DNA from: a virus | Lineage: Duplodnaviria; Caudoviricetes | Length of the DNA: 51,771 nt | Strand: one strand, 5' to 3' | Virus record (IMG/VR): IMGVR_UViG_3300025671_000094 | Span: 1-51,771 of that record | Shown: positions 1 through 51,771 of the stretch, in pieces | Position numbering within the stretch: the stretch's first letter is position 1 | Layout of the letters: each line of letters starts with the position of its first letter | The notes under the pieces: model-generated | The model's database searches: none | Seen by the model: the letters and a program-made list of their open reading frames with translations, nothing else | Told to the model about the DNA's origin: nothing | Program-made: the position numbers and the translations under genes

Positions 1-2
1 CT

Positions 3-419
3 ATACCTTCAGATGGTATGGAGGCTGATGACATGGTACGTATTAAAGCTACTGAGTGTGCATCACTCAACGTAGACTTTACTATAGTACATATCGATAA
101 GGATCTTGATTGTATTCCGGGGAAACACTACAACCCTCATAAGGAGACCTTCTATGAGATTGATGTTGACGCAGCTGATTTATTTTATTGGACTCAGATG
201 TTAAAGGGTGATCCAACAGATAACCTTCCAGGGCTACCTAAAGTAGGGCCAAAGAAAGCAGAGAAGATGCTTAACGGTGTACCGCTAGGTAGACGTAAAC
301 ATAGAGTACTTGCTGCATACAGAGCTAAATACGGTCGTGTTGACTGGAAAGAAAAGCTATTGGAAACAGCAAACGGTATTCATATTCTAAGGAGTCATGA
401 TGACTACTTCTCGATTTAA
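3..419 (+). CDS. 5'-3' exonuclease (T7 gp6/FEN-like), 5'-truncated by window edge
   Basis: EADD, DKDLD.IPG.HYN and GDPTDNLPGLPKVGPKKA helix-hairpin-helix motifs; frame is open to the window start. Confidence 0.9.
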   Translation: MPSDGMEADDMVRIKATECASLNVDFTIVHIDKDLDCIPGKHYNPHKETFYEIDVDAADLFYWTQMLKGDPTDNLPGLPKVGPKKAEKMLNGVPLGRRKHRVLAAYRAKYGRVDWKEKLLETANGIHILRSHDDYFSI

Positions 420-1035
420 CAACCATGAACGTTGGCATAACGTACAAGTTGAACGTGTTACTCAGTTCGATAGTAACGACTGGTGTGGCATTATCACAAA
501 AGAACACGGTGAAATACGGTGTAAGCGTAGAAATAAGAAACGCTTTAAACTAAAGAAAGGATTTAAAGGTCCAATCACTGTTTTCTTTTATCAGGGTAAG
601 ACACCAACGATTGCTGACGATCCTCGGGGTCACATTGAAGTAGAAAGTCACTGGAATATTCTTAATCCAGAGGTCTTTGATGAATCACATCATGGCTTTC
701 TTTATATCATCACGGATAAACGTAATGATAGACGCTATATCGGCGTTAAAACACTGCATACTAGCTGGAAGGGCTATACTAGTTCTTCCTCAGAACTCAA
801 CGAAAAAATAACTAAAGCAGGTAAAGAGAACTTTACTTTCGATATCTTGTTCTCTTGCCCAATGAAAGGTGATCTTAGTTATATGGAAGCCTATATGATT
901 ATGATTACACATGCCCTATGCTCTGATGAGTGGTATAATAAATGGGTACATGAAATTAGGTTTAAACCTGCAATGAAGGATATGGAGAGACAAATTGAAA
1001 TCGCCAAAGACTATTCGCAACCCCTACCACAATGA
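397..1035 (+). CDS. GIY-YIG (Seg-like) endonuclease-domain protein
   Basis: GFLYIITDKRNDRRYIGVK...WKGYTSSS...FDIL in the C-terminal half. Confidence 0.75.
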   Translation: MMTTSRFNNHERWHNVQVERVTQFDSNDWCGIITKEHGEIRCKRRNKKRFKLKKGFKGPITVFFYQGKTPTIADDPRGHIEVESHWNILNPEVFDESHHGFLYIITDKRNDRRYIGVKTLHTSWKGYTSSSSELNEKITKAGKENFTFDILFSCPMKGDLSYMEAYMIMITHALCSDEWYNKWVHEIRFKPAMKDMERQIEIAKDYSQPLPQ

Positions 1036-1222
1036 CATTAGGAAGTATAAGGTTATCCCTAATGAACGTTCAGAGGTAACTGAAGAAGATTGGGATGAAG
1101 ATCTAATTGATCTGTTCAATAACAAGCAGCAGAAAGCTGAAAAGATTATGAAGTCAGATAGAGCTAGAAACCGAAGGAAGGAAGCTCGATATGCCAAAGA
1201 AGATAGAATATACGGAGAGTAA
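995..1222 (+). CDS. hypothetical protein
   Basis: ORF fills the gap between the GIY-YIG gene and the primase-helicase, overlapping both. Confidence 0.55.
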   Translation: MKSPKTIRNPYHNDIRKYKVIPNERSEVTEEDWDEDLIDLFNNKQQKAEKIMKSDRARNRRKEARYAKEDRIYGE

Positions 1223-2852
1223 AGAAATAGGTAAGACAGCTTGTCCCGCTTGTCCTTCAAGCGATGGCTTTGCTGTATACGATGATGGACACGGTTACTG
1301 TTATGTATGTAACCACTATGAAAAAGAAATTGGAAAGGAAGAGGAAATGCCTCTTGATACTAACACACCTAGCCTCGAGCTATTTGAAGCAAACCTCGGC
1401 GATTGTCGTGGTGTACAAGACCGTAGGATAACTAAAACTATTGCAGAACACTACGGTGTTCGTGTTAACTATGATAGTGACCGCAATATTATTGCCTATA
1501 ACTATCCTTATTATGCGGATACACATCACCCCATTGCCTACAAAACAAGAACATTACCTAAACAATTCAAGACAGTAGGAGACTTTAAAGATGTTTGGCC
1601 TTTCGGCGTTCACGCTTTTCATGCGGGAGGAAAGAGACTCGTCATCACTGAAGGCGAGTTCGATGCGATGGCGGTCGCGCAAGCTTCGTATGACCACTAT
1701 AATAAAATCTATCCTGTCATCTCGGTAGCAAGTGCTTCTAACCTTAAGAGTCTTCTTCATGCTCGGACATGGATTAGATCCTTTGAGGAAGTTGTTTTAT
1801 TCTTTGACAATGATGCTGCAGGACAGAAGGCTATCAAAGATGCCGCTAATATTATCGGTATCGATAAAGTAAAGATAGCTTCTTTAGGTAGCGTAGCTAA
1901 AGATCCCTGTGAGTTGTACGTAGCTGCAGGTAAAGACGGTGTTATGCGTGCTGTATGGGATGCACAACCCTATAGTCCAGCGGGTATTGTGGTAGGCCAC
2001 GAACCTGTATGGGAACAATACCTAGCTCGACAAGCTACTGAGTCAGTTCCTTATCCGGATTGCTTAGACGGTATCAATGATAAGACTAAGGGTATGCGCT
2101 TCGGTGAGATAACCTTGTTTACTTCTGGTACTGGCAGCGGAAAAAGTACCGTCATTAAAGAAATTGTACTTGACTTATTAGATAAAACTAGTTATAAGGT
2201 AGGTATGATCTCTCTTGAAGAGAGTATTGGCGATACCGCAGAGAAGTTTATTCAGATGAAACTTAAACAAAACCTGCAAGAGTTCGATGTACCACTCGAT
2301 ATACAGGAAGCAGCATCAAAGGAGGTGTTTGGTAGTGAACGGCTTGTATTACTTGATCACCAAGGTTCTGTTGGTGATGAGTCACTCATTGATAAGATTG
2401 AATATATGGCTCTTATGGGTTGTAAGTATCTTATTCTCGATCACATTACGATTGCAGTATCAGAGGGCGCAGAAGGTTACTCTGGCAATGAGGCTATCGA
2501 CAAGGTTATGTCAGACCTACTTAAGATTACTAAGAAGCATGACATCTGGCTTGGAGTTATATCTCATCTACGGAAAGTACAGGGCGGCGGTACCACATTC
2601 GAGCAAGGTAAGTTACCTAGCATGGATGATATCAAAGGCTCTGGATCCATCAAGCAAATCTCTTTCGATATTATCGGGTTCTCTAGAGATATGGCTAATG
2701 AAAATGAAGAAGTTAGAAATACTATTGAGTTCATCGTACTCAAAAGCCGCTTTTCGGGTAAGACAGGACCAGCGGGTTCGGTTAAATACAACCATGAGAC
2801 TACGCGGTTAGAGTATAATAACAACAACATTGACTTTGAGGTGCTACCATGA
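1191..2852 (+). CDS. DNA primase-helicase (T7 gp4-like)
   Basis: Zn finger CPAC...CYVC, TOPRIM ITEGEFDAMA and FDND, Walker A SGTGSGKST, ILDHITI, DIKGSGSIKQ. Confidence 0.96.
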   Translation: MPKKIEYTESKEIGKTACPACPSSDGFAVYDDGHGYCYVCNHYEKEIGKEEEMPLDTNTPSLELFEANLGDCRGVQDRRITKTIAEHYGVRVNYDSDRNIIAYNYPYYADTHHPIAYKTRTLPKQFKTVGDFKDVWPFGVHAFHAGGKRLVITEGEFDAMAVAQASYDHYNKIYPVISVASASNLKSLLHARTWIRSFEEVVLFFDNDAAGQKAIKDAANIIGIDKVKIASLGSVAKDPCELYVAAGKDGVMRAVWDAQPYSPAGIVVGHEPVWEQYLARQATESVPYPDCLDGINDKTKGMRFGEITLFTSGTGSGKSTVIKEIVLDLLDKTSYKVGMISLEESIGDTAEKFIQMKLKQNLQEFDVPLDIQEAASKEVFGSERLVLLDHQGSVGDESLIDKIEYMALMGCKYLILDHITIAVSEGAEGYSGNEAIDKVMSDLLKITKKHDIWLGVISHLRKVQGGGTTFEQGKLPSMDDIKGSGSIKQISFDIIGFSRDMANENEEVRNTIEFIVLKSRFSGKTGPAGSVKYNHETTRLEYNNNNIDFEVLP

Positions 2853-3040
2853 GCGAGACTGCTTTATATCATCAAATAGGTTTACTACAACAAGAACTTG
2901 CTCATGCAAAAGAAATCATTGAAAGTCTTACTACGGAACGTAATAAGTTTCGTAGTCAGGCTATGATGAGGGCAAATAAAATAGAGACATTATCAAATGA
3001 GATCAATAGTATTTATACGAAACAAGAGTATATCCCCTAG
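2849..3040 (+). CDS. hypothetical coiled-coil protein
   Basis: ATGA overlap with the helicase stop, GAGG RBS, heptad-like sequence. Confidence 0.65.
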   Translation: MSETALYHQIGLLQQELAHAKEIIESLTTERNKFRSQAMMRANKIETLSNEINSIYTKQEYIP

Positions 3041-3164
3041 TCAAGACATTATTAAGCTATTAAATAGTCTTAGATCAAGGGGTACTGAGCCTATTGACTG
3101 GCACTATGATAACAACTATATAACATTTAGAGTAAAGGATGAAAATTATGGCGAAGCAAGCTAG
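2997..3164 (+). CDS. hypothetical 55-aa protein (not in ORF track)
   Basis: Manual translation MRSIVFIRNK...ENYGEAS fills an otherwise empty gap; weak RBS. Confidence 0.4.
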   Translation: MRSIVFIRNKSISPSQDIIKLLNSLRSRGTEPIDWHYDNNYITFRVKDENYGEAS

Positions 3165-3246
3165 TCTTCTTAAACCACGCAAGCAGCGAACCTTCACAGG
3201 AAAGAAATATGCAGGACGTAAAAAGTATCGAGGACAAGGTCGATAA
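3148..3246 (+). CDS. 32-aa basic peptide ending KKYRGQGR (not in ORF track)
   Basis: AAGGA RBS; MAKQASLLKPRKQRTFTGKKYAGRKKYRGQGR; the YRGQG ending resembles small conserved marine-phage peptides. Confidence 0.7.
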   Translation: MAKQASLLKPRKQRTFTGKKYAGRKKYRGQGR

Positions 3247-3265
3247 CTACAAAGGTTTTATTACC

Positions 3266-3700
3266 ATGACAATAAAGGAAGAACGATATGATACACTATA
3301 TATGGACATCGCTAAGCGAGTTGCTCAAATGTCTTACGACAGCGACACGCAAGTTGGTGCAGTCATCGTTAAAGATGGAAACATTATTTCAATGGGCTGG
3401 AACGGTACTCCAAGCGGCTTTGATAATAACTGTAAACACCCTGAAACGGGTATCACTTTATCTACTGTTATTCATGCTGAAGCTAATGCAATCTGTAAGC
3501 TCGCTCGTACTAGTGGTTCTGGATTGGGTGCCACACTGTACACTACGCTCTCACCTTGTATCGAGTGTACTAAGCTTATCCTCCAATCTGGTATCAGCGA
3601 AGTTGTCGTTGAGAAAGCGTATGAAAAAGATCTAGAAGGATTTAAAATTCTCAATGAGAAAGGTATGTTAAGGGTATGCAAATCCATTATCAAAGAATAG
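3266..3700 (+). CDS. dCMP deaminase
   Basis: VGAVIV, GWNG.P, HAEANA and PCIEC zinc motifs; start moved to ATG 3266 because 3148-3246 occupies the upstream part. Confidence 0.93.
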   Translation: MTIKEERYDTLYMDIAKRVAQMSYDSDTQVGAVIVKDGNIISMGWNGTPSGFDNNCKHPETGITLSTVIHAEANAICKLARTSGSGLGATLYTTLSPCIECTKLILQSGISEVVVEKAYEKDLEGFKILNEKGMLRVCKSIIKE

Positions 3701-3945
3701 AGACTTTACCCGATTATGTTGCTTGGGTCCAATGTAATCCTGAAGATCGCAGTCAAGTAGAGGAGATGTTTCCTAAGGATAAATACGAACTACTGATTGC
3801 AATACAACCTAACTATGACCCTATAACTTGTTCACAACAAGTACTTTACAATCCACCCGCTCCAACTTGGGGCTTAGATGTATGGAAGAAAGAGGACGAT
3901 GGAAGATATACGGAACTATCTACTAGAGAGAATCCGCAGCGATAA
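3676..3945 (+). CDS. hypothetical protein
   Basis: ORF overlaps both neighbours in the operon. Confidence 0.6.
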   Translation: MQIHYQRIETLPDYVAWVQCNPEDRSQVEEMFPKDKYELLIAIQPNYDPITCSQQVLYNPPAPTWGLDVWKKEDDGRYTELSTRENPQR

Positions 3946-6016
3946 CATAGGTGTTAAGCCTAGACGCAGCCTACAACTTATGCGTATGATCGACACCGAT
4001 GGTGTTGATATGCTCGACTTCCTAATCGAAGATATGATTATCTACGGACGTAAGTTTATCCAGCGTTGTTTTAAGCGTAGTAAAGTAGAAGGTGAAACCC
4101 CTATTACACAAGCTTCAATGGCTATCGGCAAGTATATTGTTGAAGGCTGGGACAGTAACAACGTTAACTTTAGAGACCATGTTCGTGTTGGTGATCTTAT
4201 CATTGAAGGCTTTGTTATGTGTGGCTACCTGACTATCTCAGTAGGTCACATGAAGAGCCGTAAGCCAGTTACAATCCATGCCACCGATAAATGGGGTGAG
4301 ATGGAAGTAGTAGCTGGCAAAACTACTTGTATGAGTGCAGATCCAATCCCACCTATCAGTAAACTATTTCAGGATAATGGTAGGGCTGTAATTAAAACTT
4401 GGGATAAGTCTAAAGAACACCTGTTTATGAAGTATATTAATGCACCTTTTGTAAAAGCAATTGATAGACTACAGTCTACAAGGTATCGGGTTAACACTGA
4501 AGTTAACCAAGCCATTAAAGAAAATATGTTTATGTTTGTTAAGAACGAAACATTTGATGGTGAAGATAAAGAAGAAAACACTAAGCTGTATCAGCGTCAG
4601 GCTTCTAAGAATCGAGAGATAAAAGAAGTAATGGCTATTGCAGACAAGTGGCTAGGTGAGTCATTTAGTTTCTACATTGATGCAGACTACCGTGGGCGGT
4701 TATACTATAGCGAACCCTTCTTTAACTTTCAGGGTGCTGACATTGCAAGAGGACAACTCTTGTTTGATGAAGGTAAACGCTTTGATGAGTCTGCTAGCTT
4801 CTGGTTAGCTGTTCATACTGCTTGTTGTTTTAATCAGTCATATAGTATTGATGAAATTCCTGAGTGGACTACAGGTAACTACCGTTCTGTACTCGAAGAA
4901 GAAAACTTAGATACTATTTCAGTAGACAAAATGACTCTAGAGGATCGCGCTCAGTGGACTCAAAAGAACATTGAAGTCATTATTGAGATGGGCGAAATGC
5001 GAATGATCGCAGAAGAGGCCGAGAAAGCTATCTCTTTCTTAGCATGTTGCATCGAGTGGTACCGCTACAGTACTACGGATGGGGACTACTATACTCGACT
5101 TCCAATCCCCATAGACGGTGCTAATAACGGCTGGCAACACCTAGGCGCTATGTCTAAAGATTCACTAACAGGGAAGCTAGTTGGGCTTGTTCCTACTGAA
5201 ATCCAGAACGACTTCTATGTACAAATAGCTAAGCGGCTATGCGACAGGATGCCTGAATGGTTTGAAGAAAGACAAATCCCAATGAAGCATATCCGTAAGG
5301 GCATTGCCAAACGTGCAGCTATGACTCGTGCTTATAGTTGTGGTCAAAAGAAAATGTCTGAGTCTATGTATAGCGATTGCTATCAATATGGCTTCACTAA
5401 TGACTACAACATTTCTACCTGGGATTGTGATGAGTTAAGTAGCCAGGTTATTAGGGCTATCCAGGAAGTTTGCCCCGGTCCTTTAGACACCATGAAGTAT
5501 CTGCAGCGGTTAGCTGATCAAGAGATCACTAACTGGTATAAGCAGTATGGTACTGATAGAGGCAAGGGTATCGAGTGGACTACCCCTTCAGGCTTTCCTG
5601 TGATATATGAATGTTATCGCACTAGACCTGTTAAGGTAGACTGTTATGGCTTCAATACGCCTGACGGAGAGATCCGCTTCAAGCACGTTATTAGAGAGCA
5701 TACAGACATCCCTGATCGTAGAGGCTTTATGTGCGGCATTAGCCCTAACTTTGTACACAGTATGGATGCTAGTCATATGGCTCTTGTTATAGCAGACTGG
5801 GAAGGCGACTTCGCTGCTGTGCATGACTCGTATAGCGCTCACGCTGGTAACGTAGAAGATCTTATGGTCAAGACAAGACAAAAGTTTGTTAGTATCTACG
5901 ACAAAGAAAACTTCTATGATACAATACCCTTTGGTAAGGGCTTCGAAGGAGTAGTACCTACTATCGGTAAACTATCTATTAAAGATGTTGCTGATTCTAC
6001 TTACTTCTTTTGTTAA
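3899..6016 (+). CDS. single-subunit T7-type DNA-directed RNA polymerase (~705 aa)
   Basis: DADYRGRLYY, motif A PIPIDGANNGWQH, motif B RKGIAKRAAMTRAYS, SPNFVHSMDASH, motif C AVHDSY, C-terminal YFFC; ATG 3899 with GAGG RBS. Confidence 0.96.
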   Translation: MEDIRNYLLERIRSDNIGVKPRRSLQLMRMIDTDGVDMLDFLIEDMIIYGRKFIQRCFKRSKVEGETPITQASMAIGKYIVEGWDSNNVNFRDHVRVGDLIIEGFVMCGYLTISVGHMKSRKPVTIHATDKWGEMEVVAGKTTCMSADPIPPISKLFQDNGRAVIKTWDKSKEHLFMKYINAPFVKAIDRLQSTRYRVNTEVNQAIKENMFMFVKNETFDGEDKEENTKLYQRQASKNREIKEVMAIADKWLGESFSFYIDADYRGRLYYSEPFFNFQGADIARGQLLFDEGKRFDESASFWLAVHTACCFNQSYSIDEIPEWTTGNYRSVLEEENLDTISVDKMTLEDRAQWTQKNIEVIIEMGEMRMIAEEAEKAISFLACCIEWYRYSTTDGDYYTRLPIPIDGANNGWQHLGAMSKDSLTGKLVGLVPTEIQNDFYVQIAKRLCDRMPEWFEERQIPMKHIRKGIAKRAAMTRAYSCGQKKMSESMYSDCYQYGFTNDYNISTWDCDELSSQVIRAIQEVCPGPLDTMKYLQRLADQEITNWYKQYGTDRGKGIEWTTPSGFPVIYECYRTRPVKVDCYGFNTPDGEIRFKHVIREHTDIPDRRGFMCGISPNFVHSMDASHMALVIADWEGDFAAVHDSYSAHAGNVEDLMVKTRQKFVSIYDKENFYDTIPFGKGFEGVVPTIGKLSIKDVADSTYFFC

Positions 6017-6018
6017 AT

Positions 6019-6072
6019 AAAAAAACCCCACAAGGTTTCCATTACGGATTCCCTGTGGGGTATTTTTATTTT
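6019..6072. terminator. bidirectional rho-independent terminator between the two genome arms
   Basis: A-tract, ACCCCACA...TGTGGGGT inverted repeat, T-tract; lies between convergent stop codons at 6016 and 6071. Confidence 0.9.
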
Positions 6073-6322
6073 ATACTAGTAGCTTTTGAATGTCTTGTTT
6101 TATTTTTGCACGTGCTCTTCCAGAATCAGCTTTAGCTTTTCCTTCTTTAACACCTGCATCGATCAAACCTTTAACATTTTTGTTGTACATTATACGCAAT
6201 AGTTCATCATTAATAGCCGGAGTATATGCCAAAGCAGGATCTAATCCATATTCTTTTACAAATTCCATATCATCAATTTTAAAGCCTTGTAATGCCATTC
6301 GATTATAATTTTTGTTAGCCAT
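6071..6322 (-). CDS. hypothetical protein, last gene of the structural arm
   Basis: GAGG RBS; directly follows the 1265-aa gene. Confidence 0.75.
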   Translation of the reverse strand: MANKNYNRMALQGFKIDDMEFVKEYGLDPALAYTPAINDELLRIMYNKNVKGLIDAGVKEGKAKADSGRARAKIKQDIQKLLV

Positions 6323-6332
6323 AATTTCCTCA

Positions 6333-9300
6333 CTACATATTACTAATGTCTTTAGGTATTTGCGATAAGTATCTATCTTCCACTTCTTTATCTAGCTTTG
6401 CAATACCATTAAGTCTACTTGCAATAGCATAACTTGCAAGATATCCTTTTATAATTGCGGCTAATTGCGATTTAGTTACTATTGAATTTGAACCCTTCCA
6501 ACCATTAGCTTTTGCAATAGAATACCATTTAGCTTCAAATTCATTTAAGCCTCTGCCTGCAGCACGTTTAGCATCGAGTGTCGCTAATTGATCATGCAAA
6601 GCTTTATACTCATTTGATTGATTTAAGATATAGGACGTAGGTGCTTCTGGGCTTAGCAAGTTTTTTACATGTGAGCGAAGTCCGTCTTGTAATGCTTCAT
6701 ATACACCTTGAAATGCATTATGTCCCATTCCATTTGGATTAATTGCAATCTTTTTAAAGTTTCTATTATAGGCACCTCGATAATCTCTAATGCCTCTTAC
6801 ATCCGAAACAATAGCGTCATGAATAAAGTAACCCCACTTAGGTTCTTTTTTATTTTCATTTACTTCAAGAATAGATCTTGCCATAATTGCCGCATCAATT
6901 GCTTGAATTACAAGAACAGGTAATTGATATCTAACTTGATAGCCGTAGGGATCTGGGTTTCTCTTTACGTTTTTAAGTGTTTCAATATCAAATTGTTTAG
7001 AAGTTCTAGCTGGGCGCAAACTGCCTGATGATCTTGTCTTTTTAAGCTCAATAGGATAGCCTTCGGGAAAGTCAGGTAAAGGTACATTGATCATCTCTCC
7101 GGTACCTACTCTTTCTTTTCCACCGATAAACACTACATTACCTAATGGTCCATAGAATCTTGGCGTTTCACCACCAAGCAATGCCCACCCAATACCTACG
7201 TCTTGTAATACTTTTTGATGATCAATATTATCAAGCGTAGCAGTTAAAGCATTTCTAATTAAGCTATTAAAATCTTCTACAAGACCACGATAACCATTAG
7301 GGTCTTCAGCCGTTGCTGCATAACCCTCAATCCGACTATACTTAGCTAGCTCTAATACTTGTTGTCCAAAGCCTGTGCTATTTAAAATCTTCATAACTGT
7401 TTCATAGTTAAACTTTGCAGACTTACCATAAGAATGTTCCATGAGAGGAGTTCTAGATAACATTTTTTCTAATGTTGATTTATCGTTTTGTGAATCTAAT
7501 AATTTAATTACTTCATCACCCCAAAAGTCTTTTTTAAGTTCACGTTGACCTACAAAAGCTGCACCCGTAATTGCTTCAGCTTTAAAGTTAGCATTAAACT
7601 TGGCTCGAATATCTCCTTCTGGGATAACATTCTCTTCATCATTAAAGATAATGCCTACCTTTTTACTTAAATCAATATCTCTACGTTGAGCTGCCTGGAT
7701 AGCCATACCCGATTGTCGTCCATCGGCTTTTGCGCCAACAGTTATTTCAAACCTAGTACTAGCGGTTTCCTCAATTGGCTTTCTAATTAAACCTAGTTGA
7801 GCTGCAATCTGTTGTTCAGCTTGTTGAATAGCGTCTGGATCTCCAGATAACTTAGCATCCTCTAACATCTGAGTTAACCTTTCTGATTCTGGGCTTTCAT
7901 CTGCTTGCGGGATATAATACTTTGATTCTGAGATTTCAGCACCAGGATACTGTCTACGAATATCGCTTGCACCAGTTCGTTTATTGTTTAACTTTGCAGT
8001 ATGGTAATTAGCAAAATCAATATAAGCCCTGACTTGATCGCCCCAGCTTTCGGGATCATCAAATGCTTTCATATCATTGTCAAACTTAATCAACTTAGGA
8101 TTTGATTGTGACATTGCTTTCCAGCGATATCCATTACGAAGCCACCGAGTATATGGTGAGTCATTCTTAGGCTCCTGAGTTACTGCAATTTGCATAACCT
8201 TAGTTATCTCGCGCATTGTCATATTCTTAGGTGCTAAACGTTTACCAGTATAGTATAACACATCGTCTGTAGTTAACAATGCTTCACCTAATGAATACAA
8301 AAAGTCTTGCATTATTTCACTATCTAATGTTGTTTTACTTACATCGACAACTGTTTTCCTAGGACTACGAAGTATGTTTCGTACGATTTTATCATCTTGC
8401 GGATTAAGAACAATGTTTCGATACATATAACGCTCATTGCTTGATGCGTATGCAACAGGAAAATAAAATACTTTATCTTGAAACTCTTCTGCTGCTACAT
8501 AATTTCTAGCAAGCTTCCGGGCTTTCATTGCCATAATAGCATTAGCTTCTGCTTTAGCTGTTTCGTCATCAACTCTTAGCAATGCTTTGGTATAATGCTC
8601 CATCCATTTTGATTCATCTAATCCCAATGCTTTAGCTGCTGGTAGTGTAGAAAATAAACGATTATCTATTTGACCATTAAACGTAGCAAATCCACGAGTA
8701 GGATCACCTACCGATGGAGCCAACAAAGTGATTTTACCATTAGGTGCAATATTAAAATTAACAACTGAGTTAATCATAACCTTCATAATATTAGTAGTTG
8801 TTTTATCTAATGCATTACCCATACGCCCCATAATATCTAGGACTTTTCTCTGCACAGAATCATCATTTGCTCTGCGACTTTTAATAGCTGCATTACCTAC
8901 TTTTTTAAAGCCTTGAGCTAAGTAATGATGCAAACCAACACCTTCAATTTGAGGAGATAGTGAGGGCTTTCTAACATTGCCAGGGTTTAGGTCTACTAAT
9001 ACTTCTCTGGCTGAGTTATAAAAAGTAAGACCGGATTGGGACATCCGATAAGTTTTTCTATTATCAATAGTAATCGGCTCGATAAAACCCATATCTTGAA
9101 TAGCGGACCAAAGAATAGTGTCTGCAAATGCACGTACACGAGGACTGAGTTCTACGCCACCGAACCCCGCCATTGCCCCCGAAGGTAATTGCTGTGGATT
9201 AGGACTTAGTTTATTAACTAAAGAGTTAGCTAGCTGACCACGCTGATATTCTGGATTTATTTCTGTTTTAACTGAAAGTGGAACTGCACCTTCTTCATCA

Positions 9301-10130
9301 ATCTCAAATCCTAATCCTTCAAAGAAGTCTTCAGCTGTTTCAATTTCAGAGCTACTATCTGGATCCTGTTCATTTAAAGCAAGCTTGTCCTTAATATCTT
9401 GCTCACCTTTAAATACTTCTAACAAAGTAACAGCTAGCGCATTGCCTCCAGTATTTGTAAACTGCCTACTCTCAGGGTCTATTACCCCAGCTTTAATCAT
9501 TTCTTGTTGAAACTCAATTGCAACAGGATCATTTGATTGAAGCGCGGGTAAACCCTGCCGATTGAGCGCAGCCTGCAAGCGAACCCCTGTATTGCTAATA
9601 TTATTAAATACAGATTTATTAGTTCCTTGTGCTGGGAATTGGCTTTGTAAAGCTTCGCCTGTTTCAAAAGAGTAGTCTAATGTAGGCGGCGTATACTGAT
9701 TACTAAACTCTTCATCTTGCGCAGCCACTACTTCTGCTGTACCTATGCTCGGCGGTATTAGCTGACCTTCTGGCGTACGCATTGGAGTTTGTTGTATTTC
9801 TTCTGCATAAGGAGTTAACGAGCTAGTTGCCCGCATTGCTTGTCCTACTTGCTCTCTTGTGCTTGGTGCAGCTAATGCAAGATCGCCTTCTGGTCCTACA
9901 TTATAACCGCCTACCATTCGTTCTTGCAAATCTTCGGTAGGTAAATTAATATTTAAATCTTCAGTAGGATCTACTCTTGGGCCTGATTCAAGCGCAAGTT
10001 GATCTAGCTGTGCATCTGTTAACTCTGCACCTGGAGTTGCTTGAGCGCGTTTCCTTGCTTCAAGTTCTACTTTTAGTTTATCGTCAATGCCCCCACGTTG
10101 TAGTGCAAGCGCGGCTCTTCCTTTTGCCAT
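6333..10130 (-). CDS. divergent single-subunit RNA polymerase, probably virion-encapsidated (ejection block)
   Basis: In order: FYFPVAYASSNERY (DxxGR region), motif A KADGRQSGMAIQA, motif B KMLSRTPLMEHSYG, LVIQAIDAAIM, motif C FIHDA; lies at the end of the internal virion protein block. Confidence 0.78.
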   Translation of the reverse strand: MAKGRAALALQRGGIDDKLKVELEARKRAQATPGAELTDAQLDQLALESGPRVDPTEDLNINLPTEDLQERMVGGYNVGPEGDLALAAPSTREQVGQAMRATSSLTPYAEEIQQTPMRTPEGQLIPPSIGTAEVVAAQDEEFSNQYTPPTLDYSFETGEALQSQFPAQGTNKSVFNNISNTGVRLQAALNRQGLPALQSNDPVAIEFQQEMIKAGVIDPESRQFTNTGGNALAVTLLEVFKGEQDIKDKLALNEQDPDSSSEIETAEDFFEGLGFEIDEEGAVPLSVKTEINPEYQRGQLANSLVNKLSPNPQQLPSGAMAGFGGVELSPRVRAFADTILWSAIQDMGFIEPITIDNRKTYRMSQSGLTFYNSAREVLVDLNPGNVRKPSLSPQIEGVGLHHYLAQGFKKVGNAAIKSRRANDDSVQRKVLDIMGRMGNALDKTTTNIMKVMINSVVNFNIAPNGKITLLAPSVGDPTRGFATFNGQIDNRLFSTLPAAKALGLDESKWMEHYTKALLRVDDETAKAEANAIMAMKARKLARNYVAAEEFQDKVFYFPVAYASSNERYMYRNIVLNPQDDKIVRNILRSPRKTVVDVSKTTLDSEIMQDFLYSLGEALLTTDDVLYYTGKRLAPKNMTMREITKVMQIAVTQEPKNDSPYTRWLRNGYRWKAMSQSNPKLIKFDNDMKAFDDPESWGDQVRAYIDFANYHTAKLNNKRTGASDIRRQYPGAEISESKYYIPQADESPESERLTQMLEDAKLSGDPDAIQQAEQQIAAQLGLIRKPIEETASTRFEITVGAKADGRQSGMAIQAAQRRDIDLSKKVGIIFNDEENVIPEGDIRAKFNANFKAEAITGAAFVGQRELKKDFWGDEVIKLLDSQNDKSTLEKMLSRTPLMEHSYGKSAKFNYETVMKILNSTGFGQQVLELAKYSRIEGYAATAEDPNGYRGLVEDFNSLIRNALTATLDNIDHQKVLQDVGIGWALLGGETPRFYGPLGNVVFIGGKERVGTGEMINVPLPDFPEGYPIELKKTRSSGSLRPARTSKQFDIETLKNVKRNPDPYGYQVRYQLPVLVIQAIDAAIMARSILEVNENKKEPKWGYFIHDAIVSDVRGIRDYRGAYNRNFKKIAINPNGMGHNAFQGVYEALQDGLRSHVKNLLSPEAPTSYILNQSNEYKALHDQLATLDAKRAAGRGLNEFEAKWYSIAKANGWKGSNSIVTKSQLAAIIKGYLASYAIASRLNGIAKLDKEVEDRYLSQIPKDISNM

Positions 10131-10146
10131 TTTAATCTCCTAGTTA

Positions 10147-10170
10147 GGGAGATGCCCGTAAGCACCTCCC
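10147..10170 (-). promoter_or_regulatory. stable RNA hairpin with UACG loop just upstream of the putative vRNAP RBS
   Basis: Minus strand GGGAGGTGCT-TACG-GGCATCTCCC, with no U-tract. Confidence 0.55.
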
Positions 10171-10178
10171 GTAGTTAA

Positions 10179-13100
10179 TTAAGATAATAGATCCATTAAT
10201 TCTTTTAAATATGAATCTTTATAGTTTAATGATGCTGCTGGACTTCTCATATGGAGGATATCAGTAGCGGCATCTCGTACTCTATTGATTGAGCTAGTAA
10301 CAGGTACTGTGCTCAAAACACTTTTTGCTGCGCCTTCAGTATTACCTTCTAACAGCTGACCGGCACCTTTAACTACTTTCTGTATATTCCTAGATGAAGG
10401 TCCAGTGTCACCGCCTAAAGTAGATAGCAACCAATTACTCCTATCTGGATACAGCGGAGCTACTAAATCTATAGCACGTTCGTATTGGCCTAATACACCC
10501 GAAGAATATAATGCACGCTGAATATACCCTGGACCATCCAAATATGGGCTTGGCTTTCCAAACTTTATTTCATCCTTAATATACTGACTTGCACCGCCAA
10601 GAACCATCATCATAACGATTAACACAAAGGTGTCATACTTTACTTGTAATGTACCCTTTGCTAATTGATTACGATACAATTGAGGTATTACTACTGAAGT
10701 AAAAGTAGAAATAAAACCATTGAATTGAGTAAACAATTGGTAATGCGGATCTTGGAAAAACAAAGGTCTATTGCTTGATTGAGGATTTTGGATACGTTCA
10801 TTTACAAAATTATAAATTGCAGTATCCATTTGATCTTTAATAAAGTCATCTAGGTTTTGTGCATCTTGAAACAATTCTCTTTTGGAAGTATTTGCAATAT
10901 CACTATTAGCAACCGCAGCATTTAACGCTCGTTGTCTAAGTGGCATATCACCTACTTGTTCATAGTAAGGGTCTTCAGCCTCTCCTTCAATTGCAAATAA
11001 AGAGTCACGATATATTTCCTCTGACAAGGCATAGGCTTCGTAAAGACCTTCTACATCAATACCTAAGTTTGAAAGATATGTATACGCTCTTTGTTCTTCT
11101 GAATTAAATTCATCAAAGTCAAAACCTAATTCAACTTTGCCTGATTCTAAAGCAGCACGTTCAATTGCTTCAGTATCTCCAGGAAGTTCTGTGCTAAATG
11201 GATTTAATTCTTCACGTTGTATACCATAATCTTTTCTTGGTGCATTTAATAATGTTTGCATATGTGATCTAACAAAATCTATAGCAAAGGTAGCATTTAT
11301 TCTACGTTGAAATTGAGTAAAAGTAGTCAACCCAATTACACTAAAGAAAGCTTCATGGGCTCTTAAAAATGCAATATCTTTTTCGCCACTCGCTAGCCTA
11401 TCAATTGCTGAACTTTGTTGTGCAGTTAATCCTGTTCTCTCTAAGTAAACTTTAGAACGTTTAACTTCTTCTGCTAAAAATTTACTATATGCACCACCGA
11501 GTTGTTTAAATAAAGTATCAGTTGCTTGTTTAAATAAAGCATCATCATTTACTTTAAAGTATATCATAACAGTTTCAGGTAATGAAGCCGCTGCAGATAG
11601 TGTTAACCCTGCAAAGATAGACCAGTTAGTAAGTATGCTATTTAACTTTGCTAGCATAGGATTTTTAACTCTGTTAAAGTTACCATGCTCGCTATTAATC
11701 ATTGAAATAACATAATAAGCTAGTTTATCTATTTGAGTTTCAGTAAGACCATCGGGTAGTTCGGCTTGCTCTGCACGTAATTCATTAAATAACTGCGTTA
11801 ACTTACGTCCATTATGACCAAAGTATTGTGTTGAAGAAGAATATTTAGCTGCTTCGCGTTGAGAGCGATGCAATTGCTCAAATAAATTATCGCTAGCCCA
11901 TTGAGCAAAGCCATCAGGATCTTCAATACTAATACGCCGAGTGCGTTCATTAAAAGTCCAGGGTACCCAAGGCTGAGTGCCGCTAACTAATGAATACTCT
12001 TCTCCAAAAGTTGCTTCCCCTCGAAGAGTAATGCTTTCAAACAACTGTTCTAATTGAATTTCATCTGTGCCTAAACCGTTTTTCTTTGCCCAACGCATAA
12101 AACCTTTTTTATCTGATTTTACTTTTTTCCAATCAAAACCATCGAACTTATACCAATACCCAGGAATATAGTCTAGCGCTTTTGCTCCCGTTTCTTCAGT
12201 GTAAGCAGTATTAATCTCATTATGAATTGCTCGATAGGCATCATCAAGTTCTTTTGCAGCTTGATAATAAGTCAATGCTTGTGCTTCAGTATAATCTAAA
12301 TCACCTTTAAAGTCTGCCCATATTATTTTAGAGTCTTGTCCAGGCACAACAACTTCATTTCTTTTAGCTTCAAGATAAGCAGCAACAGCTTCCATGCCTC
12401 CTGCTTTTCCGAATGCTTTAAGTATTTTAGATACCTTAATAGTATTCCTAACATTTGTTCTTGCTTTAGGATTAAATAAAACATTTTTAATCATCTGTGA
12501 CTGATTAACCATTCTGCGCAAACGACCTTCAATTTTATCTTTAGCTGCGCGATGGTTGTCTCCACTAAAGAAACGACCAAATGTAGTCATACCTACTCTT
12601 GACATAATGTCTAAGCCAATTTTACTTTTAACAAGATCAACAGCTTCTATAGCCGCTTTTTCTGCTCCGCGTAATAAATTTAAAACGCCTACTGCAGCAG
12701 TGCCTGCATATTCTTTCAACTCTGTATTAGCAGTAAACCATTTTTTAACACCAACAAAAGCGCTTTTGTAACGATCATGCATTGTTTGAACCGTGTCTTC
12801 TGCAGTGTTTACAGTTTCTTGTTTAACAGCTTTATCTTGCCTAGCTACTTTACTTTGAGCAGCATCTAAAAATAATTGTGCTTCAACCGCACCATACTTT
12901 TCTTTAATTACTTCTGCTTGTAACTTAGCTCTTTCTAAAGTAGGATCTTGGATTGCTGAATCAATAGCATCGTTTACTAACTGCCGAGTTAAATCTTGAT
13001 CAATTGAATTTTTAAACTTATTAACTGTGTTATTAATATACGCTGCATCTTCTTCCTGCGGAGATACTAAACTTAAATTGCTAGCTGTTTGTCTTGCAGT

Positions 13101-14786
13101 AACTTTTGCCCGATCATCAGCTACCTTAATATTATCTTTAACGCTAGGGATAATCTCGCCTGCAGCCTCTCGCTTAACTCTTTCTGCTTCTACTGGTTCT
13201 AACTTATTAATATCCGCTTTATCAGTTTTATCTTTGCGAGCCATATAATTTTTTAATTGACTACGACCACTAGCTACTCCTGAAAAAGTACCGCCAATGG
13301 CTCCACCTGCAATACCTGCATTAATTAATCGATGTTTAATATCATCAGCACTATATACTTTATCCGAAAATCCAGCAGCAGTAGCCATCTGAATTGATTC
13401 TTGAAGTATTTCAGTAATTGATTCAACTGCTGCACCGCGAGCAGAAGCCTTTCCTACTTGAGCAAGTGAAATCCTAGCAAGCATTTCAGGATCTAAAGCA
13501 CCTGCTGCTTTCAATAAACGTGTTTGCTCAGATCTAACTGCATTAGTTAGTATCTTCTCAGCCTCTAGCTGTGTTAAGGGTTTTAGTCTCACCCCTTTTT
13601 TAGTTATACCAGCGGCTACCTGTTTAGCTCGCTGCTCAACTAATGCTTGAGCACCTTTTTGAATTCCTTCTTTAGACAACAAAGATGTTTTTGGTATAAG
13701 CTTACTTAAACCAAAACGTTCTACGACTGACATAGATACGCCGCCAGCTGTAGCTGCAGCCCACTGTGCTGCTCCTTTTTCGCCTTCCATTTCATTCCAG
13801 ATTTGTCCTGAAAAGATAAGCGAGTTAGGGAGCGCAGTAGCACCTAATGCTACCATGCCTGCACCTGCTGCACCAATGAATGGTGTTGCGACTAACATTG
13901 TAGGAGCAGCTAATGCTAGTCCTGCGATTGAAGTTGCAAAGTAAGGAGCTGCCATTGCCGTATTATTCATAACATATTGGAAGCCATCAAATACATTGTT
14001 TACTTCTCGATAGTCTAATAATACTTCCGGTGCTTCTCGCATATTTGCACGAGCACGAGCCACCCCTTGTTCCCCAAGGTTTTCTAACATTTCAATGCCA
14101 GTGACTTGGCCTGTGGCATCCATATAGCCGTACCAGCCTTCTTTAATTCCCTGCCAAGATTGCCCTAATGAACTACCTGCTTGACTAAAGAATCCAATTT
14201 GTTCGTTATCTAAATTACGATCATGGTCTCTGAATGCAACTGAAGAATGATAATCCGGAGAATAATTAGCTTCATTTAATGCGGTGGATTTAAATCGCAA
14301 ACCACCCTTATCAAACTCTTCTTTTACTTTATCTCCAAGCAACTCATAATCAGTTGCTTCGCCCGTAAGCTGACGTCTTGCCCTAGCTGCTTCCAGATTT
14401 GCTAAATCAGAGGCTGCAGTAAAAGCGTTAGGCTCTGCAATTCCAGCAGCAATAAGCGTTTCATCAAGGTCTTCGCCTTCATTGTTAGTGCGCCGAATAA
14501 TAGTACGCCCATACTTATCCACACCTTTTTCTTCGATGTTATAAAATTTACCCTTACGAATAACTTCTTCAACAGCTTCGCTTTGCGCAGCAGCGCCAAG
14601 CTGAGGAGGAGCAACATACTCCTCCCCGTACTTATCTTTCTTTACTGTTGCAATTTCACGCGTATTAGATCCTTCACGGCGATAACGATTACCCGTAGCA
14701 TCAACTTCAGTATCTCCATCGATAATGCGATTAAAGCCGCCTTTACCATCAGGTATTAGCCGTTCTTTCTTTTCGTCATCAGCCAT
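10179..14786 (-). CDS. large internal virion (ejection) protein with N-terminal SNase-like domain
   Basis: 1535 aa with Ala/Gly-rich hydrophobic segments; N-terminal IIDGDT...RE...DKYGR...LIAAGIA; position in the ejection block. Confidence 0.72.
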   Translation of the reverse strand: MADDEKKERLIPDGKGGFNRIIDGDTEVDATGNRYRREGSNTREIATVKKDKYGEEYVAPPQLGAAAQSEAVEEVIRKGKFYNIEEKGVDKYGRTIIRRTNNEGEDLDETLIAAGIAEPNAFTAASDLANLEAARARRQLTGEATDYELLGDKVKEEFDKGGLRFKSTALNEANYSPDYHSSVAFRDHDRNLDNEQIGFFSQAGSSLGQSWQGIKEGWYGYMDATGQVTGIEMLENLGEQGVARARANMREAPEVLLDYREVNNVFDGFQYVMNNTAMAAPYFATSIAGLALAAPTMLVATPFIGAAGAGMVALGATALPNSLIFSGQIWNEMEGEKGAAQWAAATAGGVSMSVVERFGLSKLIPKTSLLSKEGIQKGAQALVEQRAKQVAAGITKKGVRLKPLTQLEAEKILTNAVRSEQTRLLKAAGALDPEMLARISLAQVGKASARGAAVESITEILQESIQMATAAGFSDKVYSADDIKHRLINAGIAGGAIGGTFSGVASGRSQLKNYMARKDKTDKADINKLEPVEAERVKREAAGEIIPSVKDNIKVADDRAKVTARQTASNLSLVSPQEEDAAYINNTVNKFKNSIDQDLTRQLVNDAIDSAIQDPTLERAKLQAEVIKEKYGAVEAQLFLDAAQSKVARQDKAVKQETVNTAEDTVQTMHDRYKSAFVGVKKWFTANTELKEYAGTAAVGVLNLLRGAEKAAIEAVDLVKSKIGLDIMSRVGMTTFGRFFSGDNHRAAKDKIEGRLRRMVNQSQMIKNVLFNPKARTNVRNTIKVSKILKAFGKAGGMEAVAAYLEAKRNEVVVPGQDSKIIWADFKGDLDYTEAQALTYYQAAKELDDAYRAIHNEINTAYTEETGAKALDYIPGYWYKFDGFDWKKVKSDKKGFMRWAKKNGLGTDEIQLEQLFESITLRGEATFGEEYSLVSGTQPWVPWTFNERTRRISIEDPDGFAQWASDNLFEQLHRSQREAAKYSSSTQYFGHNGRKLTQLFNELRAEQAELPDGLTETQIDKLAYYVISMINSEHGNFNRVKNPMLAKLNSILTNWSIFAGLTLSAAASLPETVMIYFKVNDDALFKQATDTLFKQLGGAYSKFLAEEVKRSKVYLERTGLTAQQSSAIDRLASGEKDIAFLRAHEAFFSVIGLTTFTQFQRRINATFAIDFVRSHMQTLLNAPRKDYGIQREELNPFSTELPGDTEAIERAALESGKVELGFDFDEFNSEEQRAYTYLSNLGIDVEGLYEAYALSEEIYRDSLFAIEGEAEDPYYEQVGDMPLRQRALNAAVANSDIANTSKRELFQDAQNLDDFIKDQMDTAIYNFVNERIQNPQSSNRPLFFQDPHYQLFTQFNGFISTFTSVVIPQLYRNQLAKGTLQVKYDTFVLIVMMMVLGGASQYIKDEIKFGKPSPYLDGPGYIQRALYSSGVLGQYERAIDLVAPLYPDRSNWLLSTLGGDTGPSSRNIQKVVKGAGQLLEGNTEGAAKSVLSTVPVTSSINRVRDAATDILHMRSPAASLNYKDSYLKELMDLLS

Positions 14787-14797
14787 TGATCACTCCT

Positions 14798-17395
14798 TTA
14801 ATTGTCATTAAACAATTGTTCTGCTGTAGGATTATTTGCATAGATTTGAGACATCCACCAAGTAAATGCTGTATGTCCATCAGTACGCTCTTTATCTTCA
14901 AAGCTACCCATATTATAATCGGGGTCTTTTCTTTTACGCTCAAGTATTTTATTCCACTTGTTATTCATTGCTTTAAATTCTACTTTAGCATCGGTCTTAC
15001 TTTGATTTACTTCTTGTTGAACTGTATTCATAAGATCTGCAAGCTTGTAGGGATCTGCACCTTCTACATATTTCATATTAAGGCCTGGATTATCTACTGC
15101 AATTCTTTCTTGACGATAAAAATATAATAATGAATTAACAGGGTCTCTACCACCAAAACTAGTATCATCTTTTTTAAACTGAAGATTAGCATCAGCGTAT
15201 TTATCAAGCGCTCTTCGCATTGCTGTTTTAATTCTTCCTTGATTTGAAGTATCAGCAGCTTCTTTGGCAATATCTTCCATTACCAAGTCTCTAGCAGCGC
15301 CACCTAAAGAAGTTAAAGGTACTAATTGATTTTCTTCTTTTACACCTTTATTTACTCGCTCAAAGGCTTGCTTTGCTGCAGAATCGAATGATTTAGCAAG
15401 TTCAATTGGTGAATTTTCAGGTATTACCTTTTTCGCACCAATAGATGCAGCATTAACCCTTTCAAGTTTACCATTAACTTTAACAGTAAGCATAGGTACG
15501 CCATCTACATCTACTGCAGCTTGCATACCTGTCATTCCTGGAACTATATAATAATCTCCGGGGACTACTTTCTTTACTGTACCGCCTTTATCTTCAAGCA
15601 CACCAATGTCACCTGTCTCTAGATATAGCTTAAGAGACTTTGCAGTATAGTTTTTAAGATTATCTTTATTAGTAATAAACTCTTTTCTTGCAGCTAAATC
15701 AGAATCAATCCGCTTAACATAATTTTTCATTGAGTAGTTAAGTGAGTCACCATGATTATAACCCATAATGCGAGAGCCTGCATAAGTAATAAACATTCTA
15801 GCAATTTCAGGTCCACTAAACATACTGGAAAAGGTATCTTTAAACCAGCCACCAACTTCATTAGTTACTTCATCAAACTTAGATTTAGCTTCAGGATCCT
15901 TAGGCAAAGAATTAATAAGCTGATTAATCCCTGCTTCACCCTCAAGAGTAATCTCATTAACGGGGCCAAGCTGTTGCATAACCATTCCAGCAGCATTTTT
16001 CTTTTGCGTTGTTTCTGTAGTATCTTCTGGTTTAGGCGGTACTTTATCTGCTTCAGGTACTGGAACTAACTCCTTTTCTAATTCCGACTTTCTAGCTTTT
16101 AAAGCATCAGCAAGTACAGTATTACCTGCTGCTTTTGCCGCCAAAATCTCTGCATCTATATTAGCTATATTAGATTCGATAGGTGCATTACTAGTAGTTG
16201 CAGATTGAATTGCTTGTTCTTTCTTATATTTTTGATTAGCTTCATTTTGTTTAACTGCTTGATTGTATTCAGCCATACGCCGATCATACATTTCACGATC
16301 ACCATTTTTAGCAAACGTTTCTGCAATTTGTTTAGGTATATCTTTAGAGATGCGATTAGGGTTTACTGCCTGTGGACGCCCTTTATTATCTAGAATAATA
16401 TCCTCAGAATAAGGTGATGTTACTGGTGGAATATTATCTATAACAGGGACACCCATACCCGCAGCTTGTGCAGCTGCATCAGGTAAATACTGACCAGAGC
16501 CTTGTCCACCTGTAGGTACAGGCGGCAATGTAGCTGCATTAGCAGAAAACATTCCTGATTCAATATCTGATTGAGTTAAATCTGAAGGAGTTACACCTCT
16601 ATCAATTAACTCTTGAGGGAAAACTTCTGCATTATTAACCTTACCAGCATAAGCTTGACCACGAGGTCCAAGTGCTTCTGTTCCCTCTTTAGCCTTACGA
16701 ACATTACCTACACCCGAATGATAAGCAGTAATTACTTCATCTTCAGTAAAGTCTGGATTAGCTGCTGCGATACCCATAAGATATTGTCTAGCAAACTCAC
16801 GAGACTTAACCGGATCACGAATATCTTCTGCTGCTAGCGGTGTTACGCCATAGCCAGGCTGCGCTGCTGTAGCAGGCATGATTTGATATTGACCCATAGC
16901 ACCTGCTTCAGAGGTAGCATTAGGATCACCACCGGATTCTATTCTGCGTATGCGATCTAATAAACTATTAGTAACAAAATCACCAGCAGCCGAGTACATA
17001 GGTCCACCATCTCTATCACCAAGCCGTTGACCAAGACTATTTAACATCCCATCATAACGAGGTACTTCCATTCCACCAGCAGCATAAGTAGGAATAGGTC
17101 CACCCTGTGCCTGTTGAATAGCACGACCTTGCTCATTCATTTCATCAATCTTTTCTTGATTACCAGGAAGACGAGATGCTTCAGCGTTAACAACATTTTC
17201 TCCAGGGGTTAACCATGCAGGGACTGTATCAGTTCCTTTAGGATTCCCCGGATGATTACTGGTATCTGCACCGTTATAACCATTAGGCATATCGGGAATC
17301 ATCATCATCATAGGTACGTTTTGGTCTTCAAACAATTCGAGAGAAAACATATTACCATAACGGTCTTTTTGAGTAATGCTTTTTATGTTATGCAT
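14798..17395 (-). CDS. internal virion protein with lytic transglycosylase (SLT) domain
   Basis: IESGGDPNATS, GAMGQYQIMPATA and AYHSGVGNV SLT motifs; GTDTVPAWLTPGE motif. Confidence 0.85.
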   Translation of the reverse strand: MHNIKSITQKDRYGNMFSLELFEDQNVPMMMMIPDMPNGYNGADTSNHPGNPKGTDTVPAWLTPGENVVNAEASRLPGNQEKIDEMNEQGRAIQQAQGGPIPTYAAGGMEVPRYDGMLNSLGQRLGDRDGGPMYSAAGDFVTNSLLDRIRRIESGGDPNATSEAGAMGQYQIMPATAAQPGYGVTPLAAEDIRDPVKSREFARQYLMGIAAANPDFTEDEVITAYHSGVGNVRKAKEGTEALGPRGQAYAGKVNNAEVFPQELIDRGVTPSDLTQSDIESGMFSANAATLPPVPTGGQGSGQYLPDAAAQAAGMGVPVIDNIPPVTSPYSEDIILDNKGRPQAVNPNRISKDIPKQIAETFAKNGDREMYDRRMAEYNQAVKQNEANQKYKKEQAIQSATTSNAPIESNIANIDAEILAAKAAGNTVLADALKARKSELEKELVPVPEADKVPPKPEDTTETTQKKNAAGMVMQQLGPVNEITLEGEAGINQLINSLPKDPEAKSKFDEVTNEVGGWFKDTFSSMFSGPEIARMFITYAGSRIMGYNHGDSLNYSMKNYVKRIDSDLAARKEFITNKDNLKNYTAKSLKLYLETGDIGVLEDKGGTVKKVVPGDYYIVPGMTGMQAAVDVDGVPMLTVKVNGKLERVNAASIGAKKVIPENSPIELAKSFDSAAKQAFERVNKGVKEENQLVPLTSLGGAARDLVMEDIAKEAADTSNQGRIKTAMRRALDKYADANLQFKKDDTSFGGRDPVNSLLYFYRQERIAVDNPGLNMKYVEGADPYKLADLMNTVQQEVNQSKTDAKVEFKAMNNKWNKILERKRKDPDYNMGSFEDKERTDGHTAFTWWMSQIYANNPTAEQLFNDN

Positions 17396-18459
17396 TATTT
17401 CCCTCCTACTGAATTAACGTAACCACCTTGTGAGGCATAAATTCGACCTCCCATTGAACGAAAACTATCGTTACCACCATCTATACCACCACCTCCGGAA
17501 TTTGCACCGTCAGTTCCACTTCCACTATCTGAATCACCATCGCCATAACCACCACCGCCAGAGCCGCCGCCCATGCCATCATCGTTATTTCCGTAACCTC
17601 CATCTCCGCTAACAGAATTGTTGTTATCATTAGAAATCTCTTCAATTGCTGCTTCAAGGTCTGCTTTAAAGTTAGTTGCTGGCGTAGACTTAGTTACTTC
17701 TGGGCTAACTGTAGTTGGCATAGGATTAGATACAACTGTTATATTAGCAACTGGCGGTGAATAGTCGCCTGGGATAGCGCCCATAGTAGGATTAGTGTCA
17801 TCAATCCCATAGTCACCAACTGATGCATACTCATCTGCTAATGGATTAATACCTGTTTGAACTGCTACATGTCCGGGCAAAGCATTTTGTGCTGGACTAT
17901 AATCAGAAAAATCATAAATGGCGTCATACAACTGAGCATCCATAAAAGGATTAACTTTATCTATTACTTGTTGATTTGACATGCCTGCCATTAAGCTATC
18001 GGCTATTGCAGTTGCTGCAGTACCAAGCACTGGATTTGAAGCGGCGCTAAGCGCTTGGCCTAGCGCTGTTTTTGCTGCTACTTTGGCAGGTTGATTAGCT
18101 GCTGCTGTTGTTTTATTTGAAATATAGTTAAGGCCTTCGTTTATAAACCCACCTATTTCCTTATCGTCCATTAGCATACCTTGGTTAGCATACATAGGTG
18201 GGATTGCGCCGCCATGTGAAAATCCACCGCCTTCACCGTCTCCTTCAGAGTTATCATCGCTAGGGTGGTATCGCTGGACAGGCTCTTCTACTGGTGCTAC
18301 ATACTCTGGCACTTCATAATCAGAAAAATCAACATAGTTAGTAGTTAAAGGACCAACTGGTATTGGCGCATAATTAAATAAACCTTCAAAGTTACTATTA
18401 AGATAACCGAAAGGATTAGGTATTGCCTCTGTATTAGGCTTTCTTATAAACCCAGCCAT
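17395..18459 (-). CDS. acidic Gly/Asp-rich putative internal virion protein
   Basis: Low-complexity composition; translationally coupled within the ejection block. Confidence 0.55.
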   Translation of the reverse strand: MAGFIRKPNTEAIPNPFGYLNSNFEGLFNYAPIPVGPLTTNYVDFSDYEVPEYVAPVEEPVQRYHPSDDNSEGDGEGGGFSHGGAIPPMYANQGMLMDDKEIGGFINEGLNYISNKTTAAANQPAKVAAKTALGQALSAASNPVLGTAATAIADSLMAGMSNQQVIDKVNPFMDAQLYDAIYDFSDYSPAQNALPGHVAVQTGINPLADEYASVGDYGIDDTNPTMGAIPGDYSPPVANITVVSNPMPTTVSPEVTKSTPATNFKADLEAAIEEISNDNNNSVSGDGGYGNNDDGMGGGSGGGGYGDGDSDSGSGTDGANSGGGGIDGGNDSFRSMGGRIYASQGGYVNSVGGK

Positions 18460-18460
18460 A

Positions 18461-19273
18461 CTACTCTCCTTTAGTTAGCGGTCCACCACCATAAGATAAT
18501 TTGTAAACATCACCACCCGCTGATTTATATTCTACTTTAGATAATGGTCCAGCCATACCACCGCCGTATAGGTTTAATTCATTTATCATTTTACCCATTT
18601 TGCGCCTGTCGTTTTGAGGATATTCAAAATCGCTTTCGCTATATCCTTCTCTCTCTTGATTTCCGCGTACATAGCTATCAGATTTTTTATTTAATGCTTT
18701 ACTAAGTCCTCGGAATTTTAAACGATCTATATTTTTTTGTACAGCTTCATTTACATTTTTAAGATTACCATCAGCAGCATACAATGGTCCAACATGACCA
18801 CCATCACTAAAGAAACCAAACATTTTAGCTAGTGCAAGTCCACCTACAATAGGCGCTAACGGACTAGCCATAGCTGCTGTTGCCATACTGCCTAGCCCAG
18901 TCCCCCCTGTTGCTAACCCTGCTTCTACCATTGCCGGTGCACCACCTTTCAATGCTATTGACATAGGTGCGCCAGCTTGTTTTGCAACTAACGCTGCTTT
19001 ATCTGCACCAGAACCAATAACTGCTGAAGCCATTTGTGGTGACATACCAGTTCCTGCTTGTGCAATTGGAGTTACTTGTGGTGTAAAAAAATCTTTTATT
19101 TTTGGAATTGTTGTATCTACTAAATTATTAGTAGACTTAGTTAATGCATAATCACCTATTTTTTCTGTAACAGAAGGATCTTTTTTAGGCATAACTGGAC
19201 GAGGAGTTTCCATAGGGGTCATTCGTGATGTTTTTAACTTTTCACGATCATCAGGAAATCTTAGCATAACCAT
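18461..19273 (-). CDS. putative internal virion protein
   Basis: Ala/Gly-rich with a hydrophobic stretch; position in the block. Confidence 0.55.
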   Translation of the reverse strand: MVMLRFPDDREKLKTSRMTPMETPRPVMPKKDPSVTEKIGDYALTKSTNNLVDTTIPKIKDFFTPQVTPIAQAGTGMSPQMASAVIGSGADKAALVAKQAGAPMSIALKGGAPAMVEAGLATGGTGLGSMATAAMASPLAPIVGGLALAKMFGFFSDGGHVGPLYAADGNLKNVNEAVQKNIDRLKFRGLSKALNKKSDSYVRGNQEREGYSESDFEYPQNDRRKMGKMINELNLYGGGMAGPLSKVEYKSAGGDVYKLSYGGGPLTKGE

Positions 19274-19275
19274 AA

Positions 19276-19875
19276 TTACTTACCCCCTGATTGTGTAGTT
19301 GTAGTAGATCTAGGCGCTGCACCTGTAATACGACCAAAGAAACGATCAAGCGCAGTATCTTGTGCAGATAACTCAGCTTGTGTTTGTTGTTGCAAAGAAG
19401 AACCTACGTCACCTAATTGTTGTACACCTGTATCTGCAAACTCTTGTCGCTGTTTTTGGTATTCACCTGCACGGCCTGCTAAAGCAGATGCCATAGCTTT
19501 TTGAGAACGAGCAGAACCTAAATTGCCAGCAGCTGATGCAGTTCCCATTTTGTTACCTAATAGTCCTTGAAGCGAAGCTTGCTCTGCTGCTGCAGTATCA
19601 TAAATACCTGTGCCTTTAATTTTATCTTCTGCAAAAGTTTGGCTAGCAGTTAACGCATCTTTTTGTTGTTGATTTAAGGAAGCTACTACTTTTGAAGGGT
19701 CTAATGCCTGTTCAGAAAGCAATTCTTTAGCCATACCTAAACCATACTTTAAATCAGGTTTAAATTCTTCATCAATCCCTGATACAGTAGTTGATGTGCC
19801 GCCTCCTCCTTTATACACTGTTCGCGCACCATAAGGTGCATAAGCATCTCCAGTGAGTCTACTCATTAAAATCAT
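19276..19875 (-). CDS. putative small ejection/DNA-transfer protein
   Basis: YKGGGGTSTT N-terminal motif, Ala/Gln-rich, TTTTQSGGK end, as in podovirus ejection proteins. Confidence 0.55.
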   Translation of the reverse strand: MILMSRLTGDAYAPYGARTVYKGGGGTSTTVSGIDEEFKPDLKYGLGMAKELLSEQALDPSKVVASLNQQQKDALTASQTFAEDKIKGTGIYDTAAAEQASLQGLLGNKMGTASAAGNLGSARSQKAMASALAGRAGEYQKQRQEFADTGVQQLGDVGSSLQQQTQAELSAQDTALDRFFGRITGAAPRSTTTTQSGGK

Positions 19876-20349
19876 TTACTTCTCCTGTATCACGCCTCTA
19901 ACTGAAACGTGTAGTGCCGCATCATAGCGGTGTTGCAAGAAACGACCATAATCAAGGGCTTCTTGCTCGCCCATGATTGAGTCGGAACGCCATTGTTTGC
20001 CACCATGTTTTTCAGTATGTGCAATCATAGCATCAAATAAGCGATAGATAGTATAAGCGTTATTATGGTCATGATCCACAATACAATCTTTAACATCCAT
20101 TATATATTCGTTATTGTAATAATTAATAAACGATTCAGCAGAAAGAAAACCCCTTAGCGTTCCATCGATATAGTCTCCTATAACAAGTGCATGAGGGGTT
20201 GTTTTTTGTTTTTCTATTAACTCAAGAAAATACTTTATCCATACTGCTTCATTACGAGAGTATCCAAAATGATATTCATTATCTTGCGTTGATTTATTCA
20301 TAAGCTGAATAGCTTCTAATACATTATTGTCCTCTAGTTTTTTTATCAT
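19876..20349 (-). CDS. GNAT-like acetyltransferase-fold protein
   Basis: 157 aa with LVIG...LRGFL strand pattern; sits between tail and ejection genes, a common position for such proteins in podoviruses. Confidence 0.45.
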   Translation of the reverse strand: MIKKLEDNNVLEAIQLMNKSTQDNEYHFGYSRNEAVWIKYFLELIEKQKTTPHALVIGDYIDGTLRGFLSAESFINYYNNEYIMDVKDCIVDHDHNNAYTIYRLFDAMIAHTEKHGGKQWRSDSIMGEQEALDYGRFLQHRYDAALHVSVRGVIQEK

Positions 20350-20350
20350 A

Positions 20351-21010
20351 TTACCAAATCCAAAGCTCTATAAACCCAGGCTGTCCTGCCTCTGCAGTTA
20401 AAAACTGACCCGTTGCTGCTGCACCTCCTGCACCTATTGAATAGGTTAACACCTTTCCACCAACAGTTGAGCTTTTTATATAAGTACTTACTAACGATCC
20501 CGGTTTTCCACTCATAGTTGGATAAGATGTAATATTATTACCTGCATATCCAGTACGCCCTTGGCCTCCTTCTGCACCTTTGCCTGCTTGAACAGAACCA
20601 CCTGTTGATCCACCAGTAATTCCACTAAATGATTTTTGGCCAGCCGTACCTCCTTTAGCGGTTATTGAGAGGCTTAGAGAACTGTTACTAATTGCAGTAT
20701 CGCCACCTGCACCACCACTAGGATAAGAAGGATCGGAGTCACCTTGACCTGGAGTTTCAACTCCGCCTCCACCACCTCCTCCTGAAGCACGAATATAGAT
20801 AGCTATTGCGCCAGTAGGTATTGTATAAGAAGTCCCGCTAGTTAAAGTAGTAACTACCTGAGGGCAATTAACCGCTATTGCAAGCGCTTCTTGATTAGCA
20901 TTTACTTGGGCTAAAACATCGCCTACTCCAGTTCTAAAGTCACCTTCGTTTGTTGCAGTAGAAGTTACTAAGGCCTGTACTGTTGATAGTGTTTTACCAT
21001 TAATTGTCAT
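20351..21010 (-). CDS. glycine-rich tail fibre-associated protein
   Basis: YTIPTGA...ASGGGGGGG...YSIGAGG...GQPGFIELW glycine-rich domain. Confidence 0.65.
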   Translation of the reverse strand: MTINGKTLSTVQALVTSTATNEGDFRTGVGDVLAQVNANQEALAIAVNCPQVVTTLTSGTSYTIPTGAIAIYIRASGGGGGGGVETPGQGDSDPSYPSGGAGGDTAISNSSLSLSITAKGGTAGQKSFSGITGGSTGGSVQAGKGAEGGQGRTGYAGNNITSYPTMSGKPGSLVSTYIKSSTVGGKVLTYSIGAGGAAATGQFLTAEAGQPGFIELWIW

Positions 21011-21011
21011 A

Positions 21012-24000
21012 TTAAAATCCCCTTACGATTCCATAAATAGTCCCCGATCCATTGGTTGTAAGACTAGTTGTGCCAACAGAAGTTGCATACGCCGTAGTTG
21101 ACGTAGTGCCTGTAAGCTGTACATTAGTAATCTGTTCGTATGTATTTGTATAGTTATAAAGACCTGGAATTGATTGTTCAAAAAATTCTTCTATGTTTAC
21201 TGCATAGGCTTGTAAAGAAAAAGCAGTAAAAGAAGGTATATTTGTACCATCTGCAGTAAACTTAACTTCAAATCTTTGTCCTGCTTGAGCAGCGTTAAAT
21301 TCAACTGCAGGGTCAATAAGTCTAAGAATTTCAGCTTGGTTTAAATACATACTAGTTCCAATACCTAGAACTTCTTGTCTTGAGTTATTATTAGACCCAG
21401 CGCTATAAAAGTCTACCCCGTCTACTCCAACGTAAAAAGTAGTTGTTTGTGCAGAAGTAATATCATCTACTACAAAGACTTCAATGTTACCACCGTCAAT
21501 AGAATAGCCTGTATTAGCAGTAAAAACAGGGTAATAAAATCGTTTAGTTCTAAGATTATTAGTTCCTGAATTAGACGCTGAGTCTACCTGTACTGAAAAA
21601 CGATAACGTAAATCTGTAGTAGCACTGCCGCTAGTTACAACACTACCATCAGCACTACCAGAGCCTACAATAAGATTATTAAGTCCATCAGTATAATCAT
21701 CAACAGTTGTTCTATGTGTACGTGTAGCAATTGCTGAACCATCTAATGTAAGAATATTTTTAGATCCAATTACAAGAGTATCAACATCAATTTGATCTGC
21801 TGTAATTGATTTAGAAGTAATAGCAGCTGAAACAATACTAGATGCTATTAAACCACCTCTAATATCTACATTATTAAACTCAGCATTACCGCTAGCCCTT
21901 TGTATTTGCCAGCCAGAACTGCCTGTTACATAGTTATCTGATTGTATATTAGTGCCAAAGTTTACAGAAGCAATAGGCGCATTAAACGATACTGTAGCTG
22001 TAGAATCAGTTGGGCCTTTAGTAATCCTATAACGAGCAGACCAAAACAAAGCTGTTGTACTAGTTATATTTACAACAACAGGTTGTGTCTGCCAACCACT
22101 AGTGAGGTTTGTAAAAATGCCTGTGTTAAAGTTGTAATCAGTAGCTGATGGAGTCCCAGGTGAAGAAGCACTAGCAGTCGAATAGTATACTAGACCACTT
22201 TCTAATTCAGCACCATCAGCACCCGCAGCACCGTTAGTGCCGTTTGATACAAGCAATTGAGGAGCTGTCCAATCAGCTGCAACTACGCTATCAGTAGCAG
22301 TATTTGCAGAAGCAACAGCAATGCAAAAATATAAATCATCAGTTCCTGATGGGTTTATTCCGCTCCAACCGTTACCTAAATCATTGTTGTCCCAAGTTCC
22401 TGAATTAAAAGTCCATGTTCTCGTAGTGTTAGGTTTATCAGTTGCTGCAAGCACTGAAGCACTTCGTTTATATGCATTTACTACAGCAGTATTAACGCCG
22501 TTAGCGCCATCTTGTGTAAAGATTTGTGCAGCAGACCAATCAGCTGCAACTACATTGTCAGTAGCACTTGTACTGCTAGCAATTGCAACACACACGCTTA
22601 GTATTGTATTACTTCCTTTAGTTGGAATTTCACCAAGAGTCCAACTGTTTCCACCATCTATATTACTCCATGCAGAAGTAGCAAAAGTATATGTGCGGGT
22701 TGTAATAGGTGCGTCAGTTGCTACAGCCGAACCCCATTTATAAGCATAAACTACTGCAGTGTTAACCGCAGGTGCTCCATCAGTTCCATCAGTCCGTTGT
22801 GCAAAGACAACAGGTGTTATTGGACTTCCAAAGTTTACACTTGCACTTAGTTCCAAAGGTGTGCCACTAGCTACGCCCGATACTCTATATATTTTATCAC
22901 CATCAAGTGATAAAGAAGGTACGCTAACAGACCATCCGCTTGGAATACTAGCGCTATTTACTTCTTTTGTTGCAAAGTTATAGGTTATATTTGAAAGCCC
23001 TGTAGTTGAAACACTACTACCACTAGCAACAAGACTATATAATGCTATTTCTGCTACTGCTTCGCCTTGGATTTCAAAAGGTTTTGACCATGTAAAATTA
23101 GTAGTTGAAGGGTTTGAACTTGCTGGTTTAAATCCATTTACAGCCCATAGTGTTTCAGTACCCGTTGTATCAGAGGAAATATCTTCCCAGCCAGAAGGAA
23201 TTCCCGGCGAAGGAGTAAGGGCGTTTCCGCTATTAGGCGCAGTAGCCTCGCGCCGAAATATAATATTAGTTGTGCCTCCAGTATCTCCATCAATTCTTCG
23301 GGCAAAGATAATAGGTGTTCCAAAGTTTACACTTTCATTAGTTTTTTCAGGTGAACCACTAACTACGCCCGATACTCGGTATAATACCTCTCCATTACTT
23401 AAAGAAGGAAAACTTGTAGACCAATCGCTTGGAATATTATCTATGCTTCCTGTACTAAAGTTATAGGTTACATTTGAAAGCCCTGTGGTTGAGTTGCTAT
23501 TAACGCGATACAATACTACTTCAACTGTTGATGTTCCTTCAAGCTGAAAAGGTTCTGACCATGTAAAATTAGTAGTTGCAGGATTAGCGCTTGCTGCTTT
23601 AACCCCGCTAACTGCCCATAATGTGTCATTGCCCGTTGTATCAGAAGAAATATCCTCCCAACCATCAGGGATGCCTGTTGAAGGCGAAAGAGCGTTTCCA
23701 CTATTAGGCACACCATCCTGACGCCGAAATATAATATTGGTAGTTGCACCAGTAAGACCAGTAGCACCAACTGCGCCGTTTTCTACCATTTTTACAGGTT
23801 GTGACCAAACAAGGCTATCATCAGTACCAGTAGATCCTACTACAGTTGCTATAGCAGTACAAATATAAACTGGATCGCTACCTGCAGGTATTCCCGCAGA
23901 CCATACTACAGTATCTGGATCATCAACATTTCGAGTAGGAGGTGTTAACGTAGTTGTAGAAAAATCATATGATCCACCAGATGGTTGACCCGGAGTAGTT

Positions 24001-24446
24001 GCTAACCGAACAAATGCTTCACATACAAAAGAGCTATTACCATTAACTGCAAGAATAGTAGGAGTAGACCAACTAGTAGCTGGTATAATTTCACTTTCAA
24101 CGTTAGCAGAAATATTAACTAATGTTATCCATAAATAATCTCCATTAGCAGTAGTTGAAGCACTACGCTCCCAATTAGAAGTTCCAATAGGAAAATTAAC
24201 TCCTGTAAAGGTAGCTGATTTATAATTATAAGTAAGCTCTTGAGCAATAGAAGTCGGAGTAGCACCATCTGTTCTTGTATAAAGATAAAGAGTAGCTGCA
24301 CTAATCCCATTTAAACTAATATTAGCTGGCGTAGATGCTGCATTGATACTTGGAGCAAGCAATCCTTTGTTAATAGCCTCAGTAACTTGATTCGCCCAAG
24401 AATCTTGTGGGCTATCCCCAGAAATTGGTGGACGAATAATACTCAT
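21012..24446 (-). CDS. tail fibre/spike with internal repeats
   Basis: Ser/Thr-rich, duplicated modules, short collagen-like G-x-x linkers, IQSDNYVTGSSGWQI...GNAEFNNV motif. Confidence 0.8.
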   Translation of the reverse strand: MSIIRPPISGDSPQDSWANQVTEAINKGLLAPSINAASTPANISLNGISAATLYLYTRTDGATPTSIAQELTYNYKSATFTGVNFPIGTSNWERSASTTANGDYLWITLVNISANVESEIIPATSWSTPTILAVNGNSSFVCEAFVRLATTPGQPSGGSYDFSTTTLTPPTRNVDDPDTVVWSAGIPAGSDPVYICTAIATVVGSTGTDDSLVWSQPVKMVENGAVGATGLTGATTNIIFRRQDGVPNSGNALSPSTGIPDGWEDISSDTTGNDTLWAVSGVKAASANPATTNFTWSEPFQLEGTSTVEVVLYRVNSNSTTGLSNVTYNFSTGSIDNIPSDWSTSFPSLSNGEVLYRVSGVVSGSPEKTNESVNFGTPIIFARRIDGDTGGTTNIIFRREATAPNSGNALTPSPGIPSGWEDISSDTTGTETLWAVNGFKPASSNPSTTNFTWSKPFEIQGEAVAEIALYSLVASGSSVSTTGLSNITYNFATKEVNSASIPSGWSVSVPSLSLDGDKIYRVSGVASGTPLELSASVNFGSPITPVVFAQRTDGTDGAPAVNTAVVYAYKWGSAVATDAPITTRTYTFATSAWSNIDGGNSWTLGEIPTKGSNTILSVCVAIASSTSATDNVVAADWSAAQIFTQDGANGVNTAVVNAYKRSASVLAATDKPNTTRTWTFNSGTWDNNDLGNGWSGINPSGTDDLYFCIAVASANTATDSVVAADWTAPQLLVSNGTNGAAGADGAELESGLVYYSTASASSPGTPSATDYNFNTGIFTNLTSGWQTQPVVVNITSTTALFWSARYRITKGPTDSTATVSFNAPIASVNFGTNIQSDNYVTGSSGWQIQRASGNAEFNNVDIRGGLIASSIVSAAITSKSITADQIDVDTLVIGSKNILTLDGSAIATRTHRTTVDDYTDGLNNLIVGSGSADGSVVTSGSATTDLRYRFSVQVDSASNSGTNNLRTKRFYYPVFTANTGYSIDGGNIEVFVVDDITSAQTTTFYVGVDGVDFYSAGSNNNSRQEVLGIGTSMYLNQAEILRLIDPAVEFNAAQAGQRFEVKFTADGTNIPSFTAFSLQAYAVNIEEFFEQSIPGLYNYTNTYEQITNVQLTGTTSTTAYATSVGTTSLTTNGSGTIYGIVRGF

Positions 24447-26395
24447 TATCTAGTTCCTCCTTTAAGGATTTCATATTCTAATCCTGATAAACTCCAGCTA
24501 TTAGTGCCTGTTTCAGAAAGCTTATAATTAATAAATCTTCCTGATTCTCTAATATCTATTTTATAATCGTCATTAACAACAAAAGTATTAGATACTCCTG
24601 TAGTTGGATTTGCATCCTGCCCCGGTATATTTGTGCCTAACACATTTACAGTAAGGGATGCACCTGAACCTTCTATTTTCATAGCAATAGAAGCAAGCGT
24701 TTCAGTATCAAACTCTGGACTCATAGCTAAACGTCTACGTTCTACGTATGACTCGTATGCAGCACCTGCTACATTAGTGTAACTTTTATCCCCATACATT
24801 ATTTCTGTGCTATAACTAAAAATAGGAACTCGTTCGTTAGGATTATTTTGATAAGGCGCAATATCTCCTGATGTAATATTGTTTTGTAACCTTCGAATAG
24901 TCCAGTTCTCAAGTCGATAATTCCATATTAAACATTCGTTAACAGTAGTGCTAGTTCCTTTAGGGTAACATATCCATATTTCATCTTTAAATTGATAACG
25001 CAAAATAAATAATTTTTGTTCGTGTGCTTTATTAAGATTATTTATTAAATAGTTTCTTACTTTTAAAGCAGCTATTGATTTAATAGAGCCAGGATGACCT
25101 CCAAATATATACACATCTCCACTACCTACAACAATATGCTTACCATCGTATTCTTGAACTGCTTCTATTGTTTGTGCGCCATAGCTATCTGTTACTGTAG
25201 AAATAGAAAAGGGAACAACAGAACTTCCTGTTTGTTCTAGAGAATGAATAGAGTTATTAGTATAAATATACATACGACCTTGAAGCTCAGCCATATCTTG
25301 TACAGTTCCAGTTGAAGATAAAGTAAATTCTTCTGCTGTGCTTACTCCTGCTGAAAAAGGATTCCAGTTAGATGGCATAGATCCTGGCGCTGCAACATCA
25401 GATGTTCTAACAACTCCTGCAAGCCTACGAATAACTTTTGTATTTGTGCTGTTAAACTCTGTAAGATTACCTGCAATTAATAAGTTTTTGTAAGCGCGAA
25501 TAACACCACATCTTACTTTTACAGTAGTTTTAGATTGTATTTTAATAACAACAGTATCTCCTTCTAAAACTGAGCCTACAGAAAGTGTTACTGTCGTTGT
25601 ATTTGAGCTATTAGGTGGATTAGCGCAAGTAAATATAGTTTGATTTGGATTACCAGCTGCATCAGTTGAATCAGTACCTACTCCGAAAAATGTACCAAAG
25701 TTTCTAATTGTAGCTGTTTCGCCGTTAATAACAGTAACAGTTACATTTTTATCAACGAAAAGCCTATCGGCATCATCGGTGCTAGTGCCTACTGTTTCTA
25801 CAAGTTGTCCTAAGTCAAACTCAAGTGTTGTATCAAGCGAGGTAGGGTTAAATACACTAGAAATAACTTCTTCGTTAGCATAATAAGAATCCCAGCCTGG
25901 AATATCATACATAGCTAGATTAGTTATATCTTGATTTCCATCAACATCTTGTACATATAATGGTTTTTCAACTCCATTATTAATAATAAAACTAAATCCA
26001 CCGTTAAATAATGTATGTTGCCACACGCCGCCAGTAGGAATACTGTGTTTTAATACATGCCTAACAGGATTATCAGTACCATCCTCATTTTTATTTTTAA
26101 TTGCAATTATTTTTTCAAATGAACCATTTTTAGTTACTACAATGTAATATCCTTCGCCTGGATCTAAATTTGGATTATCCCAAAATGCTACATATATAAT
26201 AGAATCTGTGTTAGGTGTAGTATTATTTACATCGGTAGGTATTGCCTCTTCACCTTCCATTTTTCTTACAGCCCCATCTCTAAAACGAACATTTAAACAA
26301 TCTGTAAACATGTTTTCCGCTAAAGAAACTGCAGGCATGTCAATTACTACGCCAGCCGAAGCTATATCATTAATCGGTATTATTTGACCTGCCAT
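24446..26395 (-). CDS. tail nozzle/stabilisation protein (tubular protein B-like)
   Basis: 649 aa, beta-rich, NVRFRDG N-terminal motif, EIWICYP...LIWNY; position. Confidence 0.7.
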   Translation of the reverse strand: MAGQIIPINDIASAGVVIDMPAVSLAENMFTDCLNVRFRDGAVRKMEGEEAIPTDVNNTTPNTDSIIYVAFWDNPNLDPGEGYYIVVTKNGSFEKIIAIKNKNEDGTDNPVRHVLKHSIPTGGVWQHTLFNGGFSFIINNGVEKPLYVQDVDGNQDITNLAMYDIPGWDSYYANEEVISSVFNPTSLDTTLEFDLGQLVETVGTSTDDADRLFVDKNVTVTVINGETATIRNFGTFFGVGTDSTDAAGNPNQTIFTCANPPNSSNTTTVTLSVGSVLEGDTVVIKIQSKTTVKVRCGVIRAYKNLLIAGNLTEFNSTNTKVIRRLAGVVRTSDVAAPGSMPSNWNPFSAGVSTAEEFTLSSTGTVQDMAELQGRMYIYTNNSIHSLEQTGSSVVPFSISTVTDSYGAQTIEAVQEYDGKHIVVGSGDVYIFGGHPGSIKSIAALKVRNYLINNLNKAHEQKLFILRYQFKDEIWICYPKGTSTTVNECLIWNYRLENWTIRRLQNNITSGDIAPYQNNPNERVPIFSYSTEIMYGDKSYTNVAGAAYESYVERRRLAMSPEFDTETLASIAMKIEGSGASLTVNVLGTNIPGQDANPTTGVSNTFVVNDDYKIDIRESGRFINYKLSETGTNSWSLSGLEYEILKGGTR

Positions 26396-26408
26396 TTACT
26401 TCTCCTTG

Positions 26409-28157
26409 TTAAGCGCACTCTTTTTGGCCAGTAAGCGGGTCGATAAAGCAAGCCTCTGCCTTTCCCGTTTCTTCAACCATTGTCTGAGTTTCGCTAGGTA
26501 TCTTCGTTTCTTCTTCCAGGGTTTCGTTAAGTATGCCGAACCTTTTACCACTAAGTCTGAACGTTGTACATCCTTTCGCGTTGCCTTTCCAGGCATCAAC
26601 ATAGACCTGTTTGAACTCATCATACGTTACATCGTCTCCTACATTGCAAGTTTTAGAACAAGCTGAATCAACGTAGTTTTGTGCTAGTAAGAGAACTTTA
26701 AGGTGATCTTGTACACTAATATCATTAGCGCCTCGACCCTCAACACCTTTAGAATAAGCATAATCCATAACGCGTTCAACTTTCGGGCCTTCAAATGTTT
26801 GTATTGTCCTGTCGTAGTAATGGCTAAACACAGGTTCAATACCGCTTGATACATTATCTGCACACAAGCTAATAGTTCCGGTTGGTGCGATACTAGTTAA
26901 ATGGCTATTACGCATACCGTTTTCTTTAATTAAATCAATAACATCTGGACTTAGCGTATTAATAAAATGACTATCTAAGTATTGCTCAGTGTATAAAGGG
27001 AATGTTCCTTTCTCTTTTGCAAGGTTTGCTGATGTACGATAACACTCATCTCTTAGCGTTTTGAATACAGCTTCCATCCAAGCAAGAAACTTATCTGTCC
27101 CATAAAGGTATCCAAGCATTTCACCTGCATTAGCCAATCCTGTGACTCCAAGCCCCATACGTCTTTTATTTCGTGCTTCATCTTCTTGTTCCTTCAGCGG
27201 ATAAATAGTACGATCTACGACATTATCCATTGCACGAACTACTTCTTTAATGTCTGCTGACATTTGAGCATAGTCAAAAGTATTATGGTCATGTTCATTT
27301 TCAATTACATACTTAGTTAAATTAAAAGAGCCTAATAAACAGGCTCCGAAAGGTGGAAGCGGTTGTTCACCACAAGGATTAGTAGCTGCAATATCTTCAC
27401 AGTACCATAGGTTATTCATTTCAGCAATGCGATCAATAAACAAAACACCCGGCTCTGCCCAATCCCAAGTTGATTCCATAATCTCATCCCAGAGATTGTT
27501 AGCATCAATTGTATCGTATACTTTACCTTCAAACACTAAATCAAAACCTTCACCTGTTTCTAAACATTCCATAAACTTGTCGGTAATACCTACAGAAATA
27601 TTAAAACCTGTTAGCTTATCATTGTTACGTTTAGCGCGAATAAAGTCATATACGTCAGGATGATCAATACGTAATACGCCCATTTGCGCTCCACGCCTGT
27701 GACCAGAACTAGCAATAGTTTGGCAGATAGCGTCATAGATACCCATGAACGATACTGGCCCACTTGATTGGGACTCAAGAGAAACAATCATATCTCCACG
27801 AGGACGAATATGGCTAAAGTCATAACCAATACCACCACCACGGCGCATAGTCTCTGCTGCCTGTGTAGCACGGAGCATAATGCTATCCATCGAGTCTTCA
27901 ATTGTACCACTAACAAAGCAATTATAAGCGGTAGTAATCCGAGGGCTACCCATAGCATTTTGTACTCGCCCTGCTGGTAGAAACCTTAGATTACCTAAAA
28001 TATCTTCTAATGCATACTGATGCGTGTCGTTATCACAGAGTGCCTTTGCAATGCGTTTAATCTTTCCATCAAATGTTTCATCTTGTAGTCTATATTTCAT
28101 ACGATCGATTTCTTCAGAAATAGGCATCGATGGACCTTTGTACTCTGTGTTTCTCAT
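26409..28157 (-). CDS. nrdJ: class II (adenosylcobalamin-dependent) ribonucleotide reductase
   Basis: NCFV, RRGAQMG, TNPCGEQPL, CLLGSFNL, IAPTGT, C-terminal CFIDPLTGQKEC; compact, no ATP-cone, no adjacent nrdB. Confidence 0.88.
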   Translation of the reverse strand: MRNTEYKGPSMPISEEIDRMKYRLQDETFDGKIKRIAKALCDNDTHQYALEDILGNLRFLPAGRVQNAMGSPRITTAYNCFVSGTIEDSMDSIMLRATQAAETMRRGGGIGYDFSHIRPRGDMIVSLESQSSGPVSFMGIYDAICQTIASSGHRRGAQMGVLRIDHPDVYDFIRAKRNNDKLTGFNISVGITDKFMECLETGEGFDLVFEGKVYDTIDANNLWDEIMESTWDWAEPGVLFIDRIAEMNNLWYCEDIAATNPCGEQPLPPFGACLLGSFNLTKYVIENEHDHNTFDYAQMSADIKEVVRAMDNVVDRTIYPLKEQEDEARNKRRMGLGVTGLANAGEMLGYLYGTDKFLAWMEAVFKTLRDECYRTSANLAKEKGTFPLYTEQYLDSHFINTLSPDVIDLIKENGMRNSHLTSIAPTGTISLCADNVSSGIEPVFSHYYDRTIQTFEGPKVERVMDYAYSKGVEGRGANDISVQDHLKVLLLAQNYVDSACSKTCNVGDDVTYDEFKQVYVDAWKGNAKGCTTFRLSGKRFGILNETLEEETKIPSETQTMVEETGKAEACFIDPLTGQKECA

Positions 28158-28194
28158 TTTAATAAACCTCTATAGTATAATGACGATTTTCCCC

Positions 28195-28647
28195 TTATAG
28201 GGTGTTTTTTATACTACGCATACGGCTTACTAAACGGTCTGCTCTATTAGTTACTTGTTGATACCAACGACTATCAACCATTTCAACTGCAGCGCGATGC
28301 CAATCACCAATATCTACAGCAGCCTTCATACCTTTAAACTTACTTAGCCTAGGATAACCCATATTAAACATCATATTAGCAATAATTAATTGGACTTCTT
28401 CGGGCAAAAACTCAAAGTTTGAATATAATTTTTTGCAATCTTCGAGCACAATTCGGGTGTCGCTAGCGAAACACTCATTAACTCGATTTTCTGAGACAGG
28501 CGTTCCAGGTGCCTGTCCATACTCAGGATCGCTATCGAGAATAAGATGACCAATACCAAAAGTAGGGAGGCCAAGGTGATCCAAGTAGATTTCATACTTA
28601 CATCCTTCATCGATTTTAAGTTCCTCTCTAAGCTGCTCTATATTCAT
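28195..28647 (-). CDS. endolysin, T4-lysozyme-like (GH24)
   Basis: DEGCKYEIYLDHLGLPTFGIGHL catalytic E-D-T motif; NMMFNMG; SRWYQQV..RA.RL. Confidence 0.92.
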   Translation of the reverse strand: MNIEQLREELKIDEGCKYEIYLDHLGLPTFGIGHLILDSDPEYGQAPGTPVSENRVNECFASDTRIVLEDCKKLYSNFEFLPEEVQLIIANMMFNMGYPRLSKFKGMKAAVDIGDWHRAAVEMVDSRWYQQVTNRADRLVSRMRSIKNTL

Positions 28648-28922
28648 GTTGTCCTCACTGTAGCTGCTTTAGTATTCTTAACATACTGTTTCTTTTTCTT
28701 AATGCCTTCACGTTTCTTTTTAGTTGTTGCAGCATATTCTTTAGCAGTGAGACTAGCAAGTTTAGCTTTAGGCAAGTATCTTTCACCTGTAGCTTTATTA
28801 CCTACAATAGAATTCTTACCGCTTCTAGTACCCCAGTCTGCTTCAGTCCATTTAATCATTGAAATAGCTTCTTTAGAAAGTGGTCCTTTTTTAACACCCG
28901 GTCTTGTTTTAGGAGGACTCAT
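28644..28922 (-). CDS. basic conserved phage protein
   Basis: W...DWGTRSGK...TGERYLP motif; Lys-rich. Confidence 0.7.
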   Translation of the reverse strand: MSPPKTRPGVKKGPLSKEAISMIKWTEADWGTRSGKNSIVGNKATGERYLPKAKLASLTAKEYAATTKKKREGIKKKKQYVKNTKAATVRTT

Positions 28923-29125
28923 GTTGTATAACCTCCACCTTTAGCTTTATATTCTTTAGCAACAGCTTGCATAAGCCTTGCACTTACTTGTCCGGGTTTA
29001 CCGTACTTACCGCTTGCTTTTAATCTTTCAAAAATTGCTTTACGTAACTTTGGATTAGTATAATTACCTGCACTATTAACAGTGCTTTTCTTTTTCTTTG
29101 CTAGTGGACCTGGTCTTTTCCTCAT
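28919..29125 (-). CDS. basic conserved phage protein (DUF5872-like)
   Basis: NYTNPKLRK...GKPGQ.SAR....KEYKAKGGGY. Confidence 0.7.
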   Translation of the reverse strand: MRKRPGPLAKKKKSTVNSAGNYTNPKLRKAIFERLKASGKYGKPGQVSARLMQAVAKEYKAKGGGYTT

Positions 29126-29517
29126 TTAGCTTTCCCCTTAACTTTTTCAAATGTCCTAAGTCCACCAAGACCAAGCATACCCATGAGTACAGTCATCAGT
29201 GTTTCCATTTCAAATTCAGGCAAAGTAGGAATTTCTACAGCAAACCAACTAACAAAGAATAGGGTTATAGGTAATCCTACGAAGTGCCAAAATAATGCAA
29301 TGCCGCAAGTCCACCCAATAAAGGGTCTCCAACCAGCTACAAACATATTACGGCTAGCAGCCTCTGCTTTATTTATTTCTAGCTGTCCTTTAGCTAATTC
29401 TTGAGCGTGTCGTTCACCCATAGTAGCTAGCTCATGAGCAATCCTAGCCTTTTCATCTGCATCAGGAATAAACTTATCTAACAGTCCTGTTACTGGCCCT
29501 ATTAAAGCTTGTATCAT
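29122..29517 (-). CDS. holin, 3TM gene-transfer-release (GTA holin) family
   Basis: GWRPFIGW and MLGLGGLRTFEK motifs with TM helices; near the endolysin. Confidence 0.85.
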   Translation of the reverse strand: MIQALIGPVTGLLDKFIPDADEKARIAHELATMGERHAQELAKGQLEINKAEAASRNMFVAGWRPFIGWTCGIALFWHFVGLPITLFFVSWFAVEIPTLPEFEMETLMTVLMGMLGLGGLRTFEKVKGKAK

Positions 29518-29721
29518 TTATAACTCCTGCCCTTTTAATTTAACACAACGAAACATTTTAGGTTTTAAATCGTACCCTTGCATTTCCATAATGTTGTTAC
29601 CCATTTCGTAAGCTCTTGAAGAACACTGATCGTATGTCTTATAAGGACCACGTGTATCGTGAAACTCCCAACAATCTGTAGGTACAGACAAGCTGCAAGC
29701 TAATACTAAGACTTTAAACAT
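29518..29721 (-). CDS. small exported Cys-containing protein
   Basis: Hydrophobic N-terminus MFKVLVLAC; four Cys. Confidence 0.65.
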   Translation of the reverse strand: MFKVLVLACSLSVPTDCWEFHDTRGPYKTYDQCSSRAYEMGNNIMEMQGYDLKPKMFRCVKLKGQEL

Positions 29722-29731
29722 AATAGTTTCC

Positions 29732-30199
29732 TCATATAATATTAACTACTACTACAATTACAATAACTATTGCAACTATAATAGAGATTACTAATAAGAT
29801 AGTTTGAAATAATTCTTCTATCTCTTTAGCTTTTTGTATTTGTATTCTCTTAGCTTCCATAGCTTTAGCTTTTTCTTCTTGTATTCTTTTAGCACGTTCA
29901 TTTACAATAGATTTCCAGGTACCATGACCAAATCGCATATCTACTAGTGAAGCTACTTCTTGTAATTTTTCAGCTGCTAGTCGAGCATCAATAACTTCAG
30001 CGGCAACTCCTTTAATGCCTCCAAAGCTATCAACACCCGACTTTTGATTTCTTTTTTGTTGTACTTGTTTTTCGCCCTCAAACAATTTATCTATATGCCC
30101 AGCTATTTCGCTAATGTCATTACAAGTACCAATCATACTTTTAATGCCATCTACTGCGCCTTTAACAAGAGCTATACCTGCCATTGTTTCTGCGATCAT
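29732..30199 (-). CDS. coiled-coil protein with C-terminal transmembrane helix
   Basis: Strongly hydrophobic C-terminus ILLVISIIVAIVIVIVVVV. Confidence 0.75.
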   Translation of the reverse strand: MIAETMAGIALVKGAVDGIKSMIGTCNDISEIAGHIDKLFEGEKQVQQKRNQKSGVDSFGGIKGVAAEVIDARLAAEKLQEVASLVDMRFGHGTWKSIVNERAKRIQEEKAKAMEAKRIQIQKAKEIEELFQTILLVISIIVAIVIVIVVVVNII

Positions 30200-30222
30200 T
30201 TTACACTCCTGGAATTACTCCA

Positions 30223-30426
30223 TTAGAGTTTCATCAACAGTGATGAGGCAAGACCAATTATTACTATAGTTGATCCCATTATCATTGCTTCTAATCTCCA
30301 CAATCTTTTGTCGAGATTAGTTAGTTTGTCTTCTACAGATTGATACCGGATAGCACATTCTTTTTCGTGTGCTTCTAGTTCTAGTGCCACACGAAGTTCA
30401 GGGGTTACAGACTGCTCTAGTTTCAT
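30223..30426 (-). CDS. small coiled-coil plus TM protein (XhlA-like)
   Basis: HEKECAIRY...RLE followed by a TM helix. Confidence 0.7.
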   Translation of the reverse strand: MKLEQSVTPELRVALELEAHEKECAIRYQSVEDKLTNLDKRLWRLEAMIMGSTIVIIGLASSLLMKL

Positions 30427-30430
30427 TTAT

Positions 30431-30712
30431 TTACTCCGGCTTAGTCGGCCAAGTTACGCTTGCAGGAAATCCAGCTTGCGCTGGTATGTCACGCAGAGCT
30501 TGGCGATAAACAATCCAAGCATTAGACATAGTAACATCACTCAAAGCCATCCAGTCTGTTTCAGCAAGTAACCTGTCACGTTGATTGCGTATATCCAATG
30601 CAACGCTATTGCTTTCCTCAACAGCCCAAATAGATTCTCTAGCATTTCGCGCAGTAATTTCAGCTTCAGTTAACTCTGTTAAAACTCCATTCACACTTTT
30701 ATAATTAGCCAT
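30431..30712 (-). CDS. tail fibre assembly chaperone
   Basis: RNQRDRLLAETDW...YRQALRDIP.Q.GFP...WP.KP signature. Confidence 0.85.
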   Translation of the reverse strand: MANYKSVNGVLTELTEAEITARNARESIWAVEESNSVALDIRNQRDRLLAETDWMALSDVTMSNAWIVYRQALRDIPAQAGFPASVTWPTKPE

Positions 30713-31251
30713 TATTCAGATATCCCATACAATGAAATCGTTCCGTTATTAAAACTAGCTGTTAACTCAATACAATTACTTCCTTGTTGCCCCCAATATC
30801 CGCCGGTTTTGGTAGTGGTATTATTGTTACTACTTCCAGCAGTTATTCCATAAAACGTATAAACACCTCTGCGATAGTTTAGAGTAGAAACACGAGCTAA
30901 GTCATATATGTAAAGATTTCCAAAAACACCATATTTATAGGCCGAAGTGTTTATAGAAAACTCTGGCCCGCTAGTGCTACTCCCATCGTTTTTGTAATTA
31001 TTACCACTGTCATATGTACCGTCAATTCCATAGCGCATTGTAAGATTGCTATAATTGGTACTTGCGTTTAACAGCATAAGATAATGGTCATAAGTATCAA
31101 GTCCAGTAAACTCTATAGAACTTACTGCTGAACTAATTGTGGTTGTACTAATTAAATTAAATGCACCACCACCAGCCGCCGCACCATCTAGCGTGATGCT
31201 GCCACTAGTAGCACTAATGTCGTTGGTTTGATGGTTAATCGTTAAAGCCAT
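30712..31251 (-). CDS. tail fibre-associated protein
   Basis: LISTTTISSAVSSIEF...YD.Y...GTISLYGI domain typical of marine phage fibre modules. Confidence 0.65.
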   Translation of the reverse strand: MALTINHQTNDISATSGSITLDGAAAGGGAFNLISTTTISSAVSSIEFTGLDTYDHYLMLLNASTNYSNLTMRYGIDGTYDSGNNYKNDGSSTSGPEFSINTSAYKYGVFGNLYIYDLARVSTLNYRRGVYTFYGITAGSSNNNTTTKTGGYWGQQGSNCIELTASFNNGTISLYGISE

Positions 31252-31260
31252 TATCTACTC

Positions 31261-31566
31261 CTAAACGGCTGTAGAACCAGCCATATCATCCTGCGCCATA
31301 ACCCAGCTATAACACTTGTCTAAAAAAGCATCGCCGCTACTAGCATTAATGTCGTCTAGGTTTGCGTGATAACGTTTAAAGTCTACCTCACGAGTGTCAT
31401 CTGTGGGCGAATTACTAGCGTAACCTGACAGATCAATCATTACCTCAAACTTCGGGTCTGTTCCACGTTGGCGAGAGATTGCTGCCGTTACAATACGGTA
31501 GTATGCGTTATTAAATGCAATGCCGTACTGACTTGCACTTTCTGCAATATTGTTTTGAATTGCCAT
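31261..31566 (-). CDS. putative fibre chaperone/hypothetical protein
   Basis: YGIAFNNAYYRI...CYSW; follows the fibre genes; AGGAG RBS. Confidence 0.6.
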   Translation of the reverse strand: MAIQNNIAESASQYGIAFNNAYYRIVTAAISRQRGTDPKFEVMIDLSGYASNSPTDDTREVDFKRYHANLDDINASSGDAFLDKCYSWVMAQDDMAGSTAV

Positions 31567-31581
31567 TTTATTTTGCTCCTT

Positions 31582-32847
31582 TTAAGCGTAAATAGTTTCG
31601 ACTGTGCGGATGTTCGCCACCCAGCGAATGTTGTGTGATGCTTCACCAGTGACTGTTATTGCTAGTCTGTTGTTTGTATTGTCTGCTGTTAGTGCAAGAC
31701 CCCAATTAGGTGTGTTATGAATTGTGGTTATTGCGCTGTTAACAAGAGTTGTTGTACCAGCATCATTAACAATCATTCCTTCGATTTTCCAACCAGCATA
31801 AGAGTTAACACCAGACTCTAGACCAGTAATGAGGCCATCAAAAACAACTGCCCCATTAGTAGGAACTTTAATTCTTGCTGAAGATTCAGCAAGTTCTGTT
31901 GCAGTTGCATCGGTTGTTTGTACACGCAGAATATACATTCTGCCTTGTGCATCACCTAGTGCCGACCCAAAATAACCACTCCCTGCAAAAGCAATACCGC
32001 CTTTAACATCTGAATAAGCTGGGTAGCCAATAGCCACAGCAGCTTCCGCTGTAGCTTGTGCGCTACGACCCATTGCAATTGCATTTGTACCTGACGCAGT
32101 ACAACCACGACCAATTGAAGTTGAACCAATTCCAGACGCTGTTGGGCCATCTCCGATTGCTACGGCTCCGCCACCTGACGCAGTTGCACTGCCACTATAT
32201 GTGTTTGAAGAAATTGCTACAGATTTTGCGCCAGTGGCCTTTGCTTGATACCCTATAGCAACGCTACTAGCACCAGTCGCACCGTAGGTTGTGGTATTGT
32301 TAGTTATTACTGCCGCAAAACTATCTTCACCATTTGCTCTAGAATTACCTAATGAAACCGCTCTTCTTGTTCCTGCTTGTGCATTATGTCCGAGAGCTAA
32401 TGCTCCGTCATTTGCAGCGTAAGCACTAGAACCGAAGGCTTGAGCATTAGATCCAAATGCGTGAGCATTGTATCCTACAGCAGTAGAATACGCATTGTTT
32501 ACATCTGTACTAGTTCCAATAGCAAGGCTATTTTGTACATTAGCTCTTACTCTTGCTTGATAACCTATTGCAATAGGATTAGTAGTTCCGCTTAAAGCAC
32601 CGTATGAAGTGTCTCCAATGTTTATTGCAATTCCTCTAGTTCCGGCAGAAACAGAAGCTTCACCAATAGCAATTGCGTTAGTACCAGTTGCAGAAGGCTG
32701 TGAAGTTGGACTGCTTTCATTAGCAGCATAAAGGTCAGCACCACCACCACCACCAATAGCAGTACCATCTAGCAATAAACTTGTTCCATCAGAGCTTAGT
32801 GTTACGCTGCTACCGGAGCCAGTGTTATCTAAATTAATTTCACCCAT
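31582..32847 (-). CDS. fibre/adhesin paralog 3 with YadA-head-like repeats
   Basis: ~14-residue A.A.G/AIAIG repeats; C-terminal LTADNTNN...HNIRWVA domain. Confidence 0.8.
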   Translation of the reverse strand: MGEINLDNTGSGSSVTLSSDGTSLLLDGTAIGGGGGADLYAANESSPTSQPSATGTNAIAIGEASVSAGTRGIAINIGDTSYGALSGTTNPIAIGYQARVRANVQNSLAIGTSTDVNNAYSTAVGYNAHAFGSNAQAFGSSAYAANDGALALGHNAQAGTRRAVSLGNSRANGEDSFAAVITNNTTTYGATGASSVAIGYQAKATGAKSVAISSNTYSGSATASGGGAVAIGDGPTASGIGSTSIGRGCTASGTNAIAMGRSAQATAEAAVAIGYPAYSDVKGGIAFAGSGYFGSALGDAQGRMYILRVQTTDATATELAESSARIKVPTNGAVVFDGLITGLESGVNSYAGWKIEGMIVNDAGTTTLVNSAITTIHNTPNWGLALTADNTNNRLAITVTGEASHNIRWVANIRTVETIYA

Positions 32848-32858
32848 ATCTATTACTC

Positions 32859-34115
32859 CTAAGCATATGTCACCTCACTAGTTGAAATATTAGCAACCCA
32901 ACGAATGTTGTGAGCAGCTTCACCTGTACAGGTAATTGCTAAAGCATTGTTTGTATTATCAGCGGTCAAAGCTACAGTCCAACCGTTGCCATCTGCAAAA
33001 GTCTGTATGTTGCTACTTACTAGTGTAGTTGTCCCGCCATCGTTTTTAAGTAGACCTTTAATTTCCCAGCCACCTTGGTCTTGTGCGCCGTTTTGCATAG
33101 CTACAAGTGTTCCGCTGAACATAATGCAAGTGTCAGTAAACGCTACAAGTTGGTTAGTAGAACCTGCCGCACTTGTATTTGTACGCAAAACAGTAGGTGT
33201 AGCATCTGTTGTAGCGGCTCCTAAAATCATCATACCGCCTTGTGAACCACCTACACCAAAACCACCAGCAAAAGTTCCTGAAAAACCAAAATATCCACCA
33301 TAAGAATACTTGCCAATTTCTTTAGCTGAAGCACGATTTCCAAAGGCATATGATTCCTGACCAGTAGCATAGTTAGTGCTACCTCCTAATGCTGTTGCTC
33401 TTGTACCAGAGGCAGTATTGTTTTCGCCTCCAATTGAGGTTGCTTGAATGCCACTTGCTGTAGTTGTATTTCCAGAAATTGCTAAAGATTGTGTGTTAGT
33501 AGACTTGGCTAGACTTCCTATAGCAACGCTACTAGCACCAGTCGCACCGTAGGTTGATGTGTTGTTGGCTATGTTTGCAGCAAAAGCACCGCCACCTTGT
33601 GCGTAAGAATTACCTATAGCAGTTGCATAATTTCCAGCAACAGTATAAGCATCATAGCCTATTGCTAAGGCATAACTATTATTTAAACAAGTTGCATCGT
33701 AACCAATAGACACACTTTGTTGTCCGGTAGCGTATGCTTCATTTCCAATTGCCACGCTATTAGATGCACTAGCCCCTGCTCTTGCTAATCTACCTATAGC
33801 TACACTATAACTACCTTCAGCAAGAGCCTGATCCCCCATAGCAATTGTATTAGAACCAGTTGCGCCTTTAATTGAATTTTGAGTATTAACTGCAAAGCTG
33901 TTATTTCCTGATGCTACTGATTCTTCACCAATCGCAATTGCGTTAGTACCTGTTGCACTTGGTTGAGCCGATGGTGTGCTTTCATTAGCAGCATAAAGGT
34001 CTGCACCACCACCGCCGCCGCCAATCGCAGAGCCATCTAGCAGTAGGTCGGTACCGTCAGAGCTTAGCGTTACTCCAGAACCGGAACCTGTGTGATCTAA
34101 TTCAATTTTTCCCAT
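32859..34115 (-). CDS. fibre/adhesin paralog 2 with YadA-head-like repeats
   Basis: Start at MGKIELDHTG (TAATG overlap with the upstream stop); same architecture as 31582-32847. Confidence 0.8.
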   Translation of the reverse strand: MGKIELDHTGSGSGVTLSSDGTDLLLDGSAIGGGGGGADLYAANESTPSAQPSATGTNAIAIGEESVASGNNSFAVNTQNSIKGATGSNTIAMGDQALAEGSYSVAIGRLARAGASASNSVAIGNEAYATGQQSVSIGYDATCLNNSYALAIGYDAYTVAGNYATAIGNSYAQGGGAFAANIANNTSTYGATGASSVAIGSLAKSTNTQSLAISGNTTTASGIQATSIGGENNTASGTRATALGGSTNYATGQESYAFGNRASAKEIGKYSYGGYFGFSGTFAGGFGVGGSQGGMMILGAATTDATPTVLRTNTSAAGSTNQLVAFTDTCIMFSGTLVAMQNGAQDQGGWEIKGLLKNDGGTTTLVSSNIQTFADGNGWTVALTADNTNNALAITCTGEAAHNIRWVANISTSEVTYA

Positions 34116-37100
34116 TACGCGTATGTCACCTCCGATGTATGAACGGTGGCAACCCACCTAATATTTGTAGACGCTGCACCAGTAACTTCAATTTTTAAGC
34201 CACCATTAGTTGTGTCGGCAGTTAAAGCAATAGCCCAAGCAGATGCGCCTGCGGTTGCATAGAGTTTATTTTGAATACCATTGCCTAATACAGTTGATGC
34301 AGCATTAGCATCACGTAGCAATGCTCCTTTAATTTCCCAACTTGCGTAGTCGCTGCCATCAGTTGCATCTTCACGAGCAATAATTGTGCCTAAAAAACTG
34401 TAGGCTGAATTGTTGGGTAGAATAAGCTGGTTATTAGTAGACGCTGTACTGTTGTTTGTTGTTAAGGCTTCCGCTGTAGCATCTGTAGTGTCGCTACGAA
34501 GAATAAACAAACCGTGTTGACTATCTCCCGTTGCGGCAAAGTAGCCATTACCGTAGCCATGACGACCTATTACAGTCGATGCTTGAGCCTGATAACCAAG
34601 AGCAGTTGTGTTATTTGCGTTTGCACTTGAATTTGGACCTAACACGATACTATACTGGGGGCTTGAGAAAGTCTTTGCTTGATAACCAAAAGCACTAGAC
34701 CTAAGTCCTGAAGCTATCGCATTACTCCCGACAGCTTGAGTTTCTTGTGCTGTAGCTTGACTATTATAACCAATACTAGTAGCTCCAGTGTTTGTTGCCT
34801 TCGCATGACGCCCTATAGCAACACTATTATTACCACTTGTACCATAGCTTGAAGTGTTGTTTGCTATAGCCGCCGCAAAACTATTTGAACCAGAGGCTCT
34901 TGAATTTGTTGTGGCGTGAGAATACCCGCCAGTAGAAACAGAACTGTGACCATCAGCAAAAGATTGTGTGCCAGAAGATAAACTATTTCCACCAATTGCG
35001 ATTGTGTTGCTATTGTTAGATTCGCCATTTCCGATTGATATTGCGTTAAAACCACTTGCTAAAGAACTGAAGCCAAACGCAATTGCATTAGCTCCTGATG
35101 ATACCGCACTGTCACCAATTGCAACCGCATCATCGCCTGTCGCTGAAGGTTGTGCTGTTACACTAACTTCATTTGCAGCATAAAGGTCTGCACCACCGCT
35201 GGACGGAAGATTGGTCAATCCACTTCCATCACCAGTCACGGCTGTTGCTGCTAAAGTGCCTGTGACTGTTACGCCTGTCGATGTTGTTTCAAACTTTTTA
35301 ATATTATTATGATATAAATCAACAGACCCATCCGCACTAAAAGAAGCATACTCTTCGCCTCCACCTTGTGTAGCAAAAGTTATATCACTACCAATAATTC
35401 TAGTTGAACCTCCGCTATACAACCTAAGCTCTGCGCCATTAGAGTATATGGAAGAATGGTTTGAATTGCCTAAATACAAACGATCATTAGATGCTAATTT
35501 GATATCAAAACTATTAGACTCAAGATCACCACCAAGTTGCGGCGAAGTATCATCAACTACGTTACTAATCCCGCCACTAGCTGGAACAACCCAATCATAA
35601 TCAGTGCCTGTCCACGACAAAACCTCACTTGATGATGCGGTTGATGTATTAAGATGAGCGTCTACCAGAGGCTCTACGTTAGCTGCATCTGTGACATCTG
35701 CTGACGCTTCGATGCTATTTAACTTTGTATGATCCGCATCTGTGAATACATTACTATCTGTAGCACTTTCAACCAACGCACGGATTTCAGATGCTGTTTG
35801 ATCAGTAGTAGCACCGGCTTCTATTCCGTTTAATTTACTGTGGTCTGCATCTGTGAATACATTACTATCTGTTGCACTTTCTACTAAAGCTCTGATTTCT
35901 GCGGCTGTCTGATCTGTGGTAGCTCCGGCTTCGATACCATCTAACTTAGCACCGTCAACAGATACATCACGACCATCGAAAGTTGAGTTAGTAGTAATGG
36001 CCCCTGTCATAGCCCCACCACTACGAGGCAAAGCTGCATCAGCAGTTGTCCCTTGTGCGGCGGTAGCATAATTAGAGCTATCAAAAGCTTTTACTTGTGC
36101 AAGATTAGTAACCTCACTGTCCATCAAAGCACCAGCAGCGGTAACATTAGTTGTATCTGTTACATCTGCATTAGTTTCTATAGTATCAAGCTTAGTGCCA
36201 TCAACAGATACATCACGACCATCAACAGTTTGCGCTCCTGTAAAAGTAAGATTGCCTGTTAATGAAGTTGCACCTAATGTTTTATTAGTAAGTGTTTGAG
36301 TACCTGTTAGCGTAGCTACTGTGCTGTCAATATTTAATGTGACTGCACCACTAGTTCCACCGCCAGAAAGACCTGTACCTGCAGTAACTGCAGTTATATC
36401 GCCTACTGGAACGGTTGCTATTTGTGTATCTACATATGATTTGATTGCTTGCTGTGTTGATAAAGCCGTAGCACTATTAGATGCCATATTATCTTCATCA
36501 AGAATACTATTTACAAGAGTAGTACTAGCTAAGTTAATACTAGGCGCAGTGATAGCGCCAGTAAAGTCAGCACCTGATAAAGAAGCAAACCCTTGACCTG
36601 ACACATAAGCAGCTACCCAAGCTGATCCCGTATATACTTTCATTACATTATCAGTTGTATTAAAGTATAACATTCCTGCTTGTAATGGATCACCATCGTT
36701 ATCTACTGTAGGATCAGAAGATTTTTCACCAAGATACTTATCATCAAAATTATCAAAAGCTGCTAATGCTTGATCTCTTGCTGCCTCAGAAGCTGTTTTA
36801 GCAGTTTCAGAAGCAGTAGCCGAAGTAGCAGAAGCAGTAGCTGAAGTAGCCGCTGCCGTTGCGCTTGTGCTAGCATTAGTAGCTTGCGTACTTGCAGTTG
36901 AAGCGCTTGTAGCTGCATTGGTTTCGCTTGAGGCTGCGTTTGTTTCAGAGGTAGCTGCAGCGGATTCACTTGCAGCTGCATTAGTTTCGCTCGTAGAGGC
37001 TGCTGAAGCTGAATTACTAGCGTTTGTTGCACTAGTTGCAGCAGATGTAGCGCTATTTGAAGCATTAGTTGCCTGAGTGCTTGCTGTCGAAGCACTTGTA

Positions 37101-37894
37101 GCTGCATTGGTTTCAGACGTAGCTGCATTAGTTTCGCTTGTAGAAGCTGCTGAAGCTGAGTTTGACGCATTAGTCGCTGAAGTTGCGCTAGTTGTCGCGC
37201 TGTTTGCTGCTGCTGTAGCTGAGTTAGCTGCATTTGTTTCAGCAGTTTCAGCGTTAGTCTCAGCAGTTTCAGCATTAGTCTCAGCAGTTTCTGCAGCTGT
37301 TTGTGCTGTACTTGCTGAAGTAGCAGAATTTGCAGCATTAGTTGCGCTTGTTGATGCTTCGCTAGCTTTAGTAGATGCTGTAGAAGCACTTGTGGCTGCA
37401 TTTGTTTCAGAAGAAGCCGCTGCTGTTTCACTAGCGGCTGCCGCTGTTTCGGATGCTGCAGCTGCTGCTGCATTTGCAGCTACTGAAGAGGCACTCCCAG
37501 CCGCTGCCGTTGCGCTCCCAGCTGCGTTTGTTTCAGAGGTAGCTGCATTACTTGCTGAAGTATTAGCTGCAGTTCGATCAAGCCCTGTTTGTACTCTATC
37601 TGCTGCCGTATTAACTGCATCTGCTGCCGTATTAACTGCATCTGCTGCTGCTTCACTAGCTTTAGTAGAAGCAGTTGTTGCACTAGTAGCTGCATTAGTA
37701 GCACTAGCAGCTGCGTTAGAAGCGCTTGCCCCTGCTGCTGTTGCTGCAGTTTGTGCTGCTTCAGCATTAGATGCAATAGCAGTATTAATGCTATTTAAAA
37801 TAGTGTCTGAGCCAGTGTTAAGAAGACCTCCGCTAGAGGAATCATCAGTTGAACCTACGCTATTGGAGGTATCTGGATTTGCTGGTATAGTCAT
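34115..37894 (-). CDS. long tail fibre: Ala/Ser/Thr heptad stalk plus YadA-like head
   Basis: SETNAA repeats, FDDKYLG..., duplicated 37-aa IEAGATTDQT module, distal part paralogous to the next two genes. Confidence 0.88.
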   Translation of the reverse strand: MTIPANPDTSNSVGSTDDSSSGGLLNTGSDTILNSINTAIASNAEAAQTAATAAGASASNAAASATNAATSATTASTKASEAAADAVNTAADAVNTAADRVQTGLDRTAANTSASNAATSETNAAGSATAAAGSASSVAANAAAAAASETAAAASETAAASSETNAATSASTASTKASEASTSATNAANSATSASTAQTAAETAETNAETAETNAETAETNAANSATAAANSATTSATSATNASNSASAASTSETNAATSETNAATSASTASTQATNASNSATSAATSATNASNSASAASTSETNAAASESAAATSETNAASSETNAATSASTASTQATNASTSATAAATSATASATSATASETAKTASEAARDQALAAFDNFDDKYLGEKSSDPTVDNDGDPLQAGMLYFNTTDNVMKVYTGSAWVAAYVSGQGFASLSGADFTGAITAPSINLASTTLVNSILDEDNMASNSATALSTQQAIKSYVDTQIATVPVGDITAVTAGTGLSGGGTSGAVTLNIDSTVATLTGTQTLTNKTLGATSLTGNLTFTGAQTVDGRDVSVDGTKLDTIETNADVTDTTNVTAAGALMDSEVTNLAQVKAFDSSNYATAAQGTTADAALPRSGGAMTGAITTNSTFDGRDVSVDGAKLDGIEAGATTDQTAAEIRALVESATDSNVFTDADHSKLNGIEAGATTDQTASEIRALVESATDSNVFTDADHTKLNSIEASADVTDAANVEPLVDAHLNTSTASSSEVLSWTGTDYDWVVPASGGISNVVDDTSPQLGGDLESNSFDIKLASNDRLYLGNSNHSSIYSNGAELRLYSGGSTRIIGSDITFATQGGGEEYASFSADGSVDLYHNNIKKFETTSTGVTVTGTLAATAVTGDGSGLTNLPSSGGADLYAANEVSVTAQPSATGDDAVAIGDSAVSSGANAIAFGFSSLASGFNAISIGNGESNNSNTIAIGGNSLSSGTQSFADGHSSVSTGGYSHATTNSRASGSNSFAAAIANNTSSYGTSGNNSVAIGRHAKATNTGATSIGYNSQATAQETQAVGSNAIASGLRSSAFGYQAKTFSSPQYSIVLGPNSSANANNTTALGYQAQASTVIGRHGYGNGYFAATGDSQHGLFILRSDTTDATAEALTTNNSTASTNNQLILPNNSAYSFLGTIIAREDATDGSDYASWEIKGALLRDANAASTVLGNGIQNKLYATAGASAWAIALTADTTNGGLKIEVTGAASTNIRWVATVHTSEVTYA
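37598..37648. repeat. 21-bp tandem repeat (~2.4 copies) within the fibre stalk
   Basis: ATCTGCTGCCGTATTAACTGC x2 plus a partial copy, encoding AADAVNT repeats. Confidence 0.9.
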
Positions 37895-38763
37895 TATAGT
37901 AAACCCCCTGCGCTATAAGTCATTTGAATATTGCCGCCTGAAGCGCTACGTTGATTGTCTTCAGCATTTAATTCATCTATTTCAGCTATAAACATAGCTA
38001 AGTATTTTTGAGCTTGATCATCATCTTGAAGATAAGCAAATGCTTCTGCAAGAGACCCCATAAGAAGAACTCTTTCGTTTTCATCGCGTAACCAGTTAAA
38101 AGCTAATTTACCAACAAAGTAGCCATTAGTTTGTGTTCCACCAGCAGCGGTTGCTTCGGCTTGCGTTGCATAAGCTGTTGTTACTCCGTTTACTTCTGAA
38201 AAGAAAAGTTGAACAGCACCTGTTGCTCCCTGAGAAGAAGTATCAAGTAGTCCAGCAGACCAGTTTGCAGGAGTAACGGTATACAGTGCATTAAGTGCAG
38301 GTAGTCTACGATAATAATGTAGTTCTACTTTGTCTGCTCCATTCGAGCTATCAAAGCCAGGAGATAATAAAATACTATTTCCTTTTCTAGTCCAATAAGC
38401 AGAATAATTATATTTATTAGACGTCCAATCATTAAAAGTTCTTAAATCAGTTTTCTCATTAAAAACCCTAGTAGGTTGACCATTAGCATCAATCTCACGA
38501 ATTTGAATAAACTCAATAAGATCTGACGGTATTGTTAACTCTGTTTTACTAGGCACTAAATTACTATTAGAAGTTGTAGCTGTTAACAAACTTGCAGAAG
38601 TATAAGTAATTGTGTTTTCAAGAGGTAATACGCGAAGTTTACGGTAAGCTTTATCTGCTGCATATCGTAAACAGTCTTTTATTCTCGCATCTGAAAGAAC
38701 TGTAGAATCCTTATTAGACCAGTCTCGCACTAATGCAACAAGTTCTGTGTATGTTAATGCCAT
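37894..38763 (-). CDS. head-tail adaptor (tail tubular protein A-like)
   Basis: TYTELVALVRDW, IPSDL, HYYRRLPAL, LLMGSLAEA..YL pattern; position after capsid. Confidence 0.75.
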   Translation of the reverse strand: MALTYTELVALVRDWSNKDSTVLSDARIKDCLRYAADKAYRKLRVLPLENTITYTSASLLTATTSNSNLVPSKTELTIPSDLIEFIQIREIDANGQPTRVFNEKTDLRTFNDWTSNKYNYSAYWTRKGNSILLSPGFDSSNGADKVELHYYRRLPALNALYTVTPANWSAGLLDTSSQGATGAVQLFFSEVNGVTTAYATQAEATAAGGTQTNGYFVGKLAFNWLRDENERVLLMGSLAEAFAYLQDDDQAQKYLAMFIAEIDELNAEDNQRSASGGNIQMTYSAGGLL

Positions 38764-38777
38764 TCTTGGCCTCCTAA

Positions 38778-39119
38778 TTAAGTATTAATTACCAAATCGG
38801 AGTATTCTGTAACTAAGATAGTCTTAAGCTTTTTAAGGTTATTAGGATCTTTCATAAAGGCAGGATCATGTAGATCTAGCTTATGGTCTTCAAGAATCTT
38901 AATAGCTACAATGTCAGGAATAGTTGCCATTTTACGGTATCCATTATTACTTTTACCATAATACGCTTCCTTATCTCGCTGAAGTTTTGCTGCTTCCTTA
39001 TACTTTGAAATATCTTGTACGGCTTGCCAATCTCCACTTTGAAGATCAAAACCAGCCTGAATACCTTCTTTGGCTCCTACAGTTTGACTATAGAATTTAA
39101 AGTCTGTTTCTTTACTCAT
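38778..39119 (-). CDS. conserved phage protein between capsid and adaptor
   Basis: GAGG RBS; RKMATIPDIV motif. Confidence 0.7.
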   Translation of the reverse strand: MSKETDFKFYSQTVGAKEGIQAGFDLQSGDWQAVQDISKYKEAAKLQRDKEAYYGKSNNGYRKMATIPDIVAIKILEDHKLDLHDPAFMKDPNNLKKLKTILVTEYSDLVINT

Positions 39120-39135
39120 GTCCTCTCCTACTTAA

Positions 39136-39366
39136 TTAAGCGGCGGGTTCTGTATAAGCTACAAAACGACCTGATTTACCAATATAACCTAAACGTGAAC
39201 CTGTTGGTGCAACTGTTGGTACAGATGAACCGCCGCTAGTGGGTACGTTTGGGCTATGAATACTAAAGTGTGTAAGGCGATAACCGCCTGAAGTTAACTG
39301 TTCAGTGCGCCATACACATGTTTCTGCGGGGTAAGTATTCCCGTTTGCTGCTTGAATAACTAGCAT
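39136..39366 (-). CDS. hypothetical protein
   Basis: AGGAG RBS; fits the operon. Confidence 0.65.
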   Translation of the reverse strand: MLVIQAANGNTYPAETCVWRTEQLTSGGYRLTHFSIHSPNVPTSGGSSVPTVAPTGSRLGYIGKSGRFVAYTEPAA

Positions 39367-39391
39367 TTTACTGTACTCCTATTTGTTTATA

Positions 39392-39787
39392 TTAACGTCT
39401 GTTTTTACGGTTAGCCTTCATCTTAGCTTTCATTTCTTCAAACTTAGACATGTTCATGCTACTACCAGTATTTTTGTTTTTCTTAGTAGGTGCAGTACGA
39501 CTACCACCTTGTTTGCCTTGAGATTGCATACTTTGCGTAGCCATTTGTTGAGCCGTTTTATCTTTATTTTTAACGTCCATCATAGCCATTTGAGTACGTG
39601 TCATTCCAGCATAAGGGTTTTTGTTAGCTGAACCAGCTTGCATAGCCTTAGGTGGAATAGTAATAGTTTGACCTACACGAATTTGATTAGCGTTTTTAAT
39701 CTGTGGATTTGCTGCAAGTAGAGATTTAAGCGTCATACCTTTACTTTTAGCAATTTGGGATAATGTATCACCTGATTTAATTTTCAT
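39392..39787 (-). CDS. LysM-domain protein with basic tail
   Basis: IKSGDTLSQIA...LLAANPQIKNANQIRVGQTITIP is a canonical LysM. Confidence 0.9.
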   Translation of the reverse strand: MKIKSGDTLSQIAKSKGMTLKSLLAANPQIKNANQIRVGQTITIPPKAMQAGSANKNPYAGMTRTQMAMMDVKNKDKTAQQMATQSMQSQGKQGGSRTAPTKKNKNTGSSMNMSKFEEMKAKMKANRKNRR

Positions 39788-39789
39788 AT

Positions 39790-39987
39790 CTATCGCCCCT
39801 TAAAAACAGTACCACCAGATGATTTATACTGAGGATCCATCTTTAAACCAGTAGTTCGCTCAGTATTCATTGGATGATTAGGTCTAGCATTTTTAGGTGG
39901 TTTAGATTTAGGTAAAGGCATACCCTTCATACACTTGCCTGCAGCTTTACATTTAGCTGGTGATGGGCAATCTGCGCATATCTTCAT
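39790..39987 (-). CDS. small Cys-rich basic protein
   Basis: CADCPSPAKCKAAGKC; AGGAG RBS. Confidence 0.7.
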   Translation of the reverse strand: MKICADCPSPAKCKAAGKCMKGMPLPKSKPPKNARPNHPMNTERTTGLKMDPQYKSSGGTVFKGR

Positions 39988-40003
39988 ATTATACTCCTAT
40001 AGT

Positions 40004-40034
40004 AAAAAGAGGGGAAGCCCGAAAGCCTCCCCTC
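40004..40034 (-). terminator. rho-independent terminator after the major capsid gene
   Basis: Minus strand GAGGGGAGGC-TTTCGG-GCTTCCCCTC-TTTTT. Confidence 0.88.
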
Positions 40035-40042
40035 AATAAAAC

Positions 40043-41212
40043 CTACTCTAGGCCGTAGATAGCACCACAACCCAATGGGTTACGGACTTCCAAGGTTGAT
40101 TCTTCAACCATCATGCCTTTAGTTGAGTCGCCTTGCTGTCCTACGTCAACTTCTGCAAGAGGACGCAGAGTTGCAATAGCAAACCACATTGGATCATAGA
40201 TCAATGCAGAGAAGTTAGCAAGGTTAGTAACACCAGCGCCTGAGTGAGCAACGTTGTTGTCACCAGTAAACGCAAAGTTGTTTGTGAGACCCATGACATA
40301 GTTAGGAACTACCATTAGATCACCGAAGTCTGACATATAGATGTCAACTGACTGACGCAGTTTGCCTGAGTCGTCAATGTTACGCTGTACGCCTGTATCG
40401 CCAACCATCAGGTCAGAGAAATCACGGCGAAGCTTTGGTGACAACATGATCTTTGAGGCTTTACCGCCTTGCTCATAGATCTTCTGCATGACTGAGTCAA
40501 TGTTAGTCAAAGCAATTGGGTCACGATCAGGTGCAGTTGTTGAACCATTAATGGTTGAACGAGCAATAGCTGTACCGTCTGCATCTGTACCAGCACCAGT
40601 TGTTGCTGCTGAAGGAGCCTGGAATTCACCAACATAGTCAACTGTTGAAGCTGAGTTGATGAAAGACTGATAACCACCAGCTGAACGAGCGTTAGCATTT
40701 TGTGTACCTACAGCGTTTGAAGTGTTCATTGAGTGAATCATATCAAACTCAACGTCACGGCGTAGTTCTGTACCACGCTTCTTCAACTGATAAGCATACT
40801 CATCAGCTACACCGGCCTGATCTACTGCACGGCGTGTGCCTGATACAGCAATTGTCTTACCGTTGATCTGAGTGTAGTTACCCAGACGAGTGCGATATGG
40901 ACCTGAGATAGCAAATTTGTTGCCAGTTGCAGGTGTTGCACCTGTACCGCCTGAGCCTGTTGCGTCTGGTGCAATCCAGTCTGTACCTTCGCCAATGCGA
41001 GAGTTGCCTGGCGCTTCCAGCTGGTCTGTCTGCCACTCATGGTAGATAGCTGTTGCTTTTGCTTTGCCAATAGATGACATGAAAGGGGTTTCATCACGAG
41101 TAATCATTGTGATAAAGTTGGCAAGATCCTCACGCTGTGAGACGTCTTTGCCGGTTCCGCGAGCTGGTCCTGCTGGACCTCCGGTGCCGCGAACACCAAG
41201 ATTATTAGCCAT
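40043..41212 (-). CDS. major capsid protein (SU10/phiEco32-type, DUF5309-like)
   Basis: REDL...I...ETPF.S.IG..KA....HEWQTD.L, NYTQI, ELRRDVE; followed by a terminator. Confidence 0.9.
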   Translation of the reverse strand: MANNLGVRGTGGPAGPARGTGKDVSQREDLANFITMITRDETPFMSSIGKAKATAIYHEWQTDQLEAPGNSRIGEGTDWIAPDATGSGGTGATPATGNKFAISGPYRTRLGNYTQINGKTIAVSGTRRAVDQAGVADEYAYQLKKRGTELRRDVEFDMIHSMNTSNAVGTQNANARSAGGYQSFINSASTVDYVGEFQAPSAATTGAGTDADGTAIARSTINGSTTAPDRDPIALTNIDSVMQKIYEQGGKASKIMLSPKLRRDFSDLMVGDTGVQRNIDDSGKLRQSVDIYMSDFGDLMVVPNYVMGLTNNFAFTGDNNVAHSGAGVTNLANFSALIYDPMWFAIATLRPLAEVDVGQQGDSTKGMMVEESTLEVRNPLGCGAIYGLE

Positions 41213-41233
41213 TATTCATATACCTCCGAGGTA

Positions 41234-42334
41234 TCATAAGTTAAGTGAGCGTTGTGCTAAACTCCTAAGAAAATCTTGTTGTTCATCAGCTGAAGCATTA
41301 CCACTTAAAGCTTTTTGCCTTAGACGTTCAGCATTACTTGTTTCCTTCTGGGAACGAGTTTTAGCCTTACGAATAGGAGCTTTCTTAACAGTAGTAGTTT
41401 TACGTTTAGCTTGTCCTTTAGAGACACCTTGTTTAAGACGACGATAGTCATCAACAAACTTAACAATGATAGGATCTGCAATTGTATCCAATATTTCTGA
41501 AGGGATTCCTTCTTCGAGAGCAAACTCCCGAATTGCCATTGCAGTATCTTCGCTAAAGTCAGGGATTAGAGTTGGAATTGTTTCATTGAAATAATTCAAT
41601 TGCTCTGACCATTGTTGATTTATTTTTTCTTCTTCTTGTTTTTGAACTGTCTGTACTAGTGACTCACGTTTTTTGCGTGCTTCCCAGTATTGTTTTTGAG
41701 ATTGCTCTCGCTTATCTTTCAGTTCATTAACTTCATAGGTGTCGCCATCAGCACGAGCTTGTTCAATAGCTGCTTCAATCTCATGATATTCCTTAGCGAG
41801 TTCTTGTTCTTGACTATAAAGCACAGCAGCAGAAGCCTGAGCCATAGAGTTAATCTCTTGGATTTTACTCTGGTACTCCTCTTCCATTACTTTACGTGCT
41901 TCGCCAAGTTCACGACCCTTGTTAGAAAGATGTTGTTCAGTAGAATAACCTTTGATTAGGTCATTAAAGGATACTGCCACTTCTTCCCCGTCAATTTTAA
42001 CGAGCACAGAGGCATCCAAATCGAGGTCATCAGTAGTGTAGACATCAGCTTCTTGGGTAGACGTATCATCCGCATCTTCTGTTTCCACTTCATCTTCTTC
42101 GACTTCTTCTTCATCATCAACGTTATCGGCCTCGTCTGATTCTTCTGGGTCTTCGTCATCAGAGTCTTCCGCGTCTAACTGTGGTACTTGCTCATCGGGT
42201 AGAGATTCTTCATCACTGAGAAACTCAGTATTACGAAGAATGTCAGCCAGCATAGCCTCTTCAGTTCGACTTTCACCCGTTGCTACAGAGTCATCCAATT
42301 GGGTAGAGTCTGTTGTTGCATTGGTATTTTCCAT
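41234..42334 (-). CDS. capsid scaffolding protein
   Basis: Acidic N-terminus, VKIDGEEVAV...LIKGY, coiled coil; directly upstream of the capsid gene. Confidence 0.85.
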   Translation of the reverse strand: MENTNATTDSTQLDDSVATGESRTEEAMLADILRNTEFLSDEESLPDEQVPQLDAEDSDDEDPEESDEADNVDDEEEVEEDEVETEDADDTSTQEADVYTTDDLDLDASVLVKIDGEEVAVSFNDLIKGYSTEQHLSNKGRELGEARKVMEEEYQSKIQEINSMAQASAAVLYSQEQELAKEYHEIEAAIEQARADGDTYEVNELKDKREQSQKQYWEARKKRESLVQTVQKQEEEKINQQWSEQLNYFNETIPTLIPDFSEDTAMAIREFALEEGIPSEILDTIADPIIVKFVDDYRRLKQGVSKGQAKRKTTTVKKAPIRKAKTRSQKETSNAERLRQKALSGNASADEQQDFLRSLAQRSLNL

Positions 42335-42336
42335 TT

Positions 42337-42543
42337 CTAATTACCTCCCTTCTTAGTAACAGGTGTTACCACAGGTTTAGGTTCTTTAGAACTATAACGA
42401 TCTTTAAGTGCGTGCATATAATAAAGTACTTCAGCATTAAGCTTAGCCTTTCCTGCGCTACGCATAGAGTCATACTCTAGTGTATCAATCATAGTTTCAT
42501 AATTCTTAGTAAGTTGGGCGTAATCAATTATTCGCTTCGCCAT
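42337..42543 (-). CDS. hypothetical protein
   Basis: GGAGG RBS; operon fit. Confidence 0.65.
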   Translation of the reverse strand: MAKRIIDYAQLTKNYETMIDTLEYDSMRSAGKAKLNAEVLYYMHALKDRYSSKEPKPVVTPVTKKGGN

Positions 42544-42865
42544 TGTTGTCCTCCATCATATGCGGAATATTCTTCCCATACATTTCAAAGCCTATCATTT
42601 TCTCTTTAACACTTCCTAATGCCATAGCAGAACTGTAGAGAAACTCACGGGACTTTGTTTCATGCGGCTCCGTCTTGAGCCATTCAATAAAGAGGTCAAT
42701 TAGAACCTCACCATATACTTCATCAAAGAATTCATCCCGTTCCTTGGCGGCGAAGTGACCCTTAACATGAGCCCTTCGCGCCAATTCTTCAGGATGAACT
42801 TTATGATTACCGTATGACTTATTATTACCTAGCTTCGTCTCAGCTGTTTTGCGGTATTTGTCCAT
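42524..42865 (-). CDS. hypothetical protein following portal
   Basis: Overlaps the portal end; REFLY motif. Confidence 0.7.
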   Translation of the reverse strand: MDKYRKTAETKLGNNKSYGNHKVHPEELARRAHVKGHFAAKERDEFFDEVYGEVLIDLFIEWLKTEPHETKSREFLYSSAMALGSVKEKMIGFEMYGKNIPHMMEDNNGEANN

Positions 42866-45014
42866 CTTGTTGTGTCATTTCCTGTTGTTGTGGTTCTGGC
42901 TGTCCCATAATAATTTGACGGGCAAGCATAAGAACCTGATCATAGGAAGGATGCTCCGGTAAAGTTGCACCCTCTTTAGTTGCTTTAATAGTCATATCTG
43001 CCCACTCTTGGAAGTGCTTATCAATCGATACGGCTAACTGACGAGCATTATCATCCATAGTATTTTTAGCTTGAGCATTAGTATAACTAACGTTAGCTTC
43101 TGCTAGTGCAGCATCAGCTTCTTTCTTACGCTGTTCAATGTCTTGATTAACTTGAGCGTCCTTAGTTTGCTTTTCAATTGCTTGAGCTGCTTTTTGTACA
43201 AAGTCTTCTTGAGTGTAATCTTCAAGAAAGTCATTGCTATCAACACCCATTGCTTCAATAAGCTTAGTTGCTAATACAGCAGGTGCTGTTGGCTTAATTA
43301 CCATACCTGCTCCCTGTTGATTTAGTCCAGGGAGAATTTCTGCACCAATCTTACTAAGTTTATTAATAGCATTAGCGTTAGAGTTTTCACCAATATCAAG
43401 AAGTATCTCTACGTCCATCTTTGAAGGTAACTCACTCATGTTAACAATTCCATATGCTCCATCTAGAGAATAAGATTGCTTACCTTTCATATTAGCATAC
43501 AGCGTTTCATAGATACCGCTAATAAGTCGCTTAAATCCAGTCTCCGCAAATCTACGCGCGATATGCTGGATCCTCTTTTGAGCAGCTGATTGTACAGCTG
43601 AAAGCTTCTGTTCAGAGTTACCCGATACATAAAGAGTATCGTTTAAACCCTGTGCAGCCTTTGACATACCTGTTGCTTGTTCTTTAATCATCTGTAGATG
43701 CTCAAGCAGTGGTACGGTACCTGTTGAAATAGTCTCTGGTGCTAGTGCTGCTACTGCGCCCTGTGGATTACCGTTAGTTGGAATAATCTGCTTAGGCTTC
43801 ATGTTTTGTAACGCACTGAAGTCTACTACGTTTGGATCAGCTAGCTTCGGAGAATAGTTAGTTAGGTAAGTATTCTCTACAAATCCACGAAGGATTGCTG
43901 TGCTAGCAAGAGTAGAAGACCGGGTAAAGTCTGCCATTGATAAACCAAAGAATTCATGTGGGATATCAATTGGTACAATACTAGCTAGTGGTACGTATTC
44001 AGCATCTTCTTCATAGAGAATATGATTCCCTACGGTAATGAAGTGCTTAAGCTCTGCAATACCGTCTCCGTCTCTATCTACCCGAATCCAAGACTCGGTT
44101 AGTGTAACTTCACGACTAGCTTCTGCAGGATAGTTATTTTTACCTTCGTATCCTTGCCAGTATCTCTGACCAGTAATTTCTTTTCTAGCAGCAACATCTT
44201 CACTGTAGTTACCACTACCTAGCCAATCTTCGTCACTTCCTAGAGACTGCCATTCCTGTTCTGTTAATCCCGCTGCCCACTCAGGGTAAAACTTACGGAG
44301 ATCTGAACGTGTCATCTCTGATTGTAGACCAACAAAGTTAGCGTCTTCAATGTCTTTAGCTTCGTTACTAATCCTGAAAGACTCAGGTGGAATAACTTCT
44401 AGCTTAATGCGGCTCTTATCGATCTTCTTACGTAGTCTTACATCAATATAAGAAATAGTCTCTGATGTAGGATTGAGCGTTAGCTCATTAACAATTTCAA
44501 TGTTTTCATCTGAGAGAATCTCATCGAGTTTAGCCTCATCAATCTCCTCATATTCTTCCATAACGTAATCAAAGTCTTCGATGTAGTCCCAGCGAATAAC
44601 ACTATTTTTCCAGAGAAGAGAAGCTTTCATCCAAGTCTGTAGGATTTCCCATCCTTTATTCTTTTTAAAGATACAATAGTTAACTAGGTTAGCTGCATCT
44701 TTAGAAGCCTTAAAAGCCCCTGGAGTGTCATCGTAAGGAATAAACCTAGCGATTCTATTATTAGACAAAAATAGGTCGGAGAGTACGGCTGTGTAAGCCT
44801 CCACTACTTCAGTAGTACTTGTATCTACAATAGTACTTACGCCCTGAGGAGCTAGGTGTGCTGCTGCAACTCCGGCATACTCATAAGTAGACTTAAGTCT
44901 CTCCCTTGTTAGATCAGAACTGTTTAACCAATCCCCTGAAGAACTCTGAACTCCTGCCTCAATAATGTTAACTAGTTCTTCATCCGATACGGCTTCTTTA
45001 TAACGATATCCCAT
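42840..45014 (-). CDS. portal protein
   Basis: 724 aa, IPPESFRI, RVDRDGDGIAEL, PHEFFGLS, EQATG..., Gln-rich C-terminal coiled coil. Confidence 0.92.
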   Translation of the reverse strand: MGYRYKEAVSDEELVNIIEAGVQSSSGDWLNSSDLTRERLKSTYEYAGVAAAHLAPQGVSTIVDTSTTEVVEAYTAVLSDLFLSNNRIARFIPYDDTPGAFKASKDAANLVNYCIFKKNKGWEILQTWMKASLLWKNSVIRWDYIEDFDYVMEEYEEIDEAKLDEILSDENIEIVNELTLNPTSETISYIDVRLRKKIDKSRIKLEVIPPESFRISNEAKDIEDANFVGLQSEMTRSDLRKFYPEWAAGLTEQEWQSLGSDEDWLGSGNYSEDVAARKEITGQRYWQGYEGKNNYPAEASREVTLTESWIRVDRDGDGIAELKHFITVGNHILYEEDAEYVPLASIVPIDIPHEFFGLSMADFTRSSTLASTAILRGFVENTYLTNYSPKLADPNVVDFSALQNMKPKQIIPTNGNPQGAVAALAPETISTGTVPLLEHLQMIKEQATGMSKAAQGLNDTLYVSGNSEQKLSAVQSAAQKRIQHIARRFAETGFKRLISGIYETLYANMKGKQSYSLDGAYGIVNMSELPSKMDVEILLDIGENSNANAINKLSKIGAEILPGLNQQGAGMVIKPTAPAVLATKLIEAMGVDSNDFLEDYTQEDFVQKAAQAIEKQTKDAQVNQDIEQRKKEADAALAEANVSYTNAQAKNTMDDNARQLAVSIDKHFQEWADMTIKATKEGATLPEHPSYDQVLMLARQIIMGQPEPQQQEMTQQDGQIPQNS

Positions 45015-45175
45015 TATAGTTTACCACCCGTACCACTATAGACAGGCTTGCTGCCTTCCATAGTCTTTTGGCTATAGCCTTTAGATCCTGGCTGAGAAAG
45101 AGGAACCTTACGTTCTGTTGGTTTCTTAGCCGAAGATACAGGCTTAACCTGTTGATATCTTCCTACTTGTGTCAT
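45014..45175 (-). CDS. 53-aa basic protein (not in ORF track)
   Basis: AGGAG RBS; MTQVGRYQQ...SGTGGKL; TAATG coupling to the portal start. Confidence 0.7.
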   Translation of the reverse strand: MTQVGRYQQVKPVSSAKKPTERKVPLSQPGSKGYSQKTMEGSKPVYSGTGGKL

Positions 45176-45190
45176 TTACCGCTCCTGGGT

Positions 45191-45475
45191 TTACCACTTG
45201 ACTTTATTAGCCCAATAAGCTGCACTCATTGGACCCTTTTTAATATCTGGGCCATGCCTTGCTTTCCAAGCCAAACGCCTCTTCTTATACTTTTCACTTT
45301 CACCTTTTTTCTTAGGGCTACCCTTAGCGCCTTGAGAGCCAAACCGAATGAGCTTTGGTCTCCCTGTCGCTGGATTTTTAACTGCAACAGCATGAGACTT
45401 AGTTGGGTGGTTAGGGGTTCGTTTAGGTTTATTAAACCCACTAAAGGTTTCTCCTCCAACCTCGATTCTTGCCAT
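45191..45475 (-). CDS. basic conserved phage protein
   Basis: NKPKRTP.HP.KSH, LIRFG.QG, AYWANKVKW. Confidence 0.75.
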   Translation of the reverse strand: MARIEVGGETFSGFNKPKRTPNHPTKSHAVAVKNPATGRPKLIRFGSQGAKGSPKKKGESEKYKKRRLAWKARHGPDIKKGPMSAAYWANKVKW

Positions 45476-45572
45476 TTCCAGCCTCCTTTATTTGGTCTAA
45501 TGTTCTTCCGCAACCAATACAATATTTACCCATTGCATCTAGCTTGCATATTCCTACACACGAACTTTTCAT
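45441..45572 (-). CDS. DUF1289-like Cys-rich microprotein (not in ORF track)
   Basis: MKSSCVGICKLDAMGKYCIGCGRTLDQI...; ATGA coupling to the upstream gene. Confidence 0.7.
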   Translation of the reverse strand: MKSSCVGICKLDAMGKYCIGCGRTLDQIKEAGNGKNRGWRRNL

Positions 45573-45751
45573 GTTTTTACTCCATTGAGCAGTTTACAAT
45601 TGTATTCAACAATACTCCAATTACCATCTTGCGGTAATTCTTCGTGTAGTAGTTTAAATTCTATACAGTCTTGTTTATCTTCAAACCACTGTATTTCTTG
45701 ATTCATACAGCTAGTCTGCATACAAGCAGTTAAAATAAGAGACCATATCAT
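45569..45751 (-). CDS. small exported Cys-containing protein
   Basis: Hydrophobic N-terminus, four Cys; resembles 29518-29721 in layout. Confidence 0.6.
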   Translation of the reverse strand: MIWSLILTACMQTSCMNQEIQWFEDKQDCIEFKLLHEELPQDGNWSIVEYNCKLLNGVKT

Positions 45752-45945
45752 TTTTGCTCATGCCCCATCCAAATCCCAAATACACCTGTCATGACTCCCA
45801 TAACTACTGATACAAAAGCGGATTGTGCGCCTGTTGGATCTGGCAATGCCATAAACCATTCAGCACAACGCCAAGACATTATAGTACTAGCTAGCATCAT
45901 AAACCTTGGGAGGATTTTCCACTTTAGAAATGTTTCTACAGTCAT
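45748..45945 (-). CDS. two-TM small membrane protein
   Basis: WKILPR...WFM.LPDPT..QSAFVSVV. Confidence 0.7.
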   Translation of the reverse strand: MTVETFLKWKILPRFMMLASTIMSWRCAEWFMALPDPTGAQSAFVSVVMGVMTGVFGIWMGHEQK

Positions 45946-45947
45946 AG

Positions 45948-46145
45948 TTATGCTACTTCTTTTTCTAACGCTTCTACTTCTTCTTTAAGAAGTCTTAGGC
46001 GTTTTTTCTTTTGAATCTGTTCGCGTTCCTCTGGAGACACATGACGTTCAAGGTGCATACGCCCGAACCCATCATGATAAATATCAATAGACTCTCCTGC
46101 TTTATAGTCTTCTTCTAATACCCAAGTTTTTTTAAATAACAACAT
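45948..46145 (-). CDS. hypothetical protein
   Basis: AGGAG RBS. Confidence 0.65.
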   Translation of the reverse strand: MLLFKKTWVLEEDYKAGESIDIYHDGFGRMHLERHVSPEEREQIQKKKRLRLLKEEVEALEKEVA

Positions 46146-46309
46146 AGTCTTCTCCTATTTGTTTAGCTTTTCTTGCTTTACTATTGGACACTTATATTTT
46201 TTATGTCTACTTCTTTTAAATCTTTTAAAGTCAAAACGAGATGGGCTTTTCCTACCCCTAGCAGCCCAGACTAGGTGAGGACAATGGTAGTTTTTTATAG
46301 TGTCATCCA

Positions 46310-46693
46310 TTACTGTAGCGTGAGCCGATCTAGCTCCGCTTGTAACTCTTCGTCCGTGAGGTCTGAAGCATCTAGGTTTGTCTGTGTAACATCTTGCCTA
46401 CTTAGCTTCGGTGCTTGGTATTCTGCTAGAATACTGGCAACTTTAATTATTTGATCTGTATCCCCGTCTTCCATTGCCTGTACTAGCACGTAGTTTAGTG
46501 CCGACATAGCGTCAGGCGCCTCATCTCCAAGGGATTTCATAGCAAGAATAGTTTGTTTTGCTAAATCTCGCTTCTCTTTATTCTTTCGTCTTACCTCAAG
46601 CCCTCTTTTGCGCCATTCTTCAGCCATCTCGCTGTCTTTAATAGACACTAGGTTCTTGAGTCCTGGATGATTATCATCACCTCTTATAGCCAT
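46310..46693 (-). CDS. possible terminase small subunit
   Basis: Helical 127-aa protein overlapping the TerL end; EYQAPKL...LTDEEL C-terminus; function inferred. Confidence 0.4.
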   Translation of the reverse strand: MAIRGDDNHPGLKNLVSIKDSEMAEEWRKRGLEVRRKNKEKRDLAKQTILAMKSLGDEAPDAMSALNYVLVQAMEDGDTDQIIKVASILAEYQAPKLSRQDVTQTNLDASDLTDEELQAELDRLTLQ

Positions 46694-48309
46694 TGTGTAT
46701 TCTCCTCCACTAAGTGGCCTACTTTATCTCTCCAAGAGACATTATCATCAGTTAATCTATGCTGGTGCGTTCTATAGGCTTCAAATGCGATTGCAAGAGC
46801 CATAACAGTATCATCATAGTTTCCTGGGAGGGCATTAGTTGACCCGTTTTCTGCTGAGACATAAGTTCTTAACTCCCCAACCATAACATCTGAGGGAATC
46901 CATACGTCTTCTTCCTCAATTGCCCGTTTAAGGTTTCCTATTACCATAGGTTTTGTAGAAACAGTAGTCCTGAAACCAGGTTTTCCACCCTCTTCATTGA
47001 GAAGATTAGCAGCCTTAGTCTGATAGTATAGGTTTACATAGTTCATCTGTTTAAGTCGATTAAGCGTAGCAATACCTAGACTATTACTCTCTACCGCTAG
47101 TAAGGCATTGTTGTAGTATCTACCCAAATAGAATAGAATATCACCAAAGTTACTAGGATCCGTGAAGTTATCTCTAAATAGTGCACAGACCCGTCTCTCC
47201 TTATCAAGAATAACTGCTGTACTGTAGTCTTGACCTACGCCAAGTGCTACATCAGCACCAATAATAAACCTACCTTCAAATGAAGGGGGTACCCATATCT
47301 CCAAGTGTCCTTCTTTAGCATCCTCGAAGTAACTACTCTTCTCGTCATACTCTCTAACGTAGTCAGGAGCAATAACCTGTATACTGTTAATAACCTCTTG
47401 GTCAAAAACACTGTTACCTGAGACAAGAAAAGCCTCTTCAGGACTAGCAGGATACTCCTGACGGAACTTTCGCTCCCCTGACTCTGCTATCTTTAGCCTT
47501 CTCCAGTAAATCTGATCGTTATCCAATTCATATTTTTCTACTAGATCCCATTCTTCTACTGTTAAGTCTAAGTCTTCTGGTGCCTTCCTACGATATTCAT
47601 CTGTAATAAACCAAGGTAGGAAAATAGGAATGTATTCATTCTCACCTTTCATAGCCCCCTGGTATAACCGATAGAATTCTCCACTGGCTCCATTAGCTGT
47701 ACTTTCCAGTAATACCTCAGTACCGTTTTCCTGAGAGATTCCCTGGAAGAGTCCTGCTAGGATTTGTTCGTCGAATTGCCAGAACCCGACTTCCGAGAGG
47801 TGGGCAATCGTAGGGGTAGTTCCTCGTCCTGCTTCTTTAGCACCCGCTGTGTAGAGCCTGTATCCACTCTTGTTATGTTCAAATAAAATCTCTTTGGCAT
47901 TAGACTTGTTTAGTGTTGGTGGCTCTTCCATGTTATCGATAATGTTTCTCGACATATTGAAAAGAGCGTCACTGGTAGCGCTATCATGCGCCATCACAAC
48001 TGACCTAGTGTAGGGAGTGAAGAATGTCTTCCAGAATACTCTAGCAGCGCAGTAGGTACTGATACCCTGCTGGCGTGCTTTTAGAATAATTGCGCGTACC
48101 TTTCCGGTAGCCTCTAGCTGTTCTTCAATCTTTTTATTTACGATAGACTGAGCCTCGTTAAACTCAAACGGAACGAAACCCTGTGAAGCATTCTTTGTAA
48201 TAATCCTAATTTGTTCTTTTGAAAAGAGGCCGAAATCATCTTTGTATGCCCCTAGCTTTTCTCTACGTTTGGCTTCTTTGAGAAGTTCCAGTTTACGTTT
48301 ATTGTTCAT
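46684..48309 (-). CDS. terL: terminase large subunit
   Basis: ILKARQQGIST, GRGTT, HLSEVGFW, ESTANG, GADVALG..DYS, DDTVMALAIA. Confidence 0.95.
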   Translation of the reverse strand: MNNKRKLELLKEAKRREKLGAYKDDFGLFSKEQIRIITKNASQGFVPFEFNEAQSIVNKKIEEQLEATGKVRAIILKARQQGISTYCAARVFWKTFFTPYTRSVVMAHDSATSDALFNMSRNIIDNMEEPPTLNKSNAKEILFEHNKSGYRLYTAGAKEAGRGTTPTIAHLSEVGFWQFDEQILAGLFQGISQENGTEVLLESTANGASGEFYRLYQGAMKGENEYIPIFLPWFITDEYRRKAPEDLDLTVEEWDLVEKYELDNDQIYWRRLKIAESGERKFRQEYPASPEEAFLVSGNSVFDQEVINSIQVIAPDYVREYDEKSSYFEDAKEGHLEIWVPPSFEGRFIIGADVALGVGQDYSTAVILDKERRVCALFRDNFTDPSNFGDILFYLGRYYNNALLAVESNSLGIATLNRLKQMNYVNLYYQTKAANLLNEEGGKPGFRTTVSTKPMVIGNLKRAIEEEDVWIPSDVMVGELRTYVSAENGSTNALPGNYDDTVMALAIAFEAYRTHQHRLTDDNVSWRDKVGHLVEENTQWL

Positions 48310-48325
48310 TTAGTTGTCCTCTAAA

Positions 48326-48350
48326 TATCTCCTATAAGGGGGTGTTTAGG
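48326..48350 (-). promoter_or_regulatory. candidate phage-RNAP late promoter
   Basis: Minus strand AAACACCCCCTTATAGGAGA, ending like T7-class promoters (TATAGG.AGA), at the head of the structural arm. Confidence 0.45.
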
Positions 48351-48496
48351 TCCAAAGTGGTACTAATGGTTTTTCTCTATGTGTTAAAAAGATGTAGAGC
48401 GGTGTTGGGTACCCCCTCTGTGTTTCGGGGTCCCCCCTGTTTCTTTTTCTTTTTTTTTGTAGGACAATCCCGTCCTGCTGTGTCAAGGAGGTTGCT

Positions 48497-48904
48497 ATGC
48501 AACATTTGACAACGACCGAGCTGAAGCGCGAACTGGTCATTCGCGAGTCCGTGGCTGCTTTCGAGAAAGCGCTTCGTGGTAACACTAACGTCTGCATAGA
48601 CGTCATGTGGCACATGGAGTATGAAGGCTTGTACGGTGAGGCCGAAGCCAAGGTCAAAGCCTTGCTGTCTTATGCAGACAGCGGTGGTTGGGGCGTTGGC
48701 GAGTTCGGAGACGAACCAGAGGCTGAACCAGCTAAGGACAGAACTCTTGGAGAAATCCTAGGTGCTGCCTTAGAAGCCACACCAGGTGTGGTAGCCACAC
48801 CAAAAGAGCCTGAGTCAATTCCCGATTGGGAATACTACGGGTTTCCCGATGAGGAGTCATACACTCCTGGTGAAGGATGCGGTGTTGAAGGATGCTGCAA
48901 ATAA
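48497..48904 (+). CDS. first early gene, acidic protein
   Basis: AAGGAGG RBS; followed by a terminator. Confidence 0.8.
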   Translation: MQHLTTTELKRELVIRESVAAFEKALRGNTNVCIDVMWHMEYEGLYGEAEAKVKALLSYADSGGWGVGEFGDEPEAEPAKDRTLGEILGAALEATPGVVATPKEPESIPDWEYYGFPDEESYTPGEGCGVEGCCK

Positions 48905-48908
48905 AACA

Positions 48909-48942
48909 AGAGAGACCTCTTCGGGGGTCTCTTTTTTTTTTT
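48909..48942 (+). terminator. rho-independent terminator
   Basis: GAGACCTC-TTCG-GGGTCTC followed by 12 T. Confidence 0.92.
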
Positions 48943-49032
48943 GGCTGTCCTCGTGGGCGCTTGGTTCTCCTCCCTTGCCAAGCGTCCTCGTGGGTTGCCG
49001 CTGTTGGTTTCCCTTAACAGAAGGAGTTTGTT

Positions 49033-49206
49033 ATGTTTATCGAAGTCGATGATGAGTATTTAAAGCTGCTCAATCTAACGCTTGCTAAGGATTCTAAAGG
49101 TCTATTTGAGGCGCTCCAGGCATTGCCTCCCAAAGATCCTAAAGTTCCGGCTGTTCTTGGTATGATCAAGCATGTGACAGGCGTTGAGTTTGAAACTGTG
49201 GAGTAG
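49033..49206 (+). CDS. 57-aa early protein (not in ORF track)
   Basis: AAGGAG RBS; MFIEVDDEYLKLL...FETVE. Confidence 0.8.
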   Translation: MFIEVDDEYLKLLNLTLAKDSKGLFEALQALPPKDPKVPAVLGMIKHVTGVEFETVE

Positions 49207-49212
49207 CTTCCA

Positions 49213-49254
49213 GGGTAGTCCTGCTAGGACTATCCGAGAGGACACTTCTGTCCT
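49213..49254 (+). promoter_or_regulatory. twin-hairpin element, copy 1
   Basis: GGGTAGTCCT-GCT-AGGACTATCC, GAG, AGGACA-CTTC-TGTCCT. Confidence 0.7.
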
Positions 49255-49297
49255 GCGGGCAATCATGCCCTAACACCCTAGTACAAGGAGATTAGCT

Positions 49298-49702
49298 ATG
49301 GGTAAGTTTAATCAAATGACTGTTGTTGCAACTCAAGCACAGGAGATTGCTACATTCGTGCCTTCTAACCCGGTTCTTAACGGACAGCCTACTACGGTTG
49401 TCTGGAGGAACCAACAAGGAGTTGGCAAGATTGTAGCTGCAGGTTCTGTAGCTGGCAACATCAAAATCCGGCTAGATACTGGTGCAGAGTTTACTTGTAA
49501 GCCAGATGTCTTTGGTGGTTTCTTTCCGGAGGCATTTATCAATGCCCTTCGTGAAGCTCATGCCAATCAAGTCGAGATTGTTGTGTGTACAGCAGTTACA
49601 CCAAACAAGATTAGCTCGCGTGGTGGTGCGGTGTTTTCACCTAACTTCTTCTGCGGCATAAAGCCTGCTGGTGCTTCTGCGCTTACTGGCTTTAACCTGT
49701 AA
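49298..49702 (+). CDS. early hypothetical protein
   Basis: AAGGAG RBS. Confidence 0.85.
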   Translation: MGKFNQMTVVATQAQEIATFVPSNPVLNGQPTTVVWRNQQGVGKIVAAGSVAGNIKIRLDTGAEFTCKPDVFGGFFPEAFINALREAHANQVEIVVCTAVTPNKISSRGGAVFSPNFFCGIKPAGASALTGFNL

Positions 49703-49716
49703 TCAATTTGCCTTCT

Positions 49717-49761
49717 GGGTAGCACTCTACGGGGTGCTATCCTAAAGGATAATTGTATCCT
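49717..49761 (+). promoter_or_regulatory. twin-hairpin element, copy 2
   Basis: GGGTAGCACTC-TACG-GGGTGCTATCC, TAA, AGGATA-ATTG-TATCCT. Confidence 0.7.
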
Positions 49762-49783
49762 CAACAGCCACAAGGAGTGTATT

Positions 49784-49900
49784 ATGTGGAATGGACTAGC
49801 AACAACTGCGCTGAAAGAATGGGCAGAGAAAGAAGCCAACAAGATACGTGTTGAAGCGAACAAGAAGCGTATCGAACAGTACTCGAAAGGAACAAAGTGA
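49784..49900 (+). CDS. 38-aa early protein (not in ORF track)
   Basis: AAGGAG RBS; MWNGLATTALKEWAEKEANK...; TGATG coupling to the next gene. Confidence 0.75.
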   Translation: MWNGLATTALKEWAEKEANKIRVEANKKRIEQYSKGTK

Positions 49901-50226
49901 TGATTATTCGTAACCTTAACATTAAAGATATGTCTAACAGACAACTGGAGAACCTCATGCAGGACATTTCGGTAGAACTACAAGACAGAGAAGTAAGAGA
50001 AGATGAACAAATAGCTATCGAGGCAAAAGAGGCTATGACAATGGGCTTAGAAATAAGCGAGATATATCACCCTGACAAACGTCTTGAAAAGAAAATGAGA
50101 GATAAATACATTGAACTCTGCGAAGAAGCTGCGGGTCCAGGGGAAACTCCTTTCTTCCAAGAAATTCTCTCTGAGTGGTACTCTGAACAAGACAGAATAC
50201 AGTCAATGCGCACTACAGGGGCATAA
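49900..50226 (+). CDS. early hypothetical protein
   Basis: Translational coupling at TGATG. Confidence 0.75.
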   Translation: MIIRNLNIKDMSNRQLENLMQDISVELQDREVREDEQIAIEAKEAMTMGLEISEIYHPDKRLEKKMRDKYIELCEEAAGPGETPFFQEILSEWYSEQDRIQSMRTTGA

Positions 50227-50353
50227 ATAGGACCACTTTGGGAATACTTCTGGGTTTACGTGGAGTATTCCCTGTAGTGGTGTGTCCTTATGTGTGATAA
50301 TGTGAACCGAAGGAGGACTAAATGATCGAATCAATCTTACTCTGGACAATCAT

Positions 50354-50473
50354 ATGCATATACATAATATAAGACCAAAGTGTGACAATTGTGATTCACC
50401 GTCAGACGCAACTGACTTTGCAACCTACTGGCTATGTGCTAAATGCTGGTTAAGGAGATTTAAATGTACTTAG
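50354..50473 (+). CDS. 39-aa zinc-ribbon microprotein (not in ORF track)
   Basis: MHIHNIRPKCDNCDSPSDATDFATYWLCAKCWLRRFKCT; CxxC-x14-CxxC. Confidence 0.6.
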   Translation: MHIHNIRPKCDNCDSPSDATDFATYWLCAKCWLRRFKCT

Positions 50474-50670
50474 ATAAAGAGTTCCAAATAAAGCTTGCAA
50501 ATGCAATGCTACATACTTCACTACTTGCCTATTCAACTGCAGAAGACATTAAAGAAGATTATCCTGAAAGGGCTGAACAGCTAAAAGATATTAACGAACT
50601 TTGCGGCCAACTATTTAATATCTTTAATCCGAAAGAAGGAATTAAACTTGAAGTAGAGCTAGGAGAATAA
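50464..50670 (+). CDS. early hypothetical protein
   Basis: AAGGAG RBS. Confidence 0.75.
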   Translation: MYLDKEFQIKLANAMLHTSLLAYSTAEDIKEDYPERAEQLKDINELCGQLFNIFNPKEGIKLEVELGE

Positions 50671-50672
50671 AA

Positions 50673-50942
50673 ATGACTAAACAAGAAATGCAAACTACAA
50701 TCGATGAACTAAACGATAAACTCTCTAATCAATCTAAGATGATTGCGGAGTTAGCAACACATGCTCAAGAGATTGAAACGTACCAAGAAATACAGGAATT
50801 AGCAGATAAGAAAATTGAAAGTCTAGAAGAACAAGTAACTCATTACAAAGAACAAAATGATAGCCTATTCAAAATCATCAGTAGATTAGAAGACAAAATA
50901 GAAACCTACAAAGAAGTAGTGATGGTGCTGAAAAATGCGTAA
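50673..50942 (+). CDS. coiled-coil early protein
   Basis: AGGAG RBS; heptad repeats. Confidence 0.75.
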   Translation: MTKQEMQTTIDELNDKLSNQSKMIAELATHAQEIETYQEIQELADKKIESLEEQVTHYKEQNDSLFKIISRLEDKIETYKEVVMVLKNA

Positions 50943-51306
50943 AGTTATAGTGAAAAATATTACATTAAATTGGGATAAAACTAGAACTGAAGGACCATAC
51001 GGTGGTTACTCAATCCAAATCGAATTCGATGGAGATCGATACGAAGAATTGTACAAATTTGGTAGAGCAAAAATAAGTAGTACTAAATGGAGAATGAACT
51101 TGCGTAGTACAAAACCTATCAAAGTTATAGATTCTTGTATGAATGAGCTGCCCGACGAAGTACTAATAAGTAATCAATCAATTGGCAATATAATGTTACT
51201 ATTACCAGATACGCCAATATCTTTTAGAGGTAATGAAATAAGAAAAGGAATTCCAATTGCAATACAAATCACTGACTACAACGGCTACATTAAGGAGGAT
51301 TTCTAA
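50935..51306 (+). CDS. putative degenerate phage ssDNA-binding (OB-fold) protein
   Basis: IVKNITLNWDK...YSIQI...VID...LISNQSIGNI...AIQITDY resembles the podovirus gp2.5-like SSB pattern; no long acidic tail. Confidence 0.45.
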   Translation: MRKVIVKNITLNWDKTRTEGPYGGYSIQIEFDGDRYEELYKFGRAKISSTKWRMNLRSTKPIKVIDSCMNELPDEVLISNQSIGNIMLLLPDTPISFRGNEIRKGIPIAIQITDYNGYIKEDF

Positions 51307-51651
51307 ATGAAACTAACCATTGATCCAATTCTAAACGAAAACCTGAGACGTGTATTAGGTTTAAAGAAAGACGCTGGCTACTTTGAAATACAAGGTAGAA
51401 AATTCGAAAGCTACATCAGTGAAGGCTTCACTAAAGATATGTATGCTAAAGGCTCTTTCAAAGACGAACGAAAGTACATCTTCAAACACAATGTAACCGA
51501 TGAAGTCTTTGTCGGTACAATGAAAACAATCGCTAGGATAAGCTTAGAAAATGGTTGGCATCAAGGCTCATGGTGTGGAACTCAGCTTGTTAAGCGATTA
51601 GGTTCTCAACGTTCATTGTTAACTTTTCTAGGTGAAATAAAAAGTGAGTAG
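51307..51651 (+). CDS. early hypothetical protein
   Basis: AAGGAGG RBS. Confidence 0.75.
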   Translation: MKLTIDPILNENLRRVLGLKKDAGYFEIQGRKFESYISEGFTKDMYAKGSFKDERKYIFKHNVTDEVFVGTMKTIARISLENGWHQGSWCGTQLVKRLGSQRSLLTFLGEIKSE

Positions 51652-51657
51652 CACCTA

Positions 51658-51701
51658 AGATAGTTCCACTTTGGGACTATCTTTCGAGACACTCATGTCT
51701 C
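51658..51701 (+). promoter_or_regulatory. twin-hairpin element, copy 3
   Basis: AGATAGTTCCA-CTT-TGGGACTATCT, TTC, GAGACA-CTCA-TGTCTC. Confidence 0.7.
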
Positions 51702-51727
51702 TAACCAAGCATGTAAAGGAGTTTATC

Positions 51728-51771
51728 ATGCAAACAATCATCCGTAACGTATCAGTTAACTACGCTAAAGT
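51728..51771 (+). CDS. start of a gene truncated by the window edge, possibly SSB
   Basis: AAGGAG RBS; MQTIIRNVSVNYAK resembles the N-terminus of 50935-51306. Confidence 0.55.
   Translation, partial: MQTIIRNVSVNYAK

What the first reader, a model, noticed from the sequence alone, without database searches (positions are those of the whole stretch)
6333..10130. Cryptic second single-subunit RNA polymerase at the end of the ejection-protein block (candidate compact virion RNAP)
Seen: the 1265-aa ORF has, in the correct order, FYFPVAYASSNERY (~8427-8470, cf. T7 WFPYNMDWRGRVY), KADGRQSGMAIQAAQRRD (~7707-7724, cf. motif A FDGSCSGIQHFSAMLRD), KMLSRTPLMEHSYG (~7425-7466, cf. motif B RSVTKRSVMTLAYG), PVLVIQAIDAAIM (cf. 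PNFVHSQDGSHL) and FIHDA (6813-6824, cf. motif C LIHDS). Both catalytic Asp equivalents are kept. Known: N4-like phages inject a ~3500-aa virion RNAP of this superfamily. Inference: this is a much smaller injected RNAP with an acidic, low-complexity N-terminal region, in a phage with an SU10-type capsid rather than N4 architecture.
Basis: partly seen in the sequence, partly recalled or inferred. Interest (0 to 1): 0.93.

Follow-up and report, generated by a model that had tools for sequence, protein, structure and literature searches.

The report
Hidden compact phage RNA polymerase
The last big gene of a marine phage's DNA-ejection gene block encodes a very divergent T7/N4-type RNA polymerase that is probably carried in the virus particle and injected, at about a third the size of the only known enzyme of that kind.

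Summary
ORF 6333-10130 (-) encodes 1265 aa with the four single-subunit RNAP motifs in order. Ordinary sequence searches miss it: Pfam, PHROGs, NCBIfam, PDB phmmer and phage tblastn gave 0 hits. An AlphaFold2 model of residues 290-1265 (pLDDT 79) matches only T7, mitochondrial and N4 virion RNAPs in the PDB (E 3e-11 to 1e-8). In 141 full-length relatives both catalytic Asp and the T/DxxGR Arg are kept 141/141, and the motif B Tyr 139/141. Four of 39 divergent members hit Pfam RNA_pol. So this is a real, probably active polymerase of a large unannotated family: 366 cluster representatives, including gp33 of the cultured Roseobacter phage CRP-7.

Virion packaging is inferred, not shown. The gene occupies the N4 vRNAP position, last in the ejection operon after an SLT protein and a 1535-aa protein. 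It has no cysteine, like its ejection neighbours and N4 gp50, whereas the phage's T7-like RNAP has 16. It also varies with the ejection module (24-38% identity) while the core genes stay 92-100% identical.

The N-terminus is only partly disordered. I read it as a new variant of a known kind.

The parts
6333..10130 (-). 1265-aa ORF: divergent single-subunit RNA polymerase, candidate compact virion RNAP
9867..10130 (-). residues 1-88: low-confidence, acidic N-terminal segment (helix 3-30, then disordered)
   Evidence: pLDDT under 50 for 1-15, 30-37, 49-87; residues 1-290 have net charge -27
9366..9863 (-). residues about 90-255: confidently folded all-helical domain with no significant structural match
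   Evidence: pLDDT 77-95; 0 PDB matches at E<=0.001
8856..9365 (-). residues 256-425: acidic disordered linker (261-281), then a small helix/beta-hairpin/helix unit (330-381) with only non-significant winged-helix resemblance, then a poorly modelled stretch
   Evidence: E 0.7-2; PadR E 0.14
6336..8855 (-). residues 426-1265: polymerase core (N-terminal RNAP domain, palm, fingers, thumb by whole-chain fold match)
8379..8468 (-). T/DxxGR-type motif and following NPQ..K..VR block (residues 555-584; here SSNER, family consensus TSVGR)
   Evidence: R567 and R584 141/141; aligns with the N4 TRVGR...NPQSAKLVR block
7677..7730 (-). motif A (residues 801-818, catalytic D803)
   Evidence: D803 141/141, G808 140/141; aligned to N4 mini-vRNAP D559
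7425..7466 (-). motif B (residues 889-902: K889, R893, P895, Y901, G902)
   Evidence: aligned to N4 KNPLTITIYG
7026..7121 (-). long beta-hairpin (residues about 1004-1035) between motifs B and C, in the position of the T7/N4 specificity loop (inference from position only)
   Evidence: strands 715-729 and 732-746 in model numbering
6879..6926 (-). helix QLPVLVIQAIDAAIMA (residues 1069-1084), counterpart of T7 PNFVHSQDGSHL
   Evidence: hhalign pairs it with T7 780-792; Q1076 127/141; D1079 115 D plus 26 E
6813..6827 (-). motif C FIHDA (residues 1102-1106, catalytic D1105) at the turn of a beta-hairpin
   Evidence: strands 811-814 and 817-820 flank H815-D816 in model numbering; D1105 141/141; paired with T7 H811-D812
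10179..14786 (-). upstream neighbour, 1535 aa, cysteine-free, one TM-like segment (residues 287-305); candidate gp15/gp16-like ejection protein
   Evidence: (phrog_6958 virion structural protein)
14798..17395 (-). 865-aa internal virion / ejection protein with SLT transglycosylase domain, cysteine-free
6071..6322 (-). 83-aa conserved basic ORF just downstream; accompanies the polymerase gene in 25 of 25 related loci
6017..6070 (.). A-run / GC stem / T-run hairpin between the convergent blocks, read as a bidirectional terminator
   Evidence: sequence read by eye; the consensus scan did not list it
3878..6016 (+). the phage's other polymerase: 712-aa T7-like RNAP (PF00940), 16 Cys, 74-100% conserved in 24 of 25 related loci

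Best explanation
The ORF encodes a catalytically competent single-subunit DNA-dependent RNA polymerase of the T7/N4 superfamily. It belongs to a previously unannotated family of about 1100-1480-aa proteins found in CRP-7-type marine podoviruses. Most likely it is made late with the structural proteins and packaged in the capsid. It would then be ejected through the tail with the SLT protein and the 1535-aa protein, and transcribe the first-entering early genes before any phage protein is made. That would make it a natural mini version of the 3500-aa N4 virion RNAP. The conserved 712-aa T7-like RNAP would then take over later transcription. Shown here: the fold, the conserved catalytic residues, the family, the synteny, the cysteine-free composition and the mosaic behaviour. 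Inferred: packaging, ejection, template, promoters and timing.
For: FOLD. The AF2 model of residues 290-1265 has pLDDT 79 and pTM 0.77. Foldseek against the PDB gave 72 hits at E<=1e-3, and every chain listed (ranks 1-46) is a T7, yeast or human mitochondrial, or N4 virion RNAP. Best hits are 3e2e_A at 3e-11 and N4 9pnq at 3.6e-10, with TM 0.37-0.47 over about 850-1180 columns. In BFVD the named hits among ranks 1-41 are phage RNA polymerases or N4-like vRNAP pieces, and the first DNA polymerase appears at rank 42, E 7e-5. The nearest ESM Atlas named clusters carry PF00940, score 0.96.
SEQUENCE. Four of 39 divergent family members hit Pfam RNA_pol, best E 3.2e-6. A family profile of 141 sequences against an N4 RNAP-domain profile gave E 5.3e-5, probability 67%. 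That alignment pairs the T/DxxGR-NPQ-KLVR block, motif A Asp with N4 D559, and motif B. The catalytic set is invariant in 141 of 141.
VIRION LINE. The gene is last in the minus-strand structural/ejection block, 48 nt after the 1535-aa gene. It follows an SLT internal virion protein, is convergent with the replication genes, and is followed by a terminator hairpin. This matches N4 gp50 after gp52 and gp51. Synteny holds in 25 of 25 IMG/VR loci (RNAP and the 83-aa ORF downstream). The 1535-aa homologue lies upstream in 20 of the 20 loci that reach that far. The protein has 0 Cys in 1265 aa; 126 of 141 family members have 0 and all have 2 or fewer. N4 gp50 has 0 in 3500. CRP-7 gp33-35 have 0. The ejection island has 1 Cys in 4728 aa, against 1.83% in plus-strand proteins, which gives P(0 in 1265) = 7e-11 at that frequency. 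The gene diverges together with the ejection module (29-52% identity) while the core genes are 92-100% identical in a complete relative. No relative was found in 185,579 prokaryote genomes.
Against: There is no direct evidence that the protein is in virions or is ejected. [quoted passage not shown] This protein itself has no significant sequence match to any RNAP: Pfam gave 0 hits at E<=10. hhalign against T7-type sequences gave only E 0.13, 0.028 and 0.0078. A family HMM does not find T7 RNAP or N4 gp50. Global TM-scores are modest (0.37-0.47). I could not measure the Asp-Asp distance because model coordinates are not exposed. The phage already has a conserved T7-like RNAP, so a second polymerase is not obviously required. 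The structured early-region elements are 100% identical between the window and a relative whose polymerase is only 31% identical. So there is no polymerase-promoter co-variation. The T/DxxGR motif is degenerate in this member (SSNER).
Confidence: 0.62

Rival explanations
1. It is an active RNA polymerase but not a virion protein. It would be made late and act inside the cell, for example on a subset of late genes, in replication priming, or in transcription-coupled packaging, alongside the T7-like RNAP.
For: The fold and catalytic conservation say nothing about location. Some phages carry a second T7-like RNAP that is not described as a virion protein (Vibrio phage Peru-2, PMC13320782, passages). 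No N4-type encapsidation domain is present.
Against: The cysteine-free composition matches the ejection island and is opposite to the phage's intracellular enzymes. The gene position and its co-variation with the ejection cassette are hard to explain for an intracellular enzyme, given that the other polymerase is 98-100% conserved. A polymerase for late genes encoded at the very end of the late operon would be oddly timed (inference).
Confidence: 0.17
2. It is a structural ejection protein (gp16-like) derived from a polymerase but no longer catalytic. The fold would be kept for channel building or DNA handling.
For: Position and behaviour are those of an ejection protein. Divergence is extreme (15-38% identity within one phage group). 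The T/DxxGR motif is degenerate in this member.
Against: Catalytic residues are strictly kept in 141 of 141 sequences at 15-20% overall identity: both metal-binding Asp, the T/DxxGR Arg and the motif B Lys/Tyr. That pattern indicates selection on catalysis.
Confidence: 0.08
3. It is a Pol A-type DNA polymerase, primase or other nucleotidyl transferase rather than an RNA polymerase.
For: The palm and fingers are shared with family A DNA polymerases. Two DNA polymerases appear far down the BFVD list, at E 7e-5 and 0.08. The window itself lacks a DNAP gene.
Against: All top PDB and BFVD matches are RNAPs, 6-9 orders of magnitude better. The RNAP-specific T/DxxGR block and the DG..G type of motif A are present. 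The Pfam links are to RNA_pol. The missing DNAP is explained by about 7.4 kb absent from this incomplete record relative to G001; CRP-7 has a DNAP in the syntenic plus-strand block.
Confidence: 0.04

Closest known systems
N4 virion RNA polymerase gp50, central RNAP domain (mini-vRNAP, residues 998-2103; Schitoviridae)
   Same: Single-subunit RNAP fold (PDB 9pnq, 3c3l, 2po4 at E 4e-10 to 9e-9). This is the best profile-profile link (E 5.3e-5), with shared T.VGR...NPQ..KLVR, E.DG...G-type motif A in the family consensus, and K.PL....YG motif B. Same gene position after the ejection proteins. Both lack cysteine. Same portal Pfam family in the phage.
   Different: 1265 aa against 3500 aa. No counterpart of the N4 NTD or the autoinhibitory CTD, and none of the four N4 vRNAP Pfam domains; 1 of 39 members matches PF21894 weakly at 0.077. 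About 10-11% identity. The phage is not N4-like in its other proteins by BLASTP. The family is hypervariable, whereas N4 vRNAP is treated as a conserved hallmark gene (PMC10654107, passages). Virion location is untested.
T7 RNA polymerase and T7-like phage/mitochondrial RNAPs (Pfam PF00940)
   Same: Best single fold match (3e2e_A, E 3e-11, TM 0.41/0.47). Motifs A, B and C and the helix before motif C align with T7 780-822. Four of 39 family members reach PF00940.
   Different: This protein has no PF00940 or PF14700 hit. It carries about 420 extra N-terminal residues with a novel helical domain. It is encoded in the late/ejection block and is cysteine-free, unlike the phage's own T7-like RNAP (16 Cys).
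Podovirus gp16-like large ejection proteins (T7 gp16; Bruynoghevirus Pa223 gp53, 1055 aa)
   Same: Last and large gene of the three-gene ejection set. The Pa223 preprint (10.1101/2025.06.11.659172, passages) frames N4 vRNAP as the gp16-like member and notes limited similarity of its gp53 to the N4 vRNAP N-terminus.
   Different: Those proteins are not reported to have a polymerase fold. Here the SLT domain sits in a separate 865-aa protein.
crAss-like phage virion RNAP (recalled from memory; not seen in any call)
   Same: A virion-delivered polymerase hidden in a large 'hypothetical' structural-block protein and recognised by structure.
   Different: As I recall, that enzyme has a two-barrel (multisubunit-type) active site, not the Pol A/T7 right-hand fold found here.

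Membership tests
Single-subunit (T7/N4/mitochondrial) RNA polymerase superfamily | Right-hand polymerase fold superposable on T7 RNAP over most of the chain | tested here: met
   every listed PDB hit is an ssRNAP, E down to 3e-11, about 850-1180 aligned columns, TM 0.37-0.47
Single-subunit (T7/N4/mitochondrial) RNA polymerase superfamily | Motif A and motif C catalytic aspartates | tested here: met
   D803 and D1105 kept 141/141. D1105 lies at a beta-hairpin turn and D803 follows a strand and precedes a helix. They align with N4 D559 and T7 D812. Their spatial juxtaposition could not be measured.
Single-subunit (T7/N4/mitochondrial) RNA polymerase superfamily | Motif B Lys...Tyr-Gly | tested here: met
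   K/R893 134/141, Y901 139/141, G902 127/141
Single-subunit (T7/N4/mitochondrial) RNA polymerase superfamily | T/DxxGR motif | tested here: met
   Family consensus is TSVGR with Arg 141/141. This member reads SSNER, with Thr changed to Ser and Gly to Glu.
Single-subunit (T7/N4/mitochondrial) RNA polymerase superfamily | Significant match to Pfam PF00940 RNA_pol | tested here: not met
   0 hits for this protein at E<=10. Only 4 of 39 divergent relatives match, best 3.2e-6.
Single-subunit (T7/N4/mitochondrial) RNA polymerase superfamily | DNA-templated RNA synthesis | not testable with these tools
   Needs biochemistry
N4-type virion RNA polymerase (Schitoviridae gp50) | Present in the virion and ejected into the host | not testable with these tools
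   Only indirect evidence: position, cysteine-free composition, co-variation with the ejection module
N4-type virion RNA polymerase (Schitoviridae gp50) | Giant three-domain polypeptide (reference range 2842-3820 aa, PMC10654107 passages) with NTD and CTD | tested here: not met
   1265 aa. The 141 full-length family proteins I used were selected at 1000-1500 aa, and the longest of the 150 proteins listed is 1476 aa (the list also holds shorter fragments). No TM segment outside the palm helix.
N4-type virion RNA polymerase (Schitoviridae gp50) | N4 vRNAP Pfam domains PF21769, PF21894, PF21624, PF21867 | tested here: not met
   None in this protein. 1 of 39 relatives matches PF21894 at E 0.077. 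All 120 listed N4 homologues carry all four.
N4-type virion RNA polymerase (Schitoviridae gp50) | ExDGxxxG motif used to screen N4 vRNAPs (PMC10654107, passages) | tested here: inconclusive
   The divergent-family consensus is ExDGNxNG. This member reads KADGRQSG and CRP-7 gp33 reads EADARQSN.
N4-type virion RNA polymerase (Schitoviridae gp50) | Gene at the distal end of the ejection-protein set, downstream of portal and MCP, convergent with replication genes | tested here: met
   Searches compared with N4 annotation
N4-type virion RNA polymerase (Schitoviridae gp50) | Early promoters that are DNA hairpins | tested here: inconclusive
   Conserved tandem hairpins lie before early genes. No start sites are known, there is no co-variation with the polymerase, and no match in CRP-7.

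The most novel reading that the evidence does not exclude
CRP-7-type marine podoviruses carry a deep-branching family of natural 'mini' virion RNA polymerases. The enzyme would be injected and start infection from conserved double-hairpin DNA elements in front of the early genes. It would be exchanged, together with the rest of the ejection cassette, between otherwise near-identical phages. The first enzyme to act in the cell would then be under the same diversifying pressure as tail fibres, for instance because host defences sense or block ejected proteins.
Probability: 0.3. Interest if true: 0.88.

Novelty: new variant of a known kind. Interest (0 to 1): 0.76.

Why it matters
N4-type virion RNAPs are the only injected single-subunit RNAPs known, and they are defined by giant size. 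One published screen for hidden N4-like viruses discarded anything under 2500 aa (PMC10654107, passages). A 1.2-kaa family with the same fold, position and composition would show several things. Transcription by an injected polymerase would not be confined to Schitoviridae. The RNAP core would be able to travel without the N4 NTD and CTD. The strategy would also occur in abundant marine roseophage groups; the CRP-7 paper calls that group ubiquitous (PMC6918029, passages). The family includes gp33 of a cultured phage, so virion proteomics and biochemistry are directly possible. A compact, cysteine-free, self-sufficient RNAP that tolerates extreme sequence variation could also be of biotechnological interest. 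Finally, the polymerase swaps like a tail fibre while the second RNAP stays 98-100% identical. That raises a new question about what selects on ejected enzymes.

Tried and rejected
Direct sequence annotation of the ORF gave nothing. Pfam at E<=10, PHROGs at E<=1, NCBIfam at E<=0.1, phmmer against the PDB at E<=10, and tblastn against 50,697 phage records all returned 0 hits.

A profile of 27 homologues against PDB sequences gave only chance-level hits: AVR3a at E 0.004 over 53 columns and PadR at 0.14. I do not use them.

hhalign against single T7-type sequences was not significant (E 0.13 and 0.028). It is quoted only because the aligned segments are the expected motifs.

A family HMM did not detect T7 RNAP or N4 gp50.

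BLASTP of the window's structural and ejection proteins against N4 gp50-gp59 gave nothing below E 0.09. So I reject the idea that the 1535-aa neighbour is a detached N4 NTD or CTD at the sequence level; this was not tested by fold.

The N-terminal model (residues 1-430) had no PDB match at E<=0.001.

Promoter hunting was inconclusive. Generic direct repeats were dominated by coding repeats. GGAC..GTCC and GTCCTSB were not clearly enriched. A T7-like 'YTATAGRRG' element occurred 5 times against 4.4 expected, all on the minus strand, with no extended consensus. Sigma-70-like sites were at chance level in both regions scanned. Simple 6-bp hairpins were only mildly above shuffles, 61 against a mean of 43.6 and a maximum of 58.

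Rfam gave 0 matches and there are no tRNAs.

Literature: searches found no report of a roughly 1200-aa virion RNAP or of CRP-7 gp33 as a polymerase. This is not exhaustive. Supplements were closed and not requested, and the CRP-7 paper's supplementary annotation could bear on this.

Full report
OBSERVATION. The window is a whole IMG/VR-type virus record of 51,771 bp with 40% GC and no terminal repeat. ORF 6333..10130 on the minus strand is open and encodes 1265 aa. The coordinates are right apart from motif A, which spans 7677-7730. Standard annotation finds nothing. Pfam (E<=10), PHROGs, NCBIfam, phmmer against all PDB sequences, and tblastn against 50,697 phage records all returned 0 hits. 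Public sources that hold the protein or its CRP-7 relative give no name or call it 'hypothetical protein'.

THE FAMILY. A word-seeded search found 26 homologues of 1153-1364 aa, all metagenomic. A profile search over 1.84 billion cluster representatives found 366 proteins at E<=1e-3, 280 at <=1e-10 and 108 at <=1e-30. Apart from fragments, almost all of the 150 listed are 1000-1476 aa. I aligned the 141 proteins of 1000-1500 aa held at that point. R567, R584, D803, R842, D1105 and N1122 are each kept in 141/141, G808 in 140/141, Y901 in 139/141 and K/R893 in 134/141. Mean majority-residue frequency is only 0.21-0.43 per region. These positions are the T/DxxGR arginine, the motif A and motif C aspartates, and the motif B Lys and Tyr. 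The counterpart numbers T7 H784, D787, H811 and D812 and N4 mini-vRNAP D559 can be read from the alignments. The other T7 residue numbers I have in mind are recalled, so I do not rely on them.

FOLD. AlphaFold2 on residues 290-1265 with the 27-sequence alignment gave pLDDT 79 and pTM 0.77. Foldseek against the PDB returned 72 matches at E<=1e-3. Every chain listed (ranks 1-46) is a single-subunit RNAP. They include T7 RNAP (3e2e_A, E 3e-11, TM 0.41/0.47), yeast and human mitochondrial RNAP, and N4 vRNAP (9pnq 3.6e-10; 3c3l, 2po4). In BFVD the named hits among ranks 1-41 are phage RNA polymerases or N4-like vRNAP fragments. DNA polymerases appear only from rank 42, at E 7e-5. In the model, motif C (H-D) sits at the turn of a beta-hairpin, and motif A Asp follows a strand and precedes a helix. 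A 2x15-residue beta-hairpin lies between motifs B and C, where T7 and N4 have the specificity loop (the last point is positional inference). I could not measure the Asp-Asp distance because coordinates are not exposed. ESM Atlas features independently place the protein next to PF00940 clusters, score 0.96.

SEQUENCE BRIDGES. Four of 39 very divergent members (15-20% identical to the query) hit Pfam RNA_pol, best E 3.2e-6. Profile-profile comparison of the 141-member family with an N4 RNAP-domain profile of 30 sequences gave E 5.3e-5, probability 67%. The alignment pairs the family's T.VGR...NPQ..KLVR block, motif A and motif B with N4's. Against a T7-family profile it gave only E 0.0078, probability 5%. 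Both templates had low diversity, with Neff 1.5 and 2.1. A plain HMM search does not find T7 RNAP or N4 gp50. 'Cryptic' is therefore fair. I consider N4's RNAP domain the closest known relative, but only tentatively.

A CULTURED MEMBER. The nearest cultured phage by portal identity (54%) is Roseobacter phage CRP-7. Its layout is syntenic: gp30 is a T7-like RNAP on the plus strand, followed by gp33 (1235 aa), gp34 and gp35 on the minus strand. gp33 is missed by tblastn with the window protein. It matches the family HMM at E 1.3e-60 over its full length and the 27-sequence profile at hhalign E 1.3e-9 with motifs A, B and C kept. The CRP-7 paper names only ORF30 as an RNA polymerase (PMC6918029, passages).

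CONTEXT, AND WHY I THINK IT IS INJECTED. The neighbouring minus-strand genes, in order, include the following:
- an SU10-family portal and MCP, a scaffold-position gene, tail fibre genes and an RNR;
- several small cysteine-poor proteins;
- an 865-aa SLT-domain internal virion protein;
- a 1535-aa 'virion structural protein' with one TM-like segment;
- the polymerase, after a 48-nt gap;
- an 83-aa ORF;
- an A-run/stem/T-run hairpin facing the end of the plus-strand T7-like RNAP gene.

N4 has the same order, portal gp59 ... MCP gp56 ... gp53, gp52, gp51, then vRNAP gp50, convergent with the replication genes. N4's portal matches Pfam SU10_portal even better than the window's does.

In 25 of 25 IMG/VR loci that encode a relative, the 83-aa ORF and the T7-like RNAP follow it. 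In 20 of the 20 loci that extend upstream, the 1535-aa homologue precedes it.

Composition points the same way:
- The polymerase has 0 Cys in 1265 aa.
- 126 of 141 family members have 0 Cys and all have 2 or fewer.
- The 1535-, 865- and 354-aa neighbours, CRP-7 gp33-35 and N4 gp50 (3500 aa) all have 0.
- The same phage's T7-like RNAP, primase and RNR have 16, 8 and 14.

At the plus-strand Cys frequency of 1.83%, the chance of 0 Cys in 1265 residues is 7e-11. At the frequency of the other minus-strand proteins it is 0.002. None of this shows packaging. It is the pattern expected of a protein that shares the fate of the ejection proteins.

MOSAICISM. Against a complete 57,850-bp relative (G001), the replication genes, T7-like RNAP, MCP, scaffold, portal, TerL and lysis genes are 92-100% identical at the protein level. 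The run from the 83-aa ORF through the polymerase (31%), the 1535-aa protein (39%), the SLT protein (40%) and the next small proteins (29-44%, or no hit) forms a divergent island. The tail fibres and the first early genes form two more. Across the 25 loci the T7-like RNAP is 74-100% identical in 24 (43% in L028), while the polymerase studied here is 24-38% identical in 24 (78% in L004). One locus has a 100% identical T7-like RNAP and a 28% identical polymerase. Mutation alone cannot produce that, so the cassette is exchanged by recombination. A paper on another podovirus also notes higher divergence and mosaicism of internal virion protein genes (PMC10386132, passages).

THE N-TERMINUS. A second model (residues 1-430, pLDDT 71.5) shows residues 1-88 and 261-281 as low-confidence acidic segments. 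Residues about 90-255 form a confident helical domain, and residues 330-381 form a helix/beta-hairpin/helix unit. Nothing in the PDB matches at E<=0.001. The winged-helix resemblances are non-significant, at E 0.7-2. The region is poorly conserved. Its role, whether capsid targeting, passage or DNA binding, is open.

WHAT WEAKENS THE INJECTED-RNAP READING. There are no virion data, and no N4-like NTD or CTD. The phage already has a conserved second RNAP. The structured elements before the early genes do not co-vary with the polymerase. Rival readings are given separately with odds: an intracellular RNAP, an exapted inactive ejection protein, and a DNA polymerase.

LITERATURE. I saw passages only, not whole texts, of PMC13434306 and PMC4496689 (N4 vRNAP facts) and PMC10654107 (N4-like screening, length filter, ExDGxxxG). 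I also saw passages of 10.1101/2025.06.11.659172 (the gp14/15/16-like framing of ejection proteins) and PMC10747016. The last proposes a vRNAP in StenR_269 from size, lack of cysteine and helical content, without a fold match. Passages of PMC13320782, PMC6918029, PMC12629253 and PMC10386132 were read as well.

VERDICT. The polymerase identity is well supported, at about 0.95 in my estimate. Virion delivery is the best-supported reading but unproven, and the whole explanation stands at about 0.62. It is a new variant of a known kind and is directly testable in CRP-7.

Noticed in passing
window 49213-49254, 49717-49761, 51657-51701 (+); also 50227-50295, 48940-49010, 48400-48482: Spacers before early plus-strand genes carry stereotyped tandem hairpins about 20-45 nt upstream of the start codon. 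Hairpin A has a 10-12 bp stem, often GGGTAG...CTATCC with a variable, compensating inner stem. After 2-3 nt comes hairpin B, a 6-bp stem RGAYA-N4-TRTCY. DNA folding z-scores are -4.3 to -5.7, with 0 of 200 shuffles as good. Two copies are 100% conserved in relative G001 while the flanking coding DNA is about 87% identical, and G001 has a further copy with a different inner stem. GGTAG..CTATCC occurs only here in the window, 2 matches against 0.42 expected, and not in CRP-7. Candidates are N4-style hairpin promoters, RNA processing sites or attenuators. They do not co-vary with the polymerase cassette.
   Followed up: partly
window 6071-20349, 30434-37894 and 48497-50223, compared with G001: There are three hypervariable islands in an otherwise 92-100% identical genome pair: the ejection module including the polymerase, the tail-fibre genes, and the first early genes.
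   Followed up: partly
window ends (51771 / 1): The record is incomplete. Relative to the complete G001 it lacks about 7.4 kb (G001 about 3040-10480) between its end and its start. No DNA polymerase gene is present in the window, although CRP-7 has one in the syntenic block.
   Followed up: partly
window 6071-6322 (-): An 83-aa ORF with a basic C-terminus and no family match lies beside the polymerase gene in 25 of 25 related loci. It is on the opposite strand in L028 and in CRP-7, where it is gp32. It could be a cofactor; this is untested.
   Followed up: partly
L003 (phage N4) 26680-28968 compared with window 42840-45014: N4's portal gp59 matches Pfam SU10_portal at 1.2e-153. 'SU10-type portal' therefore includes N4-like phages. 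The MCPs fall in different Pfam families, SU10_MCP here and Phage_capsid_4 in N4.
   Followed up: yes
window 31582-34238 and 36852-37738 (-): The tail-fibre region holds three paralogous units spaced about 1.27 kb apart (repeat families D2, D4, D8, D11). The 1259-aa fibre gene contains a run of 21-nt periodic repeats.
   Followed up: no
window 3209-3700 (+) and 26409-28157 (-): A dCMP/cytidine deaminase-family gene sits between the primase-helicase and the T7-like RNAP. A ribonucleotide reductase large-subunit gene lies inside the minus-strand structural block.
   Followed up: no
window 10179-14786 (-), residues 287-305: The 1535-aa cysteine-free neighbour has the only TM-like segment in the ejection set (Kyte-Doolittle 1.73). 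It may supply the membrane-spanning role that N4 literature assigns to the vRNAP N-terminal domain. This is inference.
   Followed up: no
G001 (record behind L024), both ends: By eye, about the last 115-125 nt of the 57,850-nt record recur at its start, although the collection labels it linear. I did not measure this.
   Followed up: no
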